From positions 3,658,001-3,722,000 of the forward strand of contig NW_026963315.1 in assembly GCF_036588685.1 (NCBI RefSeq): DNA of 64,000 nucleotides. Direction: 5' to 3'. How positions within the stretch are numbered: the stretch's first letter is position 1; every line of letters starts with the position of its first letter. The position numbers and the translations under genes were made by a program. The notes beneath the pieces were generated by a model. That model was not told the origin of the DNA. It did not search any database and saw nothing but the letters and a program-made list of their open reading frames with translations. This DNA is from Mytilus trossulus (Eukaryota). Of the stretch, positions 1-64,000 are shown one piece after another.

Positions 1-199
1 CTGTTTTTGTTTTGTTTATTTTTGTGTGTTTCAAAATAACACAATACCTAAATGAAGAAAGGTATACTATTTATACTTTTTAAAATGATGAATAAACAGT
101 TTTTGCAATTTACTTTTAGTCAACTGTTAGTGTTTCACTTTAAGAAAAAAAATAAAATGACAGATTTTGTAAACATTTTACAAAAGTCATAAAGATATC

Positions 200-800
200 T
201 ACATAACAATTGGGTCATCTTGACCTACATTTCATCCTTGAGTCACTTTGCTTTAGTTTTAGGTTCAGATCAATATCTACAATACTATACATCATATATC
301 AATAAAACTTCATCAGTAAGGGCATCTTACAGAGTAATGACTGAGTATACAAACAACAAATAGGTCACCTCAACTCAAATTTCAAACTTTATGTAACTTT
401 AGTCCAGTTTTTCAGTTGAGGTTTAAGCTACAACTATACTTCATACATGTATATCAATAAAACTTTATCAATATACCTAATTGATAAATTTCATCGATTA
501 ATGCAGGTCCAATAATAAATTTGGCAACCTTGATTTACATTTTATGCTTGAATGATTTTGGCTTAGGTCTATATCTCGGATACTATCCACATGTCAAACA
601 TATTCCATCAGTGAATACATCTCAAAGAGTAATACAGTCCTAATGAACAACTGGATCACCTTGACCTTCATTTACTCTTCTACGAGTCAATATCATTTTA
701 TGGTTATTTAATACCAAGGATGCTGTACATCATATACCAATACTACCTCATCTTGGAAAGTAATGAACACTCACACAACAATTGTTCAACTTTTATTTTT
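200..800. repeat. Degenerate ~130-160 bp tandem repeat upstream of the Helitron ORF
   Basis: Motif caa(t/a)tgg(g)tcaNcttgacct-like recurs at ~208, 358, 517, 648 and 778. Confidence 0.45.
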
Positions 801-1195
801 TCCATGTTTCACCAGTTTTGGTAAAGTTTAAGTTTAGGTTCTCATTACTGATCAGTATTATATAGCAAAACAAATATTTCTGTACTTAATACATTACTTT
901 TTATTAGTAAACATCAACACCACAAATAACTGTATCTTACTATTCGTTCTTTTGTAATATCAACACCAAATCATATTGTTAGATTGGGAACGGGGACAGG
1001 ATTACCTGCCATTACCTACTGTTCCATTTCTTTACATGTATATTATTTAAGTCTCCTTGCAGGACTCTGACAAACTTAGACATGCTTAGAACGACATTGT
1101 ACAGCCCTAATAGTTTATGAATTTCTTTTTTAAAAATTCTTCACTAAACATAATTTTTTTGACATGTTATTTTATTACATTTTTTTTTTAGAAAA

Positions 1196-4100
1196 ATGCC
1201 AAGAAAACCTAAGTCAGCAGCTCATCAGGTCATGCTGAAAAAAAAGAGTAATAAACGTTCAGCCCAAACAACGACTACACAACCTGCATCTAAAAAGAGA
1301 AATCAATAGCATCAGTATCTTTAAATGACCTATACTGTGGAAAACTAACCTTGCCATCAATCGATGACATTGGCAAAATGGATAATGTTTGTAGTCACTG
1401 CTCAGCTCATATGTGGAAACATGAAATACACAAAGGTTCTCTTAATTTGAATGCAAAATTTTCTACTTGCTGTTCTCAGGGAAAAATAACTATTCCAGCT
1501 TTACTCACACCACCTGAAACACTAAAAACACTTCTAACTGAAAATACAACTCGAGCCAAGTACTTTAGACAAAATATACGAGCATTTAATTCCAGCTTGG
1601 CTTTTTCTTCTTTGGGTGTAAAAGAAGACATACTTAAATCAAGAGGTCCTTACACATTCCGCATTAGTGGCTCAGTATACCACAGAATTGGTCAGTTGTT
1701 TCCAGAACCAGGAAAAGCTCCAAAGTTTGCTCAGATTTATATTTATGACACTGATAATGAGTTAGCAAACAGATTGCTTTGGAATAGTGACTTAGATGAA
1801 GATATCCTTACTGATCTTCAAACAGTGATGCATGAATGCAACCCATTTGTTCATACCTTTAAGCATGCCGCTGATGTAATGAAAACAAATGAAAATTTTC
1901 AATTAATTTTAACGTCTGATACCACAAAGGACTCAAGACGCTACAATTTGCCAACTTCTTCTGAAATTTCAGTTATACTCCCTGGAACTAACACTACAGA
2001 ACCTTCGAAACGTGATATTGTTTTATACTGTAGATCCACTAATCACCCTGAAGGGCATAACATAATTCATATCAATGAAACACACTCAAAATATGACTCT
2101 CTACATTATGTACTATTGTTTCCTTTCGGTGAAGATGGTTGGCATATTGATATCAAACACAATGACAATAAAAGGAAAGTTTCGGCAATGGAGTTCTATT
2201 CTTACCGCTTAATGCAAAGATCAGATTTTAATATTATATTGAAAAGTGGAAGGCTATTTCATCAATACATAGTTGATCAGTTTGCTAAAATTGAGCAAGA
2301 AAGACTTAACTATTGCCTTTATCATCAACATGAATTAAGATCTGAACTTTACCAAGGTCTCAGTGATGCTATAAACTCAGGTGATGTTGACGGTGCAACT
2401 GTTGGAAAAAAAATTATTCTGCCATCTTCATTTACTGGCAGTCCACGTTGTATGCATCAGTTTTACCAAGACGCTATGTCTATTGTAAGGAAGTTTGGAA
2501 AACCAGATGTCTTCATAACTTTCACATGCAATCCTAACTGGCCTGAAATTAAAAATGCTCTCTTGGGTAATCAAACACCTGCAGACCGTCTAGATCTCAC
2601 AGCACGTGTTTTCCATCTTAAGTTAAAGAACCTACTTAATGATATTGTCCAGCAACAAATATTTGGAAAAAACATTGGCACATGTATATATAGTTGAATT
2701 TCAAAAACGTGGATTACCCCATTCCCACATTCTTATAATATTACATCATGACAGCAAACCATTCACACCAGATGCATATGATGAATATGTATCAGCTGAA
2801 ATTCCTGATCCAAAATTGTTACCAGACTTGCACAAATTAGTTGTGTCCCATATGATACATGGACCATGTGGAGAAGCGAACAAGCATTCACCATGTATTG
2901 AGAATGGAAAATGTACTAAACAATTTCCAAAACAGTTTTATGAAAAAACATTCCAAACCACTGACGGTTATCCTAACTATAGACGCAGGGATAATGGAAC
3001 AACAATTGAAAAAAATGGAGCAATTGTAGACAATCGATGGGTAGTACCATATAATCCATACCTATTAGCAAAATTTGTAGCTCACATTAACGTTGAAATA
3101 TGTACAAGTATTACATCAGTAAAATATTTGTACAAATATGTGTACAAGGGACCTGATAGAGTCATGGCAGTAACTGAACAAGTCTGTACAAAAAATGATT
3201 CCAAAAATATTATCAATGAAATAACAAACTTTGTAGATGCTAGGTACATATCTGCATCTGAAGCAAGCTGGCGTATGTTTCATTACGAATTACATGACAG
3301 GTCACCAGCTATTCAACGTTTAGCCGTTCATCTTCCACACCAAGAAAATGTTGTTTATAAGGTCGGAAATGCAGTGCACACCTTAGAACATGCAAAAAAC
3401 ACTACACTTACTGCATGGTTTAACATAAACGCAGAGGACCCAAATGCAAGATCAGTGTTGTACCATCATTTCCCAGAACAATATACTTGGGACCCATCTA
3501 CATCCACATGGAAGCCTCGAAAAGCAGGAAATATGATTGGTAGGGTATACCAAGCAAATCCATCTGAAGGTGAACGCTTTTACCTAAGACTTCTCTTACA
3601 CCACATACCAGGGTGTAAATCGTTTGAAGATCTGCGAAGTTTAGATGATGGCACTATTTGTGACTCTTTCAAAGAGGCAGCACTCAAACGTGGCTTTTTA
3701 CAAGACGACCAAGAATGGATTGAATGTCTACAAGAAGCAACTTTATCTGCATCTCCTGCACACATAAGGTCACTTTTTGTTACAATTTTAATTTTCTGTG
3801 AGCCTTCAAATCACATAGTACTTTGGGAGAATTTCAAAGGTCCTATGTCTGACGATGTTAAATATAAAATGACAAATATCTGCGCGAACAACAATGAAGA
3901 TTCTGTAACTAATCGACTACTTACAGTTTTAGAAAGTCAACTCCGTATTCATGGAAAATCATTGTTTGATTTCCCAGGAATGCCACATCTAACCGAGGAA
4001 AATCCTTCAGATATGACATATGAACCAAACTTCTGCCCTGCTGAGCAAAAACAAATAGCTGACATGAATGTGTTGATGCTTAACACAGATCAACGTAAAG

Positions 4101-5488
4101 TTTTTCAAGCAATCCTGGATGCTGTCCAGACTGAAACTAAACAAAAAATATTCTTTGTTGATGGCCCTGGAGGATCAGGGAAGACCTTTTTATACAATAC
4201 TTTATTAGCACGTGTCCGATCGGAACATAGGGTTGCCCTGGCTGTGGCATCATCTGGCATTGCAGCCGAGTTATTGAGTGGAGGGAGGACAGCTCATTCC
4301 ACATTTAAAATACCTATCCCAATACTAGAAACAAGTACATGTAATATAAGCAAGCAAAGTATATTAGCAGAATCAATCCGTACCGCATCAATTATTATTT
4401 GGGACGAGGCTCCAATGGTCCATAAACATGTTATTGAGTGTGTTCACAGAACTTTCTGTGATATAATGGAATGTAATGATCCATTTGGAGGCAAAATTGT
4501 TATGTTAGGCGGTGACTTTAGACAGATTCTTCCGGTTATAAGGCATGGGAGGCAAGCCGACATTGTCGAAAGTAACCTAAAGAGGTCATTCTTATGGCAG
4601 AATATACAAACATTGCATTTAACTATCAATATGCGTGTTCGCACAAATAATTCATTTTCTGATGAAGCATTTGAAAAATTTCTTCTTCGTATAGGCAATG
4701 GAACACAGCAAATTTTGGATGATGGACAATCTACCATTGAGTTACCAAGATATATATGTATTGAGCCAAATAATAATGGACTCCAAAAATTGATAGATAG
4801 TGTATATCCAAATTTGAAAACGGTAGATCCTGATAATAGTTATTTGGGAAGAGCAATATTAACTACCAAAAATGAAAATGTGGACAAAATTAACACCTTA
4901 GTCATGGATCAATTTCCTGCTACACCATCAAACACCAAAATTTATCTCAGTGCTGATGCAGTTGCAGATGAAGACCAGCAAGGTCATTATCCAACTGAAT
5001 TTCTGAATTCGTTAACACCGTCTGGAACACCTCCACACAAATTGTACTTAAAGAAAAAAGCGCCCATAATACTTTTGCGCAATTTAAATCCTACAGAGGG
5101 ATTACTTAATGGAACACGACTATGTGTGCTTAACTTAGGCACCAGAATTATAGAGGCTAAAATTCTAACTGGACAACATTCTGGCAATACTGTATTTTTA
5201 CCAAGGATTACAATCATTCCATCAGATCCTGGACTTCCCTTTGACCTAAAACGCCGACAATTTCCTATTAGACCAGCCTTTGGAATTACAATTAATAAGT
5301 CTCAGGGACAAACATTAGATCATATTGGTTTAGACCTCACAGAGCCAGTTTTCTCACATGGACAATTATATGTAGCCCTATCTAGAGTCCGCTCTTTTCG
5401 TTCATTAACAATACTTCCTAACAAAGATTTCTTCGTCAATGAGAAATACACAACACAAAATATAGTGTACAAGGAAGTTTTAAATTAA
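1196..5488 (+). CDS. Helitron Rep/Helicase (HUH replication initiator + PIF1-family helicase), split by two 1-nt frameshifts (~1300 and 2667-2672)
   Basis: Cys-rich N-terminus (CSHC...CCSQGK); Rep motifs FITFTCNPNWPEI, VEFQKRGLPHSHIL and YLYKYVYKG; helicase motifs DGPGGSGKT, IIWDEAPM, GGDFRQILPV, TINKSQGQTL and HGQLYVALSRV. GLPH rather than GSPH indicates a canonical Helitron, not a Helentron. ATG 1196 follows a polypyrimidine-AG acceptor and encodes a basic NLS-like leader MPRKPK...KKR. Confidence 0.93.
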
Positions 5489-5622
5489 ACTTCAGACTAT
5501 TCTTTGTTTAAATAATGTAACATATATTTGCCATCTTTCTATACCTCCACCAGTGAACCGGCCATATATAATATTTTACATATCCGTCCGTCCGTCTGTA
5601 CCATTTGTAGGTTTAAACAACT

Positions 5623-5653
<31 letters not shown>

Positions 5654-5659
<6 letters not shown>

Positions 5660-5975
5660 AAGATGTGGTGTATTTGCCAACGAGACAACTCTTCACAACA
5701 GACCAAATTACACAGAAATTAACAATTATAGGTCACCGTACGGCCTTCAACAGTAAGCAAAGCCCATACCGCATTGTAAGCTATTAAAGGTCCCAAAATG
5801 ACATGTAAAACAATTCAAACGAGAAAATTGACGGCCTAATTCACGTACAAAAAATGAACGAAAACCAAATATGTATATATTATAACACAGCAACAAAAGA
5901 TAACCACTGAATTGCAGGCTCCTGACTTGGGACAGGCACATATAAATATAATGTGGCGGGGTTAAACATGCAAGT
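5654..5975 (+). repeat. Dispersed repeat family A (aaagaagatgtgg...ggctcctgacttgggacaggc...ggggttaaacatg)
   Basis: Homologous reverse-strand copies at ~24872-25015, 45380-45643, 48850-49227 and 59873-60313; head-only copies at ~12975-13058 and 26897-26981. This copy follows a (TA)n tract at 5625-5655. Confidence 0.8.
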
Positions 5976-6504
5976 TAGCAGGATTATGTATTGAAGTGAA
6001 ATTTCTAACACAAATTTAATGTACTGTCTCTCTGTAGTGTTTGTTGTTGTGCACCACGGTTTCTTTTTTTTTCTCACTTGGATGTCTATGGCAGTGCTTA
6101 TTTATGACATCTGCAACTCCGCACTTCCCATTCTATCTTATACAACAGACTTTTCTTTTTTTACATCTAAACTGTTTGTGCACTATCACATTTGATCTGT
6201 AGGGTAGGTTGCAGGGTTATTAGATAACTTTTTTTTGTCATACACAGTATGGAACAATCTGATCAAATAAAAATAGTAATAGTTCAGAGCAAGTTCCAGA
6301 TTTAGAGATTTGATATTCCGGGATTGACAAGACATTTCAAATTGCGCATTGTATAATCATTAAAACACCCTGGAGAATATACACACTTAATTCTTTCAGA
6401 ACAATCAATTTCACTACATCCAAAATATTCATTCAAATTAACACAATCAATCGCCAATAACACTGCACAATCACGGGTTTTTACTAGTATATATATATAT
6501 ATAT

Positions 6505-8968
6505 ATAAGTACGTCTGAGTCAGTGACAACTCTACAACAGATGTATCCATCGGATCGCCATCAATGATGGTGATACATGGCTGTGTACATAATGTATATA
6601 CAACTCGTCTAAACATCAACCCAACAATGTTAGATCTGTAAATTTGCTTCCGCAAATTTTTGGTTCTTCCCTCGCCGGGATTCGAACCCATGCTACTGTG
6701 CTATCGTGACACCAAATCGCCTACACTGCAGCCGTCCCGCTAGACCACACGACCACCTGGGCTCTCATAAAAGAGCTTTCGCTGGCCGTGTGTTACCTTT
6801 CTTCGTCAGTTTTAGTCTAGCGGCGTACTACAGTACATGATATATAAGGCATGAAGATGTTATTGTTACAGATCAGCTAAATTATCTATAGTAAAGGATC
6901 CTACAAATTAATGTAATATACAGTCACAGAAAATAATTATATTTATAAGTACGTCTGAGTCAGTGACAACTCTACAACAGATGTATCCATCGGATCGCCA
7001 TCAATGATGGTGATACATGGCTGTGTACATAATGTATATACAACTCGTCTAAACATCAACCCAACAATGTTAGATCTGTAAGTTTGCTTTCGCAAATTTT
7101 TGTTTCTTCCCTCGCCGGGATTCGAACCCATGCTACTGTGATATCGTGACACCAAATCGCCTGCACTGCAGTCGTCCCGCTAGACCACACGACCACCTGG
7201 GCTCTCATAAAAGAGCTCTCGCTGGCCGTGTGTTACCTTTCTTCGTCAGTTTTAATCTAGCGGCGTACTACAGTACATGATATATAAGGCATGAAGATGT
7301 TATTGTTACAGATCAGCTAAATTATCTATAGTAAAGGATCCTACAAATTAATGTAATATACAGTCACAGAAAATAATTATATTTATAAGTACGTCTGAGT
7401 CAGTGACAACTCTACAACAGATGTATCCATCGGATCGCCATCAATGATGGTGATACATGGCTGTGTACATAATGTATATACAACTCGTCTAAACATCAAC
7501 CCAACAATGTTAGATCTGTAAATTTGCTTTCGCAAATTTTTGGTTCTTCCCTCGCCGGGATTCGAACCCATGCTACTGTGCTATCGTGACACCAAATCGC
7601 CTGCACTGCAGACGTCCCGCTAGACGACACGACCACCTGGGCTCTCATAAAAGAGCTTTCGCTGGCCGTGTGTTACCTTTCTTCGTCAGTTTTAATCTAG
7701 CGGCGTACAACAGTACATGATATATAAGGCATGAAGATGTTATTGTTACAGATCAGCTAAATTATCTATAGTAAAGGATCCTACAAATTAATGTAATATA
7801 CAGTCACAGAAAATAATTATATTTATAAGTACGTCTGAGTCAGTGACAACTCTACAACAGATGTATCCATCGGATCGCCATCAATGATGGTGATACATGG
7901 CTGTGTACATAATGTATATACAACTCGTCTAAACATCAACCCAACAATGTTAGATCTGTAAATTTGCTTTCGCAAATTTTTGGTTCTTCCCTCGCCGGGA
8001 TTCGAACCCATGCTACTGTGATATCGTGACACCAAATCGCCTGCACTGCAGTCATCCAGCTAGACCACACGACCACCTGAGCTCTCATAAAAGAGCTCCC
8101 GCTGGCCGTGTGTTACCTTTCTTCGTCAGTTTTAATCTAGCGGCGTACTACAGTACATGATATATAAGGCATGAAGATGTTATTGTTACAGATCAGCTAA
8201 ATTATCTATAGTAAAGGATCCTACAAATTAATGTAATATACAGTCACAGAAAATAATTATATTTATAAGTACGTCTGAGTCAGTGACAACTCTACAACAG
8301 ATGTATCCATCAGATCGCCATCAATGATGGTGATACAGGGCTGTGTACATAATGTATATACAACTCGTCTAAACATCAACCCAACAATGTTAGATCTGTA
8401 AATTTGCTTTCGCAAATTTTTGGTTCTTCCCTCGCCGGGATTCGAACCCATGCTACTGTGATATCGTGACACCAAATCGCCTGCACTGCAGCCGTCCCGC
8501 TAGACGACACGACCACCTGGGCTCTCATAAAAGAGCTTGCGCTGGCCGTGTGTTACCTTTCTTCGTCAGTTTTAATCTAGCGGCGTACAACAGTACATGA
8601 TATATAAGGCATGAAGATGTTATTGTTACAGATCAGCTAAATTATCTATAGTAAAGGATCCTACAAATTAATGTAATATACAGTCACAGAAAATAATTAT
8701 ATTTATAAGTACGTCTGAGTCAGTGACAACTCTACAACAGATGTATCCATCGGATCGCCATCAATGATGGTGATACATGGCTGTGTACATAATGTATATA
8801 CAACTCGTCTAAACATCAACCCAACAATGTTAGATCTGTAAATTTGCTTTCGCAAATGTTTGGTTCTTCCCTCGCCGGGATTCGAACCCATGCTACTGTG
8901 ATATCGTGACACCAAATCGCCTGCACTGCAGCCGTCCCGCTAGACCACACGACCACCTGGGCTCTCAT
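6505..8968 (-). repeat. Left arm of palindromic array: ~5.6 tandem copies of a 440-bp tRNA-derived unit
   Basis: ataagtacgtctgagt starts units at 6505, 6945, 7385, 7825, 8265 and 8705 (exact 440 period); (TA)n at 6488-6506. Confidence 0.97.
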
Positions 8969-8969
8969 G

Positions 8970-10923
8970 GAAGAACACGGCCAGCAAAAGCTCTTTTATG
9001 AGAGCCCAGGTGGTCGTGTGGTCTAGCGGGACGGCTGCAGTGCAGGCGATTTGGTGTCACGATATCACAGTAGCATGGGTTCGAATCCCGGCGAGGGAAG
9101 AACCAAAAATTTGCGAAAGCAAATTTACAGATCTAACATTGTTGGGTTGATGTTTAGACGAGTTGTATATACATTATGTACACAGCCATGTATCACCATC
9201 ATTGATGGCGATCCGATGGATACATCTGTTGTAGAGTTGTCACTGACTCAGACGTACTTATAAATATAATTATTTTCTGTGACTGTATATTACATTAATT
9301 TGTAGGATCCTTTACTATAGATAATTTAGCTGATCTGTAACAATAACATCTTCATGCCTTATATATAATGTACTGTAGTACGCCGCTAGATTAAAACTGA
9401 CGAAGAAAGGTAACACACGACCAGCGGGAGCTCTTTTATGAGAGCTCAGGTGGTCGTGTGGTCTAGCTGGACGACTGCAGTGCAGGCGATTTGGTGTCAC
9501 GATATCACAGTATCATGGGTTCGAATCCCGGCGAGGGAAGAACCAAAAATTTGCGAAAGCAAATTTACAGATCTAACATTGTTGGGTTGATGTTTAGACG
9601 AGTTGTATATACATTATGTACACAGCCATGTATCACCATCATTGATGGCGATCCGATGGATACATCTGTTGTAGAGTTGTCACTGACTTAGACGTACTTA
9701 TAAATATTATTATTTTCTGTGACTGTATATTACATTAATTTGTAGGATCCTTTACTATAGATAATTTAGCTGATCTGTAACAATAACATCTTCATGCCTT
9801 ATATATCATGTACTGTTGTACGCCGCTAGATTAAAACTGACGAAGAAAGGTAACACACGGCCAGCGAGAGCTCTTTTATGAGAGCCCAGGTGGTCGTGTC
9901 GTCTAGCGGGACGTCTGCAGTGCAGGCGATTTGGTGTCACGATAGCACAGTAGCATGGGTTCGAATCCCGGCGAGGGAAGAACCAAAAATTTGCGAAAGC
10001 AAATTTACAGATCTAACATTGTTGGGTTGATGTTTAGACGAGTTGTATATACATTATGTACACAGCCATGTATCACCATCATTGATGGCGATCCGATGGA
10101 TACATCTGTTGTAGAGTTGTCACTGACTCAGACGTACTTATAAATATAATTATTTTCTGTGACTGTATATTACATTAATTTGTAGGATCCTTTACTATAG
10201 ATAATTTAGCTGATCTGTAACAATAACATCTTCATGCCTTATCTATCATGTACTGTATTACGCCGCTAGATTAAAACTGACGAAGAAAGGTAACACACGG
10301 CCAGCGAAGCTCTTTTATGAGAGCCCAGGTGGTCGTGTGGTCTAGCGGGACGACTGCAGTGCAGGCGATTTGGTGTCACGATATCACAGTAGCATGGGTT
10401 CGAATCCCGGCGAGGGAAGAAACAAAAAGTTGCGAAAGCAAACTTACAGATCTAACATTGTTGGGTTGATGTTTAGACGAGTTGTATATACATTATGTAC
10501 ACAGCCATGTATCACCATCATTGATGGCGATCCGATGGATACATCTGTTGTAGAGTTGTCACTGACTCAGACGTACTTATAAATATAATTATTTTCTGTG
10601 ACTGTATATTACATTCATTTGTAGGATCCTTTACTATAGATAATTTAGCTGATCTGTAACAATAACATCTTCATGCCTTATATATCATGTACTGTAGTAC
10701 GCCGCTAGACTAAAACTGACGAAGAAAGGTAACACACGGCCAGCGAAAGCTCTTTTATGAGAGCCCAGGTGGTCGTGTGGTCTAGCGGGACGGCTGCAGT
10801 GTAGGCGATTTGGTGTCACGATAGCACAGTAGCATGGGTTCGAATCCCGGCGAGGGAAGAACCAAAAATTTGCGAAAGCAAATTTACAGATCTAACATTG
10901 TTGGGTTGATGTTTAGACGAGTT
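8970..10923 (+). repeat. Right arm of palindromic array: ~4.4 inverted copies of the same 440-bp unit
   Basis: Reverse complement of the left-arm units; ends at gtttagacgagt followed by (TA)n (~10923-10944). Confidence 0.97.
9004..9276 (+). ncRNA. Predicted Pol III tRNA-derived (SINE-like) transcript, ~270 nt; representative copy, one cassette per array unit
   Basis: A-box-like TGGTCGTGTGG (9011), with a D-arm resembling tRNA-Leu TGGCCGAGTGGTCTAAGG; B box GGTTCGAATCC (~9078); first T4 terminator at 9273-9276. The acceptor stem does not pair well, so this is not a functional tRNA. Confidence 0.6.
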
Positions 10924-11158
10924 ATATATATATATATATATATATTTTAAAGTTTCAATGTTTTATGTGCGTTTAAGGTGGGTTTTTTTTATAAAGGGGG
11001 GATTATCAATCTCCCATTTACCAGAAGTGCAATCCTCTCAGTTCATTGCTCAAAATGAAAGTCTATATACAACATTATAATATACCATATGTTTTGCACC
11101 CAATATCATGTTAAGTCTCAAATTCTGCATTACAGAACAAAAGTTTCCATCAATTTAA

Positions 11159-11751
11159 GGTCATACGATACAGTTACAGGGAGGTAATCACGTTTCTAAC
11201 GTAAATTGTTATTTTCGCTACGTCTAACTATGACTTTTCGTGGAAAGATTCAGTTTTCGACTGATTTTTATCATTCAATCTTATTTAACTTGAAAAAGAG
11301 TTCATGGACCTCTCTTTTTTAAAATGTCATTTGGTTTGATTACGCGAGAAGATTATGTGTGCCAATTTTCATGAACTCGTAGATAGTGCATTTTTTTTTA
11401 TTTGATGAATATGCAGCAAAAAATTAGGTTTTTCCCTATATCTATGAGCATTTGATAAATATGAGTTATTTCTGAATCAAAAATGTATAATTTTTTAAAT
11501 ACAAATTATTTAAAGAAATCAATTTGTGTTTATCTTTTAAAACAAAAAAGTTATGTCTTTCTTTCGAAAGGGAAAATACGGCCACAAATCCGAATTTTGT
11601 GCAAATATACAAAATTTCGATCTCATTTTCCCAAAACGTAGCACATGAAGGTATATATTTTATTACATATTTAATTGAATCAGGTAAAAAATAGTCTATA
11701 ATGAAACTTTTATCAAAATGTAAATACGGGAACAAACTGTATCGTATGCCC
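11159..11751. mobile_element. Non-autonomous TIR element with TTAA TSD (Kolobok-like GG..CC ends)
   Basis: TTAA|GGTCATACGATACAGTT ... AACTGTATCGTATGCCC|TTAA; a second copy lies at 56996-57616. Confidence 0.88.
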
Positions 11752-12604
11752 TTAAAATAGCCGTTTATATTTTCCCCGTGAATTTATTTTTTGTTGTCTT
11801 ACACTGATATGAGATATGATTTTAAACATTAAATTTAAATGTTTTTATCAAATACTCATGTATTTAGGACGTTTCTTTTAACAGTATGCATGGTAGGGGA
11901 TCTATGATAGTTACCAGTCTATTATAATTTACTATTGTTAACTGTTTTATTAGCCTTACCTAAATGGCGCGTATAGTCTTACAATTATTGTCATATATCA
12001 TAACTTCCTTTAAAATTGCCTCGTTGCTCATTCATTATTTTGTGAACTCCTAGTTCTTGGAGTTTTCTGAGTTTTACATACTTTCTATTTTCTCCATTCC
12101 AAAATTTCTTGTTTATCTTGTTCACCCTTCCAATTTTATGATATGCTAGTATGTAACTGTTTTCATAAGAACTATTAATGGTATATGCACAAAAAATGTC
12201 ATAAGATGTTGGAACATTTTCGTGATTAATTCATCACCATATTGTCATCATATGCTTTCAGATATAAGTTTTAGTGTCACTATCAATAAAATACCATCCA
12301 GTTACGATGATCTTCTCAATTTTAAATACCATAATTACGATTTTCTTTTTTCCGAGTTAAGATTATCATCCCGATTTTTTCAACGGCAATTTTCAAAGCG
12401 CTTAGACAATTCCAGTGCACCGTGACGATTCAAATATGATGTAATGGTATAGAAAAACTTTTCAGCTGAGTAACTATTGACAAAACCATGCAACATTTGT
12501 GAAAAATGACCGTAAAGATTTTACCTATATCTGCCGTCGCCATATTGGGATAGTCGTAATTCAAGTTACGGTTAACACTTTAATACCAGTGACACTTGTC
12601 ACAG

Positions 12605-12685
12605 GTAAAATCAATCATCAAATATAGTGTGGATTTAATCTGTGCAGTTACACAACAGCTTAAAGTCCGAGGATTTAACAATCAG
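12605..12685 (+). other. Conserved 81-nt non-coding element (probable 5'UTR exon) of TRIM-like gene 1
   Basis: cacag|GTAAAATC...ACAATCAG|gtaag; a homologue precedes every full paralog. Confidence 0.6.
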
Positions 12686-13059
12686 GTAAGAAAGGGGAAA
12701 ATAATGGTACTTAATTTGAAAATATGTTATATTTGTGTGTTTTTAAATGGTTTGCATCAAGTCAAATTTTCCATACCTACCATCCAACAAAAAGGAAACT
12801 ACTCACACACTAAACAAATACACATATTTGGAAGGCATTCAAAATAACACCGACGCATTAGAGCTTGTTCAAGCAAATGTAATGTTAGTAAATAAAAAAA
12901 CAGTCATCAATCTCTGTTTAATTGTCATAAATCGATTTTACGAAAACAAATACGGGTCACACATCAATTTGATAGATATGAGAAGATGTGGCATGAGTGC
13001 CAAAGGGACAATTCTATATCCAATTCATAATTTGTAAAAGTAAACCATTATAGGTCACA

Positions 13060-13541
13060 TGATGAATGTCAGTTAACTGCTAGTAGTCTGTTGTTATTTA
13101 TGTATTATTGTCATTTTGTTTATTTTCTATGGTTACATCTTCTGACATCAGACTCGGACTTCTCTTGAACTGAATTTTAATGTGCGTATTGTTATGCGTT
13201 TACTTTTCTACATTGGCTAGAGGTATAGGGGGAGGGTTGAGATCTCATAAACATATTTAACCACGCCGCATTTTTGCGCCTGTCCCAAGTCAGGAGCCTC
13301 TGGCCTTTGTTAGTCTTGTATTATTTTAATTTTAGTTTCTTATGTCCAATTTGGAAATTAGTATACGTTCATTATCACTGAACTAGTATATATTTGTTTA
13401 GGGGCCAGCTGAAGAACGCCTCCGGGTGTGGGAATTTCTCGCTACATTGAAGACCTGTTGGTGACCTTCTGCTGTTGTTTTTTTCTATGGTCGGGTTGTT
13501 GTCTCTTTGGCACATTCCCCATTTCCATTCTCAATTTTATT
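13060..13541 (-). repeat. Dispersed repeat family B (aataaaattgagaatggaaatggggaatgtg... on the - strand)
   Basis: Other copies at 26141-26273 (-) and 56522-56860 (+). It is absent from the paralogous site at ~26983, so it inserted after the gene 1/gene 3 duplication. Confidence 0.82.
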
Positions 13542-14951
13542 AAAAGGAAAACACTTATTTAGTACACACGTACGAGTATGCTTATCATGACATTGTTAGG
13601 ATTAGACTTGTGTATTTTTACTTTATTTATTTATATGTGTATGTTGTTGATTTATACGTGTAAATTGATAAAATATATAATTTAATTTATCCGGTGACTT
13701 ATACATGTAGTAATAAATTTAATTTGATTATTTGATCTTTGATATGGTATGCATTTTACAACAATATTTGTATGTCGCTGCTGGCCCTTTCCTTGTTCAT
13801 TCGTCTATGTAATTCTCTTTTTGTACTATGATAATTGGTTTATTAGTCTAAAGCTGTTACACTTACCTTATTGTTACAGCTTTCACAAACAAGGTACCCT
13901 GGTTTATTAATATATGTAAGAAAAAGGTGTCTGAAAGTTTTACTTTATAATTGTTAGTTAATTTATGTAGTTCTATAACAAGTAGAAAACAAGGTAAATA
14001 GGGTCAGCATGAAACATATTTGATTTTCTTGTGAAATACTATATAGATAGAAACAAGAACACGTCGAATAAGTAATACTAGTACATGTTATGTGCAGATT
14101 AAATCATAATTGTATATGTATTACTTTCCACTTCTTGCAGTATCTGCTTCAAAACGTTGACGAAAAAGCCGAATTTATATTTCTGTTTATAAAACAATAT
14201 GAATTTTACAGTGAGAAATCAAAGAATATTATAAAATAAAATAGGAACTGAGAATGTTCACTCAAAGAACCACTACTGTACAAAATGTGTAGGTGGATAA
14301 AAATTGAACATATATTCAAAATAATAATAAAAAACAAGTATTTAGGTGCCGAATTTCTATTTATGTAAAAAAGTAAAGTTAGGTAATCTAGTATATATGT
14401 CGTGATGACGTAATGAAAACACCTCCGTGCGTTTTATTGAAATATACATAGATTTTGCAAAACGGTTTTCACATGCAATATAAGTTGGCATGGGAAATTA
14501 ATCTTAAAGATTTCACTTGATCTTTTTCTGTGAGAGCAAACCTTCACAATTTTCAAGAGGCATTTGTTATTCCTTATATACAAGTTTAAGATTGTGTTCA
14601 AATGTAGACATTCGTTAATTTATCGATTTAAAATATCATAACCACAAAAAAAGTTGCGGTAATTGCATCAACCCAAAGTGGTGAGTCTCAAACGTTGCAA
14701 TGTAAATAAGAATCCGAAATTTGTGCGATTTTTGTACTAGTACTAGATTTTTGGACACATAGTTGGCTCAAATAAAACTTTTTTTTATTACAGATCAGCC
14801 ACTTCAATTTTATTCAAGGAACCAAAACATAAATTAGTGCTCTTAAATTCATATTTGAATCTATTCATTTTTCTTCTTAAGGTTGAACAAGAGGATTGCT
14901 GACGACAAAAAGACTTTTTTACATCATAAAAGCAATCTAGCTATTATAGAT

Positions 14952-16691
14952 ATGGCCGCAAACGAAAGTCCACAATTCTGTGACGTTTGTCTAAACAGAG
15001 ACCTCAATAAAACAGCGGAGGAATACTGTCAACAGTGTGAAGAGGTTCTATGTCGGGAATGTGGAGACCATCACAAAATATCGAGATCGTCAAAATCGCA
15101 TAAGACAATCACGGTAGAAAAATATAACAGATTACCATCCTTCATCAAGAAAATAAAACATAACTGTGAGGAACATGACTTCGTCCTTGAATTCTTTTGC
15201 AAATCTCATGACTCTCTTTGTTGCAAAATATGTTCGATAACAGCTCACAAAGCATGCAAGGAAATAATGTTTATAGAAGATATTCTTACGCCTTCAAAAG
15301 GACACCCATCAGTAGCTTTGGATAACATTGAAAAAGTTCTGAAAAATCTGGAAAGTAACATTTCTTCTGCTATAAAAGACAGAAACCGAAATTTGACCGA
15401 TTTACGAGAACAGAAGCGGGTGATCACAGAACAAATTAAAGAAAAGCGTCAAGAAATTAATAAACTGTTAGACAATTTTGAAAAGGCATTACTAGAAAAG
15501 GCATCTGCACTTGAGACAGAATACTGTCAAAAGACAGAGGAAGTAATTGCAAAATTGATAGAGGGAAAACAGAAAGTAGATGAAATTAAAAACGATGTCG
15601 AATCTGTAAAATCGTTTGCATCAAATTTACAAATCTTTATTGGATCAAAGTCATTCGAGGAAAGTGTCTCAACTAATGAACTCAACGTTCAAAAATTGTA
15701 TGATGATGGCAGCTTAAACAATGTGACAATGGAATGTACATTCAATGAAAAGCTAGAGCAGTTTATAAAAGAGATAAATGCATTCGGTGATATGAGGGTG
15801 GACAATAGTGAGAAGCATGTTTCTTTTCCATGGAAAAGTTATACATCAGCACAAATCTTTAAACCAATCTCGGGAGCAAAATCGGTTGAAAATATAAGTG
15901 TCAAAATTTTGCGTAAGATTAACATTGGTCGTAATGGGATTACTGGATGCGCCATGTCAGAATCTGGAAACATGTTATTCCTTGTTGCACACAAAAACAG
16001 TCTGATGAAATATTCATCTAATGGTGAATTTCAGTCCGAGTTGCATATCAACACTGCGCCGTCCAACATTGGATATGACCTTGCAGTGGTCGATTCCAAT
16101 ACGATAGCTGTTTCAACTGGTGGAAATAGTCCAAACCAAATTTATTTGATCGATATGAATAATGCAGAAATACGTCAAAATGTTGATTTAGAGACCTTCT
16201 GTTACGGTTTATGCTATCACAATGGATCACTTATATGCTGCACTTATGACAAAGGCATACAAATATTTGAAAATCAGAAAAATTTTACTAGAATGCTGGT
16301 ACTACCTACTGCAACTAAATCATTCGGCTATACCTACATTACCTCAAATGGAAATTCAATTTTTCATTCAAACTGTCGTAATAATTCTGTCGTATGTTAT
16401 GATTACAATGGACAAGTAAAATGGACATATTGCGATTCGTTGCTCAGAAAACCATACGGTATTACCGTAGATTCCTATTCCAACATTTATGTTGCTGGTT
16501 TTGAATCAAACAATATCGTAGTGATTTCGTCAGACGGAAAGCAGGCCAAAGAACTAATTGGAGCTAGTGACGGACTTTCAAAACCTCATGCCGTATTTGT
16601 CCATAAAACCAAAAACGTAATTCTTTGTGCTAATCATGATGGAGTTGCCTTTCTGTTTGACGTTTCATGCAGTAAACATTCTGCTGATTGA
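14952..16691 (+). CDS. RING-less TRIM-like protein 1 (B-box1, B-box2, coiled coil, NHL-like beta-propeller)
   Basis: CDVC..YCQQC...LCREC..HH..H; CEEH...FFCKSHDSLCCKIC...H; charged heptad region; propeller blades (KPYGITVDSYSNIYVAG). ATG 14952 is preferred to the ORF-track TTG because it aligns with the paralog starts; splice acceptor at 14881. Confidence 0.92.
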   Translation: MAANESPQFCDVCLNRDLNKTAEEYCQQCEEVLCRECGDHHKISRSSKSHKTITVEKYNRLPSFIKKIKHNCEEHDFVLEFFCKSHDSLCCKICSITAHKACKEIMFIEDILTPSKGHPSVALDNIEKVLKNLESNISSAIKDRNRNLTDLREQKRVITEQIKEKRQEINKLLDNFEKALLEKASALETEYCQKTEEVIAKLIEGKQKVDEIKNDVESVKSFASNLQIFIGSKSFEESVSTNELNVQKLYDDGSLNNVTMECTFNEKLEQFIKEINAFGDMRVDNSEKHVSFPWKSYTSAQIFKPISGAKSVENISVKILRKINIGRNGITGCAMSESGNMLFLVAHKNSLMKYSSNGEFQSELHINTAPSNIGYDLAVVDSNTIAVSTGGNSPNQIYLIDMNNAEIRQNVDLETFCYGLCYHNGSLICCTYDKGIQIFENQKNFTRMLVLPTATKSFGYTYITSNGNSIFHSNCRNNSVVCYDYNGQVKWTYCDSLLRKPYGITVDSYSNIYVAGFESNNIVVISSDGKQAKELIGASDGLSKPHAVFVHKTKNVILCANHDGVAFLFDVSCSKHSAD

Positions 16692-17433
16692 AAACTACCT
16701 TTCATATAAAGCATATGTCTAATGCTTTATATCAAGTGAATAAACGAAACCTGAAGTGGAAGTAAATGGAAATAGCTGTCGTCAATTGGAACAGTACACT
16801 TTTCTTTCATGAATTTCATCATCAATGACTAAAATCAAGTTGTGTATTAAAACCTTTTCTCTATTGTAAGCCAAACGATATTGTGTTCGGAAACATCTGC
16901 TAATAATTGTCTGGTTTGTATTGGGTTAGCCTAAACAAAGATGTTTTACAATACTTTCATACATTTATTACAGAACCCAAATCATCCAGACGCACTTAAA
17001 ACGTATGTTTGTTCCAGCTAGCAGATGTTCCCCTAGAAACATATGCTATAACATTTGTTTCTGTTGGAACAAATATTCAATAACATTTATTCCGTTAGAA
17101 AAATATACTGTAAAATTAATTCCAGTGGACATGTTATTCCAGTATACTTTTTCTATTGGGAACAAATATTATGATGTAACTTATACTTCGTGACACCATT
17201 AGTAAACATGAATCTGAATTATATAATTACAAAATGTACAATAGATTTCAAATATTAACTTTATATGAAAGTGACACCTAACATCCACGTATTCCAACAT
17301 CAATCCGAATTCTGATAGCTAACAATCTTATTCGGAAGACTCCGTATTCATATATTTGTACTTTATTGTAATTATATTAAAACATATTGATCACACGATG
17401 CTAGTATTACTAGACTTGCAATTGCTTTAAATC

Positions 17434-17543
17434 AATCCGACATTAATAAAATGTTTCGGCGGTTTTTGTATTATATGCTAATGATAAATGTATACTATTT
17501 ATGAAAGGGTTGAAGCATTGTAGGCCCACCATCATCAGGGATT
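17434..17543 (-). ncRNA. Type I hammerhead ribozyme with enlarged loop 2
   Basis: Minus strand reads aatcc CTGATGA t ggtgg (63-nt loop) ccgcc GAA acatt ttatt aatgt C ggatt. All three stems pair; the GUC cleavage site is at 17439. Confidence 0.8.
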
Positions 17544-17556
17544 TACCTATACCATT

Positions 17557-17905
17557 TTATTTCAATGTTGTCGTTGTCAATAGATACGCAATATTTGTAT
17601 GCTTTTTATAAGCTATTATTGATTTGCTTGAAAATATTCCGTTGTAAACTGCATCCTGTTTTAGTAGATCACAATGATTACTAATGCATTGTTTTAATTT
17701 ATGAATGCATGGATTAAATTTAGTTGCCAATACTAAAGGAATTTCCTTTGTGTTTTGTTTGGCCTTTTTTCTTATTGAATCAGATATATTACATGATAAT
17801 GCCTCAGTGATTTTCGATTTCAATCTCCTTGTATCCTCTCTTTATTAAGTTCAATCTCAACTGTTACAAAATATTTTGTAAATCAACATCATTATTTGTT
17901 CGACT
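17557..17905 (-). mobile_element. Penelope-like retroelement remnant (RT thumb/linker C-terminus)
   Basis: LIKRGY...IPLVLATKFNP...HCDLL...IF...IIAYKKHTNI matches the PLE post-RT pattern. The hammerhead follows the stop by ~14 nt. Confidence 0.72.
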
Positions 17906-18561
17906 TATTCTACCACTCGAACATCTTCTTACATTCTATGTATTTAATTAATGTTGAATACCAAAGACTTATCTTTCTAAAAAAGTATAGTTTGTATTTG
18001 TGTCATATTAAGTTTAAGTAAAATAAGGGACCAAACGTTGTGTACTGGGGTACTACTGTCCTGATATATATATTAAGGAGACAAACTGTTTACATGTCAA
18101 TTATGTGTAGTTTATATTTGTATCTGTTTACTCAAAAGAGATTGGGGCAATTGATTCTACATAAACAAAAGCAACAGTAGTTTACCCCCTGTTCAAAAGT
18201 CATAAATCGATTGAGAGAAAATAAAGTCGAGTTACAAAATGAAATATACATATTACAGTCTTTGTAATATATTCGTTAAAATTCGTGAGGAGGGTTTGAA
18301 GTACATGAGAGACCGTGATCATACAACATGTCTTATTTTCACGTAAAACTATCGTCTTGGGTAAAATTTCAGCCCAGGATAAACGTCGATTAAAGAAAAA
18401 AAATCAAAATCTATCCTTCATTTATCGGTCACACAAAAAGGTACTTAAATGAGCGTTAATTACGTAATCAATAGAGAGAAGGTTATACAGATATTTCTGA
18501 TATCTATATGTGTCTTGCTTTATCTGATATTTAACACACTTGTGTACGTGTATTCTTACAG

Positions 18562-18642
18562 GTAAAATCAATCAGTATAGATAGAAAAGTTTAAATGTAT
18601 GAAGATACACAACAACTACAATTGGTATGATGTTACAATCAG
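18562..18642 (+). other. Conserved 81-nt non-coding element (probable 5'UTR exon) of gene 2
   Basis: ttcttacag|GTAAAATC...ACAATCAG|gtagg. Confidence 0.6.
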
Positions 18643-20608
18643 GTAGGAACAAGTAAAATTCTAAATTCTGAATTTCATAAGGCGTCATATCTGTTTTTCA
18701 ATTGATCGCCCTTAAAATTAACTTTTTGAAATCTTCAATCCAGCAACAACAAAAGTACACGCAAAACCACAGCTGTAGACCAAACAGTACACAAAGTATG
18801 GCGGCCAATATATAAAAACGATAAACAAAGAAAACTTATAAACAACACAAACAAACGACAAAATTCACATCAATTAATTATAAGAATGATTTTGAATGGA
18901 ACTAAAAGATATCAACACGTAAGTGTATGATGTCCTTGGTCGGATAACAAATCGAACATGATACTGCAAGTCAAACTACACATGGTCTGTTTTTATAGAA
19001 ATAACCGCGGAAACAATTTATCTGGTAATAAGATTATATATGCGTTTCAATTTAGGATATACGTGTGCCTTTCCGCTTACATTAGTGTTCGTGTAAAGGG
19101 GTTTGCTCTTTTCAACCCTATATCTCAAGAGCTGCCTATATTTCCCTGGCACCTGAGTATATACTATTCCTATACAGTTTGACAATAAAAAAAAGTGGGC
19201 GAGTATATAAACTACTGCCAATGTACTTGGTGATTAAGAAAAAAAGCATGTACTAACAAACATATTTAAAAGGTGTCTTTATTACACTCTGAGTCTGTAT
19301 AAAAATCTGATTCTAGTTCAAATGCAAGTGTAGAATCAAATATAAGTTTAATAAAAGACGTTTGATTATCTTTTTATTTTACTTCTTTCATTTGAACTAT
19401 TTCAAAAGTACCTGCTTTTGTATTTGAAATGTCATCGTCATTAAAAAAAAAACCTTGACATTGGTTGTCATGTCATGTTTACGGATTCAAATATGAAAAA
19501 ACATATCACCCGAATAGTTTCAGATTTTCCTTTTTACAAACTTGAAACACAACAACTGCTGATAGCTATATAGATAATCATCATTCAGAATACAATGCTT
19601 GTAAATGAAAAGGCAAAACTCAATACTATCATTTTGTTTTTGGCATCTTAGTAAAATTCTCTCAGACCATTAATTCAAATTTCTCCCTTTATTATTCATG
19701 AGTTTGTGTACTCCCAAAGTAAACATAGGTAATGAGTAATAAAGTATTCACAATAAGACAACGTCATGGAAAACGGCTATGCGTTTCGATAGATATATTT
19801 AGTTTTATTCATTTTATTCATTTAATTTTTAACCTGCAATAGACTTTACATTTAACATCAAAAATCAAAGAATTTCAAAGAGTGTTTGCAATTGTCTCAG
19901 CTTCTCACTTCTCAATTAGTGTTCAATATTACCCTATCACAATCAGCTGTCAAATTTGAGTCAACATCAGTTTACAGGTCTTCATCATGTTAAGACCGTA
20001 TCAATTCATTTAAAAAAATGCAAATCAAGGTGAAAGGAAAATTTCATAAAAGGAGCAAGACCGGGCTTGTTATTGAGTAAAAAGTTCCTGTTATGCATGA
20101 ATGACCTGTCATGCGAAACCAAACTATTCTATTTCGCTCAATTTTGAACTTTGATGCTACTTTTATTTGAATTTTTAATGTTTAAACCGCGTTAAAGTTA
20201 AAAACATGCACTTCTCAGTTTGATTTACTCTTAGCTAGGGTAATTGATCTTCTCAAAACCTCAATTCATGGTTTGGACTTTTAGTCGGTTTTTCACCAAT
20301 TCATTTCGCTTAAAAATAAGTTTGAAGGAGTGTGGGACTTGTTTTGGCATTTCAGATAGAAATGAGGTTTTCAGTTCGCGTTATTTTACCACGAAACATA
20401 TATTGTAGCTTTTTACATGTTTTAGCTTTAATTTTGGTTAATTCGAGAAAAGGGCCTTCTCCAAATATCAGCGTCATAATTTTTTTATTGAAACGGGTTG
20501 CATTTTTCTATTCTTTTTTGGCATGCATTGAAATATGGTATCGACATAATGGATGTACTGAGTTTTTTTTGTGATGAAATTTAATCACTGATAGCAAATC
20601 ATCATTCA

Positions 20609-20790
20609 AAAAGTAAAATCACAACAATATTAAACTCTGAGGAAAATTCAAAACAAAAAATTCCTAATCAAATGGCAAAACCATCAATCAAAGGGATAAC
20701 AACTTTCACATTTCTGACTTGGTACAGTAATTTTCTTATGTAGAGAATGGTTGATTAAACCTAGTTTTATAGCTAGCTTAACCTCTATAT
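20609..20790 (+). repeat. Dispersed repeat family C (aaaagtaaaatcacaa...gaggaaaattcaaaac...ctgacttggtacag)
   Basis: Homologous copies at ~44720-44990 and 45670-45900; fragments at ~50745-50810 and 63512-63555. Confidence 0.75.
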
Positions 20791-21352
20791 CCTTTTTTTT
20801 TCACGTAAAATCTACTTAAAATTACTAAAAAGTTAATTGTTTTTTTTTTTCAATTTTCAAAATGAAACTATTCAAACATATCTCAATTTTGAAGTTCAAT
20901 TCAAAATATTATTGAAAATACCAATATTTTTTTTGTTAACTTCACGTGAAATTAGCATCCATGACTTCCGTGTAAGCTCATTTTAGGTATACTTCGCGTA
21001 AAATATTTCAACTCAATTTTACGTGAGAGGTATTTGAAATTCAAAAGATGAAAATTTACCCTTGTAGGACCCATAATTTTGTCTTGTTAAAATATTGTCA
21101 TGGATTGACAGAAACCTAGTAGAATAACACCATAACTATGTTTTGTCATTATAACGATGTATTTACTGTTCATAGAGTACAGACCATTCAAACTTCATTT
21201 TATCGACATCGAACAGATATTTTTTCTCTTCCATCAGCATAGATTTTTACAATTACATTTTTTCTGTAGGTCATTAGGTTGTTTACCGATGAAGAAATGT
21301 CCAAATCATAAGAAATTTTGTCTAACATCAACTAAGACAAGCTATAATTGAA

Positions 21353-23077
21353 ATGGCAAACAACGAAAGTGCATCATTCTGCGTCATTTGCCAAAGCAGG
21401 GACCTTAATAAATTAGCGGAAGAATACTGCCCACAATGTGAAGAGGTTCTTTGTGGAGATTGTCAACATCACCATAAGACATCGAAGTCGACAAAATCAC
21501 ATCAAACCATCCCTATAGAGAATTATAAAAAATTACCATCCTTTATCAATCAAATTACCCATAATTGTAAGGAGCATGATTGCTTTCTTGAATTTTATTG
21601 TAAATCTCATGAATCTTTTTGTTGTAAAGTTTGTTTGATATCAGGCCACAAGGAATGCAAGGAAACTATTTTCATTGAAGATTTTCTTAAGCCATTACCT
21701 GGGCACCAGTCAGCAGCTTTAGATAATATTGAAAAAGTTCTGCAAGATTTGCAAAGTAACATCTGTTCCGCTATAAAGGACAGAAATCGAAATTTGACTG
21801 AATTACGCGAACAGAAGCGGGTAATTGAAGAACAAATTAAAGAAAAGCGTAAAGAAATCAATAACCTTTTAGACAATTTAGAAGAAGAATTATTACAAAA
21901 GGTATCTATACATGAAAAGACAAACTGTCGGGAAATAGAAGAAATAATTACGAAATTAGAGGACGAAAAAGAAAAAGTAGACGAAATTCAAAAAGAGGTT
22001 GAATCCGTCAAAATGTTTGCTTCTAATCTGCAAATCTTCATGGGAACAAAGACATTCCAAGAAAGTATTTCAACCAATGAAATCAACGTCCAACAAGTCT
22101 ATGACAACGGGAGCTTAAACAACGTCACAATGAAATGCACCTTTAGTGAAAAGCTAGAGGGGTTTATAAAACACATAAAAACATTTGGTGATGTAGAAAT
22201 TGATAATAGTGAAAAACATATTTCTTTTTCATGGAAAGGTGACAAATCAGCACAAAATTCCAAACCGATGTCTGTGGCAAAATCGATTGAAAATATATAC
22301 GTCCGGTTAGGAAGCAAGATTGATATAAATCATGACGGTATATCTGGATGTGCCATATCAGAAGCTGGAAACATGCTATTTCTACAAGCACATTGCAACA
22401 GAATGATGAAGTATGCGCCTAATGGTGAATTCATTTCAGAATCACGTATTAACCCGGAGGCAAACGGCATTGGGTATGACCTTGCAGTAATTAATTCTAA
22501 TACGGTAGCTGTATCAAGTGGTGGAAACTCCCCTCAACAGATTTACTTGATTGATATGAATAGTACAAAAATAAGTAAAGTTTTTCAACTTGGCGACTGG
22601 TGTTGCGGTTTAAGCTACAACAACAATTCATTTATTTGTTGCACGCATAGGAATGGCATAAAAATATTTGAAAGGTCGCACGATAATTTGACTAATGTCC
22701 GGATACTGCCTAATGCACCTGGAATTGCGGATTATACCTATGTTACCTCTAATGAAAATCGTATTTTTCATACCAATTGGCGTGATGATTCTGTCGTATG
22801 CTACGATTTTAGTGGGCAGGTGCAATGGAAATATTGCGATTCTACGTTACTAAGGAAACCGTACGGCATCACATTAGATTCTAATTCGAATATTTATGTT
22901 GCTTGTTCTAACTCGAACAATGTAGTCGTGATATCTCCAGATGGAAAACAGGCGAAAGAGCTAATTGGAGCAAGTGCCGGAATTACAAGTCCTCGAGCCA
23001 TTTTCTTTCATAAAACCAAACACGTACTTCTTGTTTCAAACTATAACAGAGCTGCTTTCATGTATGACGTTATATAA
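21353..23077 (+). CDS. RING-less TRIM-like protein 2 (B-box1, B-box2, coiled coil, beta-propeller)
   Basis: Intact 574-aa ORF colinear with gene 1; acceptor tttctgtag at 21269. Confidence 0.93.
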   Translation: MANNESASFCVICQSRDLNKLAEEYCPQCEEVLCGDCQHHHKTSKSTKSHQTIPIENYKKLPSFINQITHNCKEHDCFLEFYCKSHESFCCKVCLISGHKECKETIFIEDFLKPLPGHQSAALDNIEKVLQDLQSNICSAIKDRNRNLTELREQKRVIEEQIKEKRKEINNLLDNLEEELLQKVSIHEKTNCREIEEIITKLEDEKEKVDEIQKEVESVKMFASNLQIFMGTKTFQESISTNEINVQQVYDNGSLNNVTMKCTFSEKLEGFIKHIKTFGDVEIDNSEKHISFSWKGDKSAQNSKPMSVAKSIENIYVRLGSKIDINHDGISGCAISEAGNMLFLQAHCNRMMKYAPNGEFISESRINPEANGIGYDLAVINSNTVAVSSGGNSPQQIYLIDMNSTKISKVFQLGDWCCGLSYNNNSFICCTHRNGIKIFERSHDNLTNVRILPNAPGIADYTYVTSNENRIFHTNWRDDSVVCYDFSGQVQWKYCDSTLLRKPYGITLDSNSNIYVACSNSNNVVVISPDGKQAKELIGASAGITSPRAIFFHKTKHVLLVSNYNRAAFMYDVI

Positions 23078-24044
23078 AACTTCTAACTACAATAAATCTT
23101 TTACTGCTAGAATCACATGTTACTTATTTAGAAAAACGACCAGATTACTAACATCTGCATTTGTGTAATTAATGCAATTGTGTCTTAAAAGACAAATACA
23201 GCGCCAGTTTTCATAAACAGTCCTTTCATGGTGTAAAATTCTGACAAACACAATGCTCGAATGAATGATTTAATGAACTCTTAGTTTAAAGGTGTTTTTT
23301 GTAAACCGACTTTCCATATCAAGGAAAATTATGATAGGAAATGAAAGGTCTTGAATATCATGTCACATGAGATAACTATATATACTCAATTTCCCAGTCA
23401 CTACTGATATATTGCTACATAGAAATGAAATGTTCATAATTAAACTGCGGAAAGAATCTGAGTGTTTCTAAACCTTTTCTCACCATCCAATTCTATTTCG
23501 AGATGTAAGTCAAGATATTGGCCAGAATTTTCTGGGTTTATTGTATCCTTTATGTTATGTTCAATAACACAGATGCGTCCAATATAGTTCAAAAACGTTC
23601 AATTATTTAGTTGGAAGACAGCATCTAACTAACGGGAATGTGTGAAGTTATAGGATAATGCTAGTTTCTTTTTATTTTTTTTATTCTTCATTACAAACTT
23701 CTCGAGTCAGCCTGATAAAACTGTTCGTTTTCATGGGAATGCCATTTGCTTGTTGAAAAATTAACGTGTTCTCAACATAGAAAATTTGTTTTTAATCATG
23801 GCATCAAACATCTTGATAATTTTACTTAATTAGTAATATTTGGTTTAAATCTTAATAAATTTTAAACGATCAATAAAACAAAATACCCAGGAATGATATG
23901 TGGTGACTAGTGATCATAAACAAATAAATTCGTAAAAATGTTGATGTACAAAGAATCAAACTTCCAAATAACCTGGAATATTTTTAAGATCAATATATAA
24001 TTGAGGTAGATGGCCCGATCAAGTCGTCTAAACTAAACTTAAAA

Positions 24045-24260
24045 GGTCAAGACTGGTCGAGAAAGGTCGAGACAGAGTCAAGACAGGTCGAGACAGAGTC
24101 AAGACAGGTCGAGACTGAGTCAAGACAGGTCGATATTTAGTCAAGACAAGTTGATCATTTATCAAGACTGTTTCAGACTATACCAACATTATCAAATACT
24201 GAATCAGACTTATTAAGTAAAGTCGAGATTAAAGTCGAGTATAGTTAAGTACAGTTAAGT
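24045..24260. repeat. Short-period minisatellite built from GTC(A/G)AGAC units (10-11 bp, 21-bp dimer)
   Basis: ggtcgagacagagtcaagaca repeated three times, then decaying. Confidence 0.7.
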
Positions 24261-24261
24261 A

Positions 24262-24652
24262 CAATCTAATTAAAAACCGATCTCTCATCGCTCCCGTTTT
24301 CTGATATGTCGCGTGGGAGATCTAACGAAACCGCTTTGAGGTCACATGTGAGTGACCTCGCAGGTGTGTCTTTTTCGACCGATGCAAATGAGTCTTCGAC
24401 GATCTTGAAAGTTTATCGTGAGTTAAACATGTTACAGTGATGTAACTCATTTTATTTACGAAGAAATCGTCAGTTCAAAGAATTTATAAACTTTTTTGGT
24501 GGCTGATTGATAGGTCGTCAAGTCATTTACATATCATTATAAATTCATAACTTCTCGTTCACTCATATGTGACCTCAAAGCAGTTTCGTTAGATCTCCTA
24601 CGCGACATATCAGAAAACGGGAGCGATGAGAGATTGTTTTTTAATTAGATTG
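24262..24652. mobile_element. Mutator-like MITE with ~90-bp TIRs and 9-bp TSD AGTTAAGTA
   Basis: CAATCTAATTAAAAA...GTGAGTGA mirrored by TCACTCAT...TTAATTAGATTG; agttaagta at both 24253-24261 and 24653-24661. Confidence 0.85.
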
Positions 24653-24799
24653 AGTTAAGTACTGTCGAGGTTATGTTGAGTCTTAATAGGTAAAATATGT
24701 GCTCGACTCTACAGGTTGAGCACAAAATATGGTCTTTTCAGACTCTAAGCTGTTTGTAGTGCCGTGCATTAACAAAAAGACATAAACTTCTGTAATTTC

Positions 24800-25504
24800 A
24801 ATAAAGAGCTGCGCTATAAGCACAAAATACGCCCGTTGCCCTGTAAGCTTGTCTTTATGCTTTAATGGATTTGTTTTTTTGTATATTAATTAGGCTTTTA
24901 GTTTTCTCATTTGAATTGTTTTACTTTTGTAATTTCATGGTCTTTTATAGCTCACTGTGCGATATGGGCTTAGCTCATTGTTGAAGGCAATACGATGACC
25001 TTAAGTTGTTAATTTTCTTTAAATGTTTGAAAGGTAGCTTAAGTCAACAGATACAAACAATTTACCAAAATTTCATAAAATTTTATGAAAATGTTTATGA
25101 GTGATTTTCCGAAAACTGGAAAATCCCCCTTTTTTAAGCATAAAAATTCATAACACGGAAACGTAAAATCTGAAATTTATCAAAAATTTAAAGGAAATAT
25201 ACGTCAATAGATATAAACAATTCACCAAAGTTTCATTAAAGTTGATGGAAGCATTTTTGAGTTATTGTACGAAAAATGGAAAATCTCCCTTTTTTTAAGG
25301 ATCGAACTTCATAATATGGAAACAAAAATCTGAAATCTATAAAAAAAAAAACGAAAGGGAGCTTACGTCAATAGATATAAACAATGCAACAAAGTTTCAT
25401 CAAAGTTGGTTGAAGCGTTTTTTAGTATTTGTCCGAAGTGGGGACGACGCACGGACAGACAACAGTAAACCATAATACGTCCCGTCTTAGACGGGCATTG
25501 AAAA
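24800..25504 (-). mobile_element. Helentron-associated non-autonomous element (HINE/DINE-1-like) with three ~165-bp internal tandem units
   Basis: Hairpin cccgtcttagacggg next to a ggac/agac microsatellite at one end; subTIR acgcccgt plus a stem-loop at the other; gtcaa(t/c)agata(t/c)aaacaa recurs at ~25043, 25203 and 25367. Confidence 0.65.
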
Positions 25505-26044
25505 ATTGACTTTGAAAAAAAAGAGAATTGGTATACTGAAGCGATATTTTGGATTTCTGTTAAAAAAGAACCTTAACCCGGACAATGCCTATGAAAAATA
25601 AATACAGAAAAACGATTAACACTATTTGACCTGAGAGGACCTCAAGAGCATATCAAATGCGTCAATATCAAGTTTACTCTTTTGAATTTGGAAGCTTAAT
25701 TTCGAAAAACATTCCAAAGTTTTCTATGAAAAAATTGAAATATGCTTCATAAAAATATGATTTGAATCTTATGTTCTAATTTCACGAACTGAAAGAATTT
25801 AGGTGCTAAATCTCTCTAGAGTTTTCTGGTATAGCATACATATATGAACACATTCAGACATGTACCTTAATACAATAAAGACATATACTATAAAGCTAAA
25901 TATATAGTTAGGTTCTGTTAGGCGCAATGCCCGTCTCAATTTTAACTACAATTTCCAGAGATCACAATATTTTATCAGACGTAATTTTCAAACAGTTCAT
26001 CATTTGAATACTGAAACCTACTTTAAATACTCGTTTATACACTC

Positions 26045-26515
26045 ACTGGTATTACGACTATCCCAATATGGCGACGGCAAATATAGGTTAAATCTTTACA
26101 GTCATTTTTCAATGTAGCATGTTTTTGTCAATAGTCACTTAGCTGAACGACGCCTACGGGTACAGGAGTTTTTTGCTACATTGAAGACCCATTGTTGGCC
26201 TTCGACTGTTGTCTGCTCTATGGTCGGGTTGTTGTCGCTTTGACACATTCCCCATTTCCTTTCTCAATTTTATTTTCTATGCCATTACATCACATTTGAA
26301 TCGTAACCGTGCACTGGTATTGTTCAAGCGCTTTGAAAATTACCGTTGAAAAATTCGGGATGACGTAATGGTATAGCAAAACCTTGCAGCTGAGTAACTA
26401 TGGACAAAACCATGCTACATTTAAGAAAAATGACCGTAAAGATTTTACCTATATCTGCCGTCGCCATATTGGGATATTCGTAATTCAAGCTACGGTTAAC
26501 ACTCTTATACCAGTG
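26045..26515. mobile_element. Long-TIR foldback MITE (CACTGGTAT...ATACCAGTG) just upstream of the gene 3 conserved element; half copy at 12365-12591
   Basis: 26050-26145 is the reverse complement of 26388-26483; a family B fragment interrupts the left arm. Confidence 0.7.
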
Positions 26516-26528
26516 ATACTTGTCACAG

Positions 26529-26609
26529 GTAAAATCTGTCATCAACTATAGTGTGGATTTAATCTGTGCAGTTACAAAACAGCTTTAAGTCCGAGGATTT
26601 AACAATCAG
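26529..26609 (+). other. Conserved 81-nt non-coding element (probable 5'UTR exon) of gene 3
   Basis: cacag|GTAAAATC...ACAATCAG|gtaag. Confidence 0.6.
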
Positions 26610-27067
26610 GTAAGAAAGGAGAAAATAATGGTACTTAATTTGAAAATATGTTATATTTGTGTGTTTTAAATGGTTTGCATCAAGTCAAATTTTTCCATAC
26701 TTACCAGCCAACAAAAAGAAAACTACTCACACACTAAACAAGTACACATATTTTGAAGGCATTCAAAATAAAACTGACGCATTAGTGCTTGATCAAGCAA
26801 ATGTCATCTTAGTAAATAAAAAACAGTCATAAATTTCTGTTTTATCGTCATAAATCGATTTTACGACAACAAATACGGGTCACACATCAATTTGATTGAT
26901 ATGAGAAGATGTGGTATGAGTGCTAATGGGACAATTCTTTATCCAATTCATAATTTTTGAAGGTAGACCATCAAAGGTCACATGATGGAAAACACTTATT
27001 AAGTACACACGTACGAGTATGCTAATCATGACATTTTTAAGATTAGACTTGTGTATTATTTCTATAT

Positions 27068-29973
27068 TTAGGTCTTTCCACTTTTCGTGGAAAGACCTTT
27101 TGTTTTTCTTCTGATTATTATTTTTTTTTTTTTTTTCTTCTGCCGTCTGATATGCTTTTTTGTCTTACAACATATCGAATGGATTTTTTTGCCAGTGATG
27201 TTGTACAGTAATGGGGGTTTCAAAACTCACCCTGTGTGACCGAACACCTATTCTTATAGGAGTTATCTCCCCACGTCCCCTTTTTCTTGTTATCACTATA
27301 TCTTTAAAACCGTAAAAGACTTTTGCAAGCTGTTTTCACCAAATTGTTCGTCTACTCTTGACAATGATTTGGTTTATTTTGACTTCAGTGATCGGAAGAC
27401 ATCTTATGGGAGTTATTTCCCTTTGAAAATTTAAGATAGACGATTAGTTGGATCAATTCATACGTTATAAGTCGTAGAGGCCTACAGTCTTTTGATATGA
27501 AGTCCTTTGTCCATTTGAAGGAAATTGAGGTCAAGGTCAAAGGTCAAGGTCATGTTCTAAATTTTGAATTTGCTTGTTATCGTTATACCACAGAAACTGT
27601 GACAGTAAATGATATGATGTGTTTGCCAAATAACTGTTTATAATAACACTCTAAGACATAAGCCCGGATTTCCAATTATTTTTCTATAAATTTATCTCAG
27701 CATGTTATCAGTAATCAATTAGATATAAATTATGTGGACACACTTTCTTAGAGGTTCACTAATTATAACCAGATGTTGATCACAAAACGATAAGCTATAA
27801 ATTTATATTTCTCGGTCTATTTCTTTTCTCCTAGCTTCATTGTATTTCTGAACAATAAATTTGAAAAAAAAAAAATATATATACTAAAAAAAAATATTTA
27901 TACATTAAAAATATTAATATGCATGTTTAGTTTATCGGATGTAATGGACAACTTTCCCTGCATTTATATGAAATAATTTTGTTCCTTAACTTTTATTCTA
28001 TATTTTATTAACCTAAATAACTTTGATTTCTTTCAAACTGATGTGAAATCAGGGGAAATTAAAAAAATACTATAAATGATTAGCCTAACGTTGAAAAATG
28101 ATCTGGTCTGTGCCAAAAATAAATAAATAATAAATATATATTTTATTTGAGTGTCACACATCGATTGATACAGTACATATATACAGGTAAATTAAGTAAC
28201 ATCTTTCAAATTCAATCAATGCCCAGCCAAACATTTGACTTATGAGACACTTTAAAAGCATACATGTACATATTTACAATAAACTGCATGTTAAATTTGT
28301 ATAAAATATTTCTAGAGTTAAAAATCTAATAAATTACTTTTTCAAAATCGCTTTCAAAAAAAACTATTTGTAAAAATATAAAATGATAGTACTAATTATA
28401 TGAATAGATATTGGCTAAAAGACAACTTTTTAAGCCCTCCCCCTTTTATCTAAATCTGGTATTTTTCTTAATTTTTTTATCAATTTCGATTAAATTCACG
28501 TTTTTTTCTATATTATATTAAAATAAACATGCTCAAACTAATTTTTATTTGCTACTTGCTTTTAAATCTAAGTTAACTGTATACAGCTAAAAATTAACAG
28601 TAAAAAAAACATTTTTTAGATTCTTAAACTAGCCTGGATTTTTAACAAACTTCAGGACAGAAGCTTTTGACAATCAAAAGATAGTATCAAGAGAAATATT
28701 TTTTTTTCATCTTTTTTGTTGAGTGTGTGTCAGATTAACAGCAAAAGTAGGCGAGACACTGGGTTCTGCGGAACCCTTACAAATTTTATTAAAAAAAATC
28801 AATTTGATTACCAGAAAACGAAAAAAAAACAATTAAATCTCCAGATGACAATCCCCCTTTTTTCTTCAAAACAATAGAGTGTGTTAATCAATGTGTTCTC
28901 TTCTTTTCTATCATACCAATAATTGTTTTACAACATCAGTTTTATGTCATCTTTTTTTAAACGTGTGTAACATTTGCCACTGTGCCAAACAAGTAACATA
29001 TTACATACTATAAATTACAATAAAACCTTAATCACTTTAAAATATTAACATAAATTATAATATAATTACTGTACCGGTAATAGTGTTTTTATTTCAACTT
29101 CTGATGTATAACTTTGGCATTATCAAACTTATTTTTTTATTCAATTTCTATATCAATATTCACTAGGAATCACACATTTGTAACTGTACTGAAAATGATA
29201 TATATTAAGTAATATAATATGTATGTGACCAGTTATTTAGGGGATTAAGATCAACAAACCCAGCATGATGCATGGTCTGGGGTAATTGGCATCAGCATGG
29301 TGTCTGATAAGACCACAGCTACAAAGTAGCTGGAAATTCGGGCTTATGTCTTAGAGTGATAAGGCGCAACTTCAACCTATTTCAGTCAAAGTGTTCTGGT
29401 TAACTCTTATAGGAGTTTTCTCCCCTTATGTATTTCAAATCAGTATTTCTCCACAACCATACAAGTGATTGACTTCCGGTCTTCAGTTTTGTGTTCACTG
29501 AACTATGACCTTGAAATTGAGATCAAGGTCGAAGGTCAAGGTCATGTTGTAAATTTTGAATTTTGCTTGTTATTGTTATTCAAAAGAAACTATTACAGTA
29601 AATGATATGATTTGTTTTCCAAATTGCTGTTTACAAAAAGGCGCAACTTTAATATATTTCAGTCAAAGTGTTTTGTATTTCTCCACAACCATACAAATGA
29701 TTGACCTGGGGTCTTTTGAATTGAGATCACTGACCTATGACCTTGAAATTGAGGTCAAGATCAAAGGTTAATTTGACATTCTAGATTTTGACCTTTGCTA
29801 AAAATTATTTCAAGTCTTCTGTATATACCTATTAGTCTTATTTTTTATATCAATTTGAAGAACCAAATAACATCAACAAGGAGTGACATTTTCTAACATC
29901 GTTCTTTAAATTTCATTCTTATTATCGAGGTGGAAAGACCTTCAATTGTTCTCTGAAAAATTGGTTTTTAATT
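27068..29973 (+). mobile_element. HINE/DINE-1-like Helentron derivative, copy 1 (contains a nested CAC element)
   Basis: 5' hairpin aggtctttcca..tggaaagacct; 3' subTIR ggaaagacct plus stem-loop caattgttctctgaaaaattg; T-rich insertion site; ggtcaaggtca motifs; absent from the paralogous gene 1 intron (~13625). Confidence 0.75.
27647..29358. mobile_element. Non-autonomous CAC...GTG element with 28-bp TIR and 4-bp TSD ATAA (Chapaev/CMC-like)
   Basis: CACTCTAAGACATAAGCCCGGATTTCCA / TGGAAATTCGGGCTTATGTCTTAGAGTG. The empty site in HINE copy 2 (~30618, aataaggcgc) shows 4 duplicated nt. Confidence 0.82.
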
Positions 29974-30125
29974 ATTTATATATGTTGTTGATTATACGTG
30001 TAAATTGATAAAATATATAATTTAATTTATCTGGTGACTTATAGTAATAAATGATTTGATCTTTAATGTGGGTATGCATTTTACAACAATATTTGTATGT
30101 CGCAGCTGGCCCTTTCCTTGTTCAT

Positions 30126-30785
30126 TAGGTCTTTTCGTGGAAAGACCTTTTGTTTTTCTTCTGATTTTGGCCAATGATGTTGTACAGTAATGGGGGTTTC
30201 AAAACTCACCCTGTGTGACCGAACACTTATTCTTGTAGGAGTTATCCCCCGTGTCCCCCTTTTCTAGTTATCGCTATATCTCTAAAACGGTAAAAGATTT
30301 TAACAAACTGTTTTCACCAAATTGTTTGTCGACTCTTAAGAATGATTTGGTTAATTTAGACTGGAGTGATCGGAAAACATCTTATGGGAGTTATTTCGCT
30401 TTGAAAGTTTAAGATAGGCGATATGTTGGATAAATTCATACGGTATAAGTCGTAGAGGCCTACAGTCTTTTCATATGTAGTCCTTTGTCCATTTGAAGGA
30501 AATTGAGGCCAAGGTCAAAAGTCAAGGTCATGTTATAAATTTTGAATTTTGTTATCGTTATTCAAAAGAAACTGTTACAGTTAATGATATGATGTGTTTG
30601 CCAAATAACTGTTTACAATAAGGCGCAACTTCAACGTATTTCAGTCAAAGGGTTTTGGTTAACCCTTTTAGCAGTTTTCTCCCCTTATGTATTTGAAATC
30701 AGTATTTCTCCACAACCATACAAGTGATTCACCTTATTGAGGTGGAAAGACCTTCAATTGATCTCTGAACAATTGGTTTTTAATT
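30126..30785 (+). mobile_element. HINE/DINE-1-like Helentron derivative, copy 2 (shorter)
   Basis: Same termini as copy 1; inserted at gttcatt|, with the empty site at ~13800. Confidence 0.75.
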
Positions 30786-32005
30786 AGTTTATGTATTTCG
30801 TTTGTTTTTACTAAGATGATTGATTTAATGGTCTAAAGATGTTACCATTACATTATTGTAACAGATTTCACAAACAAGGTACCCTGGTATATTAATATTT
30901 GTAAGAACATGGTGTCTTAAAGATACGTTTTACTTTATAATTGTTAGTTAGTTTATGTAGTTCTATGACAAGTAGAAAACAAGGTAAATAGGGCCAGCAT
31001 GAAACATATTTGATTTTCTTGTGAAATACTATATAGATAGAAACAAGAACACGTCGAATAAGTAATACTAGTACATGTAATGTGCAGATTAAATCATAAT
31101 TGTATATGTATTACTTTCCACTTCTTGCAGTATCTGCTTCAAAACGTTGACGAAAAAGCCGAATTTATATTTCTGTTTATAAAACAATATGCATTTTACA
31201 GTGAGAAATGAAAGAATATTACAAAATAAAATAGGAACTAAGAATGTTCACTCAAAGAAACACAACTGTACAAAATGTGTAGGTGAATAAATTTTGAACA
31301 TATAATGACCACTTGGTGTAAAAGTAAAAACTCAGTCCAAAACAAACAGATATAATTTTCGTTTATATTCAAAATAATAATAAAAAACAATGATTTAGGT
31401 GCCGAATTTCTATCTATGTAAAAAAGTAAAATTATGTTATCTAGTTTATATGTCATGATGACTTTATGAAAACACCTCCATGCGTTTTATTGAAATATAC
31501 ATAGATTTTGCAAAACGGTTTTCACACGCAATATAAGTTGGCATGGGAAATTAAACTTAAAGATGTCACTTGATCTTTTTCTGTGAGAGCAAACCTTCTC
31601 AATTTTCAAGAGGCATTTGTTATTCCCTATTCACAAGTTTAAGAATGTGTTCAAATGTAGACATTCATTAATTTATCGATTTAAAATATCTTCACCACAA
31701 AAAAAGTTGCGGTAACTGCATCAACCCAAAGTAGTGCGTCTCAAACGTTGCCATGTAAATCAGAATCCGAAATTTGTGCGATGTTTGTACTGGTAGTAGA
31801 TTTTTGGACACATAGTAGGCTCATATAAAACTTTTTTTTATTACAGATCAGCCTCTTCAGTTTCATTCAAGGAACCAAAACATAAATCAGTGCTCTTAAA
31901 TTCATATTTGAATATATTAATTTTTCTTCTTAAGGTTGAACAAGAGGATTGCTGACTATAACAAGTATTTTTAAAAACCATAAAAGCAATCTAGCTATGA
32001 TAGAT

Positions 32006-33724
32006 ATGTCCGTCAACGAAAGTTCACAATTCTGTGACGTTTGCCTAAATAGAGACCTCAATAAAACAGCGGAAGAATACTGTCCACAGTGTGAAGAGGT
32101 TCTATGTCGTGAATGTAGGGACCATCACAAAATATCGAGATCGTCAAAATCGCATAAGACAGTCACGGTAGACAAATATAACAGATTACCATCCTTCATC
32201 AAGAGAATAAAACATAACTGTGAGGAACATGACTTCGTCCTTGAATTCTTTTGTAAATCTCACGACTCTCTTTGTTGCAAAATATGTTCGATATCAGCTC
32301 ACAAGGAATGCAAGGAAATTATTTTCATAGAAGATTTTCTTACGCCTTCAAAAGGACAACCAACAGTAGTTTTGGATAACATTGAAAAAGTTCTGAAAAA
32401 TCTGGACAGTAACATTTCTTCTGCTATAAAAGACAGAAATCGAAATTTGACTGATTTACGCGAACAGCAGCGGGTGATTGCAAAACTAATTAAGGAAAAG
32501 CGTCAAGAAATTAATACACTGTTAGACAATTTTGAAGAGGCCTTACTAGAAAAGGCATCTGCACTTGAAAAAGAATACAGTCAAAAAATAGAGGACGCAA
32601 TTGCAAAATTAAATGAGGAAAAGCAGAAAGTAGACGAAATTAAAAACGACATCGAATCTGTAAAATCCTATGCAACAAATTTGCAAATCTTTATAGGATC
32701 AAAGTCATTCGAGGAAAATGTCTCAACCAATGAACTCAATGTTCACAAATTGTATGACGATGGTAGCTTAAACGATGTGATAATCGAATGTACATTCAAT
32801 GAAAAGCTAGAGCAGTTTATAAAAGAGATAAATATATTTGGTGATATGAAGGTACACAGCAGTGAAAAACATGTTTCTTTTTCATGGAAAGGTGATACAT
32901 CAGCACAAATTTATCAACCTATCTCGGGAGCAAAATCGGTTGAAAATATTAGTGTCAAAATTGTGCGTAAGATTTACATTGGTCGTAATGAGCTTTCTGG
33001 ATGCGTCATGTCAGAATCTGGAAACATGTTATTCCTTATTGCACACAAAAATAGTCTGATGAAATATTCGTCTAATGGTGAATTTCATTCCAAGTTGCAT
33101 ATCAACACTGCGCCTTCCGACATTGGATATGACCTTGCAGTGGTCGATTCCAATACGATAGCTGTTTCAACTGGTGGACATAATCCAAACAAGATTTATT
33201 TGATCGATATAAATAATGCAGAAATACGTCAAAATGTTGAGTTAGAGGACTTCTGTTATGGTATAAGCTATCACAATGGATCACTTATTTGCTGCACATA
33301 TGACCAAGGCATACAAATATTTGACAATCCAAAAAAGTTTACTAGAATACAGATACTACCTACTGCACCCAGATTATTAAAACACACCTACGTTACTTCA
33401 AATGGAAATTTTCTTTTTCATTCCAACTGTCATGATAATTCTGTCATATGTTACAATTACAATGGACAGGTACAATGGAAATATTCCAATTCATTACTCC
33501 GAACACCATACGGCATTACCTTAGATTCAAATTCGAACATTTATGTTGCTGGTTTTGATTCAAACAATATCGTAGTGATATCCAAAGATGGAAAGCAGGC
33601 CAAAGAACTTATTGGAGGTAGTGACGGTATTTCAAATCCACGCGCCATTCATTTTGATAAAAACAAAAACTTACTTCTTGTAACAAACTACAAGCAAGTA
33701 GCATTCCTATATGATGTTACATAA
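32006..33724 (+). CDS. RING-less TRIM-like protein 3 (closest to gene 1)
   Basis: Intact ORF. ATG 32006 aligns with the paralog starts (an in-frame ATG also exists at 31997); acceptor at 31934. Confidence 0.92.
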   Translation: MSVNESSQFCDVCLNRDLNKTAEEYCPQCEEVLCRECRDHHKISRSSKSHKTVTVDKYNRLPSFIKRIKHNCEEHDFVLEFFCKSHDSLCCKICSISAHKECKEIIFIEDFLTPSKGQPTVVLDNIEKVLKNLDSNISSAIKDRNRNLTDLREQQRVIAKLIKEKRQEINTLLDNFEEALLEKASALEKEYSQKIEDAIAKLNEEKQKVDEIKNDIESVKSYATNLQIFIGSKSFEENVSTNELNVHKLYDDGSLNDVIIECTFNEKLEQFIKEINIFGDMKVHSSEKHVSFSWKGDTSAQIYQPISGAKSVENISVKIVRKIYIGRNELSGCVMSESGNMLFLIAHKNSLMKYSSNGEFHSKLHINTAPSDIGYDLAVVDSNTIAVSTGGHNPNKIYLIDINNAEIRQNVELEDFCYGISYHNGSLICCTYDQGIQIFDNPKKFTRIQILPTAPRLLKHTYVTSNGNFLFHSNCHDNSVICYNYNGQVQWKYSNSLLRTPYGITLDSNSNIYVAGFDSNNIVVISKDGKQAKELIGGSDGISNPRAIHFDKNKNLLLVTNYKQVAFLYDVT

Positions 33725-33910
33725 AACTGCCCTTCTAGGAGTACATATTCCTTAACTTGATAAATTGAACATATAGTGATAAAGATCTCTCTTTTTCAAA
33801 CAACAAATTTAATTTACATTACCCCTTTCAAAAACCATTTCTTCTTTTTCTCAAATAACATATAAGGATAAACTTTGTACTTGTATGGTTTTATAAATAT
33901 TTTGAAATGA

Positions 33911-33953
33911 GCGTCACTGATGAGTCTATGTAGACGAAACGCGCGTCTGGCGT
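33911..33953 (+). ncRNA. Minimal type I hammerhead ribozyme (PLE/retrozyme type)
   Basis: gcgtca CTGATGA gtct atgt agac GAA acgcgcgt C tggcgt: stem I, 4-bp stem II, palindromic short stem III; cleavage after C33947. Confidence 0.85.
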
Positions 33954-36466
33954 TCTAAATTATAATCCTGGTACGTTGATAACTATTAATTAAAAGAAAT
34001 AGGTTATGAATTTTAAAGTAAAGAAGTGATGTGGCTCAGTCGAAAAATGTTAAAAATTAGTATGTCTGAAGCCTTCAAACAGAATGTTAGAACTCCTGCA
34101 ATATAATGTTTTCCATATTTATAGTTACAGATCATGAAGTTTTTAAATTAGTTTCATAGAACTTGTCCAAAAAGTCGTACACCACAGTAGCGATATTGTA
34201 AAAATATTATTAATAATGTGAAGGTGCGATTTTGCAAATTTGAAATTATCGTCTACAACGAAATAACTGTTTTCTTGTACCTTCAAGGTTGCATTTCAAA
34301 CCTTTGTGTTCGCACATTAAATAAAACTTTTTAATACTTGTACTTTAACAAGCAAACTGACGGACAATATTTTCAAATTTTCATTTCATATATGTTCATT
34401 GTTGATTCAGGCAAACGAAACAAAATCGGTTAAATAAATAGAGATACCATTATCATTACATGATTAGCAAAATCAGAATATTAACAAGTAATGTTTATAG
34501 CTTGTTTCGAAGTTATATTCAGCAGAATGTCTGTCTATTAACTTGATGCATCAAAATATTCTCTTTATATGTTAACTTCTTTCGGTGCTAGAACTGAACG
34601 TTAAGTGACAATTTTTTCACGCATACTATATTATGCAAAATTAATACATTTTTCCATCTACACATTTTAATAACAGAAGCATTTTTTTGAAAATAAAGCT
34701 TAAAATGTTTAAATACATTTGCGAAAATGCTTAATTACAAAATGTCCAAATCTGAATTTTCCTATTGTAAAAAGTGTAAATTATGATATAAGATAATCCA
34801 TGACGAGGTTCAATATTTAGGACAAGCACACTAAATGATAAATAATTATTTGATATCTCAATAACTATCAGTAGATTGACAAAACGTTCTTTTAAGACAC
34901 AGTTTTTGGACAGAAACAGTATACTTATTACCTTTAGTGATAGACAATTTCAATATACAATATTCAAGCAAAATGCTGGATATGAAATTTCGTATTTATT
35001 TATACGGTGTGGTGTCGACTTTTTTATATAAAATTATGATATCAAGGTCTATCAAGGTCATCGGTCACTACTACTGTTAGAATAAGTACGACCGCTTAAA
35101 TATCGATGAGTTGCTTTTCTTTTTTTTTAAATCAAGTTTGACAAAATCTTAATATCTTAGTTGTAGATTGAAACAATCTTAATATATTATAGTGTTGATG
35201 AAAATAACTAGAAAGTTAAATGTTTTGTTAGGTCTGAATAGATATTTTTATAATTTCAGATTTGCTATAAAAGAAGAACTATACGTTCGTATCGAAATAC
35301 TTTCCTGTATGTTTAATCTCAGAAATAAAAATATGTTTCTCGAAAGAACATAAATAGCTTTTTATCATTTCTTTTTAACAAAATGAAGGATACGGAATAT
35401 CTATCCATGACAAAAACAAATCGGTGTGTTCACAGTAAAAAACGCAAAAATGAAGTGCGTTCTAATTTCTGCTAGCGATCTCTACGTCACATTTTTGCAT
35501 TTTCAAAATGGGCAGTTTATTTTCTAATTGTCTTACTCAAAAGAGAATGAAAGCTATTGCTTTATATAATAATTGTCATTTCAAAAACATGAAAATTTCT
35601 TCTCTTAGATAAATTATATGGTATTTTAGTATCAAGAATAGAGAAGTCATCAGTGGGAACTGATCTTCAAAGTATCGATTTTTTTAAAGTTATGTATACA
35701 ACAGACATACTAAAACTCTTCCTGCAAGTTGGATTGGAAATTGAAGAGGTTAAGGATGGAAAAAATATGTATACGTTTTAAATAAATATAAATAATTGAA
35801 AAAATCGTAAAATCGACTTTTAAAATAACATGAATAATATATAACCAAACAATATATGTCATGTACTAACGAATCTGTAATGTTATTAAAGTATCATGAA
35901 TCAGTAAGTCTTGTTGTATTCGTATGATTGTACTTGCTCTACTTTTAAAAATTGACAATAAAACTATTGTTTCTTTCATTTATGTGAGTAAAAACTAGAA
36001 AGAAAAAAGAAAACAAAGCACAAATAAATATACAGTTCAAAAAATCATCGAAACTTTGTATTTCTTCTGTGTACAGAGGTCTCTGGAATAAATATAACAG
36101 TCTTTGTCGTATATTCATGAATTGAGATTTGTGAGGAGGATTTGAAATCTGACTGTGTTTACAAAACATGAGTTTATGTAGAATAAACAGACAAGGAATG
36201 ACATTGATTAAAAAATTAAACATTCTATGTTTCAAAGTTTTTAAATTTGATTTCGATTTTTTTTTAATCTTTTCACGAAATATACTAAAATAAGCAGTCA
36301 CGGAAATGATTGAGATGTTCACCTCATATAATGATTGTACTGAATTATATTGAATTACGTAGAGAGTAGACATGGTATCGAGGGACAGTTGAATATCTAC
36401 AAATAATTTTACTATCTTTATTTGTCCTACTGATCTTTTCCACACTGCGTAAGTGTAAATTTATAG

Positions 36467-36576
36467 GTAAAATCAATAAGCATCATGCATGTCATGTGTG
36501 CATAGATAGTGAAGTTTAAAGGTATGAAGATGATAAAGATGCACAACAACTAAAAAATGTACGATGTTACATTAAG
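36467..36576 (+). other. Diverged 110-nt copy of the conserved upstream element (pseudogene 4)
   Basis: ttatag|GTAAAATCAAT...GATGTTACATTAAG|gtaag. Confidence 0.5.
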
Positions 36577-37301
36577 GTAAGAAAGGAATTTTTTTTTCTC
36601 AGTTCTATAATAAATCATATCTGTTTTTCAAAAGTTTACATCAAATCGTATTTTCAAAACCTTCCTGCCAGCAAATACAATATTACACGCAAAATCACAC
36701 CCACAAACAAAACAGGATCAAAAGTTTGAAGGTGTTTAAAATAAGAAATCACTGTTCATTCATCATGTAAAGTTCATATCAGTAAAGAACTATAAGAGTG
36801 GTTTTATATTGGAACCTTAAGTAACTCTGAGATTCACGGTAAGCATAATAAGGGTATGAATTCCTTGGCAAGACAATAACGCGGACATTTTTACTGAACG
36901 TAAGTTATACATTTTTTGTATTTGTGTTTTGTAGAAATATATACGTGTAGGCGTTAATGATTCGGTTGTTGACTGATTAAGACAGCGTATTAATTTAAAA
37001 GATACAATATCTAATTTTCTGCACTACCTTCGTTCTTTTTTTTTTCATTTTGTTCAAGAATATTATGTACTTAGGTAAAGGTCACACTCATACGATATAT
37101 TATCGTTTAGAGGATACCGCTATAAACAACCACTTTGAATAGTAGCGGGACATTTAAAGACGTATCGTCTCCGTATCTGATACGTTGACGTATCTGGACG
37201 TATCTATGCCTATGTTTAACAGATTTTTGTGTGCGTGTTTAATACAAACATTGTTGTGACGTCATTCTATTGTTTTTCCTGTTCTTTATTTCAGTGATGG
37301 G

Positions 37302-37433
37302 ACTATCATTTACCTGTAAGAAACCATTATGTCACCTTTAGCTGCCCAATATTTTTAAGAATATCCCTCTTCTTTCTTAAAAATATTGGACAGCGAAAGG
37401 TAGCATAACTGATTCTTACAGGTAAATGATAGT
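37302..37433. repeat. ~130-bp palindromic hairpin element
   Basis: actatcatttacctgtaagaa...ccaatatttttaagaa mirrored by ttcttaaaaatattgg...ttcttacaggtaaatgatagt. Confidence 0.8.
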
Positions 37434-38399
37434 TCAATGACTGAAATAAAAAAAACTATTAATTACCCTAATTGTTTTCATCATGTAAAGAAAAATACAA
37501 CCAAAGAACAAATGTCAATAAAGGAAAAACATTTTTTTAAAGTCAACTTCCAATACAATAATTTTGTCACTCATCAAAACGGTTTCTTGAGGCAAACAAT
37601 CACTTTCAAATGGATTTTTAACACTACCATTACTTATGTCACAGACATTTTTTCTCATGTTTAGGGGTTGTCTCTTTTCGCACTAATTCAATTAGTTAAT
37701 TATGCTCGTTGTAAGTCTTATTGTTGTTGCCAGTCTTATTTTTGTTGCCAGTCTTGTTTTTGTTGCCTTTAGGAATTTATTTTTTCAACAGTGAGATTTA
37801 TCCTCGTCCGTCTTTGGGTAATCAGAGTCGACCTCTGCTGATGCTCTTATTCTTCATAATATTATTTTCAACTACAATTAAAATGAAAAAAACAGTTAAG
37901 TAATGCTTCGAAAATTTGATCGATCATGCCACAATACAAGGGACTCGAACAACCTAAACTTTACCCTACACAGTGCGAATCTAGAACTTCGCTTATGAAC
38001 GACGATGAATATGGGAAGCAGAATAAAGGAAGACAAAAAGGGGGAGGGGTATTCAGGTGGTACCGTTTTGGGTAAACAATTAAAGTCTCTTTATAATTCC
38101 AACAAAAGATATAACTGCAAAAACTCTAATTTTCAAGATCTAGGCCAGCATATCAACTTGTCAAATGGACTGGAGTCACAGATTTTAAGGATTTTATTTG
38201 AACGGTAAAATTAATTTGTCAACAACTTCACAGATTTCTCAACAATAACGAAGAGTATTCAGAATATTTTGTTCATTATCAGAGAGAGTTGCTACCGTTG
38301 CTAACGTCGTCGGGTTGTTAGTGGCGATAGATTTTTCTCCATTGTTCTTTCAGCGTTCAGTTGAAAACAATAATTTTATGTATATGTATTTTAAATAAT

Positions 38400-39640
38400 A
38401 ATGTCGGACTACAAAAAAGTCGATACCAAAACTATCTCTAGACTGAACTCTGTACTTGCTGTCGTAGTAGATCTCCAGACACAATGCGGACAGCCTTAGT
38501 GCGAAGTTACTAGGATATCACAAATTAGATTTAATGATAACTCGAATTGAATGCGTAGAACAGAAGTGCGAAATTGTGTTGAACCGGAATAAAATGATCG
38601 AAGAAAAAGGGGAACATATGGATGCGGTTGTGCATAAAATTGTAGATCGATGCATAGAAAATATGTCTAATATTTCATTGTTAGAAGAAGCAAAAAATGA
38701 TGAAGAAAACACATTCGATTTAAAATGCGTCAATGAGCGATTGACAAATATTGATAGCGATGTCGAAGAGTTACAATAGAGATCGATGACTAACAATATC
38801 ATTATATCCGGAATAAAACAGGAGGCAAATGAGGATACAGAGATCACTGTAAGGGATTTTATCCACAAAAAACTTAGAATCGGTAAAAATATCGATTTCG
38901 TTTCTGTACATCGTTTTGGAAACAAAGACAAATTCTTCAGAGAATAATGACTAAACTTGTATCGTTGAAAGATAAACATTCAGTTATGAGAAACTGTCAC
39001 AAATTAACAGGGACAAATATTTCTGTCAGAGCACAAAATTGAAAAGAAGAGGAAATACCTTTAATCTGTGCTCAAGCAGGCAAAGAAAGACCGAAAGAAA
39101 GCTGTATTGATAAGAGACAAACTTTTCATAGAAGGGAAATTATACGAACCAAACGATGGCAGAGAGCCTAACCTAAACACACGGATAACAAAGAAACGCA
39201 GAACAGAAACACTCAAAATCTTGAAGCAGATAGTTTATGTGATAAAAGTCCTATCATTAATAACCCGACCCAGTGATTTTACCCATGGAATAATCCGATA
39301 CCAACACAACGGAAAATTATAAAGCGGAACAGAATTCATTCTAACGAACCTGATTCGAAAAGCTTGACCAATGTAAAATCAATGCGAAGTGCATGACCTC
39401 TAGTAATACTCTATCTTGAAATTTTTATTCTACGCTATTACTATCCTGAACTTATTTCACAAATACTGAAAACCTCTTTTTCATCCGTAGTGATAAAACG
39501 GTTGCGTAATTTTTTATTTGTCATATTTGTAGACCAATTTATTATTTTGTATACTACATATATTATGTTGCTCTTGTTGCACACAATGTGTGCCTGAGTG
39601 TATTAATAAAACTTGTCTTGTCTTGTCTAGTCTTGTCTTG
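38400..39640 (+). mobile_element. Internally deleted non-LTR retrotransposon: decayed ORF1 (coiled coil + RRM-like + CTD) and 3' tail
   Basis: RSMTNNIIISGIKQE..EDTE..VRDFI...IDFVSVHRFG and KAVLIRDKLFIEGKLY match the CR1/L2-type ORF1 pattern, with stops and frameshifts; AATAAA + (CTTGT)n tail at 39605-39640. Confidence 0.7.
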
Positions 39641-40258
39641 ATTGCATATTGTTATCTCTTCGTTTGTTCATATTATTTAAGTATTTGAAATAAAATTAAC
39701 TTCGGTGCACTCGATATGGTGCATCAAGAACCTGTCTTCATATGCTATTCTCTTTTTTCTAATTTACCATGTATAGAATAAAACCTGAGAAGTAACAAGA
39801 AACTAATAGGGGAGGACTACATTTTAAAATATAATATATATAAAACTTGCCATTATTAGCTGTTTTGATTATATCCTCTTTGTAAGCCACACTGAAATAA
39901 TGTATCTGAAGTGATTCTGAATACACATTTGATACTTATCCAAAGTTTGAAACAACACAATCACTAATAACGACAGCTCTTTATTTATTTTTGCATAAAG
40001 AATATACTTTCATCACTTTATCCATTTTGAAACACAAAACACATGTAAAGGTATTCACGGAAACAATGACTATGAGCGGAAACTATGAGTATTCCTTTCG
40101 CACGCAAAAATCATGAAACGCATACCCTGTGTCTTATGCTTTATATAGCAATACATGTTGATTACCTCTAGCTGTACTTACTTTTTTCTCTATTTTTTTA
40201 AGTTGAGGTACTGTTCAAAGGGGCCAACATGTAGGATATATTTTAATGAAATATAGAT

Positions 40259-40378
40259 TAATAGGTAGTTCCTTTTTTGATACTAACTATATCACGTGGA
40301 ACATCTAGACGAGCCCGTAAGGGCGATTTAAGATATTCCACATGATATAGTCAGTATCAAAAACGAAACTACCTATTA
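40259..40378. repeat. ~120-bp palindromic hairpin element with central gcccgtaagggc
   Basis: taataggtagtt...gatactaactatatca mirrored by tgatatagtcagtatc...aactacctatta. Confidence 0.8.
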
Positions 40379-42071
40379 TTCTGTTTATCGGTTATTATGA
40401 CGTCACACAATGTATTGCCTATTTTTTTCAGTGATATAGCCAGTACGTTGATACTAGAAAATACTAGGCAGTAAGATGAAATGGAAAATATACGAATTAC
40501 CGATAAAGGAAGTTTATTCACAAAAAATAATATTATCGGTTTATATCCCTTCCATAATAATCGAGAAAAGGGAAAAGATGAGGGAAAATATGGAAAGGGC
40601 GATGGAAATTGTTGGTCTCTTTCATTTTTAATATTTTCAATTGATTTTTTTTTATAATGCTGTATTATTAAATTGATGTATTATGTATGTTTATATACAT
40701 GCTTCTTGTATGTCAAAATTCTGACTTAATTACATTTATCGCTTTGAAAGTATATATTATTGTTGTATTCACATTGAATGATTGAAAATAAGTTTGAATA
40801 TTAAAATATATTACCCAACAAAAAGTACACCTACATGTATTTCCTAAACTTAAGTTTGATTTTAGTTTTAATGCAACTCTGTAAGTGTACGAGTCAGATA
40901 TTAGTTCTTGAAAAGATGTTTGAATGTCTGTTCACCAATTCTCGTAGTTGACCTTCTAGTTAGAGATACTTTTTAAAGTTGCTTTTCTCAGGAGGATCAT
41001 TAATAGCCATAAACAACGGAAATATCGAGTTTGTTTTAGCCCAACGAATTAAGATTTAAAGTTTTTCAAATCTTTTAATTGCATTTTTTTTTAAATTGTG
41101 ATTAATTTGAATACCTTTTATATCTGAACTATAGCACTTAAAATTTGTTAAAACGCAAATATTCTTATTTTAACATATATTTTTTTACGTAGACGAAAGT
41201 CAATTTTGCCATGCATGGAACCCGTCAAGGATTCATAAAGGGAAGTGATGTTTTTTTTAAACTGTGTCATAACAGAATCGTTGTTAGGCAATTGGACTGT
41301 TAGTTTATCGGTTTCTCTATTTTACTTTTAGTGGATTCAAAAGTTCTTTCTCCTTAAACATTGATATTTCAAACATCGGCGTAATGACAAAAGTGCAACT
41401 GAGTTTCATTTATTTTTGGTGTCTTATTTTTTTAAGGTTAACGGATAAAAAAAGTATAGCTTTTTTTGTATATTGATCCGCACCAATGGCTGATAGCAAA
41501 TCGTCATTCAATAGTTATTACCATTCTCGTAAATATCAAAACAAAAGCCGATACTTTTGTTTACTATTGTAGAAAATGTTGCGATAGAATTCATAGAAAT
41601 GCACGTAAAAAAGAAAGATTTTTTTTCACGTAAACTCTCAAGATTTTGTCAAATTCAATTAAAATGATGAACGACACAAATATTTTTAAAGTTCAAGTGA
41701 AATTTACCTAAATTTGTTCATTTATAAACTCATTTGAGGTGAATTTCAGGTTAAGTTTTTCACTTAACTTTTAAGTGAGATTTATGGGAAATCCACTTGA
41801 GTAAACGTTGCTGTGCAGGATCCGTATTTTTGTCTTGTTAAAGTAAACATGATAATGTAAAGGAATGTTGGAAACCTAGTAGAGTTATACGAAAAAATGT
41901 ATTGACTTTTATTGACGGAAAGTTCAACATTTATTTCGCTAACACAAAACGAAATAGCATATTTTTTTTCATTCATATTTTTATTTCAGGTTAAAAGTGG
42001 ATTGCAGATGAACAAATGTTGCACTTACAAGGGATTCTATTCAAAATCAACTAAGACAATCTATTATAGAA

Positions 42072-43830
42072 ATGGCCACCAAAGAATGTGCATTATTTTG
42101 CGTCATTTGTCAATGCAAGGACATTAATAAATCAGCGCAAGAATACTGTCCACAATGTGAAGAGGCTCTTTGTGGTGACTGCAGAGACAACCATAAAATA
42201 TAAAGATTATCAAAATCACATCAGACAATCTCTATAGACAAATATAACAAATTACCATCAGTTATCAAGAAAATTAACCATAACTGTGAGGAGCACGGCT
42301 TTGTCCTTGAATTCTTTTGTAAATCCCATAACTTTCCTTGTTGTAAACGTTGCGTGATATTAGGGCATAAGGAATGCAAGGACATTATTTTCATAGAGGA
42401 TTTTTTAACACCTTCTTCAAGACATCAGTCAGCAGCTTTGGATAACATTGTAAAAATTGTTAAAGATCTGGAAGGCAATATTTCGACCGCTTTAAAGGAC
42501 AGACATCGAAATTTGGCTGATTTACGTGAACAGAAGGAGGTGATTATAGAACGAATAAAAGAAAAGCGGAAAGAAATTAATAATATTTTTCAAAAATTAG
42601 AGGACGCAATACTAGAAAAATTATCTGCAACGGAGAATGAATACTGTCTGAAAATAGAAGAAATAATAGAAAAACTGAATGAGAGGAAGATGAAAGTAGA
42701 CGAAATTAAAAAAGATGTCGAATCTATGAAAATGTTTGCATCCGATCTGCAAATATTCATGGGAACAAAGACATTCGAAGAAAATGTATCTACTAATGAA
42801 CGTAACCTCCAAGGTTTGTATGACAATGGGAGCTTTGAAAACTTAAAAATTGTATGTATTTTAAATGAAAAACTAAACAGAATAATAAGCGAAATAAAGA
42901 CATTTGGTGATATATATGTTAACAAATGTGAAAAGCATGCTTCTTTTTCATGGAACGGTGACAAATCATCACCAATTTTAAAACCTATGACGGGAGACAA
43001 CTCGATTATTAACATAAACGTCAAGCTAGTACATAAGATTATTATAGATGGTCATAATATTAGTGGATGTGCCATTTCAGAAGCTGGAGACATGTTGTTT
43101 CAAAATTTGCAGCAGAATACTCTGCTTAGATTTGCACCTAATGGTGAATTCCATTCCAGTTCAAATATCAAAGGTGCAGGATTTCAGAGTGGTTATGACC
43201 TTGCAGTGGTCAATTCCAATACGATAGCTGTATCAAGTGGTGGATATCCCCCACACAAGATTTACTTAATTGACATAAATGGTGCAGAAACACGGCGTTT
43301 GTTTAATCTGGACGACTACTGTTACGGTTTAAGCTATCACAATGGATCGTTTATGTATTCTACTCTGGGAAAGGCATTATAGTATTCGACATGTCGCAGC
43401 AAGATTTTACTCACGTCCAGAAAAAAGTCAATACACCCATAAATGGATACCATACTTACGTTGCCTCAAACCAAAATGGCATATTTCATTCCAACTGTCA
43501 TGATCATTCTGTCATATGTTACGATAAAAGTGGAAATATACCGATTCGTTGCTCAGAAAACCATACGGCATCACATTAGATTCTAATTCGAACAGTTACG
43601 TAGCTGGTTCTGATTCAAACAATATAGTTGTGATATCACCCGATGGAAAACATGCAAAAGAGCTAGTTGGAGCTAGTGACGGGATTTTAAATCCTCGTGC
43701 CATTTTCTTTCATAAAACAAAACACTTGCTTTTAGTAGCAAACTATAACAAGGGCGCCTTCGTGTATGATGTAAGATACAATAAACCTTCACTACTGGAA
43801 TCACATTTTTGTTACCAAATTCAGAATTAG
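42072..43830 (+). pseudogene. TRIM-like pseudogene 4
   Basis: ATG 42072 (MATKECALFCVICQ); in-frame TAA at 42201 where paralogs have TCA/TCG; frameshifts at ~43375 and ~43535 (deletion of the QVQW codons). Confidence 0.88.
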
Positions 43831-44259
43831 ATAAAAGTCTTAGAGTCAATTTTCTATCGAACTTATAGCAGGCTATTTTCAGGCTTAAATGGTTTTAACA
43901 AGGGACTACTAGAGGACTATCTTACACCTTATACATAATAAATCTATTTAAATCTACAGGTATATCTGTTTCGTCAATAGTCATGTGTAAATATAAGTAT
44001 AATGATAGTGTTAGTGTCAAGTATGGTCAGGTAACGAAAGTAGTCCAATGAACACCGTCGTTTTAACGTAGTTATTATACTATACATAAAAATATTTAAT
44101 TTCGCGAACAAAAAATTCTTCATCGTTTTTCTATTTTGTATATACTAAAAACATTCCATTTTTCTATAATGTCGTTAAAATGTGCAAAACCTGCAGTTAA
44201 AATAGGTCACATGCCCCAAATAAACATTCCCTGATTGGTTGAACTACTGTGGCGTCGAT

Positions 44260-44662
44260 ATGGATGCAGATATTGCCTAATGCACCCAAACCGGTAGATC
44301 GAATCTACGGTACATCAAATAAAAACATCATTTTTTATTCCAACTTTCGGGATTATTCTGTAGTTTGTAACGATTTCAGTGGAGAAGTACAATTGACATA
44401 TCCTGATTTATTACTCCAAAAACAATACGGCATCACCTTAGATTCATACTTCAACATTTATGTTCCTGGGTCTGATTCAAATAATGTCGCAGTGATATCT
44501 AAAGATGGAAAACGGGCCAAACAGCTCATTGAACCCAGTAATGGAATTCTAAATCCAAGTGCGGTATTTTTTTCATAAAACCAAAAACGTCCTTCTTGTT
44601 GCTAGCTATGATGGAGTTGCCTTTCCGTTGGCGTTTAATACAGTAAATATTTTGCTGATTGA
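44260..44662 (+). pseudogene. 3' fragment of a TRIM-like gene (last propeller blades), with gene-1-like C-terminus and 3' flank
   Basis: QILPNAP...YGITLDSYFNIYV.GSDSNN; frameshift at ~44575; the downstream flank matches 16690-17260 and resumes at ~46125 after repeat insertions. Confidence 0.82.
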
Positions 44663-45009
44663 AAACTAGCATATGTTTAATGCTTAATATCAAATGAATA
44701 CACTAACACTATAAAGTGAAAAAAGTAAAATCACAAAAATACTGAACTCCGGGGAAAATTCAAAACGAAAAGTCCCCAATTAAATGGAAAAAGCAAATGA
44801 TAAACCACATCAAACGAATTGACAACAACTGTCACATTTTGACTTGGTACAGACATTTTCAATCGTAGAAAATGGTGAATTAAAACTGGTTTTAAAGTGC
44901 TAAACCTCTCACTTGTAAGCCAGCCGCATGAAATTATATTATCTTGCAAATGGATTGTGAACAAAACAACCAGACACCATAGGTACAAATGTCACAAATA
45001 GTGGTACAA

Positions 45010-45378
45010 AAGCAACACGAACCCCACAAACACTTGGGGTGAACTCGGCTGCCCCGGAAGGATATGACGATCCTGCTCAAGACGCGGCGCATGTCGCGTT
45101 GCTCATGTTATTACGAAGCCGGTAAATAGTCTAATTCGGTAGGTCAAATTCGTGAATAGGGAAAGGCATTGCAGTGACGACATAAGGAACATATCCGATA
45201 TCATCTGTGAAACGGATATTCCACAACGGTTTACCCACCCGTGATGGTGTCTGTAAAATTTACAAAGTGATGATTTCATTTTCACTATTTGGAACTATTG
45301 GTCTACAAAATTCACTATTGGGAAGATGAAATTATCGCTTTTATCGTAAAGTTTTGTTTAAACAGACACTCATATCAG
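45010..45378 (-). mobile_element. Internally deleted Penelope-like RT remnant
   Basis: Minus strand encodes TKLYDKSDNFIFPIVNF fused to KSSLCKFYRHHH..VNR.GISVSQM, two recognisable PLE RT C-terminal blocks. Confidence 0.62.
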
Positions 45379-48279
45379 GAATCTGATGTACAGTAGTTGT
45401 CGTTTGTTTATGTAATATATACGTGTTTCTCGTTTCTCGTTTTGTTTATATAGATTAGACCGTTGGTTTTCCCGTTTGAATGGTTTTACACTAGTAATTT
45501 TGGGGCCCTTTATAGCTTGTTGTTCGGTGTGAGCCAAGGCTCCGTGTTGAAGGCCGTACTTTAACCTATAATGGTTTAATTTTTAAATTGTTATTTGGAT
45601 GGAGAGTTGTCTCATTGGCACTCACACCACATCTTCCTATATCTACTCATAGTCAATATCTGAATATAAGTCCTAATAAAATGGCAAAAATCAAAAGCTC
45701 AAACTCATCAAACGAATCGATAACTGTCATATTCCCGACTTGATACAGACATTTTCTGATGTAGAAAATGGTGGATTGAACCTAGTTTTATAGCATTTAA
45801 ACTCACTTGTATTACAGTCGCATCAAATTTCATTATATTTACACGAATGCGTGAACAAAACAGACATAAAATTGTCAAAATAGGGGTTCAACAATAATCA
45901 CCTTGTCACAATCTCATTTAAAACAAAAACAAACAAATATTTAACGTCAAAATGTAATCGTCACACAGGTAGATATACACAATGATTTTGTCGTTCAAAA
46001 TATTTTCTAAATTATTATAGAACCATTACATAAAGGCGGGATGTTTAAAAGTACATAACCACGTCATATGTACCAAAGAAACCCCAAAAATCACACAAGA
46101 CGTGACATTACATAGACATATCTACTTAGTATCGTCAAATAAAATAGTGCACTTTTCTTTCATTAATTTCATCATCAATAATTAAAATCAAATGGTGTAA
46201 TAAAACCTTTTTTCTATTGTATGCCAAACGATATCGCGTGGGACAAGACATCCAATAAATGTCTGGTTTGTATTGAGTAAGGCTTAACAAGATTCTTTTC
46301 CATGGCTTTCATACATTGATTACAGAACACAAATCATTCAGTTGCATTGTAAACGTATATTTGTTCCACTTAACAGATGTTCCGCTAGAAACATGTGTCA
46401 TTACATTTGTTTCTGTTGGAACAAATATTCTATGTCTATTTATTCAGTTAGGAAAATATACTGTTAAATTCATTCCATTGGAAATATTATTCCAGAAGAC
46501 TTTCACCATTGGGAACTAAAATTATGAAGGAACTTATATTTCGCGACACCACCAGCATTCATGAATCTGAATTACTTACAACAGATTTCAACCAGTTTAA
46601 AGTTTGTGAGAGTAATCTGTCAAATTTACACGTATATCGATTTCGGAAAAAAACGTCTTAAACCTATTTGAGCAATGGTCAACCTTTGATTGTAAATAAG
46701 GGCTACATAGTCAACGGGCTACCTGACACAGAACAGGGCTAGTTGAATATAATGTTTACTAGCCCTGCGGGCTAGTGCCTACAAAATGTAGTGTCAACCC
46801 CTGGTCAATTGTGTATCCGCCAACTTATTTAAAACAAAAGTATTCCGATGAGCACGTGTAGATTAAGTGAAATTTAGTTTATGAAAATATTATAGGAATT
46901 AGTTCTTTTTAATTCATTTATACAAGACAAACAAATTGCAATACATGCATTCCACCTTTAAGTCTAAACATGAATCATGTCAGTGTTCAATATTTGGAGA
47001 AAAAAACATACATGAAATGAAAAATTGTTGCATGAATAATACATGATGACCCTTGGCACAAAATACAAACAATTCATTCTTTAAATCATATGTATGGTTT
47101 GTTATTTTTGCGACATCAACCTGAGTATATCAACGACCCAATTTATAACAAAATTATCAAGGAAAACCACACAAGACAGACATAAACCATCGAAACAAGT
47201 GAAGAACAGGCTCCTGACTTGGCACATATCAAATGTGGCGGAGTTAAACGTGTCTGTAAGCAACTAACCTAGTCTTACATAGGACTGTGGTGTAACAGCA
47301 CAACATACTAGCAAACTGTAAAAATCATTTGCAATTGACTGATAACTCAAAAGTATGTACGAGACACACAAACTATTTACATAAAAAACACTAATATGTG
47401 CAGTTATTGAAAGCTAGATCAAAACCAAATGCAGGTAACAAATGTTATGTTTGCTGGACTAACTAATAGATTAGGAGATCCAATGGATTCATAATAAAAA
47501 AAACATCATAAACAGTCTTGTATTCGTTGTCAAGATATAAGTAAGCAGTATGGACTTTGATATCATTGAAGGATGGGGGTTATGTACACATCTAACGTAG
47601 TTCAGATTTACACTTGTTAATTAATTTCTACGTCGTGTAGTTTTTGGTGAAGAGTTGTCTCACTAGCAATAATACCAGATTTTATTTTTCTTAATATATT
47701 GTTCAAGTAAAGATCCTCTTTGCTCACGGAAGGTATCTATATTATTTTGTATAGTATAAAATTGTCGAGGTTAGATATCATTTTGATTGACTGAGTGCCT
47801 ACCGTTATACTTCATATTAAGTAATTGCATTCTCAAGATCATCAGTAAATAACTAAGGGACAGTAATACTGTCGTCCCCAGTAATAATATCTATTATTAT
47901 ACTTCGCGTTTAAATGCCATATTTTGATTGGCTAATACGAGGCTGTTAATTTACTCTATCACATGGCTGAGCGGGTGACAATTTTGTGGAATGTTCCCCT
48001 CTCGTCAAGACCAATCAAAAATCAATAATTTAAAGGACAATGAATGAATTTACATCAAGTAATTAAATACAATACTTTAAGTTCTACGTTTTGGCTCAGA
48101 TTTTATCATTTGACTGTTAAAATAAAAGAAATAAAACACCTTGCTTGACTTGTGTTTTTTTTCTAGTACCTGTAACGTTGTTATGTACTCGACTTCATAA
48201 CAATACTTTTAAAATAAGGTAATCTGTAATAGACAATAATGATAGGACATTCAGTATAATAAATTAAATAATACTTAAC

Positions 48280-48390
48280 TGAGAGGTTGATAGAGCAGAT
48301 TGGTACCCCTCGAAAAAGCATTGTCAACCTTGGCTTCACCGCGGTTGACAATGTTTTCTCGGGGTACCAATCTGCTCTATCACCCTCTCA
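48280..48390. repeat. ~110-bp palindromic hairpin element
   Basis: tgagaggttgatagagcagattggtacccc...attgtcaacc mirrored by ggttgacaat...ggggtaccaatctgctctatcaccctctca. Confidence 0.85.
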
Positions 48391-49885
48391 CCTTTTTTCA
48401 AAGAATTCAATCAGTGATTTTTTTTCAGAAAATAATGGAGATCAATAGATTATTTTTTTCGATTATCCAAAGAGCCAAACTAATATGAAAATATTTAACA
48501 AAATTTATAACATAGCCCATTTACTGTTTCTGGACCTAAAATAAAAACAATATGGTGATATTGGAAGAAGGTTAGATAAGTCTTAGTGACATCGGCATCA
48601 AACTGACCTTCAAAGGATCGTTTTTTGTTTTTAAACTTTCTAAGGGTCAGGCAGACACTGAAAAATACTATTACACTTTTTTTAAGTTGTGAATGTAAAT
48701 CTGATAAAATACCATCACATATATATTCATTATTTACCAAGGCAGGCTCTTTCCTTGTTTAAGAGATTCGAAAGAGGTGTTGTGCTCTCCATTATTATTT
48801 TTTCTTCATTTCTATTTATGTATTGTGTTTCAGTTCGAAGTATTTTTATAGTTCGTTATTATGATGTACTGTTACACCATTGTCCGAGGTTAGGGGAGGA
48901 TTGGGATCCCGCTAACAATTTTTAAACCCGCCACATTCTCTTTGTATGTGCCTGTCCAAAGTCAGGAGCCTGTATTGCAGTGGTTGTCGTTTGTTTATTT
49001 GAAATATATTTGTTTTTAGATCATCGTTTTGTACATGAATTATACCGTTAGGTTTATCGTTTGAATTGTTTTACATTGTTATTTGGGGGCATTGTATAGC
49101 TGACTATGCGGTATGGGCTTTGCTCATTGGTGAAGGCGCACGGTATAGTTGTAAACTTCTGTGTCAGTTTGGTGTCTCGTTGAGAGTTGTCTCATTGGCA
49201 ATCATACCAAATCTTCTTTTTTTTATTAGTTTGAATACAAGGATTTTCCTATTCTTTTTCTGCTAGTTGTATTTAAAATTGAAGAGATCAATGATCGATG
49301 CATCGATTTAAAAAAAGAATTAAAAAAACAAAACATTTAAGTGCGGACAGACTTATACCATGAATTTTTTTAACTGAGCATGAAACATATGTCATACACT
49401 ACGATTTAATCTGTAATGTTATTGAAAATATGAAGCAACAATACTCGTTGTATTAAAATAAAGGTAATTGCTTTGCTTTATTAGACAATAAAAACATTGT
49501 TTTATTCGTTAATTAAGGAGTTGACAGTTAGCATGGTAAATTGTCGTGAAGAGGAATTGAAATACGACCGTGTTTACACAATGTTAATTGTCTAGATAAA
49601 CAGCCACCAGGCAAGGAAGGACATCGATAAAAGAATCAACACATTTTTATATTTCAAAATATTAGAAGATTTCATTGGTTTCGACAATTTTCGTTTGCGT
49701 TGTTTGCTCAAATGTAATAAAATTGACTGCGATGGGGAATGATTGAGATGTAGTGGTTTGTATTGAATTGTAACGACCCAATATAGGGACATTTAAATAT
49801 TTCAAATACTTTTGATATCGTTATGTGTCCTATTTGTAAATGTTGTATTGATCTTTTACACACTAGTGTATGTGTACAATCACAG

Positions 49886-49966
49886 GTAAACTCTATAAGT
49901 ATATATAGCAAAGTGTTAATGTATGGAGATAAACACCAACTAAAATTCGTACGATGTTGCAATCAG
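49886..49966 (+). other. Conserved 81-nt non-coding element (probable 5'UTR exon) of gene 5
   Basis: cacag|GTAAAC...GCAATCAG|gtagg. Confidence 0.58.
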
Positions 49967-50936
49967 GTAGGAACGATGAAAGCAATAGTTCTAAATTCCA
50001 TATTGGGTCATATCGGCTTTTCAAATGTTTTGCATCAAATCAGATGTTCGAAACTTTCCGGGTAACAAAAACAGAAATGTACACGCAAAATCACACCCAT
50101 GTACCAAACATTACACAAATTACAATAGCGTTTAAAATACAAAGTCCACATCAATAAAGACTTTGTAGTTGTAGAAATACATGTATCTGGTGATTAAATA
50201 ATATACGCGTGTAAATCTAGACGAAACGCGTACATAGTGTTGTCTTTCGCCGATGCGAACTAGTCGATTAAAAACGGGTATGCTCTTTATGACACTATAT
50301 CTTCAGAGCTGCCGACTTTCCCTGGCTTCTGAGTACAAACGATTCTTTAACAAGTGGACAAAAAGTAAAGTGGTACATCAAGCACAATATCATTTATGTA
50401 TTCACATTGAAATAGTGAAAATAAGTTAAGATATTAAAGAATATTTACTGACATAAATTCTAAAAAAGGTTCACATTACATAAGTTATAAGTATTATTAA
50501 AATTTAAAGAAGTGTATACGTAGTCTTAAAAAAGACTTTGACCTAGATTATCGTTTTCTCTCTTTTAATTTTTGGTTTATTTGAGAAAAGTACATGCTCC
50601 AAATATCAGCGTCATTATTTTTATTTTATTTAAAAAAAAGATTGTAATTTCCCCCCCTTTTTCGGCAAGATAACGGACTGAATATAGTATCGACATGATC
50701 GAAGTATTGAGGTTTTGAGCCAAAATTATACTACACCACTGATTCAAAAATTCAACGGAAAATCCCTAATAAAATGAAAAACGCAAACACATCAAACGAA
50801 TGGTTAACAAAAGATAATTTTGCTCTTCCATCAGCATACTTTTTTACATTTACACTTTTTCTGTAGGTCATATGGTTGATATGTCCAAGTAATAAGCAAT
50901 CTGATCAAACATCAACTCAGACGAGCTATAATTGAA

Positions 50937-52649
50937 ATGGCAACCAAAGAAAGTGCATTATTCTGCGACTTTTGCCAAAACAAGCAACTCAACAAGTCAG
51001 CGCAGGAATACTGTCCACAGTGTGAAGAGGCTCTTTGTGGCGACTGTAGAGACAATCATAAAATATCAAAATTATCAAAATCAATCTCAATAGAAAACTT
51101 TAAAAAATTACCATCATTTATCAAGAAAATTAGCCATAACTGTGAGGAGCATGACTGTATCCTTGAATTTTATTGCAAATTTCATGACTCACTATGTTGC
51201 AAAATTTGTTCGATATCAGCTCACAAAGAATGCAAGGAAATTATTTTTATAGAAGATTTTCTTTCGCCTTCAAAGGGATACCAATCAGTAGCTTTGGCTA
51301 ATATTGAAAAAGTTCTGAAAAATATGGAAAGTAACATTTTTTCTGCTATAAGGGATAGAAAAAGAAATTTAACGGAATTACGTGAACAAAAGCGGGTTAT
51401 TTCTGAACATATCAAAGACAAGCGTAACGAAATTAATGCATTTTTAGACCATTTAGAAGAAGAATTACAAGAAAAGGCATCTACAGTTGAGAAGACAAAC
51501 TGTGAGAAAATAGAAGAAATAATTTCGGAATTGGAGGACCAAAAAGAAAAAGTAGACGGAATTCAAAAAGATGTTGAATCTGTCAAAATGTTTGCATCCA
51601 ATTTGCAAATCTTCATGGGAACAAAGGCATTCCAAGAAAAAATTTCAACCAATGAAATCAACGTCCAACAAGTATATGACAACGGGAGCTTAAACAACGT
51701 GACAATGAAATGCACTTTTAATGAAAAGCTAGAGGGGGTTATAAAACATATTAAAACATTTGGTGATGTAGAAATTGATAATAGTGAAAAACATGTTTCT
51801 TTTTCATGGAAAGGTGACAAATCAGCACAAATTTTTAAATCAAAGTCAGTAGCAAAATCTATTGAAACCATAAACGTCAGGTTAGGACGAAGGATAAACA
51901 TAAATAGCAACAATTACGGTATTTCTGGATGTGCAATATTAGAAGATGGAAACATGCTATTTCTACAAGCACACAACAATAGTATAATGAAATATGCGCC
52001 TAATGGTGAATTCATTTCAGAATCATGTATAAACCCAGCGACGAGCGGCATTGGGTATGACCTTGCAGTGATTGATTCTAATACGGTTGCTGTATCAAGT
52101 GGTAGAAATCCCCCCCAACAAATTCACTTGATTGATATGAATAGTGCAAAAACGAGTAAAGTTTTTTATCTGGGGGACTGGTGTTGCGGTTTAAGCTACA
52201 GCAACGATTCATTTGTTTGTTGCACGTATCACAATGGCATTAAAATATATGATAGGTCGCACTCTAGGGTCCGGATACTGCCAAATTCTCCCAAATCGGC
52301 GGATGATACCTACGTTGCCTCAAATGCAAATTACATTTTTCATACCAATTGGCGTGATGATTCTGTTGTATGTTACGATTTCAGTGGGCAGGTACAATGG
52401 AAATATGTCGATTCTACATTGCTTAGAAAACCGTACGGCATCACATTAGATACTAATTCGAATATTTATGTTGCAGGTTCTGACTCGAACAATGTAGTCG
52501 TGATATCTCCAGATGGAAAACAGACAAAAGAGCTAATTGGAGCTAGTGACAAACTTACAAATCCTCGTGCCTTGTTCTTTCATAAAACAAAACACTTGCT
52601 TCTAGTAGCAAACTATAATAATGGCGCCACGGTGTATGGTGTTATTTAA
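50937..52649 (+). CDS. RING-less TRIM-like protein 5 (mosaic; 3-aa deletion in B-box1)
   Basis: Intact 570-aa ORF; acceptor ctgtag at 50866. Confidence 0.9.
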   Translation: MATKESALFCDFCQNKQLNKSAQEYCPQCEEALCGDCRDNHKISKLSKSISIENFKKLPSFIKKISHNCEEHDCILEFYCKFHDSLCCKICSISAHKECKEIIFIEDFLSPSKGYQSVALANIEKVLKNMESNIFSAIRDRKRNLTELREQKRVISEHIKDKRNEINAFLDHLEEELQEKASTVEKTNCEKIEEIISELEDQKEKVDGIQKDVESVKMFASNLQIFMGTKAFQEKISTNEINVQQVYDNGSLNNVTMKCTFNEKLEGVIKHIKTFGDVEIDNSEKHVSFSWKGDKSAQIFKSKSVAKSIETINVRLGRRININSNNYGISGCAILEDGNMLFLQAHNNSIMKYAPNGEFISESCINPATSGIGYDLAVIDSNTVAVSSGRNPPQQIHLIDMNSAKTSKVFYLGDWCCGLSYSNDSFVCCTYHNGIKIYDRSHSRVRILPNSPKSADDTYVASNANYIFHTNWRDDSVVCYDFSGQVQWKYVDSTLLRKPYGITLDTNSNIYVAGSDSNNVVVISPDGKQTKELIGASDKLTNPRALFFHKTKHLLLVANYNNGATVYGVI

Positions 52650-53013
52650 AGCAAAAACATACAATAAACCTTTTTACAAATGGAATCAAATCTGTGTTAC
52701 TAAATTCAGAATTAAATACAATCGAGTAAATTTGATGTAGAATAAATCCTATTTCCAGACCTCGATGACGACTAGAGAGCCATCTTACACACATATCAAT
52801 TCTTCAAAACAATAGAAATATATTTCAATGAAAACTTATCGCTAAAAACTAAGGGCTCAGGTTCCTGATGTCAAAGAAATTAACAAAGTTGTCATAAATA
52901 AAATAGCGATAAACAGATTATCATTGGTCATCTCAACTTGATTGATTTTTAACTTTTGCCATACGGGCAAGAAAATCGATTTCGTTGAGATGATAGACGA
53001 TAATCTATAGATA

Positions 53014-54393
53014 CGAGGGTTGTATGTAAAGTAAGTTGACAAGCTGAAGTCTGTGTAAAAAATAGCATTTCAGAAATTTTTGTTTTGTATATTTGTAATC
53101 CTGTACTATATCCTAGTTAGGTTATATCAATATTTGTCCCATTTTAAATGCGAGATAATAACAGTGACTTCGTATAGATATAATCAATCGGGAGCCGGAG
53201 CATGTCACATACGTGCAGGGTAGTGTTTTCACAATTTTGTTATCTTAAGTTTCAAAAATCCGCCAAAAAATACTGGAAATTACATTGTGATGTCGACAAT
53301 AATCTTGACGTTAAACCTATTACATTTGTTTGGTCAAAATTTCGAAATGGTGAAGAAGTCTCGATTTCAAACATTGAATCAAGAATCGGCATCACTGAAA
53401 AAAAAGTTTACGGAAAAGATGGAAAAGCAGGCGGTTATAAAATTGTATGTAGACATCGGAAAAACGCCAACAGAAACACACAAATTCTTAAATCAGTCTG
53501 AGAAACAGCTGTTCATTGATATTCAAATTGCACAAAAGGTTTTGGGAAGGAAGAGACAATTTTGAGGACAATGAGCGGGAAGGTAGGCCATCTTTAATGG
53601 AATCAGATGCGGTAAAAGATAAAGCTCTGAACGTCAACAACCGTGACCTATGAGGAAAAGTTCGCGAAGTTGCAGACAAATTTGATTTTCAAGACTACAT
53701 TTAAGCAAATTATTTAAATATGAATCGAGTATGTGCTAGATGTGTACCGTGACTTCTTACAGCAAAACATTTAACAAAAAGAATGGAATTGTCAAATCAA
53801 TTTGTTAAAAACTTCCTCGCGGTTGCTCTTCCCTTACAAATCATCTAGAAATTGATTTACTTGGATTCTTATATCTTGAAAGGGTCCTCGCGGTTGCTCT
53901 TCCTTTAATCTAGAAATTGATTTACTAGTACTTCTAATGTCTTTAAAAAATCCTCCGTAAGCCCCGACTTAGTGCCATTGGTTTTTGCTGTATTGTCGGA
54001 TATTTTTTTTTCCGTGGACAAAGGTTCGAAAATTTACCTACACTTAGACAAGAAGTAATGTACATAATCTTTATAATGAAAAAGTAATAGTTTGAGAAAA
54101 TAGTTGATGACTGGTTAAAAAGATGTGTTGCATTGAAAGGAAACTAAGTTCCGAAAAATTAAAATGTTGACGTAGTCGAACGTCGGAGCGTCGGAAATAT
54201 TTTTTGGGTGCTCCGGGTGAGAGTTTCTAATGGTTTTTAAATTAATGAAAATACGATTATTTAAGCAGATACTGAAACAATATTTACACTCAATCAGGAA
54301 ATCGTGAAATTAGTTTTCAACCTGTTTTCTTTATTTCGGACGGGTAAATAATCTCTAATTGAGATTGTCCTCAAACTTAACGGACAACCCTCG
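53014..54393 (+). mobile_element. Decayed mariner-like element (~1.38 kb)
   Basis: TA|CGAGGGTTGT...ACAACCCTCG|TA; transposase remnants QAVIKLYVDIGKTPTETHK, EDNEREGRPS, ARCVP*LLT (WVPHEL-like) and a degenerate YSPDLAP-like block at ~53952. Confidence 0.8.
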
Positions 54394-55291
54394 TAGAAAT
54401 ACTATTATGACCAGTAACAGTATTTTAAGAAGAGTAAATATAGTATCTCGATTGGTCGACTTGCGTATAACGCCACTGTCAGCACTAGTGTCCTTTTCGT
54501 AGTGTTTATTGATGGAGGAGCCAAATTGCCTAGAGTGAACCACCGACCTATGGTCAGAAAATTGACGATGCCAGTCAATAAAGATTGAAGTCGATAGACA
54601 CAAGTGTTTACAGACTAAAAATACAGTAGCTCGACTTATTATACCACTCGAACATCTTGTTTCATTCTATGTATTTAATTAATGTTGAATACAAAAGACT
54701 TATCTATCTAAAAAGTATAGTTTGCATTTGTGTCATATTAAGTTTAAGTGAAACAAGGGACGAAACGTTGTGTACTGGGGTACTACTGTACGGATATATA
54801 TATCAAGGAGACAAACTGTTTACATGTCAATTATGTGTAGTTTATATTTGTATTTGATTACTCAAAAGAGATTAGGGCAATTGATTCTACATAAACAAAG
54901 GCAACAGTAGTTTACCCCTGTTCAAAAGTCATAAATCGATTGAGAGAAAACAAAGTCGAGTTACAAATTAAATGAAATACACATATTACAATCTTTGTAG
55001 TATATTCGTTAAAATTCATGAGGAGGTTTTAAAGTACATGTGCGACCGTCTTCATACAACATGCCATATTTTCACGACAAGCTATCGACTTGGCAAAACA
55101 TTCAGCCCAGGATAAACGTCGATTAAAGAAAAAAAATCAAAATATATCCTTCATTTATAGGTCACACAAAAAGATACTTAAATGAACGTTGTTGAATTAC
55201 GTAATCAATAGAGAGAAGGTTATTCAGATAGATCTATATGTGTCCTACTTGAACTGACATGTAACATACTTGTGTACGTGTATTCTTACAG

Positions 55292-55370
55292 GTAAATAAA
55301 TAAGATTAGATGAAAAATTTAAATGTATGAAGATACACAACAACTATAATTTGTATGATGTTACAATCAG
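55292..55370 (+). other. Conserved 79-nt non-coding element (probable 5'UTR exon) of pseudogene 6
   Basis: ttcttacag|GTAAATA...ACAATCAG|gtaag; close to the gene 2 copy. Confidence 0.58.
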
Positions 55371-56371
55371 GTAAGAGCAAGTAAAATTCTAAATTCTGAA
55401 TTTCATAATGGGTCATGTCTGTTTTTCAATTGATCGACCTTAAATTAAATTTTTGAAATCTTCAATCCAGCAATAACACGGCCGACACTCGGCTAACCGA
55501 GAGATAGGTCGGTTAATCTATATTGAGTATGCGGCTATATCGGCGGTGGGTCTGTTAATCGGGTTGGTTATACGTCTGTTAAGAGTAAAACTAACAATTT
55601 AATGTTAAACTCTGTTAAATATACAGATTTTTTGGCACATTATGAGAATCGCATCAAAAAAAGAAAAGTATCTGACAAAATGATATCTATCATAGGACAT
55701 TTTCCACCATTAAAACAAATGCATAGCCTGCGCAATTTTAAGTAAAACGAAAAGGCGTCGCGCAAGTGTGTGTTTTTATGCTTGTACGCATAGCAATATT
55801 TTAGATAAAAGGCTAAAAACCATTTTTAGATATGATTTAAAGGACACAAAGTAGTACTTTGGTTCTAAAAAATCAATTGTCATTAATAAATATTTCATAA
55901 TTGTTATATAAGTTGAGTTATACCACATTTTAATGAATATTAGGGGAATTCAGTCTGTTAATGGGTTGGACAATTTAAATCATGTCAGTTAAGAGTTGTT
56001 TAGCCACGACACTAGTCTTACTACCTTGAGTTTATATTTTCACATTGAAAATAATGAGATGTACTTATGACGAAAAAATTACAATACGGTGCAACAGTAT
56101 CCTTATAGAAAGAACACTTTCATTTTAATGTTTTTTCTCTGCATTTCATTAAAAGGGTGTGTCACTTCAAATTAGCGTTATATGGACTGATTGGCCGCTC
56201 GAATTCGCATGAATTTATTATTTACGCCAAGTTATCAATCAGCCTTATTTGTTTGTCTTGTCAAAGTCTGTAACATCTATGAATCTGTCATGGATTGCAA
56301 TTCAGCTGGTTAATTCCATGCGTTTTCTTTGGAATACTACGGCTTTTCTACCTCAGGGATAGATTACCTTA

Positions 56372-57685
56372 TGCCGGCGTCACACATTGGCGGATAGACC
56401 AGCGTGCACCAAACGTACAGAGAAAACTGACAAAGTCGGTATACTTTAGTTGCACGCCATAGGAACGCTTAGCAATCGTTCAAAGTGCGTTGCATAAGTT
56501 TGAAGTACGTCGAAATACAAAGGTAAAATTGAGAAAGGAAATGGGGAATGTGTCAAAGCGACAACAACCCGACCATAGAACAGGCAACAGACAAAGGCCA
56601 CCAATGGGTCTTCAATGTAGAGAGAAACTCCCGCACCCGTAGGCATCCTTCAGCTGGCCCCTTAAAATATATGCATACTAGTACAGTGATAATGGACGTC
56701 ATAATAAACTCTGAATTATACACAAAAAACTAAAATTAAAAATCATATAAGACTAACAAAGGCCATGCAGAGTCTCCTGGAATTGCGGAAGGGATAAACA
56801 TGTTTATGAGATATCAACCCTCCCCCTATACCTCTAGCCACTGAAGGAAAGTAAATACGCTTGATGAACGCTACAACCTGAGGAAATTTTTATGCAGCAT
56901 AAACAAAAATACAACATACGCCAACATACGTTTCTTGAACGCCGGATACACGCTTAGCCTTAGGTACGCTTCTAGTACGTCCAATACACGCTTAAGGGCA
57001 TACGATACAGTTACAGGGAAGGTAATGACGTTGCTAACGTAATTTGTTATTTTCGCGACGTCAAACTGTGACATATCGGGCAAAGATGCATTTTTCGACT
57101 GATTTTCATCATTCAAACTGATTTAATTTGAAAACGAGTTCATGTACCCCTATTTTTCAAAACGGCATTTTGTTTCATTTTGCAGGGAGATTATGTGACC
57201 CAAATTTTATAAAACTGTAAATAGAGGATTTTTTTTAATTTTGATAAACACGCAGTAAAAAAATGACGTTTTTTCCTCAATTCATGAACATTTGATAAAT
57301 ATGAGTTATTTCTGAATAAAAAAATGTATATTTTTTTAAGATATGTATAAAATACAGAAATTACCGATTATTTAACAAAAAACAATTTGTGTTTATCTTT
57401 TATAACAAAAAAGTTATGTCTTTCTTTCGAAAAAGAAATTACGTCCACAAATCTGAATTTTGAGCATATATACAAAATTTCGACCTCATTTTACTCAAAA
57501 AGTAGCACATGAAGGTATATTTTTTATTATATATTTGATTTAATCAGGTAAAAACTAGCCTATATGCAAATTTTCATGAACTTGTAAATACAGGATCAAA
57601 ACTGTATCGTATGCCCTTAAAGCATATTGGCAGCGTAAATGATTGTTAACACGCCGGAGCTATGCGCTGATGTGTGACGCCGATA
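56372..57685. mobile_element. PIF/Harbinger-like MITE (TTA TSD), nested
   Basis: TTA|tgccggcgtcacacattggcggatag ... ctatgcgctgatgtgtgacgccgata|TTA. Confidence 0.7.
56996..57616. mobile_element. TTAA-TSD (Kolobok-like) MITE, second copy
   Basis: TTAA|GGGCATACGATACAGTT...AACTGTATCGTATGCCC|TTAA; colinear with 11159-11751. Confidence 0.9.
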
Positions 57686-57745
57686 TTAGTTGTATTTCCT
57701 CAATGCTTTTCAATTTTGTTTTTGGCCTTTTAAACATTTTTTCGA

Positions 57746-57789
57746 GCGTCACTGATGAGTTTTTCGTAAACGAAACGCGTGTCTGGTGT
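57746..57789 (+). ncRNA. Minimal type I hammerhead ribozyme, degenerate copy
   Basis: gcgtca CTGATGA gttt ttcgt aaac GAA acgcgtgt C tggtgt. Stem II shows a compensatory change relative to 33911 (gtct/agac vs gttt/aaac); both copies are followed by aatcctggta. Confidence 0.72.
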
Positions 57790-60700
57790 AAATATAAGGC
57801 GCAAATATCAAATTTCAATCCTGGTATCTATGAGGAGTTTATTTCCGGTATGTATTTTCCTTTGTACCGAGTCATCATTCTCATTTTCTGCCGCTTAAGG
57901 AAATGCCTGTACCAAGTTCTAAACCGGGGTTCTAAACAAGAAATAGACATTAGTAAGTTTTTTTTATATAAGTGTTGGGTGCTGATTTAATGTGTAACAA
58001 AAAGACAATTGAATATTCCTGTAAATCACAATAAATGCATAATATAAATTTTATTGTTCGAGTAATGATGTATTCCTATGATATCGTAAGTCATTTAGAC
58101 GACTCGCAGTCCGCAAACGTGCTTGTTTTTCTATCGAATGACCTTCAAGGTGGTGTAGAGAAAGGTTGATGTTGACAGGTTTGTCTATATTTGTTTGCAT
58201 TATAAACATAAATTCAGTTCATTTAATAAAAAAATCAAAATCTTAGGAAGTTTATCTCTGATTAATGTACTTGTTTACTATGTAAATGTCAAATTGATGC
58301 CATTCATATCAATGAAACAGAATCCACATGATATATGCGACCATTCTTTGATGAAATTAATATTACTTTGATTTTACTTATGTTTCATTGTTCATGCGTT
58401 GTTTCCATTTATTCTAGCCACTAATCTTGGGCCTATCTCTTTACTCAGATAACACCCCATATAGCAATTAAATTATACTAGTAATGTCATTTATAACTCT
58501 TAACAGACCAATTAACAGACCGAGTTTTATACATCCGACCCATTAACAGACCATATTTTTATCAAAAATTTATTTATGTCACCAACATACAGTTTTTCGT
58601 GTAGATTTTTCACATATTGATGTTAATATGATAAACAAACATATTGCCAGTCTTTTTTCGATGTTCAAAACATTACATGCAAGTAAACTCAACCAACTTG
58701 TCATTTTTGTGTACATTTTGTGTGTGTAAAATGTTTATAAATTTACTGATGAGTAACTCGCCTTTTCATTTTATAGATCGTTTATTGAAGCTAGAAACAA
58801 AATAATTACACCACTGGACATGACATGAATAGTTTTTATGATATAAATATAATTAAAAAGTTATACAATGAAACATGCTGACCTTGCACTGATTTTCACG
58901 ATAACACCTGATTAACAGACTTTAGCCAACCCGATTAACAGACCCACCGCCGATATAGCCGCATACTCAATATAGATTAACCGACCTATCTCTCGGTTAG
59001 CCGAGTGTCGGCCGTGAATAACAAGAGTACACGCAAAACCACACCCGTAGACCAAACAGTACATTAAGCATGGCGGCCTATATAAAAACGAGAAACAACG
59101 AAAACTTATAAACCACACAAACACACGACAAAGTTCACATCAATTACTGATAAGATTGATTAAGAATTGAACGAAAAGATATCAACACGTAAAGTATGAT
59201 GTCCTTGGTCGGATAACAAAGCGAACATGATACTGCAAGTCAAACTACACATGGTCTGTTGATTTTATAGAAATAAACGCGGAAACAATTTATCTGGTAA
59301 TTAGATAATATATGCGTATCAATTTAGGATATGCGTGTGCCTTTCAGCTTATATAGTTGTTCGTGTAATGGGTTTGCTCTTTTTAACCCTATATCTTAAG
59401 AGCTGCCTACATTTATCTAGCATCTGAAGATATACTATTCCTATACAGTTTTACAATTAGAAAAGTGGGCCAGCAAATAAACTACTTTTAATGTACTTGC
59501 TGAATGAGTGAAAATAACTTGAAATAATAAAGAACATGTACTTACAAACATATTTGAAAGGTGTCTCTATTACACCCTGAGTCTGTATCAAAGTCTGATT
59601 CTATTTCAAATGTAAGTGTAGAAATCAAATGTAAGTTTAAAAAAGACGTCTGATTAGTTTATCAGTTTCTCTCTTTTATATAAAGTTATTTCAAACGTAT
59701 CTGCTTCAAAGACTTTGTATTTCAAATGTCAGCGTCAATAAAGTAAAAACTTGACGTATTAAATGAGTAATAGAGAATCCATAATGAGATAACGTCACGG
59801 GAAACGGCTATGCGTTTCGATACATATACATAGCTTTATTCGTTTAATTTTAACCTGCAATAGACTTTTACAAGTACCCGGCCACGTCCACTTGTATGTT
59901 TGTCCATCTGATGAGTTAAGCCTTTTTCAATTGCTTTTTATAGTTCGTTCTTATGTTGGACTTTTATACCACTGTCCCATGTTAGGGGGGTTGGGATCCC
60001 GCTAACATGTTTAACCCCGCAACATTATTTATGTATGTGCCTGTCCCAAGTCAGGAGCCTGTAATTCAGTGGTTGTCGTTTGTTTATGTGTAACATATTT
60101 ATTTTTTGTTCATTTTGTTTTACATAAATAAGGCCATTAGTTTTCTTGTTTGAATTATTTTACATTGTCATATCGGGACCTTTTATAGCTGACTATGCGG
60201 TATAGGCTTTTCTCATTGTTGAAGGCCGTACGGTAACCATTAGTTGTTAATGTATGTGTCATTTTGGTCTCTTCTGGACAGTTGTCCTATTGGCATACCA
60301 CATCTTTTTTTTATATTTGAATAAAACTATAAAAAAATCAACGAATTACACACAGTGTTTGCAATTATCTGAACTTCTCACTTCTCAATTATTGCTCAAT
60401 ATTCCCCAATCAAAACCAGCTGTCCGATTTTAGTCAACTGCAGTTTTAAAATAGGTCTTCAAATCATAACAATTCATTTAAAAAATGCAAATCAAGGTGA
60501 AAGAAAATGTCCATGAAAAGGAGCGAGACCGGGCTTGTCAATACGGTAAACAGTTTTTGTTATGCATGCATGACCTGTCGTGCGAAATTAAAGTATTCCA
60601 TTTTGTTCAATTTCCAACACTGATGCTTCTTTTATTTCTTTTTTATTTTTAAACATCGTCAAAGATAAAACATTGCATGCACTTCTCAGTTGAATTTACT

Positions 60701-61016
60701 CTTAGATCATATGATTTTTCCATAAATCATTTTTAGGTGGGACTTTTATTGGTTTTTTAAATTCATTTTGTTTAAAAGTAAGTTCAAGTGACTGTCGGAC
60801 TTGTTAGCTATATATAGGCATCGACAATAGGAATGGGCATTTCAGTTTGCGTTACTTTACCAAGAAACATTTATTTTTGCTTTTTAGTATTTTGTATAAA
60901 CAGAATTTTCAGTGTTTATATTTTTTCATAGGATCAAAGTGTTGATGGTAGATTGGAAGGGGTGAACATTATGAGACACAATCTTTGACCTTAGATACGA
61001 CAGAACAAATTCAGAT

Positions 61017-63131
61017 ATGGCCACTAAGGAAATAGCAACATTCTGTGATATTTGCCTAATCAGGGACCTAAATAAGTTGGCGGAGGAATTCTGTCCACAA
61101 TGTGAAGAGGTCCTTTGTGGAGATTGTCGAAATCATCATATGATATCGAAATTGTCAAAATCACACCAGACCATCTCTATAGACAAATATGACAAATTAC
61201 CATCGTTCATCAAGCAAATAAAGCATACCTGTGAGGAGCACGACTGCTTCCTTGAATTTTATTGCAAATCTCATGACTCTCTTTGCTGCAAACTGTGCTT
61301 GATATCAGGACATAAGGAATGCAAGGATACTATTTTTATTGAAAATTTTCTTAGGCCATCACTAGGACGCCAATCAGCAGCTTTAGCTAACGTGGAAAAA
61401 GTTCTAAAAGATCTAGATGATAACATTAGTTTTGCTATAAAGGACCGAAATCGAAATATGAAAGAATTACGTGAACAGAAGAGGGTGATTGTAGAAAAAA
61501 TTAAAGAAAAGCGTCAAGAAATAAATACAGTTTTGGATAACTTAGAAGGAGTATTACTTGATGAAGTATCAGAGATAGAGAACAATACTGTCAGAAAATA
61601 GATGAAATAATTGCAAAATTAGAGAATGAAAAAAAGAAAGTAGACGAAATTAAAGAAGATGTTGATTCTGTCAAACTCTTTGGATCCAATTTACAAATCT
61701 TCATGGGAACAAAGGACTTGCAAGAAAAAGTATCAAACAACGCAATCAACATTCAAATGTTGAACAATAATGGAAGCTTTAACAATGTGACAATGGATTG
61801 TGTTTTCGATGAAAAGTTGAAGGGGTTTATGAAAGAAATTAAGACATTTGGTGATGCAAAGGTGAACAACAGCGAGAAGCATGTTTCCTTTTCTTGGAAA
61901 GGTGATAAATCGGCCCAATTGTTTAAATCCATCTCTAGAGCGACATCGAGTGAAAATATGAGCGTCAGGCTTGTACGTACGATTAACATAAATCGCAATG
62001 GTTTAACAGGATGCACAATGTTAGAATCTGGAGAAATGATATTTGTTAAAGAATGCACGAATCAGCTGCTTAAATATTGCCCAAACGGCGAATTCCATTC
62101 CGAAATACGTATTAATCCTGTGACGACAAACATTGGATATGACCTTGCAATGGTCGATTCAAATACGGTAGCTGTATCAAGTAGTGGAAATAAACCATAC
62201 AAGATTTATCTTATTGATACTTATCGAGCAGAAATCCGTCAATTATTCGATATAAATGACTTCTCTTACGGTTTAAGGATGTCTGCTGGTCATGTTTTTG
62301 AATTCTTGTCATATTTTCGATTTTCTCAGGTTTTATCCATCCAAATGTATTAATTTTTTTTTACACGACACCCCACTTTTGTCTTCATAAATCTGTTCAA
62401 TAGATCATTTCAGATTTAGTGATCCAGCGGCATGAAATCCTTGTTATTTTTTCTTGGTTTAAAGGGTAAAAAACAATTCCAATGTTAACAAATAGTAAAG
62501 TCTGAAGAAAACCCTTTTCCCGCCATTTTCTAAATGTCTCGTATTTTGAAAACTACACACGAGACTAATGATTTTATTACTTTATTTTGTTTAAATATCA
62601 AAGTTGTTTTCATTTTAAGCAACCACATGAAATCCTTGTTATTTTAAATTAGAGCAGCAGACATCCTTAAGCTATCACAATGAATCATTTGTTTGTTGCA
62701 CATCTAGCAATGGTATTATAGTATTTGACAGATCGTATCAAAATGCACCGAACATCCGGATACTGCCAAATGTACCCATAATGTTAAGAAAACACTACGC
62801 TACTTCAAATGAAAATAGTGTTTTACATTCCAACTGTAATGATAATTCCGTCGTAAGCTACGACTTAAGTGGGCAGGTACAATGGAAATATTCCGATTTG
62901 ATGCTAAGAAAACCATATGGCATCACTATGGATTCTTATTCAAATATTTATGTTGCTGGGTCTGAATCAAACAATATTGTAGTGATATCGAAAGATGGTA
63001 AACAGGCGAAAGAACTAATTGGAGCTAGTGACGGAATTTCAAATCCTCGCGCCATTTATTTTCATAAAACCAAAAACATACTTCTAGTAACAAACTATAA
63101 GGGAACTGCATCCCTATTTGACGTTATATAA
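61017..63131 (+). pseudogene. TRIM-like pseudogene 6 (1-nt frameshift ~61585; MITE insertion in the propeller)
   Basis: Three ORF pieces colinear with the paralogs. Removing the MITE and one TTAA restores YGLSYHNESFVCCT in frame; acceptor at 60931. Confidence 0.9.
62277..62666. mobile_element. 390-bp TTAA-TSD MITE (Kolobok-like) inside pseudogene 6
   Basis: TTAA|GGATGTCTGCTG ... CAGCAGACATCC|TTAA. Confidence 0.92.
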
Positions 63132-64000
63132 CACATATTGATACAACATGTTCAATAGATATTCTTCTACTCGAAACATATGTTACTTGTTTGACTATCA
63201 GAAAACAGTATAGAAACGAAATAACTAGCATTCGATGACACGCTATTTTGGAGTTCATTGATATAACTGACAACGTTATTTTTTTCAATTTATGCAAAGT
63301 TAACTTAAGTTTAAGTCCAGTTTTTACATAAATCAATTAAAGAATATGCATAAATCCTTTTTATTTATTTTTTTATTGTTGAAAAACAGTCAATTAGAAA
63401 TACGGATAAGCTAATGCTATATTGTTAACAAAAGTCGTCGAACGAAAAAATTGAATTAAGTTATGTGCATAAATATAATTTTCAGAGCGAAATATTTTTA
63501 AACCATTTTTAAAAGTAAAATATCAAAAATACTTAACTCAGAGGAAAATTCAAAAGAAATACACATAGCACAGGCTAGAAGTTGTCAAAGTGACTATTTA
63601 TTACCGGATTTGACTAAATACTAAAAAGTGCTATTTCGAAAGGTAGATTTCCTTGATAATCCAACTTGATATGTGTTTGCTTATAGAATTGCATATGACC
63701 GTTGTTCTTTGCCTCATTTACATATATGCAAATTGAAGGGTACTTTATCAATGAGATTCCTTAATTTCCAATGATAGTTAGTCCAATGGTATAGCTTGAA
63801 TTACATATACGGATACAAGTAAGCAAGAAAGCTTCCTTCGGTATATAATATTATATAGCGTGTGCAAATTAGGAGGTCATAACTAAACATGCTTTATTAA
63901 ATGGAAATTGGATAGAAAATATATATTAATTATAACAGTACACTTACGCTGTAGTCTTAAGACTAAAGACCTCATGTTTTCAGTGTTCATTTCAATACGA

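What the first reader, a model, noticed from the sequence alone, without database searches (positions are those of the whole stretch)
6488..10944. 4.4-kb palindrome of tandem tRNA-derived units with mirrored variant order, embedded in (TA)n
Seen: ~5.6 units of 440 bp face one way and ~4.4 the other, pivoting at ~8969. Diagnostic variants are mirrored. L1 (ctac, tttagtctag, ctatc) matches the outermost right unit; L2 (agtttg, tgtttc) the next; L3 (gacgtc, tagacgac, gtacaa) the next; L4 (ccagc, ctgagc, gctccc) the next. The order is L1-L2-L3-L4-L5-L6|R6-R4-R3-R2-R1, and L5 has no partner. The arms also carry private substitutions. Inference: the whole array was folded back once, or it is a foldback element whose TIRs are satellite-like arrays of Pol III cassettes and which targets (TA)n. 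I know of no named element that combines a SINE-like head, a tandem array and foldback architecture. This is the best candidate here for an undescribed system.
Basis: partly seen in the sequence, partly recalled or inferred. Interest (0 to 1): 0.8.

Follow-up and report, generated by a model that had tools for sequence, protein, structure and literature searches.

The report
Head-to-head repeat array in mussel DNA
The 4.4-kb mirror-image block of 440-base repeats is real and is one of many such blocks left by a short mobile repeat that lands in TA-repeat tracts, most likely copied in by a Penelope-like retroelement, so it records how those elements integrate rather than being a new kind of transposon.

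Summary
There are 5.6 units of 440 bp facing 4.4 inverted units, the turn is at 8969/8975, (TA)10 and (TA)11 lie outside, and the unit variants are mirrored (L1=R1 ... L4=R4, L5 unpaired).

It is not a one-off. The family has at least 2,699 + 549 (TA)n-bounded ends in this 1.3-Gb genome. About a quarter of multi-unit loci (8 of 29 on part of one contig) are head-to-head palindromes, each with its own pivot.

The ends are strongly polar: 2,699 against 18-55. They fall only at two unit sites preceded by T[TC]AGAC. A paralogous empty site shows that the target was a short (TA)n.

A Penelope-like element (RT + GIY-YIG) in the same genome has the same architecture: a 2.6-kb perfect head-to-head dimer between (TA)11 tracts, with a 3' end TTAGACACTTA(TA)n.

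Best reading: a non-autonomous, ribozyme-less tandem retroelement carrying A/B-box motifs, inserted by Penelope-type double priming or copy-back. The window's mirrored variants are private to this locus, so the arms were later copied onto each other, or both arms copy one heterogeneous RNA.

A foldback DNA transposon is not supported. Read support could not be obtained, and tRNA ancestry rests on motifs only.

The parts
1..6487 (+). 3' part of a large autonomous Helitron that abuts the left TA tract. It is a neighbour in the same ancestral (TA)n site, not part of the repeat family.
   Evidence: ORFs 1351-2697 and 2639-5488 match Helitron_like_N (E 3e-47) and PIF1 helicase (E 1e-73). The 3' terminus ...TTTTTACTAG at 6487 is shared by 3 of 3 other copies, each followed by T. 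The element runs upstream of the window.
6488..6507 (.). Left (TA)10 tract.
6506..8969 (-). Left arm: 5.6 units of 440 bp (L1-L6). The strand carrying the box A/B motifs is the minus strand. The outer end is at unit site b (…TCAGACGTACTTA|(TA)n read on the minus strand; GTCTGA at 6513-6518).
8970..8974 (.). Turn-around. The left arm stops at 8969 (q264), in the loop of the unit's own 5-bp inverted repeat GCTCT…AGAGC. The right arm is readable from 8975 (q286), possibly from 8971 with an 8-nt deletion.
   Evidence: reading of the sequence
8975..10933 (+). Right arm: 4.4 units (R5p, R4, R3, R2, R1p), with the box-sense strand on the plus strand. The outer end is at unit site a (TTAGAC at 10913-10918, then GAGTT|(TA)n).
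9020..9030 (+). Box-A-like motif TGGTCTAGCGG in one unit; it recurs every 440 bp.
   Evidence: Read. The consensus is recalled. No tRNA model hit.
9078..9088 (+). Box-B motif GGTTCGAATCC in one unit; it recurs every 440 bp.
   Evidence: Read. The consensus is recalled.
10923..10944 (.). Right (TA)11 tract.
10945..12140 (+). Right flank, colinear (84%) with the paralogous empty site L069, where it follows a short TA run directly.

Best explanation
The block is an old insertion product of an abundant, non-coding, 440-bp tandem-forming mobile repeat of this mussel genome.

How the family moves. Its copies have a defined 3' end on the strand that carries the Pol III-like A and B boxes. That end falls at one of two unit sites, T[TC]AGAC-N5-7 followed by TA-rich sequence. 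The 5' end is variable. The family inserts into (TA)n microsatellites. The most likely machinery is target-primed reverse transcription by a (TA)n-targeting Penelope-like element (PLE) with a matching 3' end.

How the palindrome forms. Head-to-head palindromes arise at integration, when both sides of the broken TA tract prime cDNA, or when the first cDNA is copied back. The two cDNAs are then joined at their 5'-truncated ends, often at short hairpins inside the unit.

This locus. The left arm was primed at site b and the right arm at site a. Both arms stop in the same part of a unit (q264 and q286-309). The units later diverged. The mirrored, locus-private variants mean one of two things: one arm was copied onto the other in situ (long-tract conversion or fold-back copying), or both arms were copied from one heterogeneous multimeric RNA whose source is not in this assembly. 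A Helitron later or earlier used the same TA tract.

Shown: the structure, its recurrence, the polarity of ends, the (TA)n target, the private mirrored variants, and a PLE with the same architecture.

Inferred: an RNA intermediate, the PLE as the driver, and formation at integration for this particular locus.
For: Recurrence:
- Own-genome search gave 251 matches at many loci.
- 11 head-to-head palindromes were read in detail, and all 11 have different pivots.
- On C1 between 1.26 and 22.9 Mb, 6 of 29 clusters are plus-then-minus by junction orientation. Two more were confirmed by sequence, giving 8 of 29. Only 1 of 29 is minus-then-plus.

Birth at or near insertion:
- In L031 and L032 there are 0 differences among all units, within and between arms.
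- L062 and L066 differ only in an A-run.

Polarity and end specificity:
- Site a as a 3'-polarity end has 2,699 exact matches. The opposite polarity has 18 exact matches, or 87 relaxed hits at about 55 places.
- Site b has 549 matches.
- A third TATATA site in the unit, without AGAC upstream, has 4.
- AGAC occurs only twice on the sense strand, 6-8 nt before sites a and b.

Variable 5' ends that also abut TA tracts.

Target: the empty-site paralog reads ...gaaagtataaaga(TA)5tttttaaagtttcaatg.

PLE parallel in the same genome:
- L072 has arms 1770-4364 and 4542-7136, 2,595 nt at 100% complementarity, with a 177-nt spacer and (TA)11 on both sides.
- Its ORF has RVT_1 plus a C-terminal GIY-YIG.
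- Its 3' end is TTAGACACTTA(TA)n, and one side has an 87-nt tail.
- That 3' end occurs 59 times in the genome.
- Fragments of its 3' end lie next to 440-family arrays in L016 and L017.
- Among the GIY-YIG hits I read 11 (-,+) close pairs against 1 (+,-) in the table.

Junction classes (thresholds chosen after seeing the data):
- 6 of 11 pivots are within 45 nt of symmetric (P 0.014). Three of these lie at unit-internal inverted repeats.
- The 4 asymmetric pivots all have the outer end of one arm contiguous (within 22 nt) with the pivot end of the other, as in twin priming (P 0.002).
- 8-9-nt inverted copies of the flank occur in L065 and L066.

Literature: PLE insertions show 5' truncation, partial tandems and an adjacent inverted 5'-truncated copy, and Naiads show a (TA)n preference (PMC8557442, passages).
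Against: - No RNA or expression evidence was obtained.
- Similarity to the PLE is only a 3' motif of about 11-13 nt. BLAST of the unit against 12 GIY-YIG loci, 7 PLE 3' regions and L072 found nothing longer.
- The unit has no hammerhead, twister or other Rfam ribozyme, unlike published non-LTR retrozymes.
- The one tandem Naiad-type insertion whose borders I mapped is not at (TA)n.
- In the window the unit variants are private to the locus. Formation at integration therefore needs an extra event (arm-to-arm copying) or an unseen heterogeneous source, plus a one-unit difference (L5).
- Young arrays are perfectly homogeneous, which a transcript of an ordinary genomic array does not obviously predict.
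- The pivot was not confirmed by reads. Only short Logan contigs were available, and no listed piece bridges 8969/8975.
Confidence: 0.6

Rival explanations
1. Late in-situ DNA fold-back. A single-orientation array sat in the (TA)n tract, its units diverged, and a replication or repair template switch then copied the array back. The turn was at the unit hairpin GCTCT…AGAGC and the rejoining used TATATA/(TA)n microhomology. One unit was lost afterwards.
For: - The mirrored unit variants exist nowhere else in the assembly.
- Shared variants (about 15) outnumber private ones (about 13), which fits divergence first and duplication later.
- The pivot lies in a unit-internal inverted repeat.
- (TA)n is self-complementary.
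- The right outer junction is TAACTCG rather than the usual TACAACTCG.
Against: - The same architecture occurs in arrays with zero divergence, so palindromes form when arrays are born.
- Both outer ends sit at the two family-wide 3' end sites, which a random fold-back would not predict.
- Pivot-type junctions are head-to-head at 11 of 11 loci, and clusters are 8:1 head-to-head against tail-to-tail.
- The mirror register is anchored at the outer ends, not at the pivot, so an extra unit deletion is needed.
Confidence: 0.2
2. DNA-based spread. Rolling-circle copies of an extrachromosomal 440-bp circle, or a Helitron-type rolling-circle process, are captured at breaks in fragile (TA)n tracts. Strand switching during rolling-circle synthesis gives the inverted arms.
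For: - Young arrays consist of identical units, up to 9 units with 0 differences. This suits copying of a single monomer.
- An autonomous Helitron sits in the same TA tract.
- Bivalve satellite-like arrays are known to travel with Helentrons (PMC7492417, abstract only).
Against: - Ends are 50-150-fold polar and restricted to two motif-preceded sites. Microhomology capture of DNA fragments would not give that.
- The family's ends lack the Helitron 5' TC and 3' CTRR-with-hairpin (hallmarks recalled).
- Flanks of 17 loci share no Helitron sequence next to the arrays.
Confidence: 0.08
3. A foldback-type DNA transposon whose terminal inverted repeats are arrays of the unit, moved as a whole by a transposase acting on the outer ends, with a TA target.
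For: - Long inverted arms made of tandem subrepeats.
- TA-rich target.
- Many palindromic loci.
Against: - 20 of 29 clusters are single-orientation.
- Pivots differ at 11 of 11 palindromes and arm lengths are unequal.
- Outer ends are a/a, a/b, b/a or b/b, and in the window they are offset by 96 nt.
- The second end of single arrays is variable.
- Nothing is enclosed at the pivot.
Confidence: 0.04
4. An assembly artefact: a fold-back chimeric long read, or a mis-join inside a repeat.
For: No read-level confirmation could be obtained. Only short contigs were available, and none listed bridges the pivot.
Against: - The two flanks are different unique sequences and are contiguous in a paralogous empty site. 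A fold-back read would instead give the reverse complement of the left flank.
- The arms differ at about 13 sites and by one unit.
- The same bounded architecture recurs at many loci and in a coding PLE.
Confidence: 0.04

Closest known systems
Insertion architecture of Penelope-like elements (PLEs; Craig et al. 2021, PMC8557442, passages read)
   Same: - Frequent 5' truncation.
- Partial tandems.
- An inverted 5'-truncated copy joined head-to-head.
- Insertion bias for microsatellites, (TA)n for Naiads.
- An occasional short extension at one end.
- I found a PLE (RT + GIY-YIG) in this genome as a perfect 2.6-kb head-to-head dimer between (TA)11 tracts.
   Different: - The 440-bp unit encodes nothing.
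- It shares only a short 3' motif with that PLE.
- It forms arrays of up to 20 or more units.
- It carries A/B-box-like motifs.
Non-LTR retrozymes of animals (Cervera & de la Peña 2020, PMC7229834, passages; Li et al. 2026 preprint 10.64898/2026.07.22.740005, abstract and passages)
   Same: - Non-coding units of a few hundred bp in tandem multimers, dispersed in thousands of copies.
- Present in Mytilus.
- Thought to be non-autonomous partners of PLEs.
   Different: - Retrozymes are defined by a hammerhead ribozyme in every unit and by circular RNAs. No ribozyme is detectable here.
- Mussel retrozyme units are given as about 350-390 bp.
- Circular RNA could not be tested.
Twin priming of LINE-1
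   Same: - The inverted 5' segment and the direct 3' segment are adjacent parts of one RNA.
- Four of 11 palindromes here (L062, L031, L015, L032) show that contiguity within 22 nt.
- About a fifth to a quarter of insertions are affected.
   Different: - The window itself and 6 other loci have near-symmetric pivots, so both arms cover the same part of the template.
- Priming here would be on TA tracts at internal motif sites of a multimer.
Tandem-like and palindromic SINE structures in bivalves (Martelossi et al. 2024, PMC11481361, passages read)
   Same: tRNA-related SINEs in bivalve genomes are reported in direct arrays and palindromes, mostly in the ark clam. A Mytilus species was surveyed.
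   Different: - Those are HCD-SINEs with LINE-derived tails and TSD-delimited copies.
- No (TA)n targeting, pivot analysis or PLE link is described in the passages I read.
- Their supplements and Dfam submissions could not be checked.
Foldback (FB) elements of Drosophila and similar TIR-array transposons (recalled)
   Same: Long inverted arms built from tandem subrepeats with little or nothing between them.
   Different: See the membership test. There are no fixed termini, no shared internal structure between loci, and most copies have a single orientation.

Membership tests
Foldback-type DNA transposon | Both outer termini are the same sequence in inverted orientation (TIR ends). | tested here: not met
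   In the window the left arm ends at unit q1 (site b) and the right arm at q97 (site a). Other loci show a/a, a/b, b/a and b/b ends.
Foldback-type DNA transposon | Copies at different loci share the element's internal structure and move as a unit. | tested here: not met
   Pivots differ at 11 of 11 palindromic loci. 20 of 29 clusters are single-orientation.
Foldback-type DNA transposon | Long inverted arms made of tandem subrepeats. | tested here: met
tRNA-derived SINE | A tRNA-related head recognisable by tRNA models. | tested here: not met
   ARAGORN finds 0 genes in the window. It gives a poor cloverleaf only at the 80% threshold. Rfam gives no tRNA hit at E<=1 on the region or at E<=10 on one unit.
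tRNA-derived SINE | Internal Pol III box A and box B. | tested here: inconclusive
   TGGTCTAGCGG is present (2 departures from the recalled consensus), and so is an exact GGTTCGAATCC, 46 nt apart. Several units of this array carry changes inside box A (columns 233 and 241). Transcription was not tested.
tRNA-derived SINE | A 5' end at the Pol III start just upstream of the head. | tested here: not met
   The 5' ends of 9 single arrays are scattered: q115, 163, 183, 233, 363, 389, 395, 415, 437. The unit has about 175 nt between its 5' boundary and the head.
Non-LTR retrozyme | A self-cleaving hammerhead ribozyme in each unit. | tested here: not met
   No ribozyme family hit in Rfam at E<=1 (5.5 kb) or at E<=10 (one unit). 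No CUGANGA core was seen on reading the unit.
Non-LTR retrozyme | Dispersed tandem multimers of a non-coding unit of 150-450 bp. | tested here: met
Non-LTR retrozyme | Expressed as circular RNA. | not testable with these tools
No RNA was laid.
PLE-dependent (PLE-type) insertion | 5' truncation, tandem copies and a head-to-head inverted copy. | tested here: met
   The same was found in a coding PLE of this genome.
PLE-dependent (PLE-type) insertion | Microsatellite target. | tested here: met
   The empty-site paralog has a short TA run. TA tracts lie at both ends of the loci read.
PLE-dependent (PLE-type) insertion | Sequence shared with the autonomous partner's terminus. | tested here: inconclusive
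   Only T[TC]AGAC-N(5-7)-(TA)n is shared with the PLE 3' end TTAGACACTTA(TA)n. There is no longer similarity.
Helitron / Helentron non-autonomous element | 5' TC and 3' CTRR termini with a subterminal hairpin, inserted between A and T. | tested here: not met
   The family's ends read (TA)n|ACAACTCG… and …GACGTACTTA|(TA)n. The neighbouring Helitron, by contrast, ends in CTAG|T. The hallmarks are recalled.
LINE-type twin priming product | The inverted and direct segments are contiguous parts of one template. | tested here: not met
   In the window the distances are 140 and 168 nt. It is met at 4 other loci.

The most novel reading that the evidence does not exclude
The 440-nt family is an undescribed class of Penelope-like-element parasite. 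It would be a ribozyme-free multimeric RNA carrying Pol III-box motifs, recognised through a minimal 3' signal, T[TC]AGAC-N5-7 followed by UA repeats, and integrated at (TA)n. Its thousands of insertions fall into three junction classes: symmetric joins at hairpins, twin-priming-like contiguous inversions, and copy-back into the flank. Together these would be a natural read-out of the still undefined PLE integration cycle. The perfectly homogeneous young arrays would come from rolling-circle or repeated-jump reverse transcription of a single unit.
Probability: 0.35. Interest if true: 0.7.

Novelty: new variant of a known kind. Interest (0 to 1): 0.55.

Why it matters
How Penelope-like elements integrate, and why they leave tandem and inverted copies, is an open question. 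PMC8557442 says so in the passages read.

This family is short, has a 440-bp ruler built in, and occurs thousands of times. Every pivot, 5' end and 3' end can therefore be placed to the base. That already separates two or three junction classes and points to a candidate 3' recognition motif that can be tested at the bench.

It also shows how dispersed short 'satellite' arrays and long perfect palindromes, which are potentially fragile and hairpin-forming, can be seeded at TA microsatellites in bivalve genomes. Both a Helitron and this element used the same TA tract here.

For genome annotation, it warns that these palindromes are likely real structures and not assembly errors.

Tried and rejected
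Read support. One runs search and one read-laying run gave only short Logan contigs. These cover the flanks up to 6478 and from 10956. They show the family at high depth in four organism codes, but no listed piece bridges the pivot, so the test is uninformative.

tRNA ancestry. ARAGORN at default settings, Rfam at two settings, and folding of the head (z -0.73) gave no support.

Ribozymes. None found.

Shared flanks. All-against-all comparison of the flanks of 17 loci plus the window found no common larger element. It found only a second tandem family (about 578 bp) next to five arrays.

Helitron carrier. Rejected for the family because of its termini, although a Helitron is the left neighbour here.

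Longer homology to PLEs. The unit was compared with 12 GIY-YIG loci, one full Naiad-type tandem, six further 3' regions and L072. Nothing longer than a short motif turned up. Two of the 12 GIY-YIG loci simply hold 440-family insertions.

One Naiad-type tandem insertion is not at (TA)n.

Empty site inside the window. Not found. It was found instead in a paralogue 155 kb away.

Classical twin priming for the window. Rejected, with distances of 140 and 168 nt.

Inverted copies of the flank. Absent in the window and in 7 other palindromes, present in 2.

Source array for the window's variants. Not found. These searched two diagnostic stretches only, with at most 1 mismatch.

Literature. Searches found no description of this family. 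Dfam, Repbase and paper supplements (Naiad consensus files of PMC8557442, SINE libraries of PMC11481361) could not be consulted, so the family may already be filed there.

Earlier notes of this scan name the species as a Mytilus. I did not test that.

Full report
1. The observation

The window holds two 440-bp arrays, 6498-8968 (5.6 copies) and 8975-10930 (4.4 copies). They are reverse complements of each other at 97-99%. They sit between (TA)10 (6488-6507) and (TA)11 (10923-10944).

I put all units in one register (q1 = window 6946) and aligned them. This gave 31 variable columns, and the unit-specific combinations are mirrored: L1=R1, L2=R2, L3=R3, L4=R4. L5 has no partner. Mirrored pairs differ at 2-5 sites, while other left/right full-unit pairs differ at 7-13.

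- The mirror register is anchored at the outer ends. The two innermost units are simply both consensus-like.
- The outer ends are not the same. The left arm ends at q1 and the right arm at q97.

The 'tRNA' label rests on a box-A-like motif and an exact box-B motif only. ARAGORN and the Rfam tRNA model do not recognise the segment, and its fold is unremarkable.

2. The family

The window lies on contig C40 of a 1.3-Gb assembly. Earlier notes of this scan call it a Mytilus (untested). The unit occurs at many loci, as short arrays, as long head-to-tail arrays and as other head-to-head blocks.

Reading the junctions showed one recurrent end, (TA)n followed by ACAACTCGTCTAAACATC (site a, q~84-97). 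A second recurrent end is (TA)n followed by AAGTACGTCTGAGTC (site b, q1). On the strand that carries the A and B boxes, both are 3' ends.

Exact-pattern counts over the genome:
- Site a as an end: 2,699.
- Site b as an end: 549.
- Intact internal junction at site a: 4,029.

So the typical insertion is one to a few units, often less than one. L034, for example, is a 326-nt solo copy between TA runs. The other end of single arrays is variable (q115 to q437 in nine loci) and also abuts TA tracts.

3. Polarity and end specificity

If TA microhomology alone made the ends, both polarities should occur. The opposite polarity at site a has 18 exact matches. With a relaxed pattern it has 87 hits at about 55 places. 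That compares with 2,699 for the usual polarity.

A third TATATA site in the unit, equally TA-rich, is an end only 4 times.

On the sense strand AGAC occurs exactly twice, 6-8 nt before sites a and b. The ends are therefore defined by a directional, sequence-aware process. This argues for priming at a 3' signal and against capture of DNA fragments.

4. The target

The left flank of the palindrome is the 3' end of a large autonomous Helitron.
- Its ORFs carry RepHel domains.
- Its terminus ...CTAG at 6487 is shared with 3 of 3 other copies, each followed by T.
- It extends more than 8 kb upstream.

A paralogue of the surrounding gene-array unit, 155 kb away (L069), is colinear with the DNA upstream of the Helitron and with the window's right flank. 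At the junction it reads ...gaaagtataaaga(TA)5tttttaaagtttcaatg.... The ancestral site was thus a short TA microsatellite. Both the Helitron and the whole palindrome lie inside it.

This also argues against an assembly fold-back. The two flanks are distinct and were once contiguous.

5. Palindromes are a regular product

I read 11 head-to-head loci in detail: the window, L008, L015, L031, L032, L033, L062, L063, L065, L066 and L067.
- All have their 3' ends outward and TA tracts outside.
- All have unequal arms and a different pivot.
- Outer ends are any combination of sites a and b.

On part of contig C1, 6 of 29 clusters are plus-then-minus by junction orientation. Two more proved to be so on sequence, giving 8 of 29. 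Only 1 of 29 is minus-then-plus, and that one shares a TA tract. One palindrome has 11 + 12 units.

In L031 and L032 all units are identical within and between arms. L062 and L066 differ only in an A-run. So the inverted layout exists from the birth of an array.

6. Junction classes

The thresholds here were chosen after seeing the data.
- Six of 11 pivots are within 45 nt of symmetric (chance P 0.014). Three of them sit in inverted repeats of the unit itself: GCTCT…AGAGC in the window, AAATTTGC…GCAAATTT in L008, and CCATCA…TGATGG in L063.
- The four clearly asymmetric pivots all show that the outer end of one arm continues, within 2-22 nt, into the pivot end of the other. This is the signature of twin priming, or of a plain inversion (P 0.002).
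- In L065 and L066 the 8-9 nt next to one TA tract are an inverted copy of the other flank, as if copying had run through the tail into the flank.

7. A coding element with the same habit

The literature describes exactly this set of traits for Penelope-like elements: 5' truncation, partial tandems, an adjacent inverted 5'-truncated copy, and a microsatellite bias, with (TA)n named for Naiads (PMC8557442, passages).

In this genome, GIY-YIG hits come in close (-,+) pairs 11 times and in (+,-) pairs once. This is my own reading of the table.

One such pair, L072, is a perfect head-to-head dimer.
- Its arms are 2,595 nt at 100% complementarity, with a 177-nt spacer.
- It belongs to an RT + C-terminal GIY-YIG element.
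- (TA)11 lies on both sides.
- Its 3' end is TTAGACACTTA(TA)n, and there is an 87-nt extension on one side.

That 3' end occurs 59 times in the genome. A 135-nt piece of it lies beside 440-family arrays in L016 and L017.

The 440 family's two ends, TTAGACGAGTTG(TA)n and TCAGACGTACTTA(TA)n, resemble it over 11-13 nt. No longer similarity exists.

I cannot tell whether it is the same locus.

Against a general rule, the one Naiad-type tandem whose borders I mapped is not at a TA tract.

8. What this means for the window

The unit variants of this array occur nowhere else.
- 17 other loci carry none of the combinations.
- The L2 combination is found only in L2 and R2, out of 36 near-matches.
- The L4 combination is found only in L4 and R4, 2 of 2.

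Hence the mirrored pattern arose here, or it came from a source that is not in the assembly. There are three possible routes:
- (a) The palindrome was born at insertion, like the young ones, and was later homogenised by a long arm-to-arm conversion.
- (b) Both arms were copied from one heterogeneous multimeric RNA, primed at site b on one side and at site a on the other. This would explain the outer-end register and why both arms stop at q264 and q286-309.
- (c) A single-orientation array was folded back late by a DNA template switch.

I cannot separate these routes. The family-wide pattern makes (a) or (b) more likely than (c).

9. Verdict

The (TA)n targeting and the 'copied arm' inference are supported. 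The foldback-transposon reading is not.

The best-supported mechanism is Penelope-type retrotransposition of a non-autonomous tandem repeat. The RNA step and the partner are inferred. The family lacks the ribozyme that defines the published retrozymes, and it has no recognisable tRNA.

I found no description of this family in four literature searches. I could not consult Dfam, Repbase or the supplements.

Noticed in passing
window 1-6487 (continues upstream to about L068:3720, i.e. C40:~3,653,720): A large (about 10.8 kb) autonomous-looking Helitron with RepHel ORFs and a 3' end CTAG|T. At least 3 other copies are 96-99% identical. It was inserted between A and T of the same ancestral TA run as the palindrome.
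   Followed up: partly
L055:2883-3366 (C40:3,656,883-3,657,366, inside that Helitron): A segment of about 480 bp inside the Helitron that elsewhere forms tandem arrays with a period of about 540 bp (for example C6:27,244,307-27,252,202 and C8:53,488,236-53,493,354). This is a Helitron-associated satellite of the kind reported for oysters.
   Followed up: no
L031:1-2485; also L014, L024, L025, L033: A second tandem family (period about 578 bp, no A/B boxes seen) lies directly beside 440-family arrays at five loci. In L031 it is itself turned head-to-head, with its pivot near 1866.
   Followed up: partly
L072:1754-7244 (C7:46,532,253-46,537,743): A perfect head-to-head dimer of an RT + GIY-YIG Penelope-like element between two (TA)11 tracts. 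The arms are 2,595 nt at 100% complementarity, with a 177-nt spacer that holds the start of the longer ORF and an 87-nt one-sided tail.
   Followed up: yes
L065:239-246 with 1707-1714; L066:210-218 with 951-959: The 8-9 nt flanking one TA tract are an exact inverted copy of the flank on the other side of the palindrome. This was seen in 2 of 10 palindromes checked.
   Followed up: partly
L035:442-1043 (C11:16,460,441-16,461,042): A scramble of five short 440-family fragments in both orientations, each separated by a TA tract, next to a GIY-YIG ORF. It looks like repeated insertion into the tails of earlier insertions.
   Followed up: no
window 5625-5656: An uninterrupted (TA)16 tract inside the Helitron, with no insertion in it.
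   Followed up: no
units at q261-267 (for example window 8966-8972 equivalents; L062, L063, L065): The A-run in CTCATAAAAGAGC varies in length between otherwise identical units and arms. It is either a hypermutable homopolymer or a consensus error.
   Followed up: no
window 14883-16691, 21353-23077, 31949-33724, 50937-52649: A tandem array of B-box (TRIM-like) ORFs, with paralogous units also on C13 and elsewhere on C40. These paralogues supplied the empty site.
   Followed up: partly
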